A DNA stretch of 56,478 nucleotides from Patescibacteria group bacterium (GTDB lineage: Bacteria; Patescibacteriota; Microgenomatia; Daviesbacterales; UBA10151), in assembly GCA_023379125.1 (NCBI GenBank), contig JAMCSY010000004.1, forward strand, positions 1-56,478, read 5' to 3'. Made by a program: the position numbers and the translations under genes. Under the pieces are notes generated by a model. That model worked only from the letters and a program-made list of their open reading frames with translations. It was not told the origin of the DNA and made no database searches. Shown piece after piece: positions 1-56,478 of the stretch; positions within the stretch are counted from its first letter, which is position 1, and the number at the start of each line of letters is the position of its first letter.

Positions 1-3000
1 AAGGAAACATTAGGAGCAGCTGGTGGTATGGGAGTGGGGGTAGCTGTAGGCAAGGGAGTAGGTGTGGGAGTAGCGGTGGGTAAAGGTGTGGGGGTTGGAG
101 TAGGTGTCGGTAATGGGGTTGGTGTAGCTGTAGGCAATGGCGTGGGTGTGGGTGTTGCTGTGGGCAATGGGGTTGGAGTTGGGGTGGGACAAATTGGTAC
201 ATTAAAGGTAGCTGATGGCCCATTAGTGCCGTTATAGAGTCTGACATAATAAGTAGTATTAGGTTGAGTTGTCAGTGCTCCACTCACACCTACAAAACCA
301 TTAAAGCCAACTGGGGCAGAAGTTGATGTTGTACCCACACTGACTCCTTTATGATAATAGCTAACAAAATTAGCAAATTGGGAAATATCCACCCAAGTTA
401 CAGGAGATGAGGGATTAACCCAAGAGATAGTCACTTCTGATCCTGAATAAGCTCCTGTCACACAAGATACAGTGGAAACTGTGGGAGCAGCAGCTGGAAT
501 TGGCGTTAGTGTAGCAGTGGGCAATGGCGTGGGCGTGGGCGTAGCGGTGGGTAAAGGTGTAGGAGTAGGTGTAGCAGTTGGTAAAGGAGTCGGGGTGGGA
601 GTAGCGGTGGGCAAAGGTGTAGGAGTGGGTGTTGGTGGAATAGGTGTGGCGGTTGGTGTGGGTGTGGGATTACCTCCTTGAGGGATAGGAGTAGGTGTTG
701 GGGTAGGAGTTGGAGCAGAACTGACAGTGAGATCACCAGAGGTAACTGTTGATGAACCAGCCGTGGCTTTAAAGTAATACTGAGATGATCCACCAGATTG
801 ATATTCTGCAACCCAAGAAGCAGTAGCTGTTCCTAGACTCATCGTCGAATCAGCTGGAGAATACTGAGCTTGAGTATCGCCTAAAATTCCACCTACTTTC
901 CAGACTTGCCAAGATATTGTTTGGCCACTACAGTTTGTACCACTAACTGTTAGGCCCACAGTATCGCCCTCAATCACATTAGATGCACCCCAGATAGGAT
1001 TTGATAAAGTACAAGTTGGTACAGGGGTAGGCGTAGGTGTAGGTGTACTATTGGGTGTAGTTGACTCTACTTTAATCGCTACATCATTGACTAGACTGGA
1101 CACTTGGATTGATAACGATCCAGAAGTAGGAGTCACTTGAGTTGATGACAGAATCTGGCCATTATATGGACTCCAAACTTCTACTTTATAAGTATCACCA
1201 AGAAGATTAGAAAGAGTGATCGTAGGAGATATCGCGGCTGGAGTTGAGCCTGAGTTATACCAAGTGTTATTGCGATTCTGCACCCAAAGATACTCAGCTT
1301 TCTTGTCAGCTCGTCTCATGGCAAATACCCGAGCACTAGGATCAGTGGCTGTAATAGTCTCTCCACTATAACTATTCGGCTTATCCGCAGTAGTCATTAA
1401 GTAAGTAAAGTGTGCCCCATCATAATCAACGCCATTAAAGAAGTTGCTGGCATATTTTTTCTCCACATATTTGTAGGTATTAACATATGAATCCTCTTGT
1501 TGCCAATACCAGTCAATCGGGCTAGTTCCTAGTGGTGAGAATAAACCTGCCCACAACTCATTGTGGATTGCTCTTCTACCACCCTCACCGGTAGTTCCTT
1601 GGGTGTTAGCTTGATTCCAGACAGTAGTCCCTACTCCAATTTCTCCCCAAACCCAAGGTTTTTGTGCTCCACTCCATGAGCTTCCATCACCAGCCAAACC
1701 ATTACAGTAAGCTGTATTGAGGTTTCTTAAACACCAAGCATAAGAATAAACAAAATTAGCGGCATCGTTTGTTAAGCTAGCCGGATAACGCGAACTCATC
1801 ATATAGTCATGATAGTTTGCTACATCCATTGCACCTGATGACCAAAAAGCAGCACTAGCGTTTTGCGATCCTTGAGAAGTAGTGCGATTATGCCGGTAAG
1901 GATCAGTTGCTGCTTGGTATGCGCCATAATTTTGATAAAAAGTATACAAGCTAGAGTTACTGGGAATATTGCCATGCTCGTTGTACATCTCCCAGTTCAA
2001 AACTGAAGTAGAATAACCCCAGCGAGCTATCCGGTAGCGAATATTTCTTTCCCAGCTTTTAAGTACCCAAGCTTGCGAGTAATCTGCAACATCAGGATTC
2101 ACTGGCCAAGTAAACCAAGGTCCAGAAACAGAGGCCAGCTGTATTTCAATCTTATTCTGCTGAGCGGAGGCAATGATTTTATCCAAGTCATAGGATGCCC
2201 ACTGATTGAAATAATTACCCAATGGTCTGGGAAGAGAAGAATTAGTATCAGGATCGTCATTAGTAATACCCTTTGCAAAATGTCGCTCTATATCACCATC
2301 AGACAAAACGTTGTATAGAATATTCCCATTAGCATCAGTTGGTCCCAGCACTACATCATCAATATAAGTTGAACCAGTCCCAGCTGTCTGTAGCAAATCC
2401 ACATGGACAATTTGATTCCCTGAACCTGGAGTAAAGCTAACTGCATATTGTGTCCAGCCAGTTGTCCCCGACACTCCCGTTGTTTGAGTCAGCACAGTTC
2501 CGCTACCAAAAAGGTCTCCACCTCTGACTTGTACTTGAGCAACTCCTCCACTCACACTATTGGTTGCTACCCAAGCTGTTAACTTATAAGTAGACGTTGG
2601 TGTAGCCAAAGCAACACGTTGATACCAGCCATTACCTGGTGTTGGGTTAGCACTTCTTAGCCCATCATGAACATTACTATTACCTGGGCCAACTTGAACA
2701 CCTTGTGCCTGACCAAACGTAGTATTTTGCTGCATCCAAACTGGCTGTGCTCCTTCCACACTAAGAGCAAAATCAGCCTGATCCCACACCCTCAACAAAT
2801 TCACCCCATTTGGCCCAAAAGTATTATTAAAGGTGTCTTCATAATCATAGGAACGAAGTGCTTGATTATTCCACCATTGATGACCAGAAGCGATAGGGAT
2901 AAACGGTGAACCACTGTCATAAGCAAAAAATCTGGGATCCTTGGTACTCTGATGCACAAAACCTTTATTACTAGATGAGATCGTATCAAATGACAGGGTA

Positions 3001-5174
3001 CCTGTTGTGGGATACCTAGTTGTACCATTTTTATCTTGAGTGGTGATGTAATACTGATAAGTGCCCACTTCAGCAGGAGCAAATCTCACATGCCAGCGTC
3101 CACTGTCTAAAGCCCCTAATACCTCTGCGTTAAGTCCCGTATCTCTAACCCGTAAATAATCTTGCATCCAAAATGCGGGCACAGTAATCGACTTGCCTGT
3201 TGGCGAGGTTAAATGCATATCTACCGATACTCCATCCACTCCATACCAACTCATATTAGAGGGATTCGCCGCAGCAGTGTCTGTTGAATCATAGAAGTAG
3301 TAAGGGTTGGCGTAGGTGCGTGACAAGTCAAAAGTCCACTCTACCTTATCGTATTGACCAAAAGTGTTCGAACTGGGAGCAGAAAGATTAGAGACTACAG
3401 GGCCAGCCCCAGTCGATTGAGACACAGTTAGATCGTTTGAGCGCAAACTCGAGCTTTGATAGACCGCATCAAAATGATAAACCGGATCACATGTTCCAAT
3501 AATACAGGCATTAAACCAAGCAGGAGTAGTCCAAGTTGTTGATGCTTGGGCTGCGCTATTAAACGCTGCTGTTAAAGTTGTAATATCCTGATCAGGCAAG
3601 CCTGTCACTGTCCGGCGTACATTAAAGGTTACAACTACACCGTTACAACCAGTATTACTACTCCCTGTGGTATTTAAGGTTACTGTTGAATTTTCTACTG
3701 CTGAGGTAGTGTTCCAAGCTGCTGTGACAATATTGCAGCTAGGTACAGGTGTCGGAGTAGCGGTTGGTGGTACTGGTGTGGCCGTTGCAGTTGGTCCAAC
3801 TGGAGTTGGAGTGGGTGTGCTAGTTGGTACGGCAGTAGTCGGAGTAGGTGTGGCTGTTGGTGGAACTGGTGTTGGTGTGGGGGTCGAGGTCGGGGCACCT
3901 GTTACTCCAATTGAGGTGTAATTAACAGCTAGGATTGGTGCGGCTGTTGTTGAACCATCATAAGAGGTAATATATTTTCTGGCATAAGCACTACCTGTTC
4001 CCTTGATAATTATGGAGATGCTGTTTCCGGGTACCCAATCAGCTCGATTTACAATCGCCTGAATGACTGAGGAAATATCATCTAGATTATAAGCGGTGCC
4101 TGCTGCCCAATTCACATTGTCAGAATGTGTCGCTACTTGAGTAGTGAGAGTTCTTTGTGAGGGTTTATTACTCGTGGAAAAAGTTGGTGAATTACCAATG
4201 TTTTCGCCTTGAATGGTATATGATAAATTTACCCATTGCGAGGAAGACGAAGTCACATTCAAATGCGCTGAGTTAATTGTGGCCCCCTGAGGGATAGACA
4301 CGTTATTAAACCTCAAACCAGTATAACTGGCTGTAGTAGAAGCACCTGTCCCTAACCAAGCAGTCGAAGAGGAGCTGTCAAAAGTTGTGCCATCTTCGGT
4401 GACGTCTCCTGCTGAAGCACTCACTTGAGCACTGACATCCACCCCTACTCCCCCAGCTGGCGGAGTTGGTGTGGGTGTAGGAATCGGTGTAGGCGTTGGT
4501 GTCGATGTTGGCGCTGGGACTGGAGTAGGAGTAGCTGTTGGGCCTGGTGTTGGTGTGGCTGATCCTGAAGCAATTGTCACTGTTAAATTAGTCACCTGAC
4601 CGGCGGTAGTTAACAACTCTGTTGGCGGATTGGCATCCTGGACTAGATTAGTATCAGTGGTTGCTCCAGGGGTATAGTTAAAATTAACAGAGGCTGAACC
4701 TGTGGCTAAAGATTGGAAAGTTAAATTAGCAATTTGAGCAGTACCATTAAAAGCTGAAGTGACGCTACTGTTGGCCCAATTAAAGGCAATTGCCCCAAAC
4801 TCAATAGTTCCATTCTGATTAGCATTAGTAATTACCTGAGCAGAATTGAAATTACCATTACTATCAACTGGGATCACAGTTGATAAGCTAGTACCACTGA
4901 CTGTAGGGGTGATGCTCACTAAAGATAGCTTGCTGGTATCAAAATTTAAGATCACATCAACTCCCCTGATCCCAACCCCATCAGTATTTATAGTAACTGG
5001 CACAGTAAAGTTTTGGCCTGGTGGGACAGCAACAGAGGCAGGCAGTGTAACTGAGGAATTAGCTCCCCCTGCTGCTTGAGCTTGATAGGAATTTCCAGCC
5101 ACCATGAACAAGAGCAGTCCCGTAACCAAGGCAATTGTTCTACTGATGTTTTTTAAAAGATTAACTATTTTCAT
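1..5174 (-). CDS. Giant secreted multidomain protein, partial (at least 1724 aa, C-terminus beyond base 1): signal peptide, cohesin-like domain, five Pro/Thr linkers, Cys-containing beta modules, GH5-like (cellulase superfamily) TIM barrel with an inserted CBM-like module
   Basis: ATG at 5174-5172. Hand translation of the minus frame gives [34 protein letters not shown]..., and every stretch I checked stays open down to base 1. The ORF track lists no ORF in this frame over 5 kb, as expected if it omits ORFs with no in-window stop. [11 protein letters not shown] (1971-2003) and [11 protein letters not shown] (about 1631-1665) resemble the GH5 acid/base NE and nucleophile E motifs. The N-terminal [44 protein letters not shown] is cohesin-like. 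Confidence 0.85.
25..195. repeat. Imperfect tandem repeat array encoding a Pro/Thr linker ([12 protein letters not shown]-like units) of the giant CDS
   Basis: Repeated ggtgt/ggagt/gtagc units. The 20-mer gtagcggtgggtaaaggtgt at 71-90 recurs at 541-560. Confidence 0.8.
505..712. repeat. Imperfect tandem repeat array encoding a Pro/Thr linker of the giant CDS
   Basis: Minus-frame translation reads [63 protein letters not shown]. It shares DNA units with 25-195. Confidence 0.8.
3741..3900. repeat. Low-complexity Pro/Thr linker-coding region of the giant CDS
   Basis: Minus-frame translation reads [53 protein letters not shown]. Confidence 0.75.
4455..4565. repeat. Low-complexity Pro/Thr linker-coding region of the giant CDS (between the cohesin-like domain and the next module)
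   Basis: Minus-frame translation reads [35 protein letters not shown]. Confidence 0.75.
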
Positions 5175-5218
5175 CGTGCAACAAGAATTTTAGTTCATTG
5201 CAAAGCAAGAGCTTTAGC

Positions 5219-7639
5219 TCATTCAATTTTTATCTGACTTGGATCAGTAACAATTATCTCTGGATCTTTACCCTCTGGCCAGTACAGAGTCACAAATCCA
5301 GTAATCCGAACTTTCTTCCCCTTCAAAGTCATTGGGTCATAAGAAAACTTCGGCAGATCCTGATTAAAGACCCTTACTAACAAAGCTCCATCATGCGAAT
5401 CAGTAAAGCCCAAGTAAATTGCTTTGGGCAAATGATTAACCGCTGAAGCAATTGTACCTACTACTGTAGCATATCTTCCCTCATACTTCGGTGCATCCTG
5501 ATAAGAAATCACGGGAACTGTTGACAAATCCAAAGGTGCCAATGATGTACCTAAAACCTGAGCCGTAGAACTTTGCGCAAGATTTTGCTGCGCTGGTGCT
5601 TGGCCTAAGGGATTACCGTTTTGCAAAGCGATAATACCTCCATCCCCAGTTTTAACAAGAACTAACCCCGCACTAGCAATTATATACGGAGTCGAGCCAC
5701 CATTATTACTGTTCCAGTACTCATAGAAACCTGGTGGATACGAACGCGAGTCACCATAAGAATAAAGCTCCTGGCTACAATATCTAGTTGTTCCATTAAA
5801 TGGACAATCTGACGGTCCATAAGTAGTACCTGATCCCCCTGGGTAGATTTGGGGATTACATTGAGTATTAGTAGTCGGACAATAAACTTGACGCCAAATA
5901 ACGTAAGGCGGGTAAGTTGTTCTAATCGGATTGCTCAAAGTGCTCCCATAAGCAGCACTACGATCAGTGATTGTCGCTCCTTGAGATGACAACCAATGAT
6001 TATGAAAAACACTATTCCCGATCATGGTCAATTGCATTTGCTCATCTGTTCTAATAATCAGTGTGCCGTTTGCCCAATTAGAAAAACTCACAAACCTGAC
6101 ATCACCAGCCTGATAACCAGAAGCAGTAGTATTATCAAGTTCCATCTCTCCTAAAGTAGAGTCTTCTCTCCCATCACAATAACCAGATCCACCCGGAGCT
6201 CCAGAACCAGCAGGATCACCACAGGCCAAAGCATTTCTAAAAACAACATAAGCTACTTCTTGACCACCCATATTAGCAACTACTGGCTGTGGGCCCATTG
6301 GCAAAGTGCCACCATCACCAGCTCCACCATTCCCCACATTAGCGATAAATGCTTGAGCACCAGTATCCAAACTAAGTGGGAACAAAGGCTGCTGGGTAGG
6401 ATTGCTTTGTAAGAAAGTTCTAATTGCTGAATTAGTCGTGGGGAAAGCTCCACCTGTGCCTGGTCCATTCCATAAAGTCTGCCATTCTAACCTATATCTG
6501 ACAAAAACTAAGCCATGTTGGTCAGCAATCACTGGCCAACCATTAACAGCTTCAGTTAAGTTGCTGGAAGGATCAGCAGTAGTGTAAGCTCTGGAAGTGG
6601 GCTTAACTCGCCATTTCCTTGAACCATCAGCAACATTAACAGCATGAACATAAAGATCTTGTGTCACATAAACAAGGACATTACGTGAAGGTGAATAAGC
6701 AGCTGGAGTCACTCCATTAGATCCACCGCTATATGTCCAAGTGCTTTGCATTGTTGAGGTATTGACGGCAATCAAATTACCATTGGCTGCAACTACATAA
6801 ATTGTGGAACCAACTATCGTTGGGGCTAGATTCAAAGCGCTACCAGCATTAAAAGTACCCGCAATTGAACCATTGGAAGCATTTAGTTTATACAAATTGT
6901 TATTACCAGAAGCCACATAAACATATCCGGAATTATAAGCGGCAGTCGCTGAAAGTGTCCCCAAAGAAGTATTCGACCAAGCCACACTTCCATTAGTTTG
7001 ATTAAGCGCATAAACCCCACCAGTTGCCACCACATAAACCAAACCATTACCTGTAATTGGTTGAACTAAATTAGGAATACTGATATGCCCTGATTGGGGC
7101 TGCCCATTAGCATCTGCTCCATTCCATTGCCATTTATACTGCCAGGGAGTTGCTACAGACTGCGCTGTGTAATTAGTATGTTGGGCATCATGACCAAATT
7201 GAGTCCACTCTCCAGAAGAAGAAATTGGGGTGGGAGTTGGTGTAACTGGATAATTATTAACAATATTAGCAAAGTCAAAAGAGTTTTCTTTACCATCTTG
7301 GTATTGGTCTAAGGTACCAGTTACTCCTGTTCCCCAGCTTTGCATTGCTAATTTAACATCACTACCATTAACGCTGCCATCATTATTCACATCACCATTA
7401 CCCAGAGTGGGAGCTGCCAGAGAAAAAGGTTTTTGAAAGATTAAAGAAAACAGTCTAGCTCTAAAGGGAAATAATATGGCTACTGCTAAAAACAGCACAA
7501 TACCTACAGCAGAGATAGAAGCAGCTATTTTAGTTTTTTGGTCTTGCTGATTATATAGCTCCTTTAGCTCAAGCTCATCAGCTCTCTCTTTGATTCCTTT
7601 AAAAATCCTGCCACCCATCTTTTGAATATTTCTTAACAT
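5219..7639 (-). CDS. Membrane-anchored dockerin-like plus PQQ/BamB-like beta-propeller repeat protein
   Basis: Track ORF 5219..7678, which starts on GTG. ATG at 7639 (MLRNIQKMGG...) aligns with the paralog N-terminus MPKSILKMGQ. TM segment KIAASISAVGIVLFLAVAILFPF. Duplicated Ca-loop motif DVNNDGSVNGSD ... DQYQDGKENSFD (nt 7253-7396). Repeated blades such as LVYVVATGGVYALNQTNGSVAWS and YVYVASGNNNLYKLNASNGSIAG. Confidence 0.8.
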   Translation of the reverse strand: MLRNIQKMGGRIFKGIKERADELELKELYNQQDQKTKIAASISAVGIVLFLAVAILFPFRARLFSLIFQKPFSLAAPTLGNGDVNNDGSVNGSDVKLAMQSWGTGVTGTLDQYQDGKENSFDFANIVNNYPVTPTPTPISSSGEWTQFGHDAQHTNYTAQSVATPWQYKWQWNGADANGQPQSGHISIPNLVQPITGNGLVYVVATGGVYALNQTNGSVAWSNTSLGTLSATAAYNSGYVYVASGNNNLYKLNASNGSIAGTFNAGSALNLAPTIVGSTIYVVAANGNLIAVNTSTMQSTWTYSGGSNGVTPAAYSPSRNVLVYVTQDLYVHAVNVADGSRKWRVKPTSRAYTTADPSSNLTEAVNGWPVIADQHGLVFVRYRLEWQTLWNGPGTGGAFPTTNSAIRTFLQSNPTQQPLFPLSLDTGAQAFIANVGNGGAGDGGTLPMGPQPVVANMGGQEVAYVVFRNALACGDPAGSGAPGGSGYCDGREDSTLGEMELDNTTASGYQAGDVRFVSFSNWANGTLIIRTDEQMQLTMIGNSVFHNHWLSSQGATITDRSAAYGSTLSNPIRTTYPPYVIWRQVYCPTTNTQCNPQIYPGGSGTTYGPSDCPFNGTTRYCSQELYSYGDSRSYPPGFYEYWNSNNGGSTPYIIASAGLVLVKTGDGGIIALQNGNPLGQAPAQQNLAQSSTAQVLGTSLAPLDLSTVPVISYQDAPKYEGRYATVVGTIASAVNHLPKAIYLGFTDSHDGALLVRVFNQDLPKFSYDPMTLKGKKVRITGFVTLYWPEGKDPEIIVTDPSQIKIE
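7252..7548. repeat. 297-bp block near-identical to 10654-10950 (encodes the TM anchor plus dockerin module)
   Basis: Base-by-base comparison at an offset of 3402 bp found one synonymous difference (7495 g vs 10897 a). Confidence 0.9.
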
Positions 7640-7780
7640 AATGCCATGCGAATGGTTTACGCCCCTCATAACACACACCCCAACTATCCCAACTAAGGCC
7701 TTAAGTTTAGGTTATATGTTCTTACAAAACCAGTCAATAGGCACAATCCTCTACCAGATAGAAATTAGATAAAAAAATAC

Positions 7781-10700
7781 TTACGAACCAATCCTGCCAT
7801 AATAAATACTGGTGTTAGTCAGACTCCCATTATTGGCAGCAAAAAAGATAAACTCAATCACCCCCGGTTGGTTAAAACCAACCGCTGACCATTTTACCGA
7901 AGGACTAGCATCAAAGCTGACTGTAGCTGAATGACTGGCAAACACCTGTGATGAAGCCCAACTTCCATCACTATTTCGCTTCTTTATACACATATCATCC
8001 ATTGAAGTACAGGAACTGTTCTGCGGATGACCATGCCCAATCAGGTAAATGCTACTCGATGAATTGATGGCAACGTTTGGATCGTGACTGTATGCTGGGA
8101 CCGCTTGGTCAGACCAACCACTTCCCGAATCAGTCACAAAATGGACATGTCCATAGTCACCAGTGGCATCATAATATTCAATGTAGGCAAGGTATTTAGT
8201 GCCACTGCTTGTAATAACTAATGCTGGGCCTTGATCAATATCTACCCCATTGGAAAGACTCGTCCAAACTTGGGCAGAATTAACTTGGCTGACACTTCCC
8301 CAGGTACCAGTTGCAGATTTAGTGCGCGCATAGATATTACCCGCTACCAGACTAGCTGAGCTATTAGGAGACACCCAAGCCACAGTCACTGAATTATCTG
8401 CCGGTGAAACAGCTAAAACTGGATGCCTGGCAATCCTACTCCCATCATCTATAAAAGTAGGACCAGCAGTCTGGGTCAAATTATCTGTGGAACTATTATA
8501 GCTAAAGGCACGATAAGTAATCCGATTACCAGTTGACCAGTAAGCCACTTGTAAAGTTCCGTTTTGATCAAACATCCCCGATAAGCCTGAGGTACCGAGT
8601 TGACTGGATACTTGAGTAGCATCTGTGGCCAGTGTTTTGGTAGCTTTAAAGGTGTTATTGGAAATATCGAAGGGATAATCTAGTACTTGGCCATTTTGTG
8701 TATTTACTAAAACATGGATGATATTACCACCGTTATAGGCGGCATCTACTGAAATCAGCGTTGTACCCAGAGATAATGAGGTGCTAGTAAAATCTGCAGA
8801 AGAAGAAGGGAAAGCAGCGCCAGTGGTACTGTAAACTTTAATTGTATTAAGAGTATCTGCTTGCCCCACAAATATATATAGTTTCCCATTATCAGCACGT
8901 AAGATTTGTCTTGGTACAACATCAGCAAAACCACTACCTACTACAAACTCAGCATTACTAACTGGAGAACTAGTTGGAGTGGGAGTTGGGGCTACTACCG
9001 TTGGAGTTGGTGTGAGTACAACACCACTATGCCGAAAAACCATTAAGTCTCCTCCATTCCCCTCTACTACCATTAAATTATCTGAAACGTAGGTATAGCG
9101 TGGTAAGAAACCAGCGCTATATGATGTTCCAGCAGTATTACCACTACCTATTTTCCAACCAGGTGGATCAGCTACCCCCCAATAGCTCCAAAAACCAGGT
9201 CCATTAAAATAACGCCCACCATCTGTCACATAATTCAAATTAGTGCAAGTAGTGTAGTGGGTTGTATTATTCTGATCTGTACAACTACTCTGCAAGGCTC
9301 TCATCACAGGAGGGAGATTACTAGTAGCAATTGGGCTGGAGTAAGTTAATCCTAAACTGGCTGAGCGATCAGTAATCCTCACTGCTGAACTAGCAGCCCA
9401 ATGGGCATCCAAAATCGTATTACCTGCTACTGTAATCGGAGTTTGCTCATCAGTAATATACGTATAACTATTGCCACCATATCCGTTATAATTACTCATC
9501 TTGATAAAACGCAAGTCTCCAGCTGATAGACCACTAATTGTGTTGTTGTTCAAAACCATTTCCCCCATATGTGAATCCCAACGAAAATCTGGTGGCGAGC
9601 TTTGGCCATTGCGGAAAGGCACATAAGCTACTTCTGAACCATCTGCATTTACCTTTACTACTGGCTGTGTACCCATTACACCAAAGCCATTGCTACTACC
9701 AGAGATCATATCTTCAGTACTGCCATATCCCACAGCTGGTATGAAGCTTGCTGCTCCAGTATCCAAACTCAAAGCAAACAAATTTTGATTCTGAGGATTA
9801 TTAGTTAGCCAAGTCCTGATCGTAGCAAAATCGTTAGGGAAAATATTATTCGTACTGGGATAGGCCTGCATGGCTGCTGGATCAAGCTGCATTCTAATTA
9901 AAACTATGCCGTTTTTCTCTGCAATGACTGGCCAAGCTCGATCAAATTGATTGCCTTGTGGAGTTCCTCCTAAAGTAATACCGGTTCCGGGTGAATTAGG
10001 TGTCGGCTTAATTCGCCATTTTTGACTACCGTTATTATTATTGACTGCTTGTACATATAAATCATTGGTGGCATAGATAATAATATCTCGTGAGAGAGAG
10101 TATGCCGGTGGTGTGGCTGTAGTTGAGCCTGATGTATATACCCAAGCAGCTGCCATATTACTAATCGCTACTTTATGTAATTTACCATCATCAGAAGTTA
10201 CATAAGCAAAACTGCCTACTATTAATATTGCTTTATTCAGGCCACTACCAGAATTATAAGTACCAGCAATACTACCAGTTGAACTATTAATTTTATATAA
10301 ATTCCCATCTGCCCCACCAGCCAAAACATAACCAGTTGTTGGATCATAAGCAGGTGCTGCATTGAAGCTAGTGTTAGTCACATGCCAACTTTCAGCTCCA
10401 GTGTTTTGATTTAAAGCATAAAGCCCCTGGGAGCCTGCTGGAACATAGATATTACCTCCACCATTGACTGTCCTGGCCTCATTTGGGGCATCATAAAAAT
10501 GATTTCCAGTCCCACCACTTGCATCTGGTCCATTCCAAGTCCACAATAATGTCCAGGGAGTTAGTGGATCAACTGGGCTAAAACCCGTTCTCTGTGCATC
10601 ATGGGCATCTTGGGTCCACTGTGTACTAGTAGTAGTGGTTGGAGTAGCAGAGAAATTATTAACAATATTAGCAAAGTCAAAAGAGTTTTCTTTACCATCT

Positions 10701-11050
10701 TGGTATTGGTCTAAGGTACCAGTTACTCCTGTTCCCCAGCTTTGCATTGCTAATTTAACATCACTACCATTAACGCTGCCATCATTATTCACATCACCAT
10801 TACCCAGAGTGGGAGCTGCCAGAGAAAAAGGTTTTTGAAAGATTAAAGAAAACAGTCTAGCTCTAAAGGGAAATAATATGGCTACTGCTAAAAACAACAC
10901 AATACCTACAGCAGAGATAGAAGCAGCTATTTTAGTTTTTTGGTCTTGCTTACGATATAAATCCGCTAATTCCAAATCACTAGTTTTATCCTTCACACTC
11001 TGAAAAAAATTCTTCCCAATCTGTCCCATCTTGAGTATGCTTTTTGGCAT
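7781..11050 (-). CDS. Membrane-anchored dockerin-like plus PQQ/BamB-like beta-propeller plus C-terminal Asp-box/BNR-like propeller protein
   Basis: 1089-aa ORF with an ATG start. Same TM and dockerin module as 5219..7639. Blades such as NIYVPAGSQGLYALNQNTGAESW. C-terminal half has Asp-box-like SATGTWGS, DSGSGWSD and NSDGSWAS. Confidence 0.85.
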   Translation of the reverse strand: MPKSILKMGQIGKNFFQSVKDKTSDLELADLYRKQDQKTKIAASISAVGIVLFLAVAILFPFRARLFSLIFQKPFSLAAPTLGNGDVNNDGSVNGSDVKLAMQSWGTGVTGTLDQYQDGKENSFDFANIVNNFSATPTTTTSTQWTQDAHDAQRTGFSPVDPLTPWTLLWTWNGPDASGGTGNHFYDAPNEARTVNGGGNIYVPAGSQGLYALNQNTGAESWHVTNTSFNAAPAYDPTTGYVLAGGADGNLYKINSSTGSIAGTYNSGSGLNKAILIVGSFAYVTSDDGKLHKVAISNMAAAWVYTSGSTTATPPAYSLSRDIIIYATNDLYVQAVNNNNGSQKWRIKPTPNSPGTGITLGGTPQGNQFDRAWPVIAEKNGIVLIRMQLDPAAMQAYPSTNNIFPNDFATIRTWLTNNPQNQNLFALSLDTGAASFIPAVGYGSTEDMISGSSNGFGVMGTQPVVKVNADGSEVAYVPFRNGQSSPPDFRWDSHMGEMVLNNNTISGLSAGDLRFIKMSNYNGYGGNSYTYITDEQTPITVAGNTILDAHWAASSAVRITDRSASLGLTYSSPIATSNLPPVMRALQSSCTDQNNTTHYTTCTNLNYVTDGGRYFNGPGFWSYWGVADPPGWKIGSGNTAGTSYSAGFLPRYTYVSDNLMVVEGNGGDLMVFRHSGVVLTPTPTVVAPTPTPTSSPVSNAEFVVGSGFADVVPRQILRADNGKLYIFVGQADTLNTIKVYSTTGAAFPSSSADFTSTSLSLGTTLISVDAAYNGGNIIHVLVNTQNGQVLDYPFDISNNTFKATKTLATDATQVSSQLGTSGLSGMFDQNGTLQVAYWSTGNRITYRAFSYNSSTDNLTQTAGPTFIDDGSRIARHPVLAVSPADNSVTVAWVSPNSSASLVAGNIYARTKSATGTWGSVSQVNSAQVWTSLSNGVDIDQGPALVITSSGTKYLAYIEYYDATGDYGHVHFVTDSGSGWSDQAVPAYSHDPNVAINSSSSIYLIGHGHPQNSSCTSMDDMCIKKRNSDGSWASSQVFASHSATVSFDASPSVKWSAVGFNQPGVIEFIFFAANNGSLTNTSIYYGRIGS
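10654..10950. repeat. 297-bp block near-identical to 7252-7548
   Basis: See the partner copy at 7252-7548. Confidence 0.9.
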
Positions 11051-11093
11051 TGAGCTTAAGGTTAACTATTCTCTTGTTAATGGTCAAGAGTCT

Positions 11094-12743
11094 TTACTGG
11101 CTGCCCAGATAAGGCATCTTAGAAAACTGAATTTTAAACAAGACTCCACTGGGATTTTTCTGTAAATACACTTTCAGAGGAATGTTACATAAATTAGCAA
11201 TTGTATGAGCTAAATATCCTTCTAAACCACTACCCAATTTTAAGTTAGTCTGATCAATCAAACCATCATAATATTCTGTTAACAATAAATCAGGATTAAA
11301 ATTATTTTGGCCAAAGGGAGCAAACAAATCCAATTCTACTGTTTTACTATCATAATTAATTTGACAGTTAACAGCTGAAGGAACAGTCATTGAGCTTACA
11401 GACTTACTCGAAGTTAGTAAGATTAATAGATCAATAATTTTTTGCACCATTAAGTTAGTTAATTTCTCATCAACTAAAGCAGAAAAATACTGATTAGTTA
11501 ACTCAGTCGGATAGTTAGTACTCTGTTGATTGTTTTGCAGACTAAACCGAGAAGTAAAATCATTGCCATAACTTAAAACCAGTTGCACACCCATCTCCCG
11601 GGCAAAAATTTGCTCTTTAGTGATAATGCTACTAACAATTTGGGCCATATCAGCCAACACTAGGTGTGGTTTCACACCACTGCTCTCAATTTCAAGTGCA
11701 GTTAAAATATCTCTTTCAGATTTTTCAATCAGTTCAACACTCCGTTTCACATCAACCAAACCCCGTGCAGCCAAACGATTGTTTAATTCATTAATAGCTT
11801 CTTCATGTCTCACTAAGGCTTGCTGTAAATTTTGTTTGCCTAGTTGCCCACCACTTCCTTCCGAGATGACAAAAATAATTCGATCAATCACCCCTTCTAG
11901 ATTAGCTGTTGGTCTAATTTGAACTTTAACCTTTTTGGGGATAGCATCCTTCCTTATATATAGGAGTAAATCGCTGGTGATTCGCACATTCCGATCTTTA
12001 ATTACCCGATCAATTGCCAAATAACGATAATCTACTTCCTCTCCTTCTACTGAGCGCAGATTAACTATTTCAAATAAATCTTTTTCTTGTAAATCAGCCA
12101 AAGATTTTTGCATCAGCCTTTCAACTGCTTCGTTCGCTGATAATATTTTTAATTTGGTATCGGTAATAAAGACTAAATCGGATAGACCCTTCCATAAGGA
12201 TTCATCACGGATTTTAGTCAACTGCATCTGGACAGTCATAATCTGGGAAACTGTATCTTTAAGGTGGTAACGGGAAGCTACAATTTGATAAAGTGGAATC
12301 AGCACCACAAAAGACAAAACGTATAAAACGACTGAAAATGGATCACCTTGATAAAGACTATACAGCTTGGGGTCTAGCCAAGTATCAATTCCTAAAGCTG
12401 CTACAGCAAAAACCAAAAAAGCAATTCCAGTTGCTAAATCAACCAAGAAACTAAAGCTAATGGCTAGTAAATGGAATAAAACCAGAAAAGGACTAAAAAA
12501 CCCACCACTAGATAAAACTAATAGCTGGACAAAAGCTGAAATTAACAAAATTAGCAATAATCTTATCCCTGCTCCAATTGTTTGCACTTTGGGGACTACC
12601 CAACGTAGTAGCGCTAACATCAGGGCAATCATCACTCCCACACCTTGCTGAATATATGCTGCAGGCACTTTATAATAAGTCAACAGCAGTACTGCAGTTG
12701 AGGAAACTAACAAGAAAAAAACTTTGAGCAGAGTATCTACCAT
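11094..12743 (-). CDS. Multi-pass membrane sensor protein with a PAS-like domain and a histidine-kinase-like C-terminus
   Basis: Track ORF 11094..12749 starts on GTG. ATG at 12743 sits 6 nt after a TACAAT box. About five N-terminal hydrophobic helices. PAS-like LVFITDTKLKILSANEAVERLMQKSLADLQEKDLFEIV. C-terminal GSGLEGYLAHTIANL resembles an HATPase G2 box. No clear H-box is present. Confidence 0.55.
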   Translation of the reverse strand: MVDTLLKVFFLLVSSTAVLLLTYYKVPAAYIQQGVGVMIALMLALLRWVVPKVQTIGAGIRLLLILLISAFVQLLVLSSGGFFSPFLVLFHLLAISFSFLVDLATGIAFLVFAVAALGIDTWLDPKLYSLYQGDPFSVVLYVLSFVVLIPLYQIVASRYHLKDTVSQIMTVQMQLTKIRDESLWKGLSDLVFITDTKLKILSANEAVERLMQKSLADLQEKDLFEIVNLRSVEGEEVDYRYLAIDRVIKDRNVRITSDLLLYIRKDAIPKKVKVQIRPTANLEGVIDRIIFVISEGSGGQLGKQNLQQALVRHEEAINELNNRLAARGLVDVKRSVELIEKSERDILTALEIESSGVKPHLVLADMAQIVSSIITKEQIFAREMGVQLVLSYGNDFTSRFSLQNNQQSTNYPTELTNQYFSALVDEKLTNLMVQKIIDLLILLTSSKSVSSMTVPSAVNCQINYDSKTVELDLFAPFGQNNFNPDLLLTEYYDGLIDQTNLKLGSGLEGYLAHTIANLCNIPLKVYLQKNPSGVLFKIQFSKMPYLGSQ

Positions 12744-12777
12744 ATTCACATTGTAATCGGTGCTAGATAATCTGCAA
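12744..12777 (-). promoter_or_regulatory. Sigma70-like promoter TTGCAG-16-TACAAT, 6 nt upstream of the ATG (leaderless geometry)
   Basis: Minus strand reads TTGCAG ATTATCTAGCACCGAT TACAAT GTGAAT ATG. Confidence 0.55.
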
Positions 12778-12785
12778 AGTTGGAG

Positions 12786-12998
12786 CTAATTATTTATCTC
12801 GGTAACATTATCCTGGGGCTCAGGGCTAAGCATTTTACTATCAATCAGCACAGAACCTGGTACTAGTGAAGCCAAAAAGCGAGTGGAGTTAATCTGTAAA
12901 TGCAATAAATAAGCAAGCAATAATTGAGCTACTAAAGCAACTAAAAAAATCTTCCAGTTGAAATTAATGTTTACTCGCTTCCTGTCTATCAGCTTCAT
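12786..12998 (-). CDS. Small hypothetical membrane protein
   Basis: 70-aa ORF with one hydrophobic segment, IFLVALVAQLLLAYLL. No recognisable family. Confidence 0.35.
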   Translation of the reverse strand: MKLIDRKRVNINFNWKIFLVALVAQLLLAYLLHLQINSTRFLASLVPGSVLIDSKMLSPEPQDNVTEINN

Positions 12999-13129
12999 CC
13001 AAAAAGGCAGTTTTTACAGGCAGCAGATAACGCGAGCAACAATAACAGGAAGCTTCTAGATTGTCAAACTAATCAGATGGGATAGTAGTAGAGATTTTAA
13101 AATTGAGCCATAGCAAACAAAAACTATGC

Positions 13130-13591
13130 TCAGTTCATAGGCTTAATGTGAGCTATGCTCGCATTAGGCATGAGTGTTCTTAGTTTCTTTAATTCACTAT
13201 CAGAGATAGGATTCCTAGTAAGATCGATTGTAGTTAAATGTTTTAGCTGAGTAATACTCTTGGGTAACGAGCTGAGCTGATTATTATTCAGATATAAAGA
13301 TTGAAGATTTGCAAGCTTCAGGACATCAACCGGTAAGCTTGCAAGATTAGTATTAGATAAATCTAGGTAACAAACATCCTCAGATTGTTTTAAAGCTTCC
13401 TCAAGACTTTTATAAGTTTTAGTATCTGTACAGGTAGTTACTCGATTCTGATCTAGAAATTTAAAGGTAGAAAGAATTTGATCAAAAGTCTCCTTAGCCA
13501 CATTGCTATTTGCTGATGAATAATACTTTACATATATAAAATACTCCTTGTCATTTTTTAGCAGGCTAACTCCATCTGTGGGAAAATCCAT
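13130..13591 (-). CDS. Leucine-rich-repeat (LRR) protein segment. The reading frame continues upstream without a start codon to the TGA at 13889-13891
   Basis: LRR units LDLSNTNLASLPVDVLKLANLQSLYLNNNQLSSLPKSITQLKHLTTIDLTRNPI. The 99 codons upstream (13592-13888) are open in the same frame and look coding (YGFYFKYPPNF...). Confidence 0.7.
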   Translation of the reverse strand: MDFPTDGVSLLKNDKEYFIYVKYYSSANSNVAKETFDQILSTFKFLDQNRVTTCTDTKTYKSLEEALKQSEDVCYLDLSNTNLASLPVDVLKLANLQSLYLNNNQLSSLPKSITQLKHLTTIDLTRNPISDSELKKLRTLMPNASIAHIKPMN

Positions 13592-13888
13592 TGAAACTCC
13601 TGTAAGTTGATATCCAGATACGCCATCAAGAGTGATTGGGGTTCTTGAATAGCCACTTCTTGTTTTGTAGCGGTCGTATTGACTTGCAACTTGCTCTATA
13701 GTCTGATTTTGAGCTGTAGATACAATTACACCAATACCATAACCAATACTATTTAGCTCTTGCTGTCTTACTTCTGAAGAAGGCCATTGCGCAAAAGTAA
13801 ACTCTACATCATTAGAAGAGTCTGAATGCTGAAAAAAATTAGGAGGATATTTGAAATAGAAACCATATTGAGAATTAGAATAAGTTTT

Positions 13889-13891
13889 TCA
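13889..13891 (-). other. In-frame TGA separating two co-framed ORFs (13889..14287 and 13130..13888)
   Basis: The distance from 13891 to 13591 is 300 nt, so both ORFs share a frame. My hand translation of 13592-13888 found no stop and no ATG/GTG/TTG. Confidence 0.8.
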
Positions 13892-14287
13892 ATCAGTAGG
13901 TACGCTTATAGTCTCTGCCTCCTTGATAACATTGCCAGTTGTCTTATCAACGTCATACCAGCCAAATGTTGACTGGTGATCTGAAAAATCTTCATATACA
14001 TGGAATCTCCAGAAATTTTCAGCTCTACTTGTATTATCAAGCACAACCTTCCCGTTTTGAGTTGTGGACAGAAAGTTTTTGACCTCAGGTAAATTTTGTA
14101 TCAGCCGTGCAGCCTGATCTGCTGAAAATTGTTCAGATTGAGTGGCTTGAGGCAATAATTGAGCAGGTACAATAGACCGGAGAGATATAATATTCTGAGT
14201 ATCTAAATAATATCCTCCAGCAAATAACACTCCTACTGCTACAACTCCCGCTAAGAGCAATATTGGGGCAAAGCCTGATTCTTTCAT
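13889..14287 (-). CDS. Hypothetical membrane-anchored or secreted protein (possibly the N-terminal part of a longer LRR protein)
   Basis: 132-aa ORF with the N-terminal hydrophobic segment FAPILLLAGVVAVGVLFAGGYY. It ends at the in-frame TGA. Confidence 0.65.
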   Translation of the reverse strand: MKESGFAPILLLAGVVAVGVLFAGGYYLDTQNIISLRSIVPAQLLPQATQSEQFSADQAARLIQNLPEVKNFLSTTQNGKVVLDNTSRAENFWRFHVYEDFSDHQSTFGWYDVDKTTGNVIKEAETISVPTD

Positions 14288-14295
14288 CAGAAAAT

Positions 14296-14325
14296 ATTAT
14301 CTAATAGCTTCCTATCAAAAAGCAA
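14296..14325 (-). promoter_or_regulatory. Sigma70-like promoter TTGCTT-18-GATAAT, 8 nt upstream of the ATG at 14287
   Basis: Minus strand reads TTGCTT TTTGATAGGAAGCTATTA GATAAT ATTTTCTG ATG. Confidence 0.4.
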
Positions 14326-14373
14326 CTTTGAGAATGAAATGATAAGTAGGAAAAAGGCTGATTAATATTTAGG

Positions 14374-14445
14374 TGGGCAGTAATGGAGTTGAACCATTCA
14401 CTTCGTCATTATCAGTGACGCGTTCTACCGATGAACTAACTGCCC
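14374..14445 (-). tRNA. tRNA-Ile (anticodon GAT)
   Basis: Minus strand reads GGGCAGT TA GTTC ATCGGTA GAAC G CGTCA CTGATAA TGACG AAGTG AATGG TTCAACT CCATT ACTGCCC A. This folds as a full cloverleaf. CCA is not encoded. Confidence 0.9.
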
Positions 14446-14481
14446 TTCTTAACACAAGCAAGTTCATTGGCAAGCTTTGCT

Positions 14482-14501
14482 TACCGATGAACTAACTGCC
14501 C
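14482..14501 (-). repeat. 20-nt duplicate of the tRNA-Ile 5' end (GGGCAGTTAGTTCATCGGTA), embedded in a hairpin
   Basis: Identical to 14426-14445. It continues as GTTCAT-C-GGTAAGC-AAA-GCTTGCC-A-ATGAAC, an imperfect 13-bp stem, and is not a tRNA. Confidence 0.8.
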
Positions 14502-14531
14502 ACAAACCAGGTTATTTTACACTGATTTAAG

Positions 14532-15515
14532 CTATTCAGCAAACACTTCTGGATATATACAGCGAATCTGTTGCGCGACAGGTTTAATATTCTGCAGCGC
14601 TCCCACATTCAAGATTGGTATCTTTGTTCCAATATTATCTCGCACCAGTCTTGTTGATCTGGCTGAAGGATCAATTGTGACTACTGCTCTTAAGTTTGTG
14701 AGGTTCTGCCATGCCTGGCGGTAATCAACCGTTCTAGTTAACTGATTATAGGCTACATCCAATCCATCCGCGGCCGTCTTCACCCAACCTTCCAGCTGGC
14801 CACCTAGTCTCATTGGAGAAATCATGGAACCATCAGGGTTAGTAAAGTTTTCCTTCAATGTATCAATGAGCGTACGGAATTCTTTTTCTACATTAAGCAT
14901 GAAGGGCGAGTGAAAAGCGTCAGTAATATCGCTAAGCGGAATCAACCTACCTCTCCCATTATTACGTACTAAAACTTCTTCAAAAAACCGCGCCACATCA
15001 GCAGTAAGTCCAGATAATATGGTCTGGTTAGGAGTATTAATATTAGCTAACGAAACTTGTAGCGAATTGGCAGTTTGCTTAAGCTGATCTATGATCATTT
15101 CTGGCGAAACACCAACCACTGCCGCCATCCCCCGACCCACCGGATTGACATTAATTTCTCGGCACAACCTTTCCCGTTCATTAACCAAAAAAGCCAGCGG
15201 TTCTAAATCAATAATGCCTCTTTGCACTAAAGCCGGATTCTCACCAATACTGTGACCAAGTACAAACTCTGGTTGCTTATTATCAAACTCTTCAACCAAA
15301 GTATGTGATAATCCCAAACTTACAGCAACTAGAGTTACTTGTTTTTGCCAGGAAGCCAGAGTCTCTGGACCAACTATCGCTCGAACTCGGTCAATAACCT
15401 CCAGATAAGACTTACCAGCAACTGTGTCTGGATTCTCTAACATTCCCTCCCTTCTACCATTTTGTGGAGGAAAAACTATTGCCAGTCCAGGTAAAGTCTC
15501 AACTTGAATAGCCAT
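14532..15515 (-). CDS. fabD: Malonyl-CoA:ACP transacylase (FabD)-like acyltransferase
   Basis: GHSIGE active-site motif and AFHSPFM motif. The N-terminal GQGSQ motif is degenerate (PPQNGRREG). The track start at 15587 overlaps tRNA-Cys, so I prefer the ATG at 15515 (MAIQVETLPG...). Confidence 0.7.
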   Translation of the reverse strand: MAIQVETLPGLAIVFPPQNGRREGMLENPDTVAGKSYLEVIDRVRAIVGPETLASWQKQVTLVAVSLGLSHTLVEEFDNKQPEFVLGHSIGENPALVQRGIIDLEPLAFLVNERERLCREINVNPVGRGMAAVVGVSPEMIIDQLKQTANSLQVSLANINTPNQTILSGLTADVARFFEEVLVRNNGRGRLIPLSDITDAFHSPFMLNVEKEFRTLIDTLKENFTNPDGSMISPMRLGGQLEGWVKTAADGLDVAYNQLTRTVDYRQAWQNLTNLRAVVTIDPSARSTRLVRDNIGTKIPILNVGALQNIKPVAQQIRCIYPEVFAE

Positions 15516-15522
15516 AAAGCAG

Positions 15523-15593
15523 AGGCCTGGACCGGACTTGAACCGGTGTACGCGGTTTTGCAGACCGCTGGATAACCACTCTCCCACCAGGCC
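15523..15593 (-). tRNA. tRNA-Cys (anticodon GCA)
   Basis: Minus strand reads GGCCTGG TG ... GCGGT CTGCAAA ACCGC GTAC ACCGG TTCAAGT CCGGT CCAGGCC T. The discriminator is U, as is typical of tRNA-Cys. Confidence 0.9.
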
Positions 15594-15642
15594 TTCTGGG
15601 CTGATTTTAGCATAGCAAGATCAGACAAAAAAGAGGAGTAGG

Positions 15643-15870
15643 TTAAGTACTCTGCTGTGAATTAATCGCTCTAGGAGAATCAGAAGCACCTGTTTCTACT
15701 GATAACATATGAGCTTGTAACACTCCTTCAAAAAAATTTGGCTCATGAGTTACAGGATCACCCAAGAAATTATTCCTAATTATCTTAACCATACTGATAA
15801 CTTTTACGATTAATGGTATGGAGGCAGTTTGTGGCTGTTCTGACCTGACTTCATACAAGCGTTCATTCAT
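15643..15870 (-). CDS. Small hypothetical protein
   Basis: 75-aa ORF whose ATG lies 6 nt downstream of a strong TTGACA-17-TATTTT promoter. No recognisable family. Confidence 0.4.
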   Translation of the reverse strand: MNERLYEVRSEQPQTASIPLIVKVISMVKIIRNNFLGDPVTHEPNFFEGVLQAHMLSVETGASDSPRAINSQQST

Positions 15871-15905
15871 AGTCAGAAAATACCACTTAGCCTTAAGTTT
15901 GTCAA
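15871..15905 (-). promoter_or_regulatory. Sigma70-like promoter TTGACA-17-TATTTT, 6 nt upstream of the ATG (leaderless geometry)
   Basis: Minus strand reads TTGACA AACTTAAGGCTAAGTGG TATTTT CTGACT ATG. Confidence 0.6.
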
Positions 15906-15920
15906 AAAATTTTCTGACAC

Positions 15921-15949
15921 AAAAAAAGCCTCCTAACGAAAGAGGCTTT
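15921..15949 (-). terminator. Rho-independent terminator downstream of the 16S rRNA
   Basis: Minus strand reads AAGCCTC-tttcgttag-GAGGCTT followed by a T-run (TTTTTTT). Confidence 0.7.
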
Positions 15950-16048
15950 GTTGTGTGTAAAAATCACTCAATACTAATCTCCAAGCACAAAGATTGATTT
16001 TTTGGTAACTGTTCTCCATAACATCTTGAGGGATGCAAAAAATCCAAA

Positions 16049-16074
16049 ACTTTGATTCCAAAAAAGTGGTGGGG
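16049..16074 (-). other. 3' arm of the 16S rRNA processing stem (pairs with 17826-17850)
   Basis: actttgattccaaaaaagtggtgggg is the inverted complement of cccaccactttttcaaaatcaaagt apart from a 3-nt internal bubble. Confidence 0.7.
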
Positions 16075-16225
16075 ATAGCTTGTTTTAAGAGGGCTATCAG
16101 TCCTCTATCACCCATTATCCCAAGGGTTAACTTGAGATGCGTGAAAGGTGATCAATGGATCAAACTATGGCTACCTTTGACCATTGGCCAATTAAGGAAT
16201 CCTCTAATTTGATCAAACACTCCAG

Positions 16226-17700
<1,475 letters not shown>

Positions 17701-17825
17701 ATTTGACGAAGAGAAAATTCACTCCACTGCACCAAAATCACAGTCACCTTGTAAGGCTACCGCTTAATTGGAATAGTGAAAGAAAGATTCTTGTCATGAT
17801 TCCTTTTGACTAAGGAATCAAAATA

Positions 17826-17850
17826 CCCACCACTTTTTCAAAATCAAAGT
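17826..17850 (-). other. 5' arm of the 16S rRNA processing stem (pairs with 16049-16074)
   Basis: See the partner arm at 16049-16074. It lies in the leader about 125 nt upstream of the mature 5' end. Confidence 0.7.
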
Positions 17851-17951
17851 GGTCTAAAACAGTGTATAGTAGTTAAAAATTTCAATGTGCAAAAGCTGAG
17901 ATCAATCATTAATTAACAACTTCCCAGGCTAATTTATTAATTAGCCTAGAT

Positions 17952-17980
17952 ATTTTAACCTACCCTTGCACGAGAGTCAA
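17952..17980 (-). promoter_or_regulatory. Sigma70-like promoter for the 16S rRNA: TTGACT-17-TAAAAT
   Basis: Minus strand reads TTGACT CTCGTGCAAGGGTAGGT TAAAAT, about 250 nt upstream of the mature 16S 5' end. Confidence 0.6.
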
Positions 17981-18003
17981 TTACTAGCAATATCATCAGG
18001 GGG

Positions 18004-18032
18004 TTGTCAGACGAGATCATATTTTTTAAAAT
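18004..18032 (+). promoter_or_regulatory. Sigma70-like promoter TTGTCA-17-TAAAAT, 6 nt upstream of the ATG at 18039 (leaderless geometry)
   Basis: Plus strand reads TTGTCA GACGAGATCATATTTTT TAAAAT ACAGCC ATG. It is back-to-back with the 16S promoter. Confidence 0.6.
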
Positions 18033-18038
18033 ACAGCC

Positions 18039-18788
18039 ATGAACGAGCAGCCATTTCGTAATCGAGTAGTTTTAGTCAGCGGGGCAGGTGCTGGCATTGG
18101 TAAACAGATTGCCCTGCGTTTTGCTTCTTTGGGAGCCAAAATCGCTTTTTTTGATAAAGACAAACAACTAGTCAAATCCGCTAAACAGCAATTTGATGAT
18201 TTAGAAATACCCAACGTCGCAGGAATTTTAGATGTTACTGATCTAGATAGAATTGATCAATTTCTTGAAAAAGTTGCTTGTGTACTCGGACCGGTCAACA
18301 TCTTAGTTAACAATATTGGGATTGGCTTGGTCCGTGGTTTTTTCAATATTACTCCCAGGGAGTTTGATTTAATCAGACAGACTAATTTTGAAAGCCCCTT
18401 CTTTTTAACCCAAAAAGTAGCTGAAAAGATGCAGGAGGGCGATAATATTATTTTTATCAGCTCAATTCATGCCGAGAATCCTTCTCTAGATCCAGCTTAT
18501 GATAGTAGTAAAGCTGCTACCGATAATCTAGTCAAAAATTTAGCGGTCGAACTCGCACCGGCAAAAATCCGAGTTAATGCTATCGCTCCTGGTCACATCG
18601 ATACCCAGTCTACTGACCCCAGGGAACAATTAGATGTGCCTTTATACAAACAAGCAGGTTTACCAGAGGATATCGCTGAAGCATGCTTATTTTTAGCGGA
18701 TAATCAAAAAGCCAGATATATCACAGGAGTTATTTTACCAGTCACTGGTGGATTACATATTCCTATCCCTCGCAATATTAATCTTTAG
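18039..18788 (+). CDS. Short-chain dehydrogenase/reductase (FabG-like 3-oxoacyl reductase family)
   Basis: Cofactor-binding motif VSGAGAGIGKQIA and catalytic motif YDSSKAA (YxxxK). Confidence 0.85.
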   Translation: MNEQPFRNRVVLVSGAGAGIGKQIALRFASLGAKIAFFDKDKQLVKSAKQQFDDLEIPNVAGILDVTDLDRIDQFLEKVACVLGPVNILVNNIGIGLVRGFFNITPREFDLIRQTNFESPFFLTQKVAEKMQEGDNIIFISSIHAENPSLDPAYDSSKAATDNLVKNLAVELAPAKIRVNAIAPGHIDTQSTDPREQLDVPLYKQAGLPEDIAEACLFLADNQKARYITGVILPVTGGLHIPIPRNINL

Positions 18789-19338
18789 GCAACTGTTTAT
18801 CTATGACCGCAATTGCTTGGTATAACACAATCGCAAGTGACACCATCACATTTAGACTAATATTAATTCCAAACATGGGAATTTCCACAATCGCATCGGC
18901 TATTTTTAGCACTTCTGGAGACACTCCATTGCTCTCATGACCAACAACAAAACAGACTGGTTCCACATAATCAAACTGATTATAGGCAACTGCTTGAGGG
19001 CTTTGTTCAATAGCCACTACTTGTAGCTCTTTGACTACTGTTTTCAGCTGCTGAATTGCCTGCAAGGCACTATCACGATACTCCCAATCAACAATTTCCG
19101 TGGTATTAATAGAGGCTTTTTTTATCCGCGGATTAGGTGGTGTTGCACTACCACCACAGAGGATTACCTTTTGTGCTCCTACTGCATCAGCTAAGCGAAA
19201 GACAGAGCCAATGTTATAGGTATCCAAGACATTGTCTAAAACAATATAAATCTGTTTCTTTTTACTCAGCCGTTTAGTCTGAGCGTTGATAGCTGATGAC
19301 TGAAGATTACGCAATTGGGCTGCGTTAAGCTTTAGCAT
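18778..19338 (-). CDS. TrmH/SpoU-family RNA 2'-O-methyltransferase
   Basis: LDNVLDTYNIGSVFRLADAVGAQKVILCG, VVGHESNGVS and IPMFGINISLNV are SpoU methylase motifs. Confidence 0.8.
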   Translation of the reverse strand: MLKLNAAQLRNLQSSAINAQTKRLSKKKQIYIVLDNVLDTYNIGSVFRLADAVGAQKVILCGGSATPPNPRIKKASINTTEIVDWEYRDSALQAIQQLKTVVKELQVVAIEQSPQAVAYNQFDYVEPVCFVVGHESNGVSPEVLKIADAIVEIPMFGINISLNVMVSLAIVLYQAIAVIDKQLPKD

Positions 19339-19475
19339 AGCCGAATTTTATCATAAGACCCCTTAGCTTGTGCTTGATTTTTTTTAACAAAGCATTAATA
19401 CTGAAGATAGATAGACTGGACTATTGGCTGACTAGTACGTAGACTATGCAACCAATCAGCTAACTAGCTATTTCT

Positions 19476-20297
19476 ATGCAAAAAGTCAAACCAATCCTCA
19501 TTATTTTAGGAGTTCTGATTCTTCTAGGGCTCATCTTTTTTGCCCTCCTCAAAACTGGTGTATTAGACAAGGTAGGATTAGGTAAATACTTAGGTCGAGC
19601 AGCCACAATCGCCAGTAACAAATCAGATCTGGCATTTTTAAATTCTCAGTATCCAGTGAGCATCTTTATGGGCAAGATTGAGCAAATTTCTGGAGACACT
19701 TTAACAGTTAGCCAACAAATGCCCACCACTACTGGTGCTACTAAGCAAGTTACTTACCATATTACAGTAACTCCTCAGACTAAGGTTCAGAGGCCAAATG
19801 GAATTCCAGGAGTTATCTTACCTACCCAAACTTATACTATTCAAGATCTTAAGGTGGGTGAAACAATCACTGTGAACACTAACCAAGATTTAAGAAACTT
19901 ATTAGGAGATACTTTCATTGCCTCCACTATTGATGCTTCAGCTACAATTGTTTATCTATCAGGGACCATCACCACAATCAATTCTGATAGTTTTGACTTA
20001 ACAGTTCCTCCACCTTTTTATCTTGACCCCAACCAAGATCAAATTACTCAAGAAACAGTTTATCAAATTCAGGTTAACCCCCAAACCACAACTACTCAGC
20101 TGGGTAGTTCTGGAAACAAGATACAAACTACCAACCTTCAACTAACCAGTCTCAAGGTAGGGCAAGAGGTTATGGCTTTTGTTAACTTGGATAGTCTAAA
20201 TGGCAATAAGATTACTGCTCTGAACATTCAACCCATCAAAGGTACTGCTTCATCTAGTCAAAACAATGCTTCCACATCAGCTCAACCTAACCCATAA
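19476..20297 (+). CDS. Hypothetical membrane-anchored or secreted protein with an internally duplicated beta-rich module
   Basis: N-terminal TM segment ILIILGVLILLGLIFFALL. Duplicated pattern VTYHITVTPQT...LKVGETITV and VYQIQVNPQT...LKVGQEVMA. Confidence 0.7.
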   Translation: MQKVKPILIILGVLILLGLIFFALLKTGVLDKVGLGKYLGRAATIASNKSDLAFLNSQYPVSIFMGKIEQISGDTLTVSQQMPTTTGATKQVTYHITVTPQTKVQRPNGIPGVILPTQTYTIQDLKVGETITVNTNQDLRNLLGDTFIASTIDASATIVYLSGTITTINSDSFDLTVPPPFYLDPNQDQITQETVYQIQVNPQTTTTQLGSSGNKIQTTNLQLTSLKVGQEVMAFVNLDSLNGNKITALNIQPIKGTASSSQNNASTSAQPNP

Positions 20298-20311
20298 GCA
20301 GAGAGGATTTC

Positions 20312-20340
20312 TTGACATTTTAGGTTCAATCTACATAAAC
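20312..20340 (+). promoter_or_regulatory. Promoter-like TTGACA with a downstream A/T-rich -10 candidate (CATAAA/ATAAAC)
   Basis: cttgacattttaggttcaatctacataaac, located 9-11 nt upstream of the ATG at 20349. Confidence 0.35.
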
Positions 20341-20348
20341 TGAAGTTA

Positions 20349-21968
20349 ATGAGTAAATCAAGTTTCGTGTTTAACAAAAAACAGATTCTCTTTAATTTAA
20401 TATTATTAGGTGTTTTTGTTCTCCTACTACCTCCTTTAAAGGATGTCCTAGCTCAAACAGCACCTACTCCAATTCTCCAAGAACAGAGTAGTAATCCCAA
20501 AGTTAATGGTCCTGCATCTGATGTTTTAGCTGCTTCTACCACAGTTCCCTACCAAAATATCTCTGGTGATGTGAATATCTCTGGTAATACTGATATGATA
20601 GGCAGACTAACAGTGGGATCAAATGGAGTAGATAGAGTTAATGCTGGAAACAATACCACTGGAGGAAACTATGCTCAATATGCACCTAACAGCTGGAGAG
20701 ATGGTTTTGTTCTTTACCGAGCAGGTACTCAAAAAGGCTCTTTGGGTACAGATTCCACAGGAGCTAAACTACAAATCTTTGTAGGTAGTTCTTCTTCCGA
20801 TACTACCCAGACGTTAACCTTAGATTCTTCTGGTAATGCTGCTGTCAGAAATGCAATGTATGCCCCAACACTTTGTTTAGGCTCACCTACTCCTGATTGC
20901 CGTTCCGTCTGGCCTTCAGCTACAGGTGGTGGCTATTGGAGCAGAAATGCTGCTAGTGGGTATGTGTATCCAACTACTACTTCTGACAATATTGTTCTGG
21001 GTAATAATTACAACTGGAGTATTACCTCAAATGCTACCTCAAATGATCCTAATTGGGGTTTTGGAGTCGAGCATCCAGGATCACAATATTTTACCGAAGC
21101 TAAGTTTTGGGGGGCAGGCAATAATCAGGCTTTTAGAGTACTTGATATGAGTAACGGGACAACACCATTGTTTGTTGGAGGAGGAGGTAATGTTGGTTTA
21201 GGTACTAATAATCCTGTTAATAGACTCCAGGTTGAGGGCAATATTCATACAGATGGAGGATCAATCTTTTTAAGAGGAGGAACAGCAGGGGGAGATCAGT
21301 ATGATGTGATTAAATGGAATAGCTCTACAGACAAGGTGGACATTGGTGGGTATAACGGAGTTACTTTAGGACCTACCAGCACTTCTGGTCCTAATAGTGT
21401 TAGTGCTATGTTTACTGTTGATACCAGAGGGCCAGCTTGGGGAAACAGTATGTCTAGAACTGAAACTATGACTGATGCCAATAACACTAATCCTACTACT
21501 GGCTATCGCAGTGGTTTTTACCAATCGCTTGGTGGTGCCAATGTACCTCCTAGTTGTGCAGGAACTTGGTGTCACGTCATTAGCGACAGCCATGAAAATA
21601 CTAATTATGCTCTTCAGCTAGCTAGTGGATTCTTTAATCAAGATGATCTTTACTATCGTGATGTTGATGCTGGAGCTGCTGGGATGGGTACTTGGAAAAA
21701 GATCCTTGCAGTACCAGCTAACGTCGCAACGCCATTTACCAACATGTGGATGGGGCAAGTTTCCGGAGTTTGTACCAACTGTGCAACTCATGTTAATATG
21801 ACAGGTGCAACCTTTAAGGGCACACCAATGGTTTTTGTCAGTATCAACCCAATGGGAGCAGTCAAGCCAACAGCTTATCCTATGAATGTGACCAGTGCTG
21901 GCTTTGATCTACAAACCACAGATGGACTTCCGGCAACTGTCTACTATATGATAGCCTTCGGTCCTTGA
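20349..21968 (+). CDS. Secreted fibre-like protein, paralog A (constant N-terminal module plus divergent C-terminal head)
   Basis: Signal or anchor segment LILLGVFVLLLPP. GNVGLGTNNPVNRLQVEGNI resembles motifs I recall from phage tail-fibre-type proteins. Residues 22-278 are identical to paralog B. Confidence 0.8.
   Translation: MSKSSFVFNKKQILFNLILLGVFVLLLPPLKDVLAQTAPTPILQEQSSNPKVNGPASDVLAASTTVPYQNISGDVNISGNTDMIGRLTVGSNGVDRVNAGNNTTGGNYAQYAPNSWRDGFVLYRAGTQKGSLGTDSTGAKLQIFVGSSSSDTTQTLTLDSSGNAAVRNAMYAPTLCLGSPTPDCRSVWPSATGGGYWSRNAASGYVYPTTTSDNIVLGNNYNWSITSNATSNDPNWGFGVEHPGSQYFTEAKFWGAGNNQAFRVLDMSNGTTPLFVGGGGNVGLGTNNPVNRLQVEGNIHTDGGSIFLRGGTAGGDQYDVIKWNSSTDKVDIGGYNGVTLGPTSTSGPNSVSAMFTVDTRGPAWGNSMSRTETMTDANNTNPTTGYRSGFYQSLGGANVPPSCAGTWCHVISDSHENTNYALQLASGFFNQDDLYYRDVDAGAAGMGTWKKILAVPANVATPFTNMWMGQVSGVCTNCATHVNMTGATFKGTPMVFVSINPMGAVKPTAYPMNVTSAGFDLQTTDGLPATVYYMIAFGP
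20411..21182. repeat. 772-bp direct repeat, apparently identical to 22086-22857
   Basis: Offset of 1675 bp. The encoded 257 aa are identical, as are the off-frame track ORFs 20926..21150 and 22601..22825. Every DNA line I compared matches. Confidence 0.9.
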
Positions 21969-21990
21969 TGATAAGTTGTTAACATTTTGC

Positions 21991-22017
21991 TTGACTTCTC
22001 TAGTTTGCTCATACTAA
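21991..22017 (+). promoter_or_regulatory. Promoter-like motif TTGACT-N15-TACTAA(GCT)
   Basis: ttgacttctctagtttgctcatactaagct. The same geometry and the same catactaagct box recur at 23832-23861. Confidence 0.45.
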
Positions 22018-22038
22018 GCTAAAGTTAACTAACGACTT

Positions 22039-23823
22039 ATGTCCAAATCTTCTAAGCAACTTATTTTTAATCTAGTTCTGCTGTTTGTTTTTGTTCTCCT
22101 ACTACCTCCTTTAAAGGATGTCCTAGCTCAAACAGCACCTACTCCAATTCTCCAAGAACAGAGTAGTAATCCCAAAGTTAATGGTCCTGCATCTGATGTT
22201 TTAGCTGCTTCTACCACAGTTCCCTACCAAAATATCTCTGGTGATGTGAATATCTCTGGTAATACTGATATGATAGGCAGACTAACAGTGGGATCAAATG
22301 GAGTAGATAGAGTTAATGCTGGAAACAATACCACTGGAGGAAACTATGCTCAATATGCACCTAACAGCTGGAGAGATGGTTTTGTTCTTTACCGAGCAGG
22401 TACTCAAAAAGGCTCTTTGGGTACAGATTCCACAGGAGCTAAACTACAAATCTTTGTAGGTAGTTCTTCTTCCGATACTACCCAGACGTTAACCTTAGAT
22501 TCTTCTGGTAATGCTGCTGTCAGAAATGCAATGTATGCCCCAACACTTTGTTTAGGCTCACCTACTCCTGATTGCCGTTCCGTCTGGCCTTCAGCTACAG
22601 GTGGTGGCTATTGGAGCAGAAATGCTGCTAGTGGGTATGTGTATCCAACTACTACTTCTGACAATATTGTTCTGGGTAATAATTACAACTGGAGTATTAC
22701 CTCAAATGCTACCTCAAATGATCCTAATTGGGGTTTTGGAGTCGAGCATCCAGGATCACAATATTTTACCGAAGCTAAGTTTTGGGGGGCAGGCAATAAT
22801 CAGGCTTTTAGAGTACTTGATATGAGTAACGGGACAACACCATTGTTTGTTGGAGGAAATAGCGCTGTCGGTATTAACACCAGTAACCCACTTGATAAAT
22901 TTGTTGTCCACTTGGGTCCAGATAATAACTTGGCTTTAACATCTAGTACTTATGCCGTACTGGCCTCGCACAACGATGCCTGGACAGCCTGGGGTAACCT
23001 GCAGCTAAATAACAGTATGTACTTGCTTAGTAACGGTAATGTCGGAATTGGTAACGTTACACCTGGCTCTCAATTTACAGTTGGTAATAATTATCTCGCA
23101 GTTGATACCAACGGACCTACCTGGGCATCTGGTAGTCAAGGAGGCGCTGCTGGTGCTGCCAATAATCGTACTCAAGTTAAAGCCAACGCTGGTGATCTTG
23201 CTTCTGGATCAGGAGACCGAAGCGGCTTTTTTGAGGCACTAAACGGTGTGAATTACCCACCAGGATGTAACACAACCTGGTGTCATCTTTTAGATGTTAG
23301 GTCAACTAATAATAACTACGCTATGCAGTTTGCTGGTTCCTTCTTTGACCAAACTCTTTATTTCCGCAAAACTGCTAACAGTGCCTCCCATTCTTGGCAA
23401 AAAGTAGTAACAGCCCCAATTAATACTAGTGGCACTTTAACGCCTATTATCAACATCAATGCAGCAATTAGCCAAAGCGATGGCTATACTTCTAACCGAC
23501 TAGGCTACCTTCTTTATACCGATAGCAAAACACTATCTTATAAAGTAGTGGGTTGGAATCCTGGTACAATGACCACTCGTGTGCGGGTTTGCTATAACGA
23601 AGATGGTAATCCTACAGGTGGCTGGAATGTTTCTTATACTTGCAATCATCCGGTTAAGACTTGGCAACTTCCAGGCGGTGGTACAACTTACCGAGACAGC
23701 GGCACCATTGATGTCTCTGCTTATGTCCCTGCATACGGACAACCTGTCCTGGTTAATTATGATCTGAACCCAACCGGTGGCAGTAGCAGTGATCAAGGTT
23801 CTGTCCAAATCGTCCTCTGGTAG
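22039..23823 (+). CDS. Secreted fibre-like protein, paralog B (same N-terminal module, different C-terminal head)
   Basis: 594-aa ORF. Its C-terminal half shares only a short core with paralog A (RSGFFEALNGVNYPPGCNTTWCHLL vs RSGFYQSLGGANVPPSCAGTWCHVI). Confidence 0.8.
   Translation: MSKSSKQLIFNLVLLFVFVLLLPPLKDVLAQTAPTPILQEQSSNPKVNGPASDVLAASTTVPYQNISGDVNISGNTDMIGRLTVGSNGVDRVNAGNNTTGGNYAQYAPNSWRDGFVLYRAGTQKGSLGTDSTGAKLQIFVGSSSSDTTQTLTLDSSGNAAVRNAMYAPTLCLGSPTPDCRSVWPSATGGGYWSRNAASGYVYPTTTSDNIVLGNNYNWSITSNATSNDPNWGFGVEHPGSQYFTEAKFWGAGNNQAFRVLDMSNGTTPLFVGGNSAVGINTSNPLDKFVVHLGPDNNLALTSSTYAVLASHNDAWTAWGNLQLNNSMYLLSNGNVGIGNVTPGSQFTVGNNYLAVDTNGPTWASGSQGGAAGAANNRTQVKANAGDLASGSGDRSGFFEALNGVNYPPGCNTTWCHLLDVRSTNNNYAMQFAGSFFDQTLYFRKTANSASHSWQKVVTAPINTSGTLTPIININAAISQSDGYTSNRLGYLLYTDSKTLSYKVVGWNPGTMTTRVRVCYNEDGNPTGGWNVSYTCNHPVKTWQLPGGGTTYRDSGTIDVSAYVPAYGQPVLVNYDLNPTGGSSSDQGSVQIVLW
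22086..22857. repeat. 772-bp direct repeat, apparently identical to 20411-21182
   Basis: See the partner copy at 20411-21182. Confidence 0.9.
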
Positions 23824-23831
23824 CTTTATTC

Positions 23832-23858
23832 TTGACTTCCCCGCCACACTCATACTAA
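23832..23858 (+). promoter_or_regulatory. Promoter-like motif TTGACT-N15-TACTAA(GCT)
   Basis: ttgacttccccgccacactcatactaagct, located 9 nt upstream of the GTG at 23868. Confidence 0.45.
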
Positions 23859-23867
23859 GCTGGAATT

Positions 23868-24713
23868 GTGAGAGAATTTAAATATCTTCTGTTCAGCTTA
23901 ATTTTTATTTCAGGATTATTTTTTGCTCCCTGGTTGGTTTCCCGAGTATCTGCTGAGGTGGCTACCAAGCAAGACTGGATTGGTTTTTTTCCTGTCTACA
24001 CTACCGCTGTTGGTTGGCATAACTCTGCTAATGCTGCCTATTTAGCGATACCTAACAGCTGGGTTTATGCTAATAATAATTGTAATCGCAACTGGAATAC
24101 TGCTACTCCTAATCTATCTATCTCTGGTTGTAGTTTGGGTAGCATGGGAGTTACTTTTGACGGAACAGGCGAACCCAATAATTTAACCCCCGGTGCTTAT
24201 GAATTCAGGTTAAATATTAATGACACTGGTACAGGTAACTCCAGCAACCCCCTAACCTCCCTAGGTAGCGACGGAGCTATGCTTTCGCAATCAAAGGTTG
24301 TCTGGAAAAAGTTCTGGATGAACAATAATCCTTTAAGTTGCGTGATCACGGGCTCTAGTGCCTATGTTGATATAAACTTGTATGTTAGAAGTAGTGCCTC
24401 AGCAGTCGGTGCTTCAATCTTGAAAGGAATAGAAACTGTTAATATTTTACGCAACACACCTCCTTCAGGAACTTTAAACTCTGTTGGAAGTAGTAATCCA
24501 GCGGCTGGAACTTATCGAGACACATCAGTGGTGATTGGCCAATCTTATACCTATCAGCTCCAAGCAGTGACTACCCGAGGTGTAGCCAGACCTTCTGAAA
24601 ATACTGCTAGTATTTCTATTGATACCTCTACTTGCCTAAGTTATAGTTCTTGGTTGCAGACAATTGGTGGTGATGTTAACGCCAACAATCAGCTCAACCT
24701 TCACTCACGATAG
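23868..24713 (+). CDS. Secreted hypothetical protein (signal peptide, beta-rich, FN3/Ig-like C-terminal region)
   Basis: GTG start. Signal peptide LLFSLIFISGLFFAPWLVSRVSA-EV. There is no in-frame ATG near the N-terminus. Confidence 0.65.
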   Translation: MREFKYLLFSLIFISGLFFAPWLVSRVSAEVATKQDWIGFFPVYTTAVGWHNSANAAYLAIPNSWVYANNNCNRNWNTATPNLSISGCSLGSMGVTFDGTGEPNNLTPGAYEFRLNINDTGTGNSSNPLTSLGSDGAMLSQSKVVWKKFWMNNNPLSCVITGSSAYVDINLYVRSSASAVGASILKGIETVNILRNTPPSGTLNSVGSSNPAAGTYRDTSVVIGQSYTYQLQAVTTRGVARPSENTASISIDTSTCLSYSSWLQTIGGDVNANNQLNLHSR

Positions 24714-24804
24714 TAACTTTGTAAATAATAAGCTTCCAACCAGTGGTTTTGTGCTTTGTGCAATTGACTTTTCTCTGAGGCTGTGCCAGCATAATTAATA
24801 GGAG

Positions 24805-25686
24805 ATGTTTAGCCAGATTCTTCACTCCAAACTCTTAAAGACAGGTTTAATTACCCTAGTAATAGGTCTTTCATCATTGATTTTAATCATTGGTTTGAAG
24901 ATCAGTGCTGTTTATTCACAAACCTGTGCTGAAACAGCTGATGATACCTCCGCAGTAATCCAAGGAGGTTTGGTAACTGCTTTTAGTTTAGGCAATACTC
25001 TACAGCTTCTTAACCCCAACAGCTCTTCCTGCTATTATGGTAAATCTTCTGCTATTACCAACATTTCTACTATCCAAGATTACAATACTTTAAAGTCTTT
25101 ATACTTTACCCAAATCAAATCAGCTGATATCAATCAATATACTTTTCCCAATGTCCCTGGTATAGCAGAACTTAATTCTCAAATTCAAGCTGGTAAAATT
25201 AATCTTTTTAATACACCAACTGGACCAGTAACCCTTACTTTAGATGGTAGTTTAAATATCAATAATCCTAACACAGTGGTGATTATTTTTGCTGATAGCG
25301 GCATCGATATTACTACTAACCAACTCTATAATCTTGGCAGTTCTGGTTTAATGCTCGTCTCCAATGGCAATATTAATGTTTATTATGAGGCTGGACACCA
25401 AGTTACTGAGGTTGATGCTTTTATGATTACTTATGGACAATTCTGTAGCATTTATCAATCTGGTCATTGTGGAAACGGTAGTGGTGGGCAAGTTGATGTT
25501 GGGGCTGATCAATTAATAGTTCATGGCTCAGTGATTTCAGCTAACAGTGGGGCTGCCCCACTCTTCCTCAGAAAATTGGCTGATAATCAAGACCCAGCTG
25601 AAAAATTTATTTATGAACCAAAATACCTCATTATCAGCAAACCAGTCTTTGCCAAAGATAAAGCCATTTGGGGTGAGATTAAATAA
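24805..25686 (+). CDS. Secreted or membrane-anchored hypothetical protein
   Basis: AGGAG immediately precedes the ATG. N-terminal TM segment LITLVIGLSSLILIIGL. Confidence 0.65.
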   Translation: MFSQILHSKLLKTGLITLVIGLSSLILIIGLKISAVYSQTCAETADDTSAVIQGGLVTAFSLGNTLQLLNPNSSSCYYGKSSAITNISTIQDYNTLKSLYFTQIKSADINQYTFPNVPGIAELNSQIQAGKINLFNTPTGPVTLTLDGSLNINNPNTVVIIFADSGIDITTNQLYNLGSSGLMLVSNGNINVYYEAGHQVTEVDAFMITYGQFCSIYQSGHCGNGSGGQVDVGADQLIVHGSVISANSGAAPLFLRKLADNQDPAEKFIYEPKYLIISKPVFAKDKAIWGEIK

Positions 25687-25737
25687 GAACCTGCTCCGCT
25701 TGCAGAACCTCGCCTTTTAGCTTCATCAAGTGAGTAT

Positions 25738-26487
25738 TTACTTACCAAAGTTTCTCTTTTGAGATTGATACCACTCAACAGCTTTTTTTAAGTCCTGAGC
25801 ACCAAAATCTGGCCAAAGCTTCTTAGTAAAATATAGCTCACTGTACGCTGTTTGCCAGAGTAGAAAGTTTGATAACCTAATCCTACCTCCTGTTCTAATT
25901 ACCAAGTCCGGATCTGCTTGTCCATTAGTATAAAGATGTCGATCAACAGTCTCCTCACTAATTTTATCCACATCTACGCCATCTTTAATCAAACCTTTTA
26001 AAGCACTCAGAAGCTCTCTTCTCCCTCCATAATTTAGAGCAATATTCAACTTGATTGCTTCATTTTCAATATAAGTCTGTTTAACCTGGTTAATAATTTG
26101 CTGAATAGCTTTAGGCAAACCTTCAATTTCTCCCAGAATACTGACTTGTACACCATTCTCCATCATCCTTTTTAGCTTGGTGTTATAACCTATTTTCAGT
26201 AGTTTAAAAAGACCTATCACCTCTCTTCTGGCTCTCTCTTTGACATTTTCAGTAGACAAGGCATAAACAGTCACAGTTTTAACACCTAACTTAGCAGCTG
26301 CCTCGACAGTTTTTTCTAAAGTATCCGCCCCCGCTTCATGTCCTTTGATATCTGGTAGGCCTCGGGATCTGGCCCAACGGCGGTTACCATCCATAATAAT
26401 GGCAATATGTGCCGGGATATTATCCTGATGATTAGTTTGCCTCTTCGCCACGCTCTCAAGTCTAGCAAATCTACCTTCGCTTATCAA
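25738..26487 (-). CDS. uppS: Undecaprenyl-diphosphate synthase (isoprenyl transferase)
   Basis: HIAIIMDGNRRWA and RTGGRIRLSNFLLWQTAYSELYF. The track start is TTG, so the exact start is uncertain. Confidence 0.9.
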   Translation of the reverse strand: MISEGRFARLESVAKRQTNHQDNIPAHIAIIMDGNRRWARSRGLPDIKGHEAGADTLEKTVEAAAKLGVKTVTVYALSTENVKERARREVIGLFKLLKIGYNTKLKRMMENGVQVSILGEIEGLPKAIQQIINQVKQTYIENEAIKLNIALNYGGRRELLSALKGLIKDGVDVDKISEETVDRHLYTNGQADPDLVIRTGGRIRLSNFLLWQTAYSELYFTKKLWPDFGAQDLKKAVEWYQSQKRNFGK

Positions 26488-26534
26488 TCTGAACCAAACT
26501 AGTATTCAAATTAGGCTTAAGTTAAAATAGGAAC

Positions 26535-27812
26535 ATGAAGATAGGGATACTGGGCGCTGGTTTTACTGGACTAGCTGCTGCTTTAAAACTACAAGAGCTA
26601 GGCCACGAGGTGGTAATTTTTGAAAAAGAGGTAGATCCTGGAGGTTTAGCAGGGGGTTTTAAAAGAGATAAATGGGATTGGACACTGGAGAAAGCTTACC
26701 ATCATTGGTTTACCAACGATCAAGCTGTTTTAAATCTAGCTAGTCAAATCAACTATCCAGTTATCATCAAAAGGCCACTGACTAATGTGCTAGTGGGAAA
26801 TAAATTAGCTATCCTAGACTCACCCCTGACCGTGCTCACTTTCCCCTATTTACCCTTGATTGATCGATTGAGAGTAGGACTTGTGACTTTTTATCTCAAA
26901 TACTTAGCCAATCCACAAGATTTTGAAAACCAGTTAGCTTTGCCCTGGATTAGAAAATATATGGGCCATAGGGCAACTAAATTGATCTGGGAACCACTAT
27001 TTACAGGCAAATTTGGTCATTTTAAAGAAGAGATTAGTTTGGTTTGGTTTTGGGCCAGAATCAAAAAAAGGACAACCAAACTTGCTTATCCTGAAGGAGG
27101 ATTTTTACAATTTGCCCACAAACTTGCTGATAAAATTATTGCCCAGGGAGGTAAAATTCACTACCAAACATCAGTTACTAAAATCAAAAACCAAGGACAA
27201 AAGGTACAAGTTAGTGCTCAAGGGAAAAACTATAGATTTGACCGCCTCTTATCTACCTTACCTGGTCCTTTATTTGCTCAACTTGCCACAGGCTTGCCTC
27301 CAGACTTTTCCCAAAAATATTTTAAAATCTCTCACCTTTTTGCCCAAAATCTAATTTTAGTTCTCAAACAGCCACTATTGGAGTCCACATACTGGCTAAA
27401 TATTACTGATACTAGATTTCCTTTTTTAGTAGTAGTCGATCATACAAACTTTCAAGACCCTCAGCATTACCATAATGAGCATTTAGTATATATTGGTAAC
27501 TATCTTCCTCCTGAACATCCCTATTTAAAGATGGATAAGGATCAACTCTTAAAAGTTTTTGATCCTTTTTTAAAGCAAATTAATCCCAATTATAAATCTT
27601 CCATTATAGACTCTAAGTTATTTACTGCCCCTTTTGCCCAGCCTATTGTTAAGCCCAATTATCAACAACTTATTCCACCTTTTTTATCACCTCTACCCAA
27701 CGTTTATTTAGCCTATTTAGATATGGTTTACCCTTGGGACAGAGGGACCAACTATGCTGTGGAGATGGGTGAAAAAGTAGCTCAGTTAATTAACCAGTCA
27801 AATGATCAGTAA
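26535..27812 (+). CDS. FAD/NAD(P)-binding oxidoreductase (amine oxidase / protoporphyrinogen oxidase-like fold)
   Basis: N-terminal dinucleotide-binding motif KIGILGAGFTGLAAALKLQELGHEVVIFEKEVDPGGLAGG. Confidence 0.7.
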   Translation: MKIGILGAGFTGLAAALKLQELGHEVVIFEKEVDPGGLAGGFKRDKWDWTLEKAYHHWFTNDQAVLNLASQINYPVIIKRPLTNVLVGNKLAILDSPLTVLTFPYLPLIDRLRVGLVTFYLKYLANPQDFENQLALPWIRKYMGHRATKLIWEPLFTGKFGHFKEEISLVWFWARIKKRTTKLAYPEGGFLQFAHKLADKIIAQGGKIHYQTSVTKIKNQGQKVQVSAQGKNYRFDRLLSTLPGPLFAQLATGLPPDFSQKYFKISHLFAQNLILVLKQPLLESTYWLNITDTRFPFLVVVDHTNFQDPQHYHNEHLVYIGNYLPPEHPYLKMDKDQLLKVFDPFLKQINPNYKSSIIDSKLFTAPFAQPIVKPNYQQLIPPFLSPLPNVYLAYLDMVYPWDRGTNYAVEMGEKVAQLINQSNDQ

Positions 27813-29439
27813 AAAATTTATCGCTTTAATTATTATTATTTTGTTTGGAATTGGGGGCTTTTTCCGTTTCTATAACTTGAATTGGGACCAGGGACATTAT
27901 TTTCATCCTGACGAAAGAAATATCGCTAACGCGGTAGTTAAAATTCATTTCTTTGATCATTTAGACCCTGAATTTTTTGCCTATGGTGGCCTGTCTATTT
28001 ATCTATACCGCGCTGCTGGTGAAGTAATGGTAAGCCTTACTCATGATCCTACCTGGTTGTCCGATTGGGGAAAGATTGATGTCATTGGACGTTTTTTCTC
28101 TGCGCTCTTTGCTAGTTTAACAATCATTCCTTTGTATTTTTTGGGTCGCAGGGTTTTTAACCAAAAATTGGCAATAATTACTATCACTTTGTGGACTTTT
28201 GCCCCCTCAGCTATTCAGACAGCACATTTTGATGTGACTGAAAGTATTTTGACTTTATTGATTGTTGTTATTGCCCTACTCAGCGTTGAGCTACTAGAAA
28301 AACCTAGTATCAAAAAGTATTCTCTAACTGGTGCTGTCCTGGGTCTGTCATTGGCGGCTAAAACTACAGCGATTTCTTTTTTAGCTTTTCCTGGTGTTGC
28401 TTGGCTGGTAGAAATTTTCAAAAATAGACGTTTTCATTTAGGCAAAATCTGGCATGTTACATTCCTCTTGGAAGCGATGATTATTATCTTCTTACTTTTT
28501 TCTCCCTACACAGTTATTAATAATCAAAAATTTTTAGAATCAATGGATTATGAATCTGGCGTCGTTACTGGCAGACTGATTGTTCCTTACACCTTACAAT
28601 TTACTAACACCCCTCCCTATCTTTACCAATTAATTAACACTCTGTGGCAAGTTGGACCAATTGCCTTGCTTTTTGTGCCAGGAATTATTTTTTTATTGCT
28701 GAGCTTTTTAAAAACTAAAAACCTTAATTTCTTGCTGCTACTTTCTTTTCCCCTAGCTTACTTTGCTTATATTGGATCTTGGCATACTAAATTTATCAGG
28801 TACATGTTACCTATCTTACCTTTCTTTGTGATGTTTGCCGTGTACATTTTAACTAGTATTCATACCAAAGTTAAATGGTTAGGCACATTCTTAATTTTAA
28901 TATTTATAATTCCTAGTATTTATTGGGGTGTGGCTTTTTTTACTATTTATACCAGACCTCAAACTAGGATTACTGCTTCAGAGTGGATCTATCAAAATAT
29001 CCCAGCTGGTAGCTACTTACTGACAGAACACTGGGATGATGGGCTACCAATTGATATTCCCCACAATACTCCAGCAATTTATCGCATTGAACAGCTCAAA
29101 ATTTATGATCCAGATAATATCGCCAAAACTACTTATATGGCTGAACATTTAAGCCAAGGAAATTACTTAATCTTTAATAGCCGTAGATTATATGGCACTT
29201 TAATGTATCTGCCAGATAAATACCCAATTATGAGCAAATATTATCGTTTGCTTTTTGCAGATCAGTTAGGTTATCAAAGGGTGGCAGAGTTTACTTCTTA
29301 TCCTCAACTTTTGGGATTAACTATTAACGATGATAAAAGCGAAGAGACTTTTCAAGTTTATGATCATCCTAAGGTAATGATTTATAAAAATGTTTCCCAT
29401 TATCCAGCCAGTTTTTATGAAAATATCCTAGCTAACTGA
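27802..29439 (+). CDS. GT-C fold glycosyltransferase (family 39 / ArnT/PMT-like), polytopic membrane protein
   Basis: More than 10 hydrophobic helices. First-loop motif YFHPDERN. Its start overlaps the upstream gene by 11 nt. Confidence 0.6.
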   Translation: MISKKFIALIIIILFGIGGFFRFYNLNWDQGHYFHPDERNIANAVVKIHFFDHLDPEFFAYGGLSIYLYRAAGEVMVSLTHDPTWLSDWGKIDVIGRFFSALFASLTIIPLYFLGRRVFNQKLAIITITLWTFAPSAIQTAHFDVTESILTLLIVVIALLSVELLEKPSIKKYSLTGAVLGLSLAAKTTAISFLAFPGVAWLVEIFKNRRFHLGKIWHVTFLLEAMIIIFLLFSPYTVINNQKFLESMDYESGVVTGRLIVPYTLQFTNTPPYLYQLINTLWQVGPIALLFVPGIIFLLLSFLKTKNLNFLLLLSFPLAYFAYIGSWHTKFIRYMLPILPFFVMFAVYILTSIHTKVKWLGTFLILIFIIPSIYWGVAFFTIYTRPQTRITASEWIYQNIPAGSYLLTEHWDDGLPIDIPHNTPAIYRIEQLKIYDPDNIAKTTYMAEHLSQGNYLIFNSRRLYGTLMYLPDKYPIMSKYYRLLFADQLGYQRVAEFTSYPQLLGLTINDDKSEETFQVYDHPKVMIYKNVSHYPASFYENILAN

Positions 29440-29477
29440 CTTCTCTCATCAATGGTAAGTAGTGTTAAAATTAACAA

Positions 29478-31613
29478 GTGAATTTATTTTTTAGTGAAGT
29501 TTTTCAGTGGTGGTTAATTCTCTTTTTACTTGGTCTAACTTTTTTACCTTTAACTACTTTGATTTTTAGTAATTTCTTTGATAAAGGTTATGCCCTAGCT
29601 AAAGTTGTTGGTCTTTTGTTAGTTAGCTACCTGGTATGGATTTTAGGTAGCATCAGATTATTACCTTTTACTACGACAACCATATTTGAAATTATCGGAC
29701 TTAGCTTAGTCATTAATTTATTAATCTCCTATCGCTTTTCTTTGACTAAAATTATTCTTTCTTTGAAAAAGATTATCCTCATAGAAGAGATTTTCTTTTT
29801 TACTGGTCTTATCTTGTGGGCCTGGGTGAGAGCTCATGAGCCCTCGATTCATGGTTTGGAAAAATTCATGGATTTTGGTTTTATCAATTCACTATTAAGG
29901 ACAGAATATTTTCCACCTCGAGATTTATGGTTAACCCCAGACTCTATTAATTATTACTATTTCGGTCATTATGTGGCTGCTTTACTCACAAAGATTTCTG
30001 GGCTCAGCTCTGATATCACATACAATTTAGTTTTAGCCACTTTATTTGCCCTCACCATCACTGCAGCTTTTGCCATCGGGGCCAATCTTTATCACCTCTT
30101 CACTACTAATTTAAGTTCAGAAAACAATGAACATCATCGCTTGTTAAAGAAGAGATGGTTAATTGTAAGTGGCACAATGAGTGCTTTTTTGGTTGCTCTG
30201 GGGGGTAATTTACATACGATCTATGTTTTCTTTAAGTCTTACGTGCCAGCTGACCAACCCGTGCCTTTTTGGCAGCTACCTTTACAGTTTAATCCTAGTG
30301 GTTATTGGTACCCCAATGCTACTCGTTTTATCCCTTTTACCATTCATGAGTTTCCAATTTATTCATTTGTGGTAGCTGATTTACATGGACATGTTTTGGA
30401 TATTCCTTTTGTCATTTTGGGAATTGCTCTGGCAATTAAATTTATCTACCAATCACACACTCCCATCTGGCACTACTTAGTTTTTGGTTTGCTCATCGCA
30501 GTTTTCTTGATGACCAATGTCCTGGATGGACCAATCTACCTGCTACTAGCTTTTTTACTGATTCTCTTTAAAAACTTAAAAAGTCATTCTTTTACCTTTT
30601 CCTTGGAAGCAGCATTAAAATACAGCTTACTCATCGGGGCTTCAGCTGTAGTATTTTCTCTACCCTTCTGGATTGCATTTAAACCGTTTGCCTCAGGGAT
30701 TGGTGTCTTGTGCGCTCCCAATTTTCTCATTCATCTTGGTAAAATTGGTCCATTCCTCTTTGAGGCTAATCACTGCATGAGATCACCACTATGGATGTTA
30801 ACAATCTTGTGGGGCTTTTTCTATTTAATCTGGATTGGTTTTATTATCTTATTATTACGCAGGAAATTAACTAAATTTAAAGAGCTCAACCGCACTGATT
30901 ATCTAATTATTTTGTTTGGAGTTTTTGCCACAATCCTGATCATGATTCCCGAGTTTGTATATGCAAAAGATATTTATCCGCAACATTATCGAGCTAATAC
31001 TGTTTTTAAATTTGGTTATCAAGCTTTTATCACTTTAGGATTAATTGGCGGCTATGGTATCAGTCGTATTCTATCGCGTACTAAAAGGCCAATCATCTAT
31101 TTGATCTTTTTAGTTGCTGGTTTTGTCTTAGTGGGAATTTATCCTTATTTTGCCATTAATTCTTACTATAACCTCAGTAGACCTGCACAAGGCTTAAATG
31201 GTTTTAACTATTTTTCTGCCATTTATCCAGATGACTATCAAGCAATTTTATGGCTGAGACAAAACATCCCCGGACAACCAGTCATTTTAGAAGCTCAAGG
31301 TGATTCCTATACTGACTTTGCTCGCGTTTCCGCGAACACAGGACTACCGACTGTGGTTGGTTGGCCTGTTCATGAATGGCTTTGGCGTGGTTCGTATGAC
31401 GAACCAGGTAAAAGATCAACCGAAGTCACCCAAGCTTATGAAAGTCCAGATATTAACCTAACCAAAGCATTACTTTCCAAATATGATGTTAAATATGTTT
31501 TTATTGGGGACCTGGAAAAGCAAAAATATCTTAATCTTGATGAAGCTAAATTTGCTTCTTTAGGCAAGGTTGTTTATCAGAATGCTGGCACCAGAATTTA
31601 TGAGCTTAATTAA
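29478..31613 (+). CDS. DUF2298 / chlor_Arch_YYY-domain polytopic membrane protein
   Basis: INYYYFGHYVAA signature and many TM helices. GTG start. Confidence 0.65.
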   Translation: MNLFFSEVFQWWLILFLLGLTFLPLTTLIFSNFFDKGYALAKVVGLLLVSYLVWILGSIRLLPFTTTTIFEIIGLSLVINLLISYRFSLTKIILSLKKIILIEEIFFFTGLILWAWVRAHEPSIHGLEKFMDFGFINSLLRTEYFPPRDLWLTPDSINYYYFGHYVAALLTKISGLSSDITYNLVLATLFALTITAAFAIGANLYHLFTTNLSSENNEHHRLLKKRWLIVSGTMSAFLVALGGNLHTIYVFFKSYVPADQPVPFWQLPLQFNPSGYWYPNATRFIPFTIHEFPIYSFVVADLHGHVLDIPFVILGIALAIKFIYQSHTPIWHYLVFGLLIAVFLMTNVLDGPIYLLLAFLLILFKNLKSHSFTFSLEAALKYSLLIGASAVVFSLPFWIAFKPFASGIGVLCAPNFLIHLGKIGPFLFEANHCMRSPLWMLTILWGFFYLIWIGFIILLLRRKLTKFKELNRTDYLIILFGVFATILIMIPEFVYAKDIYPQHYRANTVFKFGYQAFITLGLIGGYGISRILSRTKRPIIYLIFLVAGFVLVGIYPYFAINSYYNLSRPAQGLNGFNYFSAIYPDDYQAILWLRQNIPGQPVILEAQGDSYTDFARVSANTGLPTVVGWPVHEWLWRGSYDEPGKRSTEVTQAYESPDINLTKALLSKYDVKYVFIGDLEKQKYLNLDEAKFASLGKVVYQNAGTRIYELN

Positions 31614-32140
31614 AGTATCGTTACTTCATCAACAGTATAAATCCAAATTTGCACAGCTCTTTGCCTGACAGGATTTTTACCTGTCCCATCTCTCCCATCA
31701 AATTCAAAAGCAGCAATTTCTTGATATTTACCCAGTTGCAGCTCACCCCCTTTAACAGGCACCATCACTGATGGATAAGCAAATAACATTGATCTGATAT
31801 GAGAAGCTGCATTATAGTCTTCATCTATTTCATTACAGTAGGGATTATCCTGACAGCGGTGCAAATAGTCGGTGGTGGGATGAGGATAATCTTTGATCGC
31901 ATGCGATGAGCGTTTATCTTCGGGGATAGTATTTAAAGCATGAGTAACAATGTCTTCTAATAGATGTGGTTCGGCAATCTCTTGCACCACTAGTCCTAAG
32001 GTGGTGTGTTTACTGTTTACTACTACTAAGCCATGCTGAACACCAGAGGTTGCTAAAACACTTTTAACTTCACTGGTCAGATTTTTAAAATATGTATGTG
32101 TTTTGGAGGCAAATTTAACTTCCCTTAAATAAGCTTTCAT
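31610..32140 (-). CDS. YjbQ/UPF0047 family protein (secondary thiamine-phosphate synthase-like)
   Basis: HTTLGLVVQEIAEPHLLEDI and NAASHIRSMLF...GELQLGKYQEIAAFEFDG. Confidence 0.7.
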   Translation of the reverse strand: MKAYLREVKFASKTHTYFKNLTSEVKSVLATSGVQHGLVVVNSKHTTLGLVVQEIAEPHLLEDIVTHALNTIPEDKRSSHAIKDYPHPTTDYLHRCQDNPYCNEIDEDYNAASHIRSMLFAYPSVMVPVKGGELQLGKYQEIAAFEFDGRDGTGKNPVRQRAVQIWIYTVDEVTIL

Positions 32141-32193
32141 GTTAAAGTATATTTACAGCGTTTATTTAACCTCCTGATTTATTAGTCTGGATT

Positions 32194-32748
32194 ATGGACA
32201 AAACCCCACATAATTCTCTCACTTACCAAAGTTTCTCTTTACTTTACCAAAAATTTGCCTTGCCGTTAATGAAATTCTTAATCAAAAGAATGAGTGGTAA
32301 CAAACAGGCAGCAGCAGAAGTTTTTGCCAGTACAATGAGTGCTGCTTGGCAAAGTTATCACACTTTTCAAAACAAGTCACAGTTTTTTACCTGGCTTTGT
32401 CGGATTGCTATAAATAAAATGGCTGATTATTACCGAGAGCAAATCAATGACCAATCAAAATGGATTGCTCCAGGTTTAGAGTTTTTAGCTCAGCTGAAGA
32501 GCAAGGACCCTACCCCAGAGGAAAAACTGGCATTAAAAGAATTAAGACAATCAGTGATCAACTGTCTCAATTTGTTGCCTGCCGAAAAAAGACAGCTACT
32601 TTATTTTCGTTATTGGCAAGAACTATCTATTGAGGCAATTGCTCAAATTTTAGGAATTAGTGAGCGTGCAGCGGAAGGAAAAATCTATCGGGCTAAACTA
32701 TCCCTCAAGGAAGTAATTGTAGAAAATTATCCAGATCTAACCCACTAG
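32194..32748 (+). CDS. ECF-type RNA polymerase sigma-70 family factor
   Basis: Region 2-like FFTWLCRIAINKMADYYRE. Region 4 LPAEKRQLLYFRYWQELSIEAIAQILGISERAAEGKIYRAK. Confidence 0.8.
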   Translation: MDKTPHNSLTYQSFSLLYQKFALPLMKFLIKRMSGNKQAAAEVFASTMSAAWQSYHTFQNKSQFFTWLCRIAINKMADYYREQINDQSKWIAPGLEFLAQLKSKDPTPEEKLALKELRQSVINCLNLLPAEKRQLLYFRYWQELSIEAIAQILGISERAAEGKIYRAKLSLKEVIVENYPDLTH

Positions 32749-32749
32749 T

Positions 32750-33784
32750 TTAGCGCTCTCTAGCCACTAACAGATCCGCCATGCTTAACAACAGTTGTTG
32801 ATAGTGTGAATTAATCTCCATCTTCACTACTACATCTTTAGCTTTTTTAACTAGCTGATCAGCTTTTTTTTGTGAATACGAGAGAGCACCTGTTTGAGTA
32901 AAAATTTGCCTAATCTGTTCTAGCTCCTCTAAACTAATCTTACCCTTACCGTACAAGCTGTTTAAAACTTTCTGCTGCTTACTATCTGCTTTTTGTTTTG
33001 CACTCAGTATTAATAAAGTATGCTTACCCTCCTCCGCATCAGAGGTAATTGATTTACCAGTTACTTTTTCCTCACCAAAAATCCCTAAAATATCATCCTG
33101 AATCTGAAAAGCAATGCCTAAGTTCTCACCATACTCTTGAATTTGCTTTAATAATTTTTCTGAACCAGCAGCTAAGATCACACCTAAGCTCAACGGTCCA
33201 ATGACTGTGTAATGGGCTGTTTTGAGTTTAAATAATGTCAGGATTTCTGCTTCAGATTTTTCTCTACCTGAAGTTGGTAACGCCACATCAAGCATCTCCC
33301 CAGTTGCTGTTTCTAAAACTGTCTGAACAAAACATTGTAGAGCTTTATTTTTAGAGTCGTCGGGAAAATTGCTTTCGGTAATTAATTTTTGTGCTAAAAA
33401 AAATCCCATATCACCCAAGCAAATAGCTTGCGAAAGTCCATAATGGTTTCCACCGAGAGCTTGCCAGAGAGCAGGCTTACCTCTTCTTAAGCGACTACGG
33501 TCAATAATATCATCATGAGCCAAAATGGCAGTTTGAAAAATTTCATAAGCGATCGCTGGCTGTAAAATCTCTAAACTTTGTCCACCAGCTAACTCATAAC
33601 CAAGTTTAACTAAAACTCCACGTAACCTACTACCACCCAAGTTAGCCTCAGCAAAAGCCTGGTGCAAACTGCTTAGTTGAGGCGTGAAGCCTGTAATTTG
33701 CTGTTGCCAATTTGTTAAAAAGTTGCTTAATTCTTGGTTTATTTGCCCAGCAGTTGTTTTTAAATAATCAGCAAAATTATCCAT
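32750..33784 (-). CDS. Polyprenyl (geranylgeranyl/farnesyl) diphosphate synthase
   Basis: First DDxxD motif at ILAHDDIIDRS and second at QIQDDILG. Confidence 0.85.
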   Translation of the reverse strand: MDNFADYLKTTAGQINQELSNFLTNWQQQITGFTPQLSSLHQAFAEANLGGSRLRGVLVKLGYELAGGQSLEILQPAIAYEIFQTAILAHDDIIDRSRLRRGKPALWQALGGNHYGLSQAICLGDMGFFLAQKLITESNFPDDSKNKALQCFVQTVLETATGEMLDVALPTSGREKSEAEILTLFKLKTAHYTVIGPLSLGVILAAGSEKLLKQIQEYGENLGIAFQIQDDILGIFGEEKVTGKSITSDAEEGKHTLLILSAKQKADSKQQKVLNSLYGKGKISLEELEQIRQIFTQTGALSYSQKKADQLVKKAKDVVVKMEINSHYQQLLLSMADLLVARER

Positions 33785-33792
33785 CGAAGTGA

Positions 33793-34497
33793 TTATATTC
33801 TTGCCTTCACCTTATCATTAACACAATTAGTTATCCAATCAGTTAGATTACTTAAGTCTTGTTTAATTATTAGCAGTTCTGGGCGATGCCAACGGGGACT
33901 AAACTCTTCTTCTCCTTTTAAATATTTCCATGAATCTACATTTAACCAGTCTTGACCGTAAATTGCCGGTTGAGGTAATCTGTCATCAGTATTTCCACAA
34001 ACATCACCGAGCATTTCTATTCTGGCAATTTGACCAGCAGGCCATTGGTAACCATAATAATAACCTGTATCCCATGGTAAAACTTTAGCATATCTTTGAG
34101 CATCATAGACAGCAAACACCGTGGCCACATCTATCCCCAGAAAACTAGATACCTCTTGCAAACGTTTCACTAGATCTGAGGCATGAAAACCATATCTCAT
34201 ATACTCAGTTAAGATGAGCAGGCGCGAGTGTGGGTTAAAAGCTTCAGGAATATTAAGGCTCCTACCAATCCGGGTAGTTTCCCTACCCAACCACCAAGTA
34301 TCAATTGGAGGTTGCTCATGGTCTCGCCTGAAACGGTCAACCACACCTGTAAAAACTAACCCCGGTACTCTGGCACTGATCCCCTCCACTACCAGTAAGT
34401 CATAATTATCATTTAAAAACCCTGGCAACACCTGGGTTATTAAGTCTCCTAATGGCTCAGCTAGTTCAGCTATTAAGTTGTTTTTGAGTTCTACCAT
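33793..34497 (-). CDS. Hypothetical protein (possibly a degenerate phosphoribosyltransferase-like fold)
   Basis: 234-aa ORF. LLILTEYMRYGFHASDL is only loosely PRPP-loop-like. Confidence 0.5.
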   Translation of the reverse strand: MVELKNNLIAELAEPLGDLITQVLPGFLNDNYDLLVVEGISARVPGLVFTGVVDRFRRDHEQPPIDTWWLGRETTRIGRSLNIPEAFNPHSRLLILTEYMRYGFHASDLVKRLQEVSSFLGIDVATVFAVYDAQRYAKVLPWDTGYYYGYQWPAGQIARIEMLGDVCGNTDDRLPQPAIYGQDWLNVDSWKYLKGEEEFSPRWHRPELLIIKQDLSNLTDWITNCVNDKVKARI

Positions 34498-34552
34498 AGG
34501 GAATCAATGCGAATATTGTAGGTAAAAAAGAGTAAAGTTGCAAAATACTCAG

Positions 34553-35380
34553 TTATTTTAAGTAAGAATCAACTATTGATTGCATCTCGGTATAGTTGTA
34601 CGCTCCAGCAAAATTCGTGGTATTAAGGAAAAATCCTGGTGTTCCTGACACACCCAAAGAAGAGGCCAACGCAGTCTCTGTCTGTAAACGACTAGCATAT
34701 TTCCCACTATCGAGGCATTGCTTCATGGTATTAACATCAAAAACTGGTTTTAGGAAATTAGCCAGATCAGCTGATTTAGTTTTATCATTTTTGACTACAT
34801 TATTGAGTAAATCATAACCCTTGGAGCTATTTAACATATCACTAACTTCCCAAAACTTCCCCTCCTCAAAAGCACAATATAAAGCTTGAGCTCCCATTTC
34901 TCCATTTCCATGTCCAGGAAAGTAAATATAACTAAAGGCTGCCTGGCTATTTTTGACCAGTTTTTCTAACTCAGGAACTGGAGCAACATAACTTCCTCCT
35001 TCAGAAGCCAGTAGAAACTGTGAGCCTGCTTGTTTATTCAGATCTGGATTTTGGCCACTCGCTATCTGACAATAAGGACAACTAGGATCAGCTATTTCTA
35101 GCACAATCAACTTACTATTAGTATCACCAAATTTAATTAAGGATTTATTAAAAGCACTTTTAACTTGATCCATGGTGACCTGGGGAGCTGCTGATGGAGC
35201 AGCATTAGTATTAGTTGTAGACTGAGTCGGGGTAGTTGTTGAGGCAGTTGAGTCTACTGAAAGTCCTCGCAGCTTAATTGTGCCATTGGAAACCAATATT
35301 GCTATCGCGATAATTAAACTACCAATCAAGATAGCGGCGGGAGTTGAAATAATATTAGCAGGCGTGTCTTCTGGGTTCAT
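34553..35380 (-). CDS. DsbA/thioredoxin-like thiol:disulfide oxidoreductase, membrane-anchored
   Basis: CPYC active site (ADPSCPYCQ), an N-terminal TM segment, and the GTPGFFL cis-Pro region. Confidence 0.8.
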   Translation of the reverse strand: MNPEDTPANIISTPAAILIGSLIIAIAILVSNGTIKLRGLSVDSTASTTTPTQSTTNTNAAPSAAPQVTMDQVKSAFNKSLIKFGDTNSKLIVLEIADPSCPYCQIASGQNPDLNKQAGSQFLLASEGGSYVAPVPELEKLVKNSQAAFSYIYFPGHGNGEMGAQALYCAFEEGKFWEVSDMLNSSKGYDLLNNVVKNDKTKSADLANFLKPVFDVNTMKQCLDSGKYASRLQTETALASSLGVSGTPGFFLNTTNFAGAYNYTEMQSIVDSYLK

Positions 35381-35422
35381 GTTTGAGTTAGTCTATTAGA
35401 GAGTACAAAAATTGTCAATTGT

Positions 35423-36001
35423 TTAGTGAAATTGATTTTGCGTCTCAGCTAATCCGTTTTTTAACAGATACTCAACTAAATCAACTGCCCCAGCAATCAT
35501 TGTTTTTACCTTAGTTTTTTCTTGGGGCAAGAAAGGCTCTAAAACAAAGTGACTAGCATCAAAGAAGGCTAAATCTTTTTCTCCTTGTTGAGAAATTTGG
35601 TTGCCAATCCCTAACCTCACTCTGACAAAATCATCTGTTCCCAGATTAGCTACAATTGATTCTATACCATGATGCCCAGCGGATCCCCCACCTTGCTTAA
35701 CTTTGATTTTACCTAGTGGTAAATCCAACTCATCATGAATCACAATCAAATCCCCCAGAGGAATTTTATAGAAATTAACTATCTTAGCCACTGCTAATCC
35801 AGAATTATTCATATAGGTTTGTGGCTCTATCAAAAAAAGCTGCTGATCTTGTAATACCTTACTTTTTAAACGTTCATCATGTGACCAGCTAGCGACGCTG
35901 GGTATTTTTTTACCCAACTCCTCTACCACTTGAAACCCTAAATTGTGTCTGGTAACAAGATATTGCTTGCCAGGATTGCCTAAACCAACAACAATTTTCA
36001 T
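35423..36001 (-). CDS. pth: Peptidyl-tRNA hydrolase
   Basis: MKIVVGLGNPGKQYLVTRHNLGF. The track start at 36004 is TTG. ATG at 36001 lies 6 nt after a TAAAAT box. Confidence 0.9.
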   Translation of the reverse strand: MKIVVGLGNPGKQYLVTRHNLGFQVVEELGKKIPSVASWSHDERLKSKVLQDQQLFLIEPQTYMNNSGLAVAKIVNFYKIPLGDLIVIHDELDLPLGKIKVKQGGGSAGHHGIESIVANLGTDDFVRVRLGIGNQISQQGEKDLAFFDASHFVLEPFLPQEKTKVKTMIAGAVDLVEYLLKNGLAETQNQFH

Positions 36002-36016
36002 CAAACTATTTTAACA

Positions 36017-37276
36017 TTAAAATAGACTCTGCTGAACTTGCTCCACTTGTTCTTCACCCCAAATTTTAATCTCACCATAAGTATTATCAAAACCAGGCTT
36101 AATCTCTACTTCACCGTGTCTTACCTTCTCCACACCTTCAGCTATTTTTTGTCCAGAATAGCTAGTAATCCTGGCAATTGGGACGGTAGTTAAAATATTA
36201 ATCTCATTATCTAAATGTTCAATTAGTTTATTATATTCAGCTTTGACTTTTTGAGCTGAGGTAGTCATTTTCAGACTATCAGCAATAATTTTTTCCAAGC
36301 CAATCAACATTTTAAAACCAGGTCTTTGGGAAAATGCCGCAGAGGTAATCAAACCATCTTTGGTGACCAGTTTCAGATCTTCGCTTGCTCTGGTTGCCAG
36401 TTTTTCTATTCTTTGAGCCACTCCAATTGTTAACTTCTTGCCACATTTTGGGCAAGTTTCACCCTGACTTAATACTTCCTCAGGAGAGAAAACCACCCCA
36501 CAGTCACGATGTCCAGAGTAATGATACTTTCCTTCTTCAGGAAAAAATTCAATGGTATAGTTAATATTTTGCTTTAACAGATCATCTTTTAACTCAGCAA
36601 AGGACAAGCCACCTTTAAAGACTGTCGCTTCCCTACCTAAATTTGGTAATGAATGGGCATCAGAGAAAGAAACAATTGCTTTGTGATCAAGATCAGCGAT
36701 ACGCCAATTCATCGCTGGTTCAGATGATAAACCTGTTTCCACAGCAAGAATATGTGATGATAAATCTTTAAAACACTCATTAAAAAAATCATAGCCAGAG
36801 TTGCTGCCAAACAAAGAAAACCAAGGTGTCCAGATATGAGCCGGGATAATCAAAGCTTGTGGCTCGGTTGTTAAAACCAGCGCTACCAAATCATGAGCAG
36901 ACAAACCCATGATTGGACGCCCATCTGAAGCTAAATTAACTCCTTTCTTGATCAACTCAAGTGAGATTTTATTTGCAGATTCAAGTGAAGGTAAGATCAA
37001 AACTAGATGTATCCTTTTGACTTTGCCTTGATCTGAGTAAATACAGGAAACCTCAGTAGTAGCTACAAATTTCACCCCCGCAAACTCATAAAAACCATCT
37101 TGGAATTTAGTCAAAGATGTCTGCAATTCTTTCTGCCAAATTGGATGCAAACAATCACCAGTTCCTAGTAAGTTAAGCCCTTTAATCTTGGCCCATTTGG
37201 CTAAATTTGGCACATTAATATCTTTGGAGCAAGCGCGGGAGAACCGAGAATGAAGATGTAAATCGGCAATATACAT
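36017..37276 (-). CDS. PHP-domain protein of the endonuclease Q (TIGR00375) type
   Basis: MYIADLHLHSRFSRACS...LLGTGDCLHPIW and the zinc ribbon CPKCGKKL. Confidence 0.6.
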   Translation of the reverse strand: MYIADLHLHSRFSRACSKDINVPNLAKWAKIKGLNLLGTGDCLHPIWQKELQTSLTKFQDGFYEFAGVKFVATTEVSCIYSDQGKVKRIHLVLILPSLESANKISLELIKKGVNLASDGRPIMGLSAHDLVALVLTTEPQALIIPAHIWTPWFSLFGSNSGYDFFNECFKDLSSHILAVETGLSSEPAMNWRIADLDHKAIVSFSDAHSLPNLGREATVFKGGLSFAELKDDLLKQNINYTIEFFPEEGKYHYSGHRDCGVVFSPEEVLSQGETCPKCGKKLTIGVAQRIEKLATRASEDLKLVTKDGLITSAAFSQRPGFKMLIGLEKIIADSLKMTTSAQKVKAEYNKLIEHLDNEINILTTVPIARITSYSGQKIAEGVEKVRHGEVEIKPGFDNTYGEIKIWGEEQVEQVQQSLF

Positions 37277-37311
37277 AGGCTCATTTTAACTTAAATTAAG
37301 ACTAGTTAAAA

Positions 37312-37340
37312 TTGACAAAAATGGTGAACTATGGGATAAT
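37312..37340 (+). promoter_or_regulatory. Sigma70-like promoter TTGACA-17-GATAAT, 8 nt upstream of the ATG at 37349
   Basis: Plus strand reads TTGACA AAAATGGTGAACTATGG GATAAT ATATGTGT ATG. Confidence 0.55.
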
Positions 37341-37348
37341 ATATGTGT

Positions 37349-37582
37349 ATGCAACCTATCGAAACCCACCCAGATGCCTTACAGACTTTCTGTCATACAG
37401 AAAGTCTTTCTGATGCCCAGTTGAAAGAGCTAACAATCGCGCATCCAGAAATTGAGGCAAGCACAACTAGATCTGATATTAGACCCTTCGTGGGAGCACT
37501 CGCTGCTTTAGCTCTTTTAGTCCCTGTATCTCAAGAGTTGCCTAAAATATTTCAAATTGTAGAACAAATTTTTAAACACTAG
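37349..37582 (+). CDS. Small hypothetical protein with a C-terminal hydrophobic segment
   Basis: The track start at 37343 lies only 2 nt after the -10 box, so the second ATG (37349) fits a leaderless start better. Confidence 0.45.
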   Translation: MQPIETHPDALQTFCHTESLSDAQLKELTIAHPEIEASTTRSDIRPFVGALAALALLVPVSQELPKIFQIVEQIFKH

Positions 37583-37689
37583 GCCAACCAATCCTCTGTT
37601 GCTGCTCACCCATTTCCTCTGATTCTTCCACAGAGTTATATCTATTGCTTTTTAAGTGTATGGGGAATCTGCAAACAAGCGTGAAGTAA

Positions 37690-39462
37690 TTATTTTGCTG
37701 AATATTGCAGCTTATACATTTCTATTAATTCTTTTACTGTGGTGGCATCTTCCGCTTTCTTATCTGAGTCTCTGAATCTAACCAATCTGGGAAATCTTAA
37801 AGCAAAACCTGGTTCGTTTTCAGTCTTGCCTGCAGTATGGACTGGAGACCTGGTAATCTCATCTGCTAAAACTTCAATCACAATTTCTGGCTTAATCCAT
37901 ACACTAGGTACCAGGATGGAATTAACTCGAGCTGGCTTACGTTCCAGTTTTATTTTATCCGCTCTTTGATGAATCTCTCGCCACTCCTCATCAGACAAAC
38001 CAGTACCTATTTTAGAAACTGTCACAAACTCATCTTTTTGGGAATCATAAACCCCCACCAGTAGTGCCCCAGCTCCAAATTCTGCTCTTTTACCCCTTCC
38101 AAAAACATATCCTAAAATGACACAGTCAACAGTATCTTTAAGCTCTCCAGCAGAATGTCTTTTGAGCTTGACCCAATTAAAATTCCTCGCCCCTGCTTCA
38201 TATTTTGAATCAGGCTTTTTTAGGACTAAGCCCTCGAGGCCTTTAGTTAAAGCATCATTAAAAACTGTTTCAATCTTTTCCACCTCTTGAGTAAATTCAC
38301 CAGGCTGGGCAATTAGCACTCCATCACCAGAAACTGTCTGAGTCAGCTTCTCCATTCTATCGCGCAAACTCAAATCCACCAGAGATGTACCATTAAGATA
38401 CATCACGTCAAAGACAAAAGCTTTTAAAGGCAAGGCCTCAGCCATTTCTTCAACTTGGTACTTTCTTCTCCTTTTGGTAGTTTCCTGAAAAGGCAAAAAC
38501 TCCTCAGAATCTTTGTTGTAAGCCAAAGCCTCAGAATCAAAAATGGCTGTTTTAGCTTTGATTTGCTTTTTAACTCCTGCAATTACATCAGGCATCATGG
38601 CCGTAGTCTCTTCTAGATTTCTAGAAAAAAGACGAACCTGATCTCCATTTTTATGAATCTGTACTCGGAAACCGTCATATTTGTATTGCATATGGACTTC
38701 TCCACCCATTTTTTCCAAAATAGTTTTGGCATCAGGTAATCTCTCAGCTAGTTGTGATCTAATTGGTCTACCCACCTCTACGTCCAATTCCTCTACTGAT
38801 TTTAAATCGTTTTGGCACAAGGTTTGAGCAATTAAGCCTAGATCAGAGGTTTTATTATAAGCTGCTTCTAGAATTTTTCTATTTTCCCGACCACCAGCTC
38901 TCGCTTTTGCCAAACCATCTAGTACTGTGGGATCACCTATTCCTAATCTGGAAGTACCTAAAGGAATTCTGGCTAGATGTTTTGCTGAAGAAGCATTAAT
39001 TTGTTTCAGCAAGTCTGATAATATGTTGAGTTTTTTATCCACAGTCCCTTCGCCTGAGGTGCGCGCAATCTGTAAAAGTTGAGCAAAAACTTCTTTCACA
39101 GCAATATGCGAATCCGTGATCTTTGCTTGACTATTCAAATTTTGCGCAACTTTGCCTAAATCACCGATCTGTCCAAAACTACTCAGAACTTCCTCTTTTT
39201 CCACCCCATAGGCCTGAGCAATTGCCGCAGCTACCGATTTTTCCGCCATCCCAATCTCAACTGGTTCATAAAAAGGAGCTACCCTACCCTGAATTAAATA
39301 GACAATCTCTTTAATCTCCTCATCTTTAGCCTCATTAAACAGCTCAGCTAAAATATCAATTAAACTCAAGCGCGAGGAGGTTTCTTCTAATCTGTCCAGG
39401 TATTCTGCAAGCTTGGCAAAGGTCATCTTCTGGATTGTAACTGAAAGAGGTATCTCTGACAA
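37690..39462 (-). CDS. lig: ATP-dependent DNA ligase (Lig1/archaeal-type, with an N-terminal DNA-binding domain)
   Basis: Adenylation motif I KYDGFRVQIHK, plus EALAYN, EGLVLK and WVKLK motifs. Confidence 0.9.
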   Translation of the reverse strand: MSEIPLSVTIQKMTFAKLAEYLDRLEETSSRLSLIDILAELFNEAKDEEIKEIVYLIQGRVAPFYEPVEIGMAEKSVAAAIAQAYGVEKEEVLSSFGQIGDLGKVAQNLNSQAKITDSHIAVKEVFAQLLQIARTSGEGTVDKKLNILSDLLKQINASSAKHLARIPLGTSRLGIGDPTVLDGLAKARAGGRENRKILEAAYNKTSDLGLIAQTLCQNDLKSVEELDVEVGRPIRSQLAERLPDAKTILEKMGGEVHMQYKYDGFRVQIHKNGDQVRLFSRNLEETTAMMPDVIAGVKKQIKAKTAIFDSEALAYNKDSEEFLPFQETTKRRRKYQVEEMAEALPLKAFVFDVMYLNGTSLVDLSLRDRMEKLTQTVSGDGVLIAQPGEFTQEVEKIETVFNDALTKGLEGLVLKKPDSKYEAGARNFNWVKLKRHSAGELKDTVDCVILGYVFGRGKRAEFGAGALLVGVYDSQKDEFVTVSKIGTGLSDEEWREIHQRADKIKLERKPARVNSILVPSVWIKPEIVIEVLADEITRSPVHTAGKTENEPGFALRFPRLVRFRDSDKKAEDATTVKELIEMYKLQYSAK

Positions 39463-39482
39463 CTCTAGATTAGTTATATAAT
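39456..39482 (+). promoter_or_regulatory. Promoter-like cTGACA-15-TATAAT, 6 nt upstream of the ATG at 39489 (leaderless geometry)
   Basis: Plus strand reads CTGACA ACTCTAGATTAGTTA TATAAT CTAGTC ATG. The -35 element lies inside the divergent ligase gene. Confidence 0.45.
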
Positions 39483-39488
39483 CTAGTC

Positions 39489-40304
39489 ATGGATAACATT
39501 ACTGAAGCTCCCCAATCACCACAAACACCAGAAGATAAATATGGGATTATTGAGCAGAGGGAAATGCAAAGACTGGAAAAACTTTTTGAGGCGATTAGGA
39601 GTGGCGCGATCACTCGAGATAATCAAGCATCAATCATCGCCGCTGAAGTTCAGAGAAGAGTTAGCTATGAACGGCGTATAGATGCATCTTTGGAAGATCC
39701 GATGATGAAAGGTTTCTATACCAAAGAGCATTTCAAAAACCATGTTCAAAGAGTTATTGATGACATCAACGAGCAACATACAGTAGGTCGAGCTAAGGAC
39801 GTACCCTACAAGGGTGCAGTTTTAGTAATTGTAGATGTTGACCATTTGAAAGAGGTAAATGATCAACATGGACATCTTACTGGAGATGAGGTTTTGTTGG
39901 GAGTAGCGAATCAAATTAAAGCTATTATCAAAAGAAGGTCAGATGTTTTTGGTCGACAAAATAGCTCTACTGATGAAGAAACCGAAGGAATCAGAGGAAG
40001 ATTTGGTGGTGATGAGATAGTTTTACTATTAGACGATACTGATACTATGGGTGCTGCAAGAGTACTGGGTAAACTCGCACATAATCTACGCACCCAACCA
40101 ATTAAACTAGCCAATGGCCAAGAAATTACCCAAACAGCATCTATCGGAGCAACCGCTATTACTCCAGGTCAGACATTTGATGAGATATTTGAAAAAGCTG
40201 ATCAAGCAACCTATTTTTCCAAAACTCATGGCAGAGATCAGGTAACAATTTGGACTGAAGAAATTGGCAAACAATACGAGGCTATCCAGCCAGCACATAG
40301 CTAG
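39489..40304 (+). CDS. GGDEF-domain diguanylate cyclase
   Basis: RFGGDEIVLLL active site and VDVDHLKEVNDQHGHLTGDEVL. Confidence 0.85.
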   Translation: MDNITEAPQSPQTPEDKYGIIEQREMQRLEKLFEAIRSGAITRDNQASIIAAEVQRRVSYERRIDASLEDPMMKGFYTKEHFKNHVQRVIDDINEQHTVGRAKDVPYKGAVLVIVDVDHLKEVNDQHGHLTGDEVLLGVANQIKAIIKRRSDVFGRQNSSTDEETEGIRGRFGGDEIVLLLDDTDTMGAARVLGKLAHNLRTQPIKLANGQEITQTASIGATAITPGQTFDEIFEKADQATYFSKTHGRDQVTIWTEEIGKQYEAIQPAHS

Positions 40305-41361
40305 CTTTTTTGGTCCCACCAATCTTTTTAATCAAACCTTTTTGCTTCAAGAATTTCAACTCTCTTAAGACTGTATCATCAGAGTAATCAGGAAACATCT
40401 TCCTAAAATCTTTATTTTGCATAGCTTTATTCCTATTTAAATACTCCATAATTACCATCTGCCTTTCATTTAAAGCCACCTGTTCCCCTAACCTGTCTTT
40501 AACTCTGGCATCAACAGAGATTTTCTTGACTCTTTCCTTGGTATTATTTAGCTGAATGGCCACACCTTCTACAAAATACTCAAGCCACGGAGACAAATCA
40601 CGTTCCCGATTATCCATCACTAATTGATTAGAAACAGCTTGCAAAGTCACATAATAATCCATCGGACTGTTATCAAAATATTCCTCTAGTGAAAAGAATT
40701 TACGGATATCATAGCCTTCTAAAAACATCACCAAAGTAGCAATAGCCCTTGCAGCCCTCCCGTTACCATCAGTAAAAGGATGAATTCTTGATAACTCATA
40801 ATGAATAATGCCTGCTTTTAAAACTGGGTGTAAATCTTTACTATCTTCTCCATTAATCCAGCTCAGCAAATCTTCTACCAGGTAAGGAACTTCCGCAGCC
40901 GGTGGCGGAGTATAGGAAACCTGGCCAGTTTGAGAATTTTTTAAAACTACTTGTTTATCACGAAACTTACCAGCATGATCTTCAGGCAATACTCGATCAA
41001 CTGCTAACCGATGCACCTCTAAAATTGTTTCTAAAGTTAAATAATATTTTCGCCCTGAACCGATTCGACTGGCTATCTCATCGATAAAGCGCATAACGTT
41101 GCGATAGTTAATCACCTCTTGGACATCTCGATCACGAGCGATAATTTCTTGTCCATCCAAAACACCTTGCGCTTGCTCAAAAGTTAACTGATTGCCCTCC
41201 AGGTGAGTACCATGATGGACTGTTTTTTCTAGTGCTTCTCTTCTAAACTTAGCTTCCCAGGCTGGAATGAGAGGAGAGTTCAAAATCAGTTCGCGTGACG
41301 CTTCAATTACTCCAACGTTTTTTAATAGCTTTTGTGAGATAGTAAACTTGGGTACAAACAT
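40282..41361 (-). CDS. Fic-family protein (AMPylase-type) with a C-terminal winged-helix region
   Basis: HPFTDGNGRAARA Fic motif. The track start at 41415 is TTG. The ATG at 41361 (MFVPKFTISQ...) is preferred. Confidence 0.85.
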   Translation of the reverse strand: MFVPKFTISQKLLKNVGVIEASRELILNSPLIPAWEAKFRREALEKTVHHGTHLEGNQLTFEQAQGVLDGQEIIARDRDVQEVINYRNVMRFIDEIASRIGSGRKYYLTLETILEVHRLAVDRVLPEDHAGKFRDKQVVLKNSQTGQVSYTPPPAAEVPYLVEDLLSWINGEDSKDLHPVLKAGIIHYELSRIHPFTDGNGRAARAIATLVMFLEGYDIRKFFSLEEYFDNSPMDYYVTLQAVSNQLVMDNRERDLSPWLEYFVEGVAIQLNNTKERVKKISVDARVKDRLGEQVALNERQMVIMEYLNRNKAMQNKDFRKMFPDYSDDTVLRELKFLKQKGLIKKIGGTKKASYVLAG

Positions 41362-41485
41362 GAGCAGTAATCTTAAACTGTGCAGATTATTGCACAATTC
41401 CCGAAACTTGCGCAATAAGTCAAACTAGCTCAGATATAAACTTAATATTGCTGCTTGAGAAACTTTGACTTACAATACTCTCAAG

Positions 41486-41752
41486 ATGGCTAAAACAGAG
41501 GAAAAAGAGAAGGCTTTTCATGAAGAGCTAATTGGACAGTTGGTAACGCTTGCTACTTCAGGCTTTGGTTTGGTAGCAGCTCTGGCTTGGAACGCAGCAA
41601 TACAACAATTTGTCGGTGAATATATTGAACCTAGGATCCCTGGCTCGGGCATTCTTTCTCGTTTGATCTATGCCCTAATCATCACTTTTTTTGCTGTTTT
41701 GGTAACTTATCAATTAACTAAGCTTAGTGCCCGGATGCAAAGAAAAGACTAG
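41486..41752 (+). CDS. Small membrane protein (DUF5654-like)
   Basis: The track start at 41465 is TTG. ATG at 41486 lies 9 nt after a TACAAT box. Two hydrophobic helices. Confidence 0.55.
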   Translation: MAKTEEKEKAFHEELIGQLVTLATSGFGLVAALAWNAAIQQFVGEYIEPRIPGSGILSRLIYALIITFFAVLVTYQLTKLSARMQRKD

Positions 41753-42819
41753 CTTACCAGCTTGCCTTCTTCCACTTTAAACACTTGTATTGAACTCATA
41801 AACTGATTTGGTAAATTTTCAGTCTCGACGGCGGAGATTAAAGTTTGTTGCCGACCAATGGCTTGAATCACAAAGTCCTGATGCGCCCTGTCAAGTTCAG
41901 AAAAAACATCGTCAAGTAGTAAGATCGGTGAAATATTTTTAACTTGTCTAACATATAGTAATTCAGCTAGTTTTAACTCCAGCACCGCGGTACGCTGTTC
42001 ACCTCTGGAGCCAAAAAAAGCTAAATTCTGTCCTGCTAACTGAAAAGTAAAATCATCGCGATGAGGTCCGACTAAAGACTGGCCAGCTGCTACTTCTCGA
42101 CTCAGATATTGGGTGACTCTGGCAGTGGAAATTTCACTGGCTTGATAATTAAAAGTAAATTTGCCCAAACTACCATTTTCTCTACTGTTAATCACCTGAA
42201 AAAAATGTTCTCTTTTCTCAGTAATAACCTTACCTGAGTCAATCATCTGTTCAGTCCAAAATTCTAACTGATCAGTAGTAGCTAATCCTTCTTTAATATT
42301 TTTTAAAACCCTGTTTTTGGCAGTTAGTGCTTGGGTATAGATATTCATGGCTGATTTGTAAGTTTTATCTACTTGAGCCAAAGACAGGTCAAGATGCCAA
42401 CGCCTTAGCGAGGGTGAACTTGTCACTAGATTGATATCTTCTGGAGCAAAGGAGATCGCCACTAAATTACCAATATAATCAGTCGAGCGTCGAGGTACAC
42501 CGTTGACTCTGACTCTTTTTTCGATCACCTCACTATTACCAGGATCTTTGTGTTGCATATATATTTCCAGGGCAGTAGTTTCAGGTTCTAAGTCTGACTG
42601 CACTACTCCCTCAACTCGGAGGTAATTTTTTTTATACTGGACTAGCTGAGCGTCTTTGTCAGCCCGGGAAGATTTGGTAGTAGCTAAAAAATAAGCAGAC
42701 TCTAAAAGATTAGATTTACCTTGAGCATTTTTGCCAATAAATAGAGTTACCGGAGCAAAATCAATCGACAGTGCACTGAGATTACGGAAATGAGTTAGGC
42801 TGATTTTTTTGAGAAACAT
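41749..42819 (-). CDS. recF: DNA replication and repair protein RecF
   Basis: Walker A motif FIGKNAQGKSNLLE, signature GSRGEQRT, and Walker B motif ILLLDDVFSELD. Confidence 0.9.
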   Translation of the reverse strand: MFLKKISLTHFRNLSALSIDFAPVTLFIGKNAQGKSNLLESAYFLATTKSSRADKDAQLVQYKKNYLRVEGVVQSDLEPETTALEIYMQHKDPGNSEVIEKRVRVNGVPRRSTDYIGNLVAISFAPEDINLVTSSPSLRRWHLDLSLAQVDKTYKSAMNIYTQALTAKNRVLKNIKEGLATTDQLEFWTEQMIDSGKVITEKREHFFQVINSRENGSLGKFTFNYQASEISTARVTQYLSREVAAGQSLVGPHRDDFTFQLAGQNLAFFGSRGEQRTAVLELKLAELLYVRQVKNISPILLLDDVFSELDRAHQDFVIQAIGRQQTLISAVETENLPNQFMSSIQVFKVEEGKLVS

Positions 42820-42859
42820 TGTTCCCCATCATACCCTAATTTGAGGATTTTTTGAAAGA

Positions 42860-44230
42860 TCAAATGTCCCAATGTCCACCACCTAAAAATTCTTTAATTC
42901 TGGGAGTAAGTTGGCCTTCATGAAAAAACATCTTAGGATGATGAGCCACTGAGCCAATAAAAACCACAAATAATCCAATGGCAACAAAAATTGGTGTGAC
43001 CCCAAAAATATCAGATAAACCTCCAGCGAGGATAATTGGGATTGCTGACACACCTGTCATAAACACCCCCAAAACTGCAAAAATCTTACCACGATCTTTT
43101 TCTGGGGTGTTTTCTTGAATGACAGTTTGACAAGGAATAGCCACCGAGACCATTGATAATCCTAACAGAAATGCCAAGATGCCAAAAAAGAATGAAAGCG
43201 AAGGTGCCATAAAGAAATAGCGCGGATGGCGAATTCTAACTGGTTCAGTCACCTGTAAAAGATGTGCTAAAGTAGGCGCAATCCCCATTAAAATAAAAAC
43301 CACGCCAGCAGCTAAGATTGCTGGAATCACGACAGCCCTTCTGGGTACTCCATGAAAATATCTACCTAGCAGTAATGCCCCAATAATCATTCCACAACCC
43401 AAGGGTAACATCACAAAATAAGAAGCATCGGTTGCATTAACTAGCAAAACTCTTTCCAAATAATCAGGCATCATTACTGCCAACATGCCAATAATTCCTT
43501 GAATTACCCCCATCAAAAAGATAGCTACCGCTACATTTAGCTTGCTTCTAATAAAACGCAGCATTTGTCTGGCTTCGCTAAAAGTCAAATCTAGTAATTG
43601 TTGTAAGCTTTTTATTAACTGATTTCTGGCTAGTTGATGAGGATTCTGTACTTGAATTACTGGTAGCTTTTGTGACAACAGGAACGCTGCAAACAATATT
43701 ATTCCACCAAAAATATAGACACTATCTATACCAAAAAGCTGTAGCATTGGTCCCGAGATAGTAAAACCTGCCATCAGCGCAGCATAAAGTGTCAGAGAAA
43801 ACAACGAATTAGCGATAATCAATTGTTTACGAGACACCAGCATCGGAATCGAAGAACTTTCTGAGGGCATAAAAAATTGAGCCAGTGAGTTAATAATAAA
43901 AGTATCTACTAAAATCCCAACCAGTGATTGTTTCACCAGCAAAAGCATTAAAAAGGCCACGGCCAGCAAAAAATCAACTGTCAAAATTATCTTCCGCCGA
44001 TCTACCATATCGACAAATACCCCAGCCAATAGTCCAAAAATTATGGTTGGGGTATAAATTGCTAACATCAATGCCGAGATTGCTAGGTTGGCATGGGTAA
44101 GTCTAAAAACCCAAACTATTAAAGCAAAGTTGAGCGTATTGTAGGCTAGCTGAACTAGGATTTGATTAAACCATAAATGACGGAAGCCAAGGTTACTGAT
44201 AACCGAGCTAAAGTTAGTTTGATCCTGCAT
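42860..44230 (-). CDS. MFS-type transporter
   Basis: About 12 hydrophobic helices and the loop motif GVFVDMVDRRK. Confidence 0.75.
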   Translation of the reverse strand: MQDQTNFSSVISNLGFRHLWFNQILVQLAYNTLNFALIVWVFRLTHANLAISALMLAIYTPTIIFGLLAGVFVDMVDRRKIILTVDFLLAVAFLMLLLVKQSLVGILVDTFIINSLAQFFMPSESSSIPMLVSRKQLIIANSLFSLTLYAALMAGFTISGPMLQLFGIDSVYIFGGIILFAAFLLSQKLPVIQVQNPHQLARNQLIKSLQQLLDLTFSEARQMLRFIRSKLNVAVAIFLMGVIQGIIGMLAVMMPDYLERVLLVNATDASYFVMLPLGCGMIIGALLLGRYFHGVPRRAVVIPAILAAGVVFILMGIAPTLAHLLQVTEPVRIRHPRYFFMAPSLSFFFGILAFLLGLSMVSVAIPCQTVIQENTPEKDRGKIFAVLGVFMTGVSAIPIILAGGLSDIFGVTPIFVAIGLFVVFIGSVAHHPKMFFHEGQLTPRIKEFLGGGHWDI

Positions 44231-44270
44231 AAATTCAGGTGGACATTAGATTATATACCAGAAAAGAAAG

Positions 44271-45125
44271 TTAATGTTGACAAGAGGGGCAGTAAAAAGT
44301 GCTCCTACCTGCCTGGGTGATTCTTTTAACTTCCCCTGGGCAGTCATGACAAGCCTGACCTTCACGATTGTACACATGAGCAAAATCTAAAAAACGACCT
44401 TTTTTACCCTGTGCATCCACAAAATGAGTCCTAGTAGAACCACCATATTTAATTGATAAATTCAAAGCATCTTTGATCGCTTTATCAAGCTGTTGGAAAT
44501 CTTTATCAGACAAACGATTAATTTTCCTCTTAGGATCAATCCTGGCTAAAAATAAACTCTCAGAAGCATAAATATTACCAATTCCAGCTACACTCGCTTG
44601 ATCCATTAAAGCTACTTTAATGGGAATTTGAGGATGTTTACTTAGTCTATCTTTTAAGACTTCCCAAGTAAAACTTTTTTCCAGAGGTTCTGGGCCTAAA
44701 GCTTGTAACTCCTTTTGCTCATTCAGTTTGGCAGTTGGCAGCAGTTTAACCCAGCCAAATTTTCTTTGATCATTAAAATAGAGCGTTTGGGACTTACTCA
44801 AATAAAAAATAACCCTAGTAGCTTTATTGGGCATTTGTCCTGCCATATCCAGAGTTGGGTGCCCACCAATCAACCTTTGATGATCATAGACTAAAATTAG
44901 CTGTCCACTCATTTTTAGATGAATTAGTAAGCTTAAGTCATTATCCAAATCAATTCCTAACATTTTGGCTCTACGCCAGACTTTAATAATTTTATGCCCT
45001 TCTACCAAAGAGGTCTGAGCAGGAAAGCTTTTTTTATTTAGCACCTCTACCCTAGTAATGGATAAACCCACAATCTTTTTCTCCAAACCTCTTTTAATTG
45101 TTTCTACTTCTGGTAACTCAGGCAT
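44271..45125 (-). CDS. mutM: Formamidopyrimidine-DNA glycosylase
   Basis: The N-terminal MPELPEVET and the C-terminal zinc finger C..C...C..C (CHDCPGEVKRITQAGRSTFYCPSC). Confidence 0.9.
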   Translation of the reverse strand: MPELPEVETIKRGLEKKIVGLSITRVEVLNKKSFPAQTSLVEGHKIIKVWRRAKMLGIDLDNDLSLLIHLKMSGQLILVYDHQRLIGGHPTLDMAGQMPNKATRVIFYLSKSQTLYFNDQRKFGWVKLLPTAKLNEQKELQALGPEPLEKSFTWEVLKDRLSKHPQIPIKVALMDQASVAGIGNIYASESLFLARIDPKRKINRLSDKDFQQLDKAIKDALNLSIKYGGSTRTHFVDAQGKKGRFLDFAHVYNREGQACHDCPGEVKRITQAGRSTFYCPSCQH

Positions 45126-45193
45126 ATCGGAGCCGCTGCCACTTATGCCTTGATCCAGCGGCGAGATCAGGCGAGATCACTTGCAAAAGTAAT

Positions 45194-46327
45194 CTAAATG
45201 ATTGTTTTTGACAAGGGCATCCTGTTAACTGTTTTTTTAATGAGCTCTAGGATTGCTTTTTCAAACCTACTTTCTGAAAAGTTTTCAGCCTGTCTATGAC
45301 AATCTTTAGCCATGAATTTTTTATCATCAAATTTTTCTAAAACTTGTATCAGAGCTTGAACTGTGACTGGGTTAAAAAATAAGCCAGTTTTACCTTCTAC
45401 AACAGTTTCCTTAAAACCTCCTGCTTGGGGAGCAATAACTGGGGTACCAGAAGCCATTGATTCTACTGGCACAATCCCAAAGTCTTCATCTTCCGAAGCC
45501 ACAATAGTAGCTTTTGCTCCAGCATATAAAGCTGGTAATTCTTCATCTTTGACTTGTCCTAAAAATTCTATCGTCGGCCCAGTCAGTTTTTTTAAATTTT
45601 CCAGTTCAGGCCCATCTCCAACCACTTTTAAAGGTAGTTTTAATTTAGTACAAGCTGTCACAATTACATCTATCCCTTTGCCCCGAACTAGCCGCCCCAC
45701 TGATAAGTAATAACTTTTTCGATTCTTATTTCTAAGATCAGTAACTTTAAATCTCTCAGTATCAACTGGTGGATAAATTACCACTGCCTTCCGCCGATAA
45801 AACTTGGCAATTCTTCCGGCCACATTTTCTGAGTTAGCTACCAAAATATCTGGTTTTTGTGAGGTCTCAAAATCAATCAATCTTAAAAAATGATTAGCTA
45901 TTTCCCCACCAACTTTAGTCAACCAATGCTTCTGGTAATTATAGGAGGTAGTGTAGCCATACAAGTATCGGGGTGGTGTGTGGATATAGCTAATATGCAA
46001 GCTTCCAGGTTTTACTTTGACAGCCTTGGCAAAATAAATCGCACAGGAAGAAATAACTACATCATATGAAGATAAGTTAAAGCCTTGAAAAGCTGAAGCA
46101 GCCAAAATCCTTAAGGGAGAAATCAGTTTGCCTGCCAAGGGTAAGTTTTGCAGCCAAGAAGTTTTAATTTCCCAGCCTGTAAATTCCTTTTTTTGCTCAC
46201 CCAAAGAGTCTAAATTAGCATAGGCTGTATAGAGAGGAGCTTCCGGAAAAATTTTATGCAAAGCTAGCAATACTCTTTCTGCCCCACCAAATTCCTTAAG
46301 ATAATCATGAACGATAGCTATTTTCAC
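45194..46327 (-). CDS. Glycosyltransferase family 4 (GT-B fold)
   Basis: EDFGIVPVESMASGTPVIA motif. Confidence 0.85.
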   Translation of the reverse strand: MKIAIVHDYLKEFGGAERVLLALHKIFPEAPLYTAYANLDSLGEQKKEFTGWEIKTSWLQNLPLAGKLISPLRILAASAFQGFNLSSYDVVISSCAIYFAKAVKVKPGSLHISYIHTPPRYLYGYTTSYNYQKHWLTKVGGEIANHFLRLIDFETSQKPDILVANSENVAGRIAKFYRRKAVVIYPPVDTERFKVTDLRNKNRKSYYLSVGRLVRGKGIDVIVTACTKLKLPLKVVGDGPELENLKKLTGPTIEFLGQVKDEELPALYAGAKATIVASEDEDFGIVPVESMASGTPVIAPQAGGFKETVVEGKTGLFFNPVTVQALIQVLEKFDDKKFMAKDCHRQAENFSESRFEKAILELIKKTVNRMPLSKTII

Positions 46328-46346
46328 AGGTAAATTGTATCAGAAA

Positions 46347-47066
46347 TTACTTCCTGCCGGTGAGTAATTTTCTTTGAGTTTCTCGAAGAGCAACCTTGGG
46401 TAAACTATCAGCATTTTTAGCTAAATATTCTTTAACTGTCTGTTTATGCTGAGTTATCAAACTCCTTAAAAGCCAAGAGACTGCTTTGGTAATTAAAATA
46501 TCTTGGCTGGATTTTAATTTTTCAATATTTACAAAAGCTATATTTGCTAGTTTGGGGTCTACTGATTGCCTAACGGGTTTAACCAGTAACACCAAGCTGG
46601 CCCTTTGCTTAACAGGATTTTTATCTTTCACTAAATTTTGCAGTAGTTTTTCCCACTTACCCCACTGCTCTAAAAAATCCTGAGCACTCCAAGGTCCAGC
46701 ACACAAAGTATCTATTTCTGCCCAACCTTCCAGAGTTTCTAACCACTGATCTAAAATACTAGGATCCAAAACAACCCGCAGTTGTGGTAAATATTCCAGC
46801 AAGAAACTGGGTAGAGTTTTTTCTTCATAAGAGCAAGATTGGTATAAGCTGCTCAATAAATCAACCACCTCAGCAGCTTGCTGAGTTTTTAATTTTTTAG
46901 CCCAGTCTTTGGCAATTTGGCGCTGCTGTGGATTAGATAGACGATAAAGCTGATGTGTTGTTCCTAGATATTTGCCTAAATTAAATTCTAAATCGCGGGC
47001 TGAGCAGTGATTGCTTTGAGAAACTTTCTGAATATCTTTCAAGATCTCTCTTTGAAGATTAGCCAT
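46347..47066 (-). CDS. DNA alkylation repair (AlkD-like HEAT repeat) protein
   Basis: Length and helical-repeat pattern, plus ITKAVSWLLRSL, fit the family. Confidence 0.55.
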   Translation of the reverse strand: MANLQREILKDIQKVSQSNHCSARDLEFNLGKYLGTTHQLYRLSNPQQRQIAKDWAKKLKTQQAAEVVDLLSSLYQSCSYEEKTLPSFLLEYLPQLRVVLDPSILDQWLETLEGWAEIDTLCAGPWSAQDFLEQWGKWEKLLQNLVKDKNPVKQRASLVLLVKPVRQSVDPKLANIAFVNIEKLKSSQDILITKAVSWLLRSLITQHKQTVKEYLAKNADSLPKVALRETQRKLLTGRK

Positions 47067-47583
47067 TTTTCTCCTGTTGTCTAACTATCTCATACAGAGC
47101 AATTGCGGTGGCTACGGAAACATTATAACTTTCTGTTAATCCAGACATTGGTAAATAAACCATCTTATCAACCAGAGCTTTAACTTCCTCAGAAACTCCT
47201 ACTGCCTCATTACCCACCACTAAAGCAATTTTACCAGCAAAATCAACCGCCCAAACTTTTTCTGCCTGTGGATCAACTATTGTGGCAACGATGGCAAATC
47301 CGCTCTTTTTTAAACGATTAAGCTCTTTAGTAGCATTGGTGGCAAACGTCAGATTTAGCCACTTTATAGCCCCTTTGGAAGTGTTTTTTGATAGTTTAGG
47401 AGTCTTTTCTTTTGAGTGCAAGATCACCACTTCCCCCACCCCAAATCCTTCAGCTGAGCGCAAAATAGCAGAGATGTTTAACTCCTCTGACAAATTATCT
47501 AATACCAAGCAAAGATTTTTCCTTCTTTGCTGGAATGTTTTGCTTATTCGTTCTTGCCTAGTCAAATCTGAATCTTGTTTCAT
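47059..47583 (-). CDS. TrmH/SpoU-family RNA methyltransferase (second copy in the window)
   Basis: LDNLSEELNISAILRSAEGFGVGEVVIL, VVGNEAVGVS and LPMSGLTESYNVSVA. Confidence 0.8.
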   Translation of the reverse strand: MKQDSDLTRQERISKTFQQRRKNLCLVLDNLSEELNISAILRSAEGFGVGEVVILHSKEKTPKLSKNTSKGAIKWLNLTFATNATKELNRLKKSGFAIVATIVDPQAEKVWAVDFAGKIALVVGNEAVGVSEEVKALVDKMVYLPMSGLTESYNVSVATAIALYEIVRQQEKNG

Positions 47584-47704
47584 CTTTCCGATTTTACTTA
47601 AATTAGGTTAGTTATCGCAACTTACTTAATGTCTTGTCCAGCCCTACAGATACAACTTCATCCCAGTATGTGGTATATTCATCTTAAGATAGAATAATAA
47701 ATTA

Positions 47705-48634
47705 ATGAGCCTGCTCAAAAAAATACTTTTTGCTCCTCTATTTTTATTTGCTTTGGCTGAATTTATTAATCAACTAAAGCAATATTTGCTTAATCCCTAT
47801 ATAATTTTTAATTTAGACCAAGCCACCTTGTTGGGTATCTTACTCTTATTGGGATTGTTAATTTTGGCTAGCTTGTTGTTTGGAGTTTTTCTTACACTGG
47901 CTAATGATTGGAAAATTGTTGCTCCAGTGATTTTATGTGCTGCAATCTTACCTATTGCTTTACTCAATCAACCAATTAATACTATCAATCCTGTTAGTTT
48001 TATTCTCGCTGGAGGATTAGTTTTTATTTTGGGCTTTGTGTTTGTGGTACTTCACGCTAACCTAGCCTCCTATTTAACCTTTCAACCCAACATCATAATC
48101 AGCCCAGCCATCAAACAAACAATCGCTTTAATTTTAATACTAGTAAGCTTCACCTACTATCTTAGTGCTAACATGCTTATTGCCAAAGGAGGTTTTACTA
48201 TTCCAGATTCAGTTTTCAATTTTGCCTTACAGTTTATACCTAGCAGCGAGCTTCCTAGTACCCAATCACTTTCTAGCCAGTTACAAGTTACTCCAGAACA
48301 GCTACAGCTTCTTCAGCAAAACCCTCAGCTACTGCAGGCCTATGGTTTAGATCCCAGCATCCTCAATAATCTGCAAACTAGCAGTCCCCAAACTACAGCT
48401 AACAGCCTGATCAAGCAAACTCTACAGCAAGAATTTCAAAAAATGCTTGCTCCCTATCAGCAATATATTCCCATCCTTTTAGCAATTCTTTTTTATTTTA
48501 CTCTGCAGTTTATCACGATGTTTTTGAACTTACTGATCCCAGTTTTTATCTGGTTAGTTTTCCTCATTTTAGAAAAAACAGCTTTTGTCAAGTTTACAGT
48601 GGAGATGAGGGAAGTCAAAAAATTAGTAGTCTAA
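47705..48634 (+). CDS. Hypothetical polytopic membrane protein
   Basis: 309-aa ORF with several hydrophobic helices and a Q/L-rich loop. Confidence 0.65.
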   Translation: MSLLKKILFAPLFLFALAEFINQLKQYLLNPYIIFNLDQATLLGILLLLGLLILASLLFGVFLTLANDWKIVAPVILCAAILPIALLNQPINTINPVSFILAGGLVFILGFVFVVLHANLASYLTFQPNIIISPAIKQTIALILILVSFTYYLSANMLIAKGGFTIPDSVFNFALQFIPSSELPSTQSLSSQLQVTPEQLQLLQQNPQLLQAYGLDPSILNNLQTSSPQTTANSLIKQTLQQEFQKMLAPYQQYIPILLAILFYFTLQFITMFLNLLIPVFIWLVFLILEKTAFVKFTVEMREVKKLVV

Positions 48635-49024
48635 TTATTTTAGTTTTTTCAATAGTGAAGCCGGAGTTTTGATAATTTCTCTGATAAGCACTAGTCTACA
48701 CAATTCATTATCTTGGTCAGATAAGGCATAAACTGGTTTACCTAGGGCTACAGCACAACCAAGCTCCAAAGTCACACTTACTCCAGAGTATCCCTCTTTA
48801 TTGTAGAGATAAACCACATCTGCCATCTTGATTTTGTAAAAATGATCATGGGTTAAACCGAGGGCAATAAATTTCTTATATTGATCAGATAATTTCCCCC
48901 ATTCTTCTTGGCCAGAATGCAAATATGGTTCATAAACAACTACACCAAATTGCCTTAGCTTTTGGGCAAAAGCTCTGATTTCTGATTTAAAGCGTTTTGA
49001 TCCACAAATAACAACACTTTTCAT
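48635..49024 (-). CDS. Small Rossmann-like protein, possibly of the nucleoside 2-deoxyribosyltransferase-like superfamily
   Basis: MKSVVICGS... and SVTLELGCAVALGKPVYAL resemble the conserved Glu-containing motif of that superfamily. The match is weak. Confidence 0.45.
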   Translation of the reverse strand: MKSVVICGSKRFKSEIRAFAQKLRQFGVVVYEPYLHSGQEEWGKLSDQYKKFIALGLTHDHFYKIKMADVVYLYNKEGYSGVSVTLELGCAVALGKPVYALSDQDNELCRLVLIREIIKTPASLLKKLK

Positions 49025-49065
49025 ATAGTTAGAATATTTTCCACCAGTCAGGTCTTACTTTGAGT

Positions 49066-49371
49066 TTAATCATTCCCTGCTTTGTCTTGCCACAATCTCA
49101 AGATATCTTGAAAATACTGATCTCCCTCAGCTAATTTCCTGATTTTCAGAATAGGTAAAACAAGTTGATCAATACCAAGAAATCTGAGATGACATTGTTT
49201 GGCTGCTTGTTCACTTAAAGGACAAACAGGAACATGCTCTTGCATTAAACAATAAGCATCCTGAACAAAGGGGCATTTCGACTGAAGATTAGGTACACTC
49301 GATAAATTATTTAATAAGTGTTTTATCCACCATTCGCCAAGTCCTGGTGGTAAATCATACTCTGCTGTCAT
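49066..49371 (-). CDS. Small Cys-rich hypothetical protein
   Basis: 101-aa ORF containing CPFVQDAYCLMQEHVPVCPLSEQAAKQC. Confidence 0.45.
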   Translation of the reverse strand: MTAEYDLPPGLGEWWIKHLLNNLSSVPNLQSKCPFVQDAYCLMQEHVPVCPLSEQAAKQCHLRFLGIDQLVLPILKIRKLAEGDQYFQDILRLWQDKAGND

Positions 49372-49405
49372 TATTACTCCTCAGGGAGATTTATTATACA
49401 CTCTA

Positions 49406-51544
49406 TTACAAGTTTAATGGCTCCATCTCTCCCCAGTTAGGACCCATTTTCAGTTCAGCTATTACTGGGACAGAAAGTTTGAGAGCATTCTCCATCTTAA
49501 TCTTAACCATCTGAGCTACTTCCCTAATAACTTGAGGATCAGATTCAAAAAGCAGCTCGTCATGAACTTGCAAAATCATCTTGCTTTTGAATTGACCCAA
49601 CTCTTTATCAATTTCCACCATTGCTTTTTTGATCATGTCTGCCGCAGTTCCTTGGACTGGATGATTAATTGCTGCTCGCTCACCAGCTGCCTGAAACATC
49701 CGATTTTGGGAAGATAACTCAGGAAAATATCTTCTTCTACCCCACATTGTTTCCACAAAACCTTTTTCTCTGGCTTCTTGTAAAGTTTTAGCCATCCAAT
49801 TGCGCACCTGCGGGAATTGGGCAAAGTATTCCTCAATATATTGCTTGGCTGTAGCAAAATCCACTCCTAATTGCCGTGACAGCGCGTGTGCTCCTTGACC
49901 ATAAAGAGTAGCAAAATTCATTGTTTTACCCACCATTCTTTGTTCTTTACTAACCTGGTCCAAGGGAACTTTAAAAATTTTTGAGGCCGTTAGTTTGTGA
50001 ATATCTACCCCCTCCTGAAAAGCTCTCTTTAAGCCTGAGTCATCAGCTAAATGTGCCATCACGCGCAGTTCAATCTGCGAGTAATCAGCCCCTAATAAGA
50101 GCTTGTCTTGAGGCACAATAAATATTTTCCTAATTTCTGAACCAAGTTGACCCTTGATCGGAATATTTTGCAGGTTGGGATTTTGTGACGAAAGTCTGCC
50201 AGTGGCTGCTCCTTCTACATTAAAAGTAGAGTGGATCCGCCCGTCATCTTGAACATACTTGGGTAACGCATCAATGTAGGTTGAGATTAATTTAAATAGT
50301 TGCCTGTACTCTAAAATTAGTGAAACTACAGGATGTGCATCTTTTAACTGTAACAGGCTTTCTTCATCAGTTGACCTACCCGTTTTAGTCTTTTTCACTA
50401 CTGGCAGTTGTAACTCATCAAAAAGTAGTTCCGAAAGCTGCTTTGGACTATTAATATTAATCTGATGACCGATAGTGGAGTAAATATTGTCCTCTAGTTT
50501 AGCTAATTTACTTTTTAAATCCTCACCAAACTCATTCAATAATTTGAGATTAATCAATACTCCATTGGCAGTCATTTTTTGTAAAACAGCTTCTGTCTGT
50601 TCATCTAGCTGAGTAATCTGTGTATTAGAATTTTTATCACTTATATTATCATTAGAGGATATTATATTTGCCGTGCTATCAAGTCCTGGTATTTTGCTTA
50701 TTAAGCTTTTAAAGTCTAACTGTTCAAAAATTGTTACAACCTGAGATGGATCAAAATCCATTAATTTACACGATTCAAGATCAAGCCTAATTGGCACTTC
50801 TGTTTCCAGGGTTGCGAGTTTTTTGCTCATTTGGGCTGACTCAAATCCGTCCTCAAGCAACTGCTTAGTTCGAACAGGCAAATCATCAAGATGAAGGTAA
50901 ATTGTTTCCAGAGTTTGATACTGGTGTACAAGTTTGGTCGCAGTAACCTCTCCTATTCCAGGTACCCCGGGAATGTTATCCGAAGTATCACCAGCCAAGG
51001 CTTTATAATCTACTAAATTTTGGGGAGTAAAACCAAATCTGGCAGCAAATTCCTCTTCTCCATAAAGCCCAACATCGTTCAAAGTCTTCTTGGGCATCAG
51101 TACCTTAATCTTCTGATCAATCAGCTGCATAATATCTCGATCACCAGTCACAATCACAATTTCATCTATTTCCTTTAACTTTTCTGCTTGTTTGGCCAAA
51201 GCTCCAACCAAATCATCAGCTTCAAAACCTGGCAGTTTATACTCAGGAATATTAAAAGCCTTAGTAATTGCAAAAACTCGATCATATTGAGCACTTAAAG
51301 CTTCATCAGCAGGTCCACGGTTAGCTTTATATTCAGCATATTGAGCATGCCTAAAAGTTGGTGCTTTCATATCCCAAGCAATTGCCAAATACTCAGGATG
51401 AAGCTGCTCAAAAGTTTTTAATAGCATCAGCGAAAAACCATAAACAGCATTAACCAGCTCACCTGATTTGGTGGAAAGTGGTGGTGTAGCATGATAAGCC
51501 CGATGTAAAAGTGCATTGCCATCTATTAAAACCAATCTTTTCAT
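49406..51544 (-). CDS. polA: DNA polymerase I (5' nuclease plus polymerase domains; the 3'-5' exonuclease-like domain is apparently absent)
   Basis: N-terminal 5'-3' exonuclease region (LIDGNALLHRAYHA, GDRDIMQL). Polymerase motifs A DYSQIELRV, B GKTMNFATLYGQG and C QVHDEL. Confidence 0.9.
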   Translation of the reverse strand: MKRLVLIDGNALLHRAYHATPPLSTKSGELVNAVYGFSLMLLKTFEQLHPEYLAIAWDMKAPTFRHAQYAEYKANRGPADEALSAQYDRVFAITKAFNIPEYKLPGFEADDLVGALAKQAEKLKEIDEIVIVTGDRDIMQLIDQKIKVLMPKKTLNDVGLYGEEEFAARFGFTPQNLVDYKALAGDTSDNIPGVPGIGEVTATKLVHQYQTLETIYLHLDDLPVRTKQLLEDGFESAQMSKKLATLETEVPIRLDLESCKLMDFDPSQVVTIFEQLDFKSLISKIPGLDSTANIISSNDNISDKNSNTQITQLDEQTEAVLQKMTANGVLINLKLLNEFGEDLKSKLAKLEDNIYSTIGHQININSPKQLSELLFDELQLPVVKKTKTGRSTDEESLLQLKDAHPVVSLILEYRQLFKLISTYIDALPKYVQDDGRIHSTFNVEGAATGRLSSQNPNLQNIPIKGQLGSEIRKIFIVPQDKLLLGADYSQIELRVMAHLADDSGLKRAFQEGVDIHKLTASKIFKVPLDQVSKEQRMVGKTMNFATLYGQGAHALSRQLGVDFATAKQYIEEYFAQFPQVRNWMAKTLQEAREKGFVETMWGRRRYFPELSSQNRMFQAAGERAAINHPVQGTAADMIKKAMVEIDKELGQFKSKMILQVHDELLFESDPQVIREVAQMVKIKMENALKLSVPVIAELKMGPNWGEMEPLNL

Positions 51545-51594
51545 TTATTGGGAATATAGCTGCATTGTAGCAGAAACAGTTTCTTCAGACAGCC

Positions 51595-52848
51595 CTATGT
51601 ACGTGTCTTTCTTACTTGCTTCCTACCATATGTTAAACTCCATACTGAGGTCAAGCTGTCGATTACTTCCCAGAGAATATAGTTATCCATATCAAATTTG
51701 TCTGGAAGTTGATAACCAAGATTGGTCAATTCACGATAATAAAAACCAGTAATTTGCCAACGAGGGCCTTTCCATAGTAGTGGGTAATGTTTTAAAGAAG
51801 ACAAGATTTCTGCTTGAATACCACTAATATGATGATAATCTGCATCCACAGTTTGATCTAGAATTTTTGCTTCTGCTTGACTAGACAAGGCATCAACACG
51901 CGCCCGATCGCCAGTATACAATCCATTGACTATACCGTTTAGATAAATCCTAGTAGCAAGATGGTCACTTTTTGTTTTGACCGCTCTTTGCTTGTATAAA
52001 TTGAAGCGGAAACTTCTCAAGAGTTTCTCAATGATGACCCTCACCCGTTCTCTGGTTATTCCTACGGTTTGACCAATCTCTGCGAGAGTATGAGGAAAGG
52101 TATCATTCAATCCAAAACGTAACTGCATAATTAACCTATTCCTCTGGTTCTGAAAAGTAACCATACTGAGAGTATTTACTAAAGTTTCTTTCCATTCAGC
52201 TAAATCCATTCCTCTTAGTAACTGTGCTATCTGATTTTGCTCAACTGCTAATGCTCTTTCTCCATCTAGCAGAGAAATTAAAAAAGGCTGGGAGATCTGC
52301 CTTTGATACAACTCTATTGCATGATGAATGCGCAAGCTCGAATCATGAAGGTGAGTTTCTCGAGAAGAATTTAGTTGATTTAGTGAATTGTTTTGTTGAT
52401 CAGTGTCCTGCTTACCTAAACTATCAAACTCCTGCAAACTAGTCTCAATCCCTTGGGAGATTAAGTCCGTTTCATCAAGTGAAGAATTTGATTCTTTGGT
52501 TTGCTTTTCCACGCTATGCACCACACTACTCAACAGATTCCCTATCCAAACTTGCCGAGCAGAATCTTGCCAAGAAGGCTCATCAGAATTAGCTAACTGC
52601 AGACAGCGCTGAGTCACATTTACTCCAAACGAGCCTATTTTCTTAGATAACCTACGATAAGAGGCTAGATCTAGGCTCTCTTCTTGTAAAAGCTCAGCCC
52701 AACATAAATTTATCCTGTCTGATTCTGTTTTGATAAATTGATCTAAGGATTCGCCAGTCAAGCCGAAACCTCGCCAGACAGTTTTTTGAATCGTCGTATC
52801 AGCTTCTATCATGCTGAATATTATAGGATATAATACAGCATAAATCAA
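51595..52848 (-). CDS. Sigma-70 region 4-containing protein with a long C-terminal extension (atypical sigma-like factor)
   Basis: RNRLIMQLRFGLNDTFPHTLAEIGQTVGITRERVRVIIEKLLRSFR is a canonical region 4.2 HTH. I could not recognise a region 2. Confidence 0.55.
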   Translation of the reverse strand: MIYAVLYPIIFSMIEADTTIQKTVWRGFGLTGESLDQFIKTESDRINLCWAELLQEESLDLASYRRLSKKIGSFGVNVTQRCLQLANSDEPSWQDSARQVWIGNLLSSVVHSVEKQTKESNSSLDETDLISQGIETSLQEFDSLGKQDTDQQNNSLNQLNSSRETHLHDSSLRIHHAIELYQRQISQPFLISLLDGERALAVEQNQIAQLLRGMDLAEWKETLVNTLSMVTFQNQRNRLIMQLRFGLNDTFPHTLAEIGQTVGITRERVRVIIEKLLRSFRFNLYKQRAVKTKSDHLATRIYLNGIVNGLYTGDRARVDALSSQAEAKILDQTVDADYHHISGIQAEILSSLKHYPLLWKGPRWQITGFYYRELTNLGYQLPDKFDMDNYILWEVIDSLTSVWSLTYGRKQVRKTRT

Positions 52849-52859
52849 ACTTAACTGAG

Positions 52860-54701
52860 TTATTTTGTAGTTTTTTTACCCACAATTTTTTCAAATTCTT
52901 CCGACTCAAGTGTCTCTTTCTCTAGCAGAGCTTTAGCTACTTCTTCAAACTTTATTTGATGAGATTTTAAGAGTTTCTCTGCTTCCACCGCACTATTACT
53001 TAAGATTTTTTCTACTTCCTCATCTACCCTATCCTGCAGCTTAGGAGAGATTGTTGTTCCATCTTCAGGCATCCTCATCCAAGCTCCAAACATTGATTTA
53101 GGCCGAGAAGCAATTGGCCCAAGTGGAGACATTCCATAATCCATCACCATCGCTCGTGCGATTGCTGTGGCTATTTCTAAATCAGACGCTGCTCCAGTTG
53201 AGATATCTTTGAATTTCAGCTTTTCTGCTGCTTGTCCACCCAAGGCGGTAGTAATCTGATCAAGCAGTCTAGATTTTGTTTCGTTTGACCGATCCTGAGA
53301 AGGCGGAAACATTGTGTGACCTCCTGACACACCTCGCGAGACAATAGTAATCCGGTGAATCGGATCAATACCTTTTAAGAAATGACCCACAATGGCATGC
53401 CCCGCCTCGTGATAAGCCGACAGTTTACGATCCTCCTCAGTCTGCATCCGGCTTCTTCTGGGTCCTAATTTCTCTTTGGTTGCCGCTTCTTCTAAATCTT
53501 TGGGGTCAATTGCCTTCTTGCCTTCACGCGCAGCCAAAATTGCTGCTTCATTGAGCATATTGGCTATATCCGCGCCAGAAAAACCAACTGTTCGTCTGGC
53601 TAACCTATCTACTTCAACTTCTTTAGTAAAAGGCTTGCCTTTCATATGTAATTGAATAATTGCTTTTCTTTCTTCTAAATCAGGAAGACCCAGCACAACA
53701 CGACGATCAAAGCGGCCAGGTCTAATTAAGGCTGAATCCAGTAAATCTGGTCTATTGGTAGCTCCTAAGACAATCACGTGATCATTAGGTGTAAACCCAT
53801 CCATTTCTACCAAGATTTGATTTAATGTTTGTTCGCGCTCATCATGACCACCAGAAATTCCCATCCCACGCATCCGCCCGATCGACTCGATCTCATCGAT
53901 AAAAATAATTGCTGGTGCGCTTTTTTTAGCTTGGGCAAACATATCTCTGACCCTGGCAGCTCCCACACCAACTAATATTTCCATAAATTCTGATCCAGCA
54001 ATGGAGAAAAATGGCACATTAGCCTCACCAGCCACCGCTCTGGCTAAAAGTGTCTTACCAACTCCAGCTGGTCCTACTAGTAACACTCCTTTTGGAATCC
54101 TGGCGCCCAAAGACTTAAATTTTTCTGGGGTTTTTAAAAATTCCACTACCTCAGAGAGCTCTTTTTTCGCTTCATCAACTCCCGCGACATCGGAAAATTT
54201 AATCTGTGGTTGATCTTTGGAAAAAACCTTAGCCCTACTTTGGGCAAAAGAAAAAATCCCCTGACCTGCTTCTCTGGCCTGCCTAAAAATCAAGAAGAAA
54301 AAGCCTACCATTAATAAAATTGGCAAAACTGTGCCTAAAATTGACAGCCAAGCTTGTTGTGAAGAAGTATCAATTACATCAATGGTCACATTATTAGGAT
54401 CTACCCCAGCATCTTTTAAAACCTGATAGATCGAATCACTGGTTTCTTTCACTGAAGTAGCTGTTTGACCATTTTTATAATCAACAGTGATTTTGTCATT
54501 TTCCAGGGTCAGTTTGCTAACCTGATTGTCCTTCACATCAGTAATTACTTGGGAGATAGGGATTTGGTTAGAGTTTTTGCCTGTACCAGTAATATTGATA
54601 AAAAAAATCAAGGCAGCCAGACCAATTAAAAAGTAGACTAGCAAGCCTTTAGCAGCGTTGATTAATCTTTTTGAGTTTATTTTTGATTTATGATTCGCCA
54701 T
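52860..54701 (-). CDS. ftsH: ATP-dependent zinc metalloprotease FtsH
   Basis: Walker A motif GPAGVGKT, Walker B motif [11 protein letters not shown] region, and zinc motif HEAGHAI. Confidence 0.95.
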
Positions 54702-54778
54702 AACAAATGGGAAAAAGTCAAATTATTCTAACATAAGGAGCATTAAAACACCAGCACTCTGGGAGTTAAATTGCTAAG

Positions 54779-55387
54779 TTAATGGTAGCCATTACCGTTG
54801 TGGTGAAAACCATTATGATATCCATTTATCGCATGTAATCGCATGTTCCCTAAACCCAAACGATGAGATATATCCAAACCATTAACTCCTGGTAGGTCAA
54901 GCTTAACTCCCCAATCAGAGTGACGATAATCTACGGTACGTAAATAAGGATAGCCTGCCATATCTTCAACACCCTCAAGGCGATGAATAAATGGTGGCAG
55001 TGCAGATGAGTCGATCACTCTGGCAATAGGCAACTTCCTATCAGCTACCCAAAAGTCACCTCTTGTATCAACCTCCAGCTTGAGCATAGCTGTGATCTCA
55101 CTGATCCCATTTAGTCTGTTTATGGATTGAGTCAATAATACCCAACCAAAAACCCGGCTCTGCTCCAATGGTTGCACAGAATTTAAACCATACTCCTTCC
55201 ACCAGGTTGATAAGTTGGGATAAGAATGTCTCAGAGCCTGTACCAAATCGACTGATGGTTTATAAGTTGCTTCCAAAATAGGTAATGCTACTGTGGTGCT
55301 AACTTCAGAAGCTTTCTCGCTCAGCAGAGCAAACTGCTCATTCAAAGCATTAGAATCCAACCCTCTTGTTTCCCCATCACGAAACAT
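54779..55387 (-). CDS. Hypothetical protein with a His-rich C-terminus
   Basis: 202-aa ORF ending in HAINGYHNGFHHNGNGYH. Confidence 0.5.
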   Translation of the reverse strand: MFRDGETRGLDSNALNEQFALLSEKASEVSTTVALPILEATYKPSVDLVQALRHSYPNLSTWWKEYGLNSVQPLEQSRVFGWVLLTQSINRLNGISEITAMLKLEVDTRGDFWVADRKLPIARVIDSSALPPFIHRLEGVEDMAGYPYLRTVDYRHSDWGVKLDLPGVNGLDISHRLGLGNMRLHAINGYHNGFHHNGNGYH

Positions 55388-55430
55388 AGATAAACTATAG
55401 ATCTAATATTATGGGGTGTCAAGAAGAGAG

Positions 55431-55751
55431 TTATCTTATTCTTGCTCCAGGCTCAACTTTACTCTGAGGTTTTAAGATAACAGGCTTCTTACTATCAGCT
55501 GCTAGAATCATTCCTTGAGACTCATAACCCATCATCATCCTTGGCTCTAAATTAGCTACCACCACTATCTGTTTACCAATCAAGTTTTCAGCTTTATACC
55601 ACTTCTTGATACCTGCTAAAATTTGCCTGGGCTGCTCTTCACCCAAGTCTACTTGTAACTTAATTAGTTTGTCTGAACCAGCTAAGGCTTCTGCTGCTAA
55701 AATAGTCCCCACTTTTAACTCAATTTTAGCTATATCATCAATGGAAATCAT
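55431..55751 (-). CDS. tRNA-binding domain protein (CsaA / MetRS C-terminal-like)
   Basis: KIELKVGTILAAEALAGSDKLIKLQVDLGEE...IVVVANLEPRMMMGYESQGMILAA. Confidence 0.8.
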   Translation of the reverse strand: MISIDDIAKIELKVGTILAAEALAGSDKLIKLQVDLGEEQPRQILAGIKKWYKAENLIGKQIVVVANLEPRMMMGYESQGMILAADSKKPVILKPQSKVEPGARIR

Positions 55752-55752
55752 C

Positions 55753-56478
55753 TTAACCCAACCCTATCTTGTTTTTAACTTCTTGGACTGTTTTTTCTGC
55801 TAATGGTCTGACTTGATCTGCTCCTTGGGCAAGTAAGCTCTCTAGGTAAGCAGGGTCAGCCATCAACTCTGTATACTTTTGCTGCAAGGGTCTTAGACCT
55901 TCAATAATCGCCTCAGCAACAGCGCTTTTCAGTTCACCATAGCCTTTTCCCGCAAAAGCACTTTCTATCTCATGACGATCAACTCCAGTAAACAGTTGAT
56001 AAATTTCCAGTAGGTTATAGATACCAGGTTTTTGCAGATCAAATTTGATTTCCTGACCGGAATCAGTGGTAGCATGAGCAATTTTTGTTTTAATTTCATC
56101 TGGGCTATCAAGTAAATAAATTGCATGCCCAGTAGCAGTTTCACTTTTACTCATTTTTTTAGTGGGATCATCTAAGCCCATGATCCTGGCACCTTCTTTG
56201 GCAATTAAGGCTGCTGGTAATTTAAAAGTCTCCCCATACAAAGAGTTAAATCTTTGGGCTACATCTCTGGTTAGTTCAACATGCTGTTTTTGATCCTCCC
56301 CCACTGGCACTAAATCAGTTTGATAGAGCAAAATATCTGCAGCCATTAAGGCTGGATAATCCAGCAAACCAGTGGATACTTGCTGCCTTTGTTTAGCAGA
56401 TTTTTCTTTAAACTGGGTCATCCTCATCATCCAACCCACTGGCAAAAAGCAGTTCAAAATCCAAGCTAACTCTGTATG
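55753..56478 (-). CDS. trpS: Tryptophan--tRNA ligase, partial (N-terminus beyond the window)
   Basis: KMSKS motif (KKMSKSE) and VPVGEDQKQHVELTRDVAQRFN. The frame stays open upstream of the track start (HTELAWI-LNCFLPVGW) to base 56478. Confidence 0.9.
   Translation of the reverse strand, partial: HTELAWILNCFLPVGWMMRMTQFKEKSAKQRQQVSTGLLDYPALMAADILLYQTDLVPVGEDQKQHVELTRDVAQRFNSLYGETFKLPAALIAKEGARIMGLDDPTKKMSKSETATGHAIYLLDSPDEIKTKIAHATTDSGQEIKFDLQKPGIYNLLEIYQLFTGVDRHEIESAFAGKGYGELKSAVAEAIIEGLRPLQQKYTELMADPAYLESLLAQGADQVRPLAEKTVQEVKNKIGLG

Follow-up and report, generated by a model that had tools for sequence, protein, structure and literature searches.

Three neighboring genes, which we call A, B, and C, probably encode a cohesin-dockerin complex that lies outside the cell, is not cellulosomal, and has at its core a conserved pair of proteins, an 8-bladed beta-propeller and a DUF5060-type hydrolase of clan GH-A. 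They lie within the 56-kb stretch of DNA analyzed here (the window), which covers about 30% of a 186,849-bp contig from what homologs suggest is a CPR bacterium. The original prediction that these neighbors form a cohesin-dockerin module is supported by Pfam assignments, profile searches against the PDB, and comparative genomics, and the comparative evidence for pairing within this putative single cohesin-dockerin unit is strong.

Open reading frame calls and translations place the three genes in the same orientation on the minus strand, to which all coordinates below refer. Gene C (7781..11050; 1089 aa from an ATG) encodes an export/anchor module, a dockerin, an 8-bladed propeller, and a C-terminal 7-bladed lectin-like propeller, as judged from its translation, Pfam, and homologs. 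Gene B (5219..7639; 806 aa from an ATG, with the open reading frame reaching further upstream to a GTG at 7678) encodes the same export/anchor module, dockerin, and 8-bladed propeller followed by a small OB-fold-like C-terminal domain, an architecture shared with its ortholog P0189. Gene A (1..5174; 1724+ aa, its C-terminus outside the window) encodes, according to its translation, Pfam, and PDB searches, a signal peptide, a cohesin, domains of no known family, a DUF5060-type hydrolase, and small domains with Pro/Thr linkers. The gaps between C, B, and A measure 141 and 44 nt, and no terminator-like site was found in either. Searches of the 56-kb window, our own HMMs included, found no cohesin other than that of A and no dockerin other than those of B and C; for A, too, this inventory covers the window only.

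The cohesin-like domain predicted at the start of A proved to be a clear match to known cohesins. It follows a classical signal peptide (aa 1-34, 5073..5174; hydropathy 1.57), presumably cleaved between …NSYQAQA and AGG, and occupies aa 43-175 (4650..5048), where Pfam Cohesin (PF00963) scores 37.8 bits against a cut-off of 24.1 (E 2.6e-9). A profile of A-like cohesins, with relatives in loci L003, L064, L074, L081, L082, and L093-L096, retrieves only cohesins as its top matches in the PDB (2vn5_A at 2.1e-9, 1g1k, ScaB, 5nrk_A); a word-based homolog search with the A cohesin returned nothing for a deep alignment. Downstream lie a domain of no known family (aa 236-420, 3915..4469; no Pfam match) and a small Cys-flanked beta domain (aa 470-590, 3405..3767; no Pfam match), which sequence comparison finds repeated at aa 1370-1470 (765-1067) and also present in the scaffoldin-like proteins L082 and P0233. 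The C-terminal part of A within the window (aa 1471-1724, 1..764) comprises another small domain and Pro/Thr linkers that arise from tandem repeats in the DNA, and the protein continues past the window.

The catalytic region of A (aa 592-1329, 1188..3401) comprises an Ig-like DUF5060 domain (3042-3233; Pfam 40 bits) and a (beta/alpha)8 domain of clan GH-A that bears a CBM4_9-like insertion (2349-2624). Its closest solved structure is 9gmj (E 2e-17 with the single sequence, 2.7e-80 with a profile), for which we found no paper and whose PDB title states no activity. The putative acid/base E1066 (1977-1979), in the NE motif WEMYNEHG, corresponds in the alignment to the Glu that is replaced by Gln in PDB 9gpc, and the putative nucleophile E1178 (1641-1643) sits in GEIG about 110 residues later; both are invariant in 24 homologs. 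With this catalytic motif intact, A is a putative clan GH-A hydrolase. The 'DUF5060 domain-containing protein' of 9gmj and 9gpc and, remotely, GH5 mannanases such as 3ziz resemble A in their N-terminal Ig-like DUF5060 domain, (beta/alpha)8 domain, and NE acid/base motif, whereas the CBM4_9-like insertion of A, about 230 aa, distinguishes it from 9gmj. The original prediction of a cohesin fused to a GH5-like enzyme thus holds in part. Both modules reside in one protein and the enzyme has the clan GH-A fold, but about 400 aa of other domains separate them. Pfam GH5 (PF00150) does not match A, PF00150 or PF13204 appear only in 25%-identical relatives, and the hydrolase profile reaches the GH5 mannanase 3ziz only remotely (E 2e-6 over ~100 residues). 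Because the enzyme is DUF5060-type and nearest to 9gmj, the term 'GH5-like' is approximate only.

The dockerins of C (aa 85-132, 10655..10798) and B (aa 82-129, 7253..7396) have identical protein sequences, both containing the string DVNNDGSVNGSD...DQYQDGKENSFD, with a second repeat of the DQYxDGKxNSxDF subtype. Pfam Dockerin_1 (PF00404) is borderline, with C at 23.2 bits just above and B at 21.9 bits just below the cut-off of 22.9, a difference that arises from different flanks around one dockerin sequence. Within the subtype, close relatives reach 27-35 bits, and the subtype profile retrieves only dockerins as its top PDB matches (4fl4_A at 3e-8, 2y3n_B at 3.8e-8, the next at 3e-6). Taken with the profile searches, the assignments proposed for the borderline dockerin and the clear cohesin are both statistically sound. 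A type I dockerin is defined by two 12-residue EF-hand-like calcium loops with Asp or Asn at positions 1, 3, 5, 9, and 12 and a helix after each; in the alignment, loop 1 (DVNNDGSVNGSD) is canonical, while loop 2 (DQYQDGKENSFD) has at position 3, canonically Asp or Asn, a Tyr conserved across the subtype. At the DNA level, B and C share a near-identical block of 98 codons (7253..7546 in B, 10655..10948 in C) with a single synonymous difference; blastn aligns 322 bp at 96.9% identity, and the remainder of the genes lacks detectable DNA similarity. This block indicates recent gene conversion between B and C and, since it spans exactly the export module and the dockerin, the two proteins would present the same plug.

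The predicted PQQ/BamB-like beta-propeller blades are likewise present in both proteins. The 8-bladed cores of C (aa 140-700, 8951..10633), with invariant D/E/H/R residues, and B (aa 139-701, 5537..7225) are 42% identical by alignment and score 55 and 72 bits, respectively, with Pfam PQQ_2 (cut-off 27.6); our own HMM also recovers that of B. In Foldseek, an AlphaFold model of the 8-bladed core (pLDDT 90.8) matches BamB (TM-score to the BamB target 0.65-0.79), tetrathionate hydrolase, and PQQ dehydrogenases, none of them carbohydrate-active proteins. The core thus shares the fold of BamB/PQQ-type propellers, but the role of BamB in outer-membrane assembly is irrelevant to a secreted propeller fused to hydrolases. 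The second propeller of C (aa 701-1089, 7784..8950; AlphaFold pLDDT 78, pTM 0.85) has no Pfam match; Foldseek pairs it with Photorhabdus PLL/PHL lectins, the GH145 enzyme BT3686, and a rhamnose-glucuronate lyase, so that in fold it resembles the 7-bladed PLL/PHL and GH145/PL42 propellers, a sugar-binding or sugar-active class. Identity of the B and C domains to all of these propellers is only 11-16%, and the 11-12% to PQQ dehydrogenases reflects likeness of fold alone. The weaker OB-fold-like assignment at the end of B (aa 684-806, 5222..5590) derives from Pfam tRNA_anti-codon at E 0.0011, below the cut-off, and the domain is kept in P0189, P0158, and P0243.

A survey of related genomes shows that this cassette recurs. 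The propeller and the DUF5060 hydrolase are linked in 33 of 76 propeller loci, fused in 16 and adjacent in 17, and many of the one-chain proteins also contain a cohesin and a dockerin. In the CPR-like loci L004, L005, L008, L036, L041, L057, L064, and L072, GH and propeller are encoded by separate genes, both of them with a dockerin. An A-like cohesin gene directly adjoins the cassette in L003, L064, L074, L081, L093, L094, and L096 (Candidatus Roizmanbacteria, CP065004.1); in L081, a gene for a signal peptide and A-like cohesin follows the B ortholog after 2 nt, preserving the B-to-A order. Six other loci carry the dockerin subtype of the window, DQ[YF]xD..N.xD (DQY-D-N-D), and all six have an A-like cohesin neighbor, compared with none of 33 loci with other dockerins (Fisher one-sided p = 6e-6, on a non-random sample gathered by similarity searches seeded from the window). 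In the closest relatives, the dockerin is part of a GH-dockerin-propeller chain, whereas the cohesin sits on a small non-catalytic protein. The arrangement in the window really is rearranged relative to theirs, because here the hydrolase resides on the cohesin-bearing protein.

These comparisons also bear on two other explanations of the locus. Adjacency could reflect the propeller-hydrolase cassette only, with A, through its cohesin, and B and C, through their dockerins, binding partners encoded elsewhere, such as a separate scaffoldin or other dockerin enzymes. The window covers a limited part of the contig and A runs off its end, so that the true partners could be other cohesins or dockerins; related genomes do hold many dockerin proteins plus separate cohesin proteins; and L001, whose protein P0004 has a dockerin near the window type, shows no cohesin within 10 kb. 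We nevertheless regard this explanation as unlikely, given that cohesin and dockerin subtypes covary by locus and that the B-to-A order with an A-like cohesin is kept in L081. Additional partners would, moreover, be compatible with binding of A to B or C, and both could hold. Still less probable is that the dockerin-like segment, as a calcium-binding or structural module, has no affinity for cohesins and perhaps contacts glycan or the cell envelope instead, and that the cohesin-like domain of A is a generic beta-sandwich. The borderline Pfam score and the non-canonical second loop would fit such a module, and the majority of dockerins and cohesins outside cellulosomes are not known to have been assayed. 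The profile searches, however, group both modules firmly with dockerins and cohesins of solved structure, dockerins are present in 13 of 14 cohesin-containing propeller loci, and covariation of the subtypes would be difficult to account for if the modules did not pair.

The original prediction of a short tail and one transmembrane helix is confirmed insofar as both proteins have a 23-residue hydrophobic segment (Kyte-Doolittle mean over 19 residues of 2.73) behind a charged tail of ~40 aa, but the membrane anchoring drawn from it is not established. In C, the export/anchor ('ANC') module, common to many unrelated proteins, spans aa 28-82 (10805..10969): the end of the charged tail is followed by the hydrophobic helix (aa 41-63) and by a motif, PF[KR]..LF..L[FY].K..S.A-A, with a putative cleavage site before the last A. 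A fuller form of the motif is PF[KR]D.LF..L[FY]PK..S.A-A, and in B and C the putative site reads S-L-A|A. Of the 47 proteins carrying this module, 41 show [STA]-x-A at its end with constant spacing, frequently preceded by a Pro ~5-7 residues away, and the mature domain begins right after the site, at the cleavage position of homologs with classical signal peptides. From these sequence features, the module is a conserved, lineage-specific export signal with a signal-peptidase-like S-x-A site at its end, and since that site coincides with the cleavage position of the homologs, B and C may be released from the cell. The ordinary cleavable signal peptides of relatives with N-terminal dockerins agree with release, as does the steric crowding expected of a dockerin ~20 residues from the membrane. 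It is nonetheless possible, though somewhat less likely than not, that the module stays uncleaved and the dockerin is the cell-bound partner, tethering the cohesin-bearing hydrolase A to the surface, as originally suggested. The segment is long and hydrophobic enough to resemble a transmembrane helix, the S-x-A site lies ~18 residues beyond it, which is far for signal peptidase I, and A has only a classical cleavable signal peptide, with no anchor in its window part. The same module also stands at the start of scaffoldin-like proteins that contain one or two cohesins (P0204, P0209, P0233, P0256), where an anchor would be sensible. A bolder and rather improbable extension is that the module is a new sorting signal of Microgenomates-group CPR bacteria that keeps B and C in the membrane with a cell-bound dockerin, forming a reverse-anchored mini-complex in which a giant glycanase and lectin-like propellers would be kept at the host-cell contact zone, with the propeller acting as an unrecognized obligate catalytic partner of DUF5060 hydrolases. 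The part in host attachment originally proposed for an episymbiont is likewise a conjecture.

The extracellular, non-cellulosomal complex that we favor would form as follows. A would be exported through its classical signal peptide, and its N-terminal cohesin would capture the dockerin of B or C at or near the mature N-terminus. As the B and C dockerins are identical and the window part of A has one cohesin, two alternative 1:1 assemblies, A-B and A-C, are expected. In each, a propeller would be brought together with the hydrolase and the CBM-like module inserted in it; the lectin-like propeller would be added in A-C and the OB-like domain in A-B, both probably glycan-targeting modules. Where Chloroflexi have propeller and hydrolase in one polypeptide, and the closest CPR relatives a GH-dockerin-propeller chain that would dock to a small cohesin protein, the hydrolase appears to have been relocated onto the cohesin-bearing protein in the window genome. 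Physical binding, its calcium dependence, the stoichiometry, the extracellular location, and a glycan substrate are properties that we infer for this complex.

Cohesin-dockerin assembly is understood almost entirely from Firmicutes cellulosomes. The present analysis shows a propeller and DUF5060 hydrolase cassette that recurs in CPR bacteria and Chloroflexi, with cohesin-dockerin pairs of matching subtype. Its components take three forms: a single fused chain, separate proteins of which the enzyme bears the dockerin, and, in the window, separate proteins of which the enzyme bears the cohesin. This natural variation is an experiment of sorts, suggesting that docking of cohesin to dockerin can stand in for covalent fusion and vice versa. 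If true, the complex would open a tractable way into the surface biology of uncultivated ultra-small bacteria, assign a functional partner to the propeller and DUF5060 enzyme families, and supply a candidate new export or anchoring signal.

Like the clostridial cellulosome, the locus combines cohesin and dockerin modules on the plug-socket principle. In contrast to the cellulosome, the window has no multi-cohesin scaffoldin, SLH or sortase anchor, or identified cellulase, and the relatives' cassette centers on the propeller and DUF5060 hydrolase pair. A strict cellulosome, in which a non-catalytic scaffoldin brings together dockerin-bearing cellulases on several cohesins, is not encoded here, the window's only cohesin being on the enzyme, although the part of A outside the window leaves a small doubt. 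The inverted logic originally proposed stands as a rearrangement relative to the closest relatives, but a cohesin on an enzyme is no reversal of known logic, because such cohesins have been described: five glycoside hydrolases of C. perfringens each carry a single cohesin, and CipV (CipV/ScaA) of Acetivibrio cellulolyticus, a cohesin-bearing protein that is also catalytic, combines a GH9 with cohesins (PMC12997984). Closest in architecture are the small, non-cellulosomal C. perfringens cohesin (X82)-dockerin complexes, in which single cohesins on glycoside hydrolases face dockerins on secreted partners; A likewise has the sequence of a glycoside hydrolase with one cohesin, and B and C of secreted proteins with a dockerin. 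A, B, and C differ from them in that the dockerin partners are beta-propellers and not known hydrolases, the organism is a probable CPR bacterium, and the N-terminal dockerin follows a lineage-specific export module. By sequence, the module of the window belongs to a family of Microgenomates-group and Chloroflexi cassettes for which we found no descriptive paper. The GH-dockerin-propeller loci of the former (L074, L093, L094, L096) and the propeller-GH-cohesin-dockerin chains of the latter (P0049, P0055) have the same propeller family (35-57% identity), hydrolase family (45-60%), and dockerin and cohesin subtypes. Unlike these relatives, the window carries its hydrolase on the cohesin chain and not on the dockerin chain, and its propeller genes are duplicated. 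It represents a known assembly principle, rearranged, and not a new one.

The three minus-strand genes at the start of the window lie in close succession, with gaps of 141 and 44 nt and a terminator-like site in neither gap. Gene C (7781-11050) is intact and encodes 1089 aa, gene B (5219-7639) encodes 806 aa counted from its ATG in an open reading frame that reaches up to a GTG at 7678, and gene A runs from 5174 to base 1, with 1724 aa in the window, and continues past its edge. The original prediction placed a cohesin on A and dockerins on B and C, and a search with the Pfam models bears this out. Cohesin matches A at aa 43-175 with 37.8 bits (cut-off 24.1) and Dockerin_1 matches C with 23.2 bits (cut-off 22.9); B scores 21.9 bits against the same cut-off, its dockerin sequence being identical to that of C and the flanks alone differing. 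Because independent profile searches against PDB sequences agree, grouping the cohesin subtype with solved cohesins (best E 2e-9) and the dockerin subtype with solved dockerins (best E 3e-8), we regard the assignment as confirmed. The second loop of the dockerin is non-canonical. No cohesin or dockerin beyond those of A, B, and C was detected in the 56-kb window, which covers 30% of its 186,849-bp contig, and A's cohesin alone, used as a query in a word-indexed homologue search, returned zero matches. Pfam PQQ_2 matches both B and C, and NCBIfam holds no informative family for any of the three proteins.

The chain encoded by A begins with a classical signal peptide and a single cohesin, followed by a domain lacking a family assignment (aa 236-420) and a small, Cys-flanked beta domain, likewise without a family (aa 470-590, 3405-3767), which is repeated at aa 1370-1470 (765-1067) and also follows the cohesin in scaffoldin-like proteins from other metagenomes (L082, 9728-13123, and P0233). 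The catalytic region (aa 592-1329) combines a DUF5060 Ig-like domain (Pfam match at aa 648-711) with a (beta/alpha)8 domain that carries a CBM4_9-like insertion. Its nearest solved relative is the DUF5060 domain-containing protein of PDB entry 9gmj (E 2e-17 with a single sequence, 2.7e-80 with a profile). The N-E motif glutamate, E1066, aligns with the residue mutated to Gln in 9gpc, and neither it nor E1178, the glutamate of GEIG, varies among 24 homologues; the literature on DUF5060 and on 9gmj/9gpc yielded nothing informative. GH5 mannanases are remote matches (E 2e-6). The 'GH5-like' label initially given to this enzyme is thus approximate: it is of the DUF5060 type within clan GH-A and does not belong to Pfam GH5. 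Likewise, cohesin and hydrolase do share one gene, but roughly 400 residues of unassigned domains separate them, which rules out a direct fusion. The C-terminal part, whose end lies beyond the window, comprises Pro/Thr linkers arising from tandem DNA repeats and further small domains. Pfam finds no match in the unassigned segments of A and C.

B and C share one layout from the N-terminus onwards: a charged tail (about 40 aa), a very hydrophobic helix of 23 residues, a conserved stretch extending to S-L-A-A, the dockerin, and a core of about 560 aa. AlphaFold models this core as an eight-bladed propeller (pLDDT 90.8, pTM 0.91), with BamB, tetrathionate hydrolase, and PQQ dehydrogenases as the closest folds and no carbohydrate-active fold among the matches found. 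A BamB-like role can be dismissed because organisms of several phyla have the propeller in one chain with secreted hydrolases. Asp, Glu, His, and Arg positions invariant in the core across 40 homologues, among them D349, E358, D395, E396, and H411 (numbered within the segment C aa 140-700), suggest a specific ligand or active site. C carries a second, seven-bladed propeller by fold prediction (aa 701-1089, 7784-8950; pLDDT 78, pTM 0.85; no Pfam match), which resembles the Photorhabdus PLL/PHL lectins that bind fucose or O-methyl sugars, GH145 (BT3686), and a rhamnose-glucuronate lyase of PL42, and which is conserved in the homologues P0002 and P0004. B ends in a weakly OB-fold-like domain.

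At the DNA level, B and C resemble each other over only 322 bp (96.9% identity). Within this stretch, 98 codons (7253-7546 in B, 10655-10948 in C, both minus strand) differ by a single synonymous base, and this block spans precisely the hydrophobic module and the dockerin; outside it, the proteins are 49% identical. The pattern indicates that gene conversion or copying of the module took place recently, which left the two propellers with one and the same dockerin. A dN/dS analysis of the block was dropped, since one difference in 98 codons reflects recent conversion and not measurable selection.

Related loci link A's cohesin subtype to the dockerin subtype of B and C. The window dockerin belongs to an asymmetric subtype whose second repeat reads DQ[YF]xD...N.xD. 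This subtype recurs in six of 41 other dockerin loci, and in all six an A-like cohesin gene is adjacent; none of the 33 loci without an A-like cohesin has it (one-sided Fisher p = 6e-6, on a sample that is non-random because the locus searches were seeded from the window). Loci with more distant cohesins contain other dockerin subtypes. Dockerins that do not belong to the DQY type include the CPLIGDTN type of L064 and the GDIDGNG type of L004. Three routes of ascertainment, by propeller, by cohesin, and by dockerin, converge on the same pairing. In L081, the ortholog of B (P0189) shares its whole architecture, from export module through dockerin and propeller to the OB-like end, and 2 nt further on begins a gene whose product starts with a signal peptide and a cohesin that has 47% identity to that of A. 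In L003, a cohesin-DUF1349-dockerin gene comes next after P0002, the closest homologue of C. In L074, L093, L094/L095, and L096, the last a complete Roizmanbacteria genome, a single GH-dockerin-propeller-OB chain adjoins a small protein that is hydrophobic at its N-terminus and combines an A-like cohesin with a domain resembling CBM4_9 or LamG. The subtype pairing and the gene order in L081 uphold the view that the three genes form one cohesin-dockerin unit. Close relatives of A's cohesin were found solely beside propeller-hydrolase cassettes. The same pair of subtypes serves other cargo too, given that in L082 a protein of more than 3298 aa (1-9894), with a dockerin of the window type at aa 2588-2633, is encoded immediately upstream of one that has an A-like cohesin and the architecture SP-cohesin-Ig-FN3-PA14.

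Hundreds of proteins from Chloroflexi, the candidate phyla radiation (CPR), and other phyla are related to the propeller core, at 45-63% identity; those of the CPR belong to the Microgenomates group (Gottesman-, Woese-, and Roizmanbacteria). We scanned 76 non-redundant propeller loci with our own HMMs for five modules, and the resulting counts are lower bounds because contig ends intervene. The hydrolase is fused to the propeller in 16 loci and encoded by a neighboring gene in 17 (33 of 76), the propeller protein itself carries a dockerin in 27, and a cohesin is present in 14, 13 of which also have a dockerin. Single chains uniting propeller, DUF5060 hydrolase, cohesin, and dockerin are common (P0049, P0043, P0055). 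Such fusions show that the two modules work together. In the CPR-like loci L004 (15229-17100) and L005 (8442-10361), a third conserved gene, encoding an N-terminal dockerin and a domain of about 550 aa without a Pfam match (dockerin-Y), follows the hydrolase and propeller genes; neither this gene nor a 552-aa dockerin protein of L004 has a counterpart in the window, and the 551-aa open reading frame upstream in the window has none in the related loci.

We propose that A's cohesin would bind the shared dockerin of B or C. Docking of this kind would restore, without a covalent bond, a propeller-hydrolase unit whose two parts are covalently joined elsewhere. In this genome the hydrolase has shifted, with respect to the closest relatives, from the chain that bears the dockerin to the one that bears the cohesin, and the propeller gene has been duplicated. 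We infer the binding itself, its Ca dependence, its stoichiometry, and the substrate, for which C's lectin-like propeller and A's CBM-like insertion suggest some glycan.

The membrane anchoring of B and C in the original prediction is possible, though somewhat less likely than cleavage. Their N-terminal module (aa 28-82 of C, 10805-10969; aa 25-79 of B, 7403-7567; both minus strand) matches no Pfam or NCBIfam family and consists of basic residues, a hydrophobic helix of about 20 aa, and the consensus PF[KR]D.LF..L[FY]PK..S.A-A. A whole-library search with C aa 1-145 shows it to be common to many otherwise unrelated secreted proteins, probably of CPR origin, including scaffoldin-like proteins with one or two cohesins (P0204, P0209, P0233, P0256) and P0189, P0196, P0197, P0202, P0206, P0210, P0214, P0215, and P0231. 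The L004 genes P0014/P0128 have the module as well, and in L004 it stands at the head of the hydrolase and the propeller. It could be a cleavable signal peptide of unusual length, or else an anchor peculiar to this lineage. Of 47 distinct examples, 41 have an [STA]-x-A triplet at fixed spacing, with the mature domain beginning right after it; the module ends where propeller homologues with ordinary signals have their signal-peptidase site (...SNAA/IEEWVQDGHD versus ...IAFA/EDWMQEAHD, the slash marking the site); and relatives with an N-terminal dockerin have ordinary cleavable signal peptides. These features favor cleavage, whereas a helix this long, lying 18 residues ahead of the site, favors an uncleaved anchor. 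On these sequence features we lean modestly towards cleavage in B and C.

The nearest homologues of A, B, and C all come from Microgenomates-group MAGs, which, with the low GC and the unlinked 16S gene of the window, fits a CPR bacterium without proving one. The 16S rRNA gene occupies 16226-17700 on the minus strand; after it come tRNA-Cys, a FabD-like acyltransferase open reading frame (14532-15587), and tRNA-Ile (region 14372-17700), and the 14 kb downstream contain no 23S gene. Such apparent separation of the rRNA genes is frequent in CPR genomes. An episymbiont or host-attachment reading is speculation. GC is 0.42-0.46 over the three genes (1-10000) and about 0.36-0.40 in most of the window, a rise that could stem from Pro/Thr/Gly/Ala-rich secreted proteins or from the cassette having been acquired horizontally. 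Chloroflexi have proteins that share 55-60% identity with the propeller and the hydrolase. Elsewhere, the window encodes a small leucine-rich-repeat protein (13130-13591) and five consecutive open reading frames of 273-594 aa without a Pfam match (19476-25686). Eleven related loci with CPR-like gene content (L006, L008, L032, L036, L041, L057, L062, L064, L066, L072, L074) stem from MAGs titled 'uncultured Gammaproteobacteria/Pseudomonadales', labels that look unreliable.

In full-text literature searches, neither a cohesin-dockerin system of CPR bacteria nor a propeller-DUF5060 cassette turned up. Dockerin proteins have been noted in Patescibacteria, one of them essential in a cultivated Saccharibacterium (PMC10633639). 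The arrangement had been taken for an inversion of the usual logic, but it is not new in principle, because in C. perfringens single cohesins borne by enzymes pair with dockerin-bearing secreted enzymes, and CipV is a catalytic scaffoldin (PMC12997984). Compared with cellulosomes, the window lacks the defining multi-cohesin, non-catalytic scaffoldin, whereas the module families and the docking principle are alike.

Follow-up and report, generated by a model that had tools for sequence, protein, structure and literature searches.

How two neighboring genes come to share a long, perfectly identical interior between diverged ends, and what the encoded proteins might do, is the question raised by a locus in a 56,478-nt stretch of DNA from an uncultured, ultrasmall (CPR-type) Patescibacteria group bacterium (contig JAMCSY010000004.1), referred to here as the window. 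An earlier reading of the sequence alone, the original prediction, proposed a pair of tandem fibre-like paralogs in which a constant stalk carries exchangeable receptor-binding tips. Apart from cultured Saccharibacteria, little is known of how ultrasmall CPR bacteria recognize their partner cells and attach to them. A candidate adhesin pair of the Bdellovibrio MAT or tail-fibre type in a CPR genome would provide testable candidates for attachment specificity, and would carry the mosaic-fibre principle beyond phages and predators, into a putative episymbiont.

A tandem gene pair with an identical interior

Both predicted open reading frames were reproduced with their lengths and coordinates, on the same strand (Table 1). 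Each begins with a candidate signal peptide or N-terminal anchor helix: on inspection of its sequence, gene 1 has the typical n-h-c pattern, with a K-rich n-region, a hydrophobic core and VLA-Q, and the helix of gene 2 is modelled by AF2 at pLDDT 72–93. Cysteines occur as three local pairs per protein (six Cys in gene 1).

Base-by-base comparison at an offset of 1675 yielded a single exact run of 772 nt, confirming the proposed internal tract and its abrupt divergence past FVGG. In each gene the tract ends at FVGG, 3–4 residues short of the initial capping-loop motif. Outside it, the two genes are strongly diverged. The heads (16 aligned codons) are 75% identical in amino acids and 58% in nucleotides, and their codons are synonymously saturated (e.g. 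AGT/TCC for Ser); the tails are 17–44% identical in amino acids and 35–55% in nucleotides, and can still be aligned. With heads and tails diverged around the tract, 772 consecutive matches lie far beyond chance. The short C-terminal core that had been noticed was found in both proteins (RSGF..PP.C..TWCH..NYA.Q.A..FF.Q..Y.R). The proposed difference between the C-terminal halves holds for the last 80–135 aa, which are unrelated, but not for the halves as a whole, as both retain a common loop-plus-core architecture.

The neighbors of the pair are a SpoU methylase, UppS, 16S rRNA, a polyprenyl synthase and a sigma factor, which bears out the statement that no other phage genes are nearby. Envelope-glycosylation genes (UppS, GT-C) adjoin the gene pair.

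Table 1. Features of the tandem pair, in coordinates of the window
Feature	Position	Strand	Description	Basis
Gene 1	20349..21968	+	539-aa predicted secreted fibre-like protein, MAT-like, without S74 domain	ORF
Gene 2	22039..23823	+	594-aa predicted secreted fibre-like paralog of gene 1	ORF
Candidate signal peptide / N-terminal anchor helix, gene 1	20349..20453	+	aa 1-35, ...VLA-Q	sequence
Candidate signal peptide / N-terminal anchor helix, gene 2	22039..22128	+	aa 1-30	sequence and model
Identity tract, copy 1	20411..21182	+	772 nt, aa 22-278 of gene 1	exact match
Identity tract, copy 2	22086..22857	+	aa 17-273 of gene 2	exact match
Conserved fibre unit	20661..20837 (also 22336-22512)	+	GGNYAQ..WRDG..RAGTQ..G.DS.G.KLQ.F.G....TLDSSGN	phmmer, alignment
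Polymorphic patch in tract	20854..21044 (also 22529-22719)	+	second in-frame (+15 nt) diverged version in population	
Capping-loop-type motif, gene 1	21192..21227	+	VGLGTNNPVNRL	regex, alignment to the relatives' GNVGIGT..P...L unit
Capping-loop-type motif, gene 2	22867..22902	+	VGINTSNPLDKF; compare Bd2133 VGINTAAPLQKL in HMMER alignment	regex
Second capping-loop-type motif, gene 2	23041..23076	+	VGIGNVTPGSQF	domain E 4e-5; regex
Core domain, gene 1	21456..21713	+	RSGFY..PPSC..TWCH..NYALQ..FFNQ..YYR; 44% aa identity to gene 2 core	
Core domain, gene 2	23167..23418	+	about aa 377-460	homologues and AF2 model
Tip 1	21714..21965	+	last ~84 aa of gene 1; possibly H-type-lectin-like	
Tip 2	23404..23820	+	last ~139 aa of gene 2; beta-rich, without detectable relatives	

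The duplication in metagenome reads

It had been suggested that reads across both copies could exclude an assembly duplication, and they do. In three independent metagenome runs (X1, X2 and X3), one 963/972-nt unitig covers 21153–22115, running out of the end of one repeat copy, across tail 1 and head 2, and into the start of the next, so that any genome with this segment holds two repeat copies. Repeat unitigs in these runs are present at ~1.5–2.4x the flanking depth, with word depths of 92.6–110.7 (X1) and 94.6–104.8 (X2) versus 45–51 and 64–66, respectively, in the unique flanks. X3 also carries a copy-specific SNP (21174 G>A) linked to tail 1, and a second public assembly, 100% identical to 22731–31066, has its contig break exactly 127 nt inside the repeat. 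We conclude that the tandem duplication is real and is no assembly artefact.

Population-level variation, which the original prediction had also proposed to look for, was found within the tract. Its central 191 nt, about a quarter of the 772 nt, exist in a second version in X1 and X2, where an alternative 266-nt unitig (depth 48.5 in X1, 41.1 in X2) accompanies the reference 251-nt unitig (56.5 and 73.3); in the Logan contigs (k=31), which have no phasing power, two versions belonging to the two copies look the same as two versions belonging to two strains. The reconstructed part of the alternative, SGYVYPTTTTDNIGMSSDYNWRITTSTDPNWGFG, has many synonymous changes relative to the reference. The base-encoding module is mosaic in the source population: what had been called a constant module is exact in the window sequence but polymorphic in the population. 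The perfect 772-nt identity represents one haplotype or a simplification by the assembler, and in the dominant haplotype the converted stretch may be shorter. Differences between the two patch versions include all base types and indels. A diversity-generating retroelement target was rejected, as the patch differences are not adenine-only and the window holds no third repeat copy.

A tentative alternative, to which we give a real but minor chance, is that the tandem genes are real while their 772-nt identity is partly the assembler's doing: in the dominant genome one copy would carry the reference patch and the other the alternative, the resulting bubble would have been popped, and the true tracts would measure about 443 nt and 138 nt. 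The near-equal patch depths in X1 (56.5 versus 48.5) are consistent with this, as are the summed patch depths of 105 (X1) and 114 (X2), which roughly equal those of the flanking repeat unitigs, and an alternative patch that is in frame and resembles old paralogous sequence. However, the ratio is different in X2 (73.3 versus 41.1) and no alternative unitig was found in X3, both of which fit a strain mixture at least as well. In addition, the upstream flank is at about half the baseline depth (26.6 versus 45 in X1; 29.6 versus 66 in X2), pointing to co-existing haplotypes, and X4 contains the reference patch in physical linkage with tail 2.

X4 also bears on whether the locus works as a recombinational variation system, in which unequal crossing-over between the direct repeats would delete or re-create the middle segment, interconverting a two-fibre form and a one-fibre chimera (head 1, base and tail 2) and thereby varying the displayed tips in the population. 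X4 contains 99% of the tail-2 words and <5% of the words of segment 21190–22080, along with a contig from head 1 into the repeat (20341–20737) and another from the repeat into tail 2, while neighboring genes are present at 5–11x. But depth at the locus is low (2.9–4.8), the two contigs are not joined, and X4 also lacks the 2.6 kb that precede gene 1, so it may hold a different strain. A search of the window found no recombinase, no silent cassettes and no inverted repeats that are meaningful at the locus. We regard such a system as unlikely.

Probable gene conversion between old paralogs

The original prediction left two routes to the identical interior, gene conversion or a recent duplication followed by a tip swap. 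Gene conversion fits better, because the sequence on either side of the tract is paralogous, old and saturated at synonymous sites. A recent duplication whose C-terminal half was then replaced by illegitimate or horizontal recombination would be in keeping with a 3' tract boundary at a module junction, and the MAT paralogs Bd2133 and Bd1334 have been described with swapped tips on a conserved N-terminal part. Yet the 5' side is also diverged (58% in nucleotides across signal-peptide codons) though the peptides are homologous, so this route would need a second, independent 62-nt replacement at the 5' end. Moreover, the tails are not foreign but share a homologous loop-plus-core architecture, and one allele has a diverged patch inside the tract, as patchy conversion predicts. 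We consider a fresh duplication with tip swap distinctly improbable.

Shared module and capping loops

The fibre unit within the shared module has 24 relatives among 1.84 billion representatives (phmmer, best E 4.8e-16), several of which carry Peptidase_S74 and GNVGIGT repeats. An HMM of these relatives, with the window rows left out, scores 108 bits on both genes (E 6e-35 for gene 1). Beyond the tract, the window proteins contain loops of the pattern VG[IL][GN]T..P...[LF]; one motif in gene 1 and two in gene 2 agree with the capping-loop consensus V-G-G/N-pi-x-x-P-x-x-x-L of MAT, the mosaic adhesive trimer fibre superfamily of Bdellovibrio bacteriovorus, of which structure 8OND is Bd2133 (Caulton et al. 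2024, Nat Microbiol, PMC10769870). In HMMER, the GNVGIGT..P...L unit of the relatives aligns to the Bd2133 loops GNLGLGTAAPTSAL, VGINTAAPLQKL and GNVGIGATAPTAKL.

Consistent with this, a profile of the window module and 13 relatives matches Bdellovibrio MAT structures (8OND at E 6.8e-19, 8OJN at 1e-11, and 8OML, 8OL4 and 8ON4) and also the MYRF S74 region, and a profile of core-domain relatives matches 8OND at 4e-7. The window proteins alone as query retrieved no PDB sequence at E≤10; the link to MAT fibres is thus transitive, and rests largely on the short loop-containing unit. Neither protein has a direct match among curated families (Pfam, PHROGs, NCBIfam), and a weak match leads to a cyanophage virion protein. 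Peptidase_S74 (PF13884, SDxxxK) was found in relatives only, with no match to the whole proteins at E≤1 or to the tips at E≤10. The full-length monomer model is poor (pLDDT 53.5), so its BFVD neighbors, which are tail-fibre and S74 proteins, carry little weight; the N-terminal shared module is modelled at pLDDT < 50 and has relatives of its own, found by phmmer.

The kinship with tail-fibre-type proteins, suggested in the original prediction by GNVG[LI]G motifs, is therefore supported through profiles rather than curated families, by relatives with GNVGIGT and Peptidase_S74 and by the matched MAT structures. Profile and structure searches of the kind it proposed gave a divided answer: there is a profile match to MAT fibres and the core folds, but the full-length model is poor and no structural match is significant.

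Core domain and tips

The ~90-aa core of gene 2 folds confidently (AF2 pLDDT 80–92). It has 92 homologues, among them Bacteroidota proteins up to 61–66% identical, and the core alignment contains seven invariant columns; some of the relatives carry Shufflon_N matches. Its best fold matches are chains of a phage baseplate (phi812), R2 pyocin and Mu fibres, all at PDB E > 0.09 and none significant, and the structures nearest to it, likewise not significant, come almost exclusively from fibre and receptor-binding proteins of phages or pyocins. Common to many Bacteroidota proteins and missing from the Pfam copy searched, this core offers domain annotation a small lead in its own right.

The two tips are 17% identical in amino acids. 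The sole Pfam match of tip 1 at E≤10 is H_lectin (PF09458; E 0.048, 14.2 bits versus a cut-off of 24, profile positions 9–59 of 67), and a word search found no homologues of this tip, which may be weakly H-lectin-like. Tip 2 has no Pfam match, and its strands are predicted by AF2 at low confidence.

A proposed pair of mosaic surface fibres

The reading we hold to be probable is that of MAT-like surface fibres without S74, encoded by old tandem paralogs with a gene-converted base and diversified tips. The two genes would specify Sec-exported, disulfide-containing fibre-type surface proteins of the tail-fibre or MAT kind, in the subtype that lacks the C-terminal S74 chaperone. Each would consist of five parts: a signal peptide, a 243-residue shared base with the fibre-shaft unit, one or two capping-loop beta-helix segments, the ~90-aa core, and a distal tip of 80–135 aa. 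Homologous recombination between the neighboring copies (gene conversion) would recently have replaced the part that encodes the base, so that as many as 772 nt became identical, and would have stopped at a module boundary just ahead of the first capping loop, while the distal halves remained diverged. The proteins may trimerize, be displayed at the surface and bind receptors. The base may be kept uniform because both fibres dock to one cell-surface partner or assembly route, and the tips would bind different ligands, probably partner-cell surface glycans, as would suit an episymbiotic CPR bacterium.

A more far-reaching version, which we consider doubtful, holds that the pair is part of the host-recognition apparatus of a CPR episymbiont: the tips of these MAT-like fibres would read partner-cell surface glycans, and patchy conversion together with unequal crossing-over between the tandem copies would be diversifying the locus in real time, with co-existing haplotypes that differ in base patches and tip numbers (the two-gene form and a head-1/tail-2 single-gene form). 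If so, the pair would be the first candidate for a specificity determinant in a CPR bacterium of the Microgenomates type, and its evolution would parallel that of phage receptor-binding proteins. That the proteins are instead structural or enzymatic envelope components (e.g. S-layer-associated or glycan-processing) built from fibre-type blocks would accord with two tips that have no significant family match and with the adjoining UppS and GT-C genes, but catalytic-domain matches are entirely absent, the closest characterised relatives are adhesive fibres and the sole tip hint is a lectin fold (H_lectin, below cut-off), and we find this highly unlikely.

Comparison with known systems

Shufflon PilV (R64) and the Mu Gin and P1 Cin tail-fibre switches, which work by site-specific inversion, similarly combine a constant N-terminal part with alternative C-terminal tips, whereas each of the window genes is complete and has its own promoter, and the two share one orientation. 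A PilV-type switch was rejected: neither protein has a Shufflon_N match, and the window contains no inverted crossover sites and no recombinase. Phage tail fibres and tailspikes such as K1F endosialidase and the T5 L-shaped fibre bear a Peptidase_S74 intramolecular chaperone, a domain with which relatives of the shared unit also end; the window pair has no S74 domain, PHROG match or nearby phage genes. R2 pyocin and Mu fibres and the phi812 baseplate are the nearest structural neighbors of the core, through matches that are not significant.

Bacteroidota secreted proteins annotated as 'tail fiber domain-containing' or 'endosialidase-like' share the core (SGFFE..W[WC]H..NNYAMQ..FFDQ.LYFRK, up to 61–66% identical) and GNVGIGT loops, and form tandem paralog arrays with one constant and one variable part (Pedobacter vanadiisoli ACFSR6_03870/03880). 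In Pedobacter, however, the core directly follows the signal peptide, and the constant module, made up of a loop, W.DYVF..HLP..PSA and a coiled coil, lies at the C-terminus, whereas in the window proteins the constant module is N-terminal and there is no C-terminal coiled-coil module.

MAT proteins have a signal peptide, a conserved N-terminal end with a ~130-aa beta-rich domain straight after that peptide, capping loops bounding beta-helix segments, and S74 or non-S74 tips; a number of paralogs bear consecutive gene numbers (bd0704/0705, bd3266/3267), and Bd2133 and Bd1334 have swapped tips on N-terminal parts that are 75% identical in protein (PMC10769870). The constant stalk with exchangeable tips of the original prediction is the same design. 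The window proteins resemble them in their candidate signal peptide, presumed cell-proximal conserved part, capping loops and paralogs with swapped tips, and their C-termini, with distinct beta-rich tips and no Peptidase_S74, agree with the NS74 class of that paper. They differ in being shorter (539/594 aa versus about 1,000), in having just one or two recognisable loop units, and in an extra conserved core domain that is common to Bacteroidota proteins. The known relatives of their N-terminal module are its own, and likeness to the ~130-aa MAT N-domain is not part of the assignment. Their shared part is 100% identical in DNA, versus 75% in protein for Bd2133/Bd1334, and their source is a CPR-type bacterium, absent among the lineages in Table S3 of PMC10769870. 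A constant base with variable tips is a known design; what is new here is the lineage, a CPR-type bacterium.

Two tandem genes share an identical internal tract

The two tail-fibre-like proteins, predicted to be secreted, are encoded by adjacent ORFs, gene 1 and gene 2, which share a single unbroken run of 772 identical nucleotides (20411-21182 = 22086-22857, offset 1675). This base-by-base comparison confirms the original prediction of two ORFs with an identical internal tract ending at FVGG. The tract starts within the hydrophobic stretch of the predicted signal peptide and ends at the FVGG codons, and therefore the first 243 residues are common to both predicted mature proteins. The heads, 5' of the tract, show 75% protein identity over 16 aligned codons with a DNA identity of only 58%, and their serine codons differ between the genes (AGT versus TCC, for example). 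The C-terminal halves are 23-44% identical across the loop region and a shared core, compared with 17% in the tips, which make up the final 80-135 residues. Judged by these comparisons, the sequence flanking the tract is still alignable between the genes, but is old. The first loop motif begins 3-4 residues after the tract end, at a module junction; there is one clear loop motif in gene 1 and two in gene 2 (residues 277-290 and 333-348). Each protein has six cysteines arranged as three local pairs, as would be expected of an extracellular protein.

Features of the fibre locus and of the graph bubble within the repeat (window positions; depth is word depth in metagenome runs X1 and X2)
Feature	Positions	Strand	Description
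Gene 1	20349-21968	+	ORF, 539 aa
Gene 2	22039-23823	+	ORF, 594 aa
Flanking ORF	19476-20297	+	N-terminal hydrophobic segment, secreted or membrane-anchored
Flanking ORF	23868-24713	+	N-terminal hydrophobic segment, secreted or membrane-anchored
Flanking ORF	24805-25686	+	N-terminal hydrophobic segment, secreted or membrane-anchored
Bubble path, window's version			251 nt; depth 56.5 (X1), 73.3 (X2)
Bubble path, alternative version			266 nt; depth 48.5 (X1), 41.1 (X2)

The duplication is present in the reads

The locus is present in four metagenome runs of one mine-tailings study (X1 to X4), which were analysed as Logan k=31 contigs. In X1, X2 and X3, one 963/972-nt unitig spans 21153-22115: it starts in the final 30 nt of the repeat, crosses tail 1 (gene 1 beyond the tract), the spacer between the genes and head 2, and stops 30 nt into the repeat. 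Since it has repeat ends on both sides, any genome with that segment must carry two flanking repeats. Word depth was 92.6-110.7 (X1) and 94.6-104.8 (X2) for the repeat unitigs, and 50.6/45.1 (X1) and 64.3/66 (X2) for the unique middle/downstream contigs. In X3, a SNP (21174 G>A) lies on the unitig leading into tail 1, and therefore the two copies are distinguishable in that run. Finally, a contig of another public assembly is 100% identical to 22731-31066; its first base lies precisely 127 nt into the repeat, the mark left where a k=127 graph breaks at a true repeat. Assembly duplication, which the original prediction had asked reads to rule out, is excluded as the source of the two copies by the spanning unitig, the depth, the SNP and the independent assembly.

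The repeat carries two versions of an internal patch

The repeat is not one unitig in X1 and X2 and contains a graph bubble between 20854 and 21044. The alternative patch has 100 other letters in place of 76 nt; from there on it aligns, differing by 21 substitutions and 9 deleted bases. Overall it gains 15 nt, which keeps the reading frame. Its reconstructed part is SGYVYPTTTTDNIGMSSDYNWRITTSTDPNWGFG, where the corresponding window sequence is SGYVYPTTTSDNIVLGNNYNWSITSNATSNDPNWGFG. Of the 15 codons that changed, six are synonymous. The alternative patch is old homologous sequence, neither an error nor the product of diversity-generating retroelement (DGR) mutagenesis, a mechanism that we rejected because substitutions of every base type occur. 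A shufflon-type mechanism was also considered and rejected.

Two readings of the patch fit equally well. The two gene copies may differ at the patch, with the assembler having given one path to both; consistent with either reading, the summed depths of the two versions (105 in X1; 114 in X2) are about equal to or slightly above those of the flanking repeat unitigs. Co-existing haplotypes may equally explain the two versions, and this is favored by an upstream-flank depth of about half of baseline (26.6 versus 45 in X1; 29.6 versus 66 in X2) and by a ratio of patch versions that is not the same across samples. Phasing of the versions lies beyond k=31 contigs, and unitig-depth arithmetic on haplotypes fits both readings equally, so we adopt neither.

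X4 contains 99% of the tail-2 words, but the middle segment (21190-22080) is represented there by <5% of its words. One of its contigs leads from head 1 into the repeat, and another from the reference patch (the window's version) through the repeat into tail 2, which suggests a single chimeric gene allele. We take this as a hint only, because depth is merely 3-5x and 2.6 kb upstream is likewise missing.

That 2.6-kb stretch upstream of gene 1 (17782-20440) holds an SDR, a SpoU methylase and a 273-aa secreted protein. Its contig has a depth of 26.6 versus 45.1 downstream in X1 and 29.6 versus 66 in X2, and it is missing from X4 despite covered flanking regions, suggesting strain-level replacement or loss. 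Separately, another study's sediment metagenome (X5, 2022) contains 28% of the tail-2 words and a 279-nt contig identical to 23500-23778, part of tail 2, with little else of the region. Therefore the organism, or this gene segment, also occurs outside the mine-tailings site.

Profile searches link the shared module, and relatives of the core, to fibre proteins

Neither protein matched Pfam, PHROGs or NCBIfam, and phmmer against PDB sequences gave nothing at E<=10. A word-based homologue search with the shared module (aa 30-285) or with tip 1 returned the window's own proteins alone. An exhaustive phmmer search of 1.84 billion representatives gave 24 relatives of the shared N-module (best E 4.8e-16 to 4e-11), all matching one unit, GGNYAQ.A..WRDG..L.RAGTQ....G.DS.G.KLQ.F.G.....T..LT.DSSGN, which in the relatives is followed at once by GNVGIGT..P...L loops. 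Nine relatives were compared with Pfam, and two of these have Peptidase_S74 at their C-terminus. An HMM built from relatives only, with the window rows left out, scores 108 bits on each window protein and also detects the downstream loops. A profile of the shared module and its relatives matches solved fibres of Bdellovibrio bacteriovorus (Bd2133 8OND, E 6.8e-19; 8OJN, E 1e-11; also 8OML, 8OL4 and 8ON4) as well as the S74-containing MYRF region.

Scanning species-representative genomes with the shared module yielded nothing other than Bacteroidota core-domain loci. JGI metagenomes gave no match to a single-protein query and only two distant loci to an alignment query, one of them with a single-copy gene whose surroundings do not look like CPR. 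Among phage genomes, tblastn matched only cyanophage 'virion structural proteins' (E 1e-5 to 6e-4). The sole Pfam match of tip 1 was H_lectin, below threshold (E 0.048), and tip 2 had none; an H-type lectin would be expected to bind GalNAc/GlcNAc.

The core, a conserved domain of ~90 aa, has a wider distribution. Searching 5.8 billion proteins with gene 2 gave 92 matches, all of them, except the window's own proteins, at residues ~370-460, with identity up to 61-66% and the motif SGFFE..NYP....W[WC]HLLDVR...NNYAMQFAGSFFDQ.LYFRK. Matches with names are mostly from Bacteroidota and are labelled 'tail fiber domain-containing', 'endosialidase-like' or 'PilV tip adhesin'; some bear Peptidase_S74, Shufflon_N or collagen repeats elsewhere in the protein. 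Many core relatives (P0011, P0038, P0044 and others) carry a PF26696 tag in a precomputed table. A profile of the core relatives matches 8OND via their loop region (E 4e-7).

The AF2 model of full-length gene 2 has a mean pLDDT of 53.5 and is confident only at the N-terminal helix and the core (~370-460). Modeled alone, the core is predicted to be a small beta domain (pLDDT 76 overall, 80-92 over the domain). The PDB structures that it matches best are chains of the phi812 baseplate, followed by the R2 pyocin and Mu tail fibres and further receptor-binding proteins of phages, at a query TM of 0.38-0.47 and, for the top three, an rmsd of about 3.5 Å over 85-89 columns; all matches have E > 0.09 and none is significant. 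This phage/pyocin fibre pattern is suggestive, not proof. The full-length model gave no significant match in a Foldseek PDB search; its BFVD neighbours are almost all tail-fibre or S74 proteins (best E 5e-6), which is weak evidence because the model is poor. The tail-fibre likeness proposed earlier stands on profile links to MAT superfamily and tail-fibre proteins, with no match from curated families and no significance in the PDB structural matches.

The pair lies among chromosomal genes

As originally noted, no phage genes are nearby: the pair is surrounded by chromosomal genes with housekeeping and envelope functions (16S rRNA, tRNAs, SpoU methylase, UppS, GT-C glycosyltransferase, polyprenyl synthase and an ECF-type sigma factor). 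The window contains no phage genes, recombinase or silent cassettes, and tblastn within it found no further paralogs or silent tip cassettes. The three flanking ORFs have no family match, with sub-threshold DUF5666 and Ig-like hints only. We found no RNA sequencing runs holding the locus. A TTGACTTC box lies upstream of gene 2 and again upstream of ORF 23868.

In X3, a 1789-nt contig agrees with the window as far as 24475, where it switches to the opposite strand and runs from 24750 back to 24619; only a 158-nt contig at depth 2.4 crosses 24475 in the reference arrangement. Either an inversion of about 275 nt or a chimeric unitig could account for this. The inversion would take in the end of ORF 23868-24713 (3') together with the promoter-like site at 24619-24647 that lies upstream of ORF 24805-25686, and inverted repeats near the joints are 8 nt only (24483-24490 / 24733-24740). 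Near the rRNA gene, 13130-13591 on the minus strand encodes a small protein of 153 aa with leucine-rich repeats (LRR_4/LRR_8), a type that is uncommon among bacteria with small genomes.

Probable gene conversion and comparison with known fibre systems

Recent gene conversion between old tandem paralogs is the simplest explanation of the tract, because a 100% identical tract has saturated yet homologous sequence on both sides. A fresh duplication is not the simplest, since it needs two independent replacements, one of the head and one of the tail. Under gene conversion, patchy or incomplete events would leave a diverged in-frame patch as an allele. By analogy with MAT proteins, the base may be homogenised for docking of the fibre to the cell, with the tips free to diversify; in a CPR episymbiont, the likely ligands would be partner-cell surface structures. 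The original reading of a fibre-like protein with a constant base and exchangeable tips is largely right but needs qualifying; the design is already known, and we infer binding and trimerisation. What is new is such a design in a CPR-type genome, a putative conversion tract at the DNA level that is visibly mosaic in the population, and a conserved core domain without annotation. The papers searched contain no mention of the GNVGIGT motif string or of the other public assembly's accession, and none was found to link MAT-like fibres with CPR.

A conserved base, swapped tips, tail-fibre ancestry and adjacent paralogs have been described for the MAT superfamily and phage fibres. The MAT superfamily, named by Caulton et al. 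2024, comprises trimeric fibres displayed on the surface, with a signal peptide, a conserved N-terminal domain, capping loops that bound beta-helix segments, and a C-terminus that is either an S74 chaperone or one of diverse independent tips (PMC10769870). Bd2133 and Bd1334 have N-terminal parts that are 75% identical and exchanged tips; the conserved end is proposed to attach the fibre to the cell, leaving the tips to diversify (PMC10769870). The paper's table of MAT proteins in other lineages lists predators, Bacteroidota and Omnitrophota, with no CPR member (PMC10769870).

A further parallel is found in Pedobacter vanadiisoli (NZ_JBHULL010000004.1, 8943-16369), where at least 8 adjacent co-oriented genes encode secreted proteins of 238-352 aa, two of which also contain the ~90-aa core found in the window proteins. 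There the near-constant module is C-terminal (GNVGIGT loop, NWPDYVFE..., HLPxxPxAKE, coiled coil) and the N-terminal domains differ. Therefore, tandem mosaic arrays are typical of this protein world.
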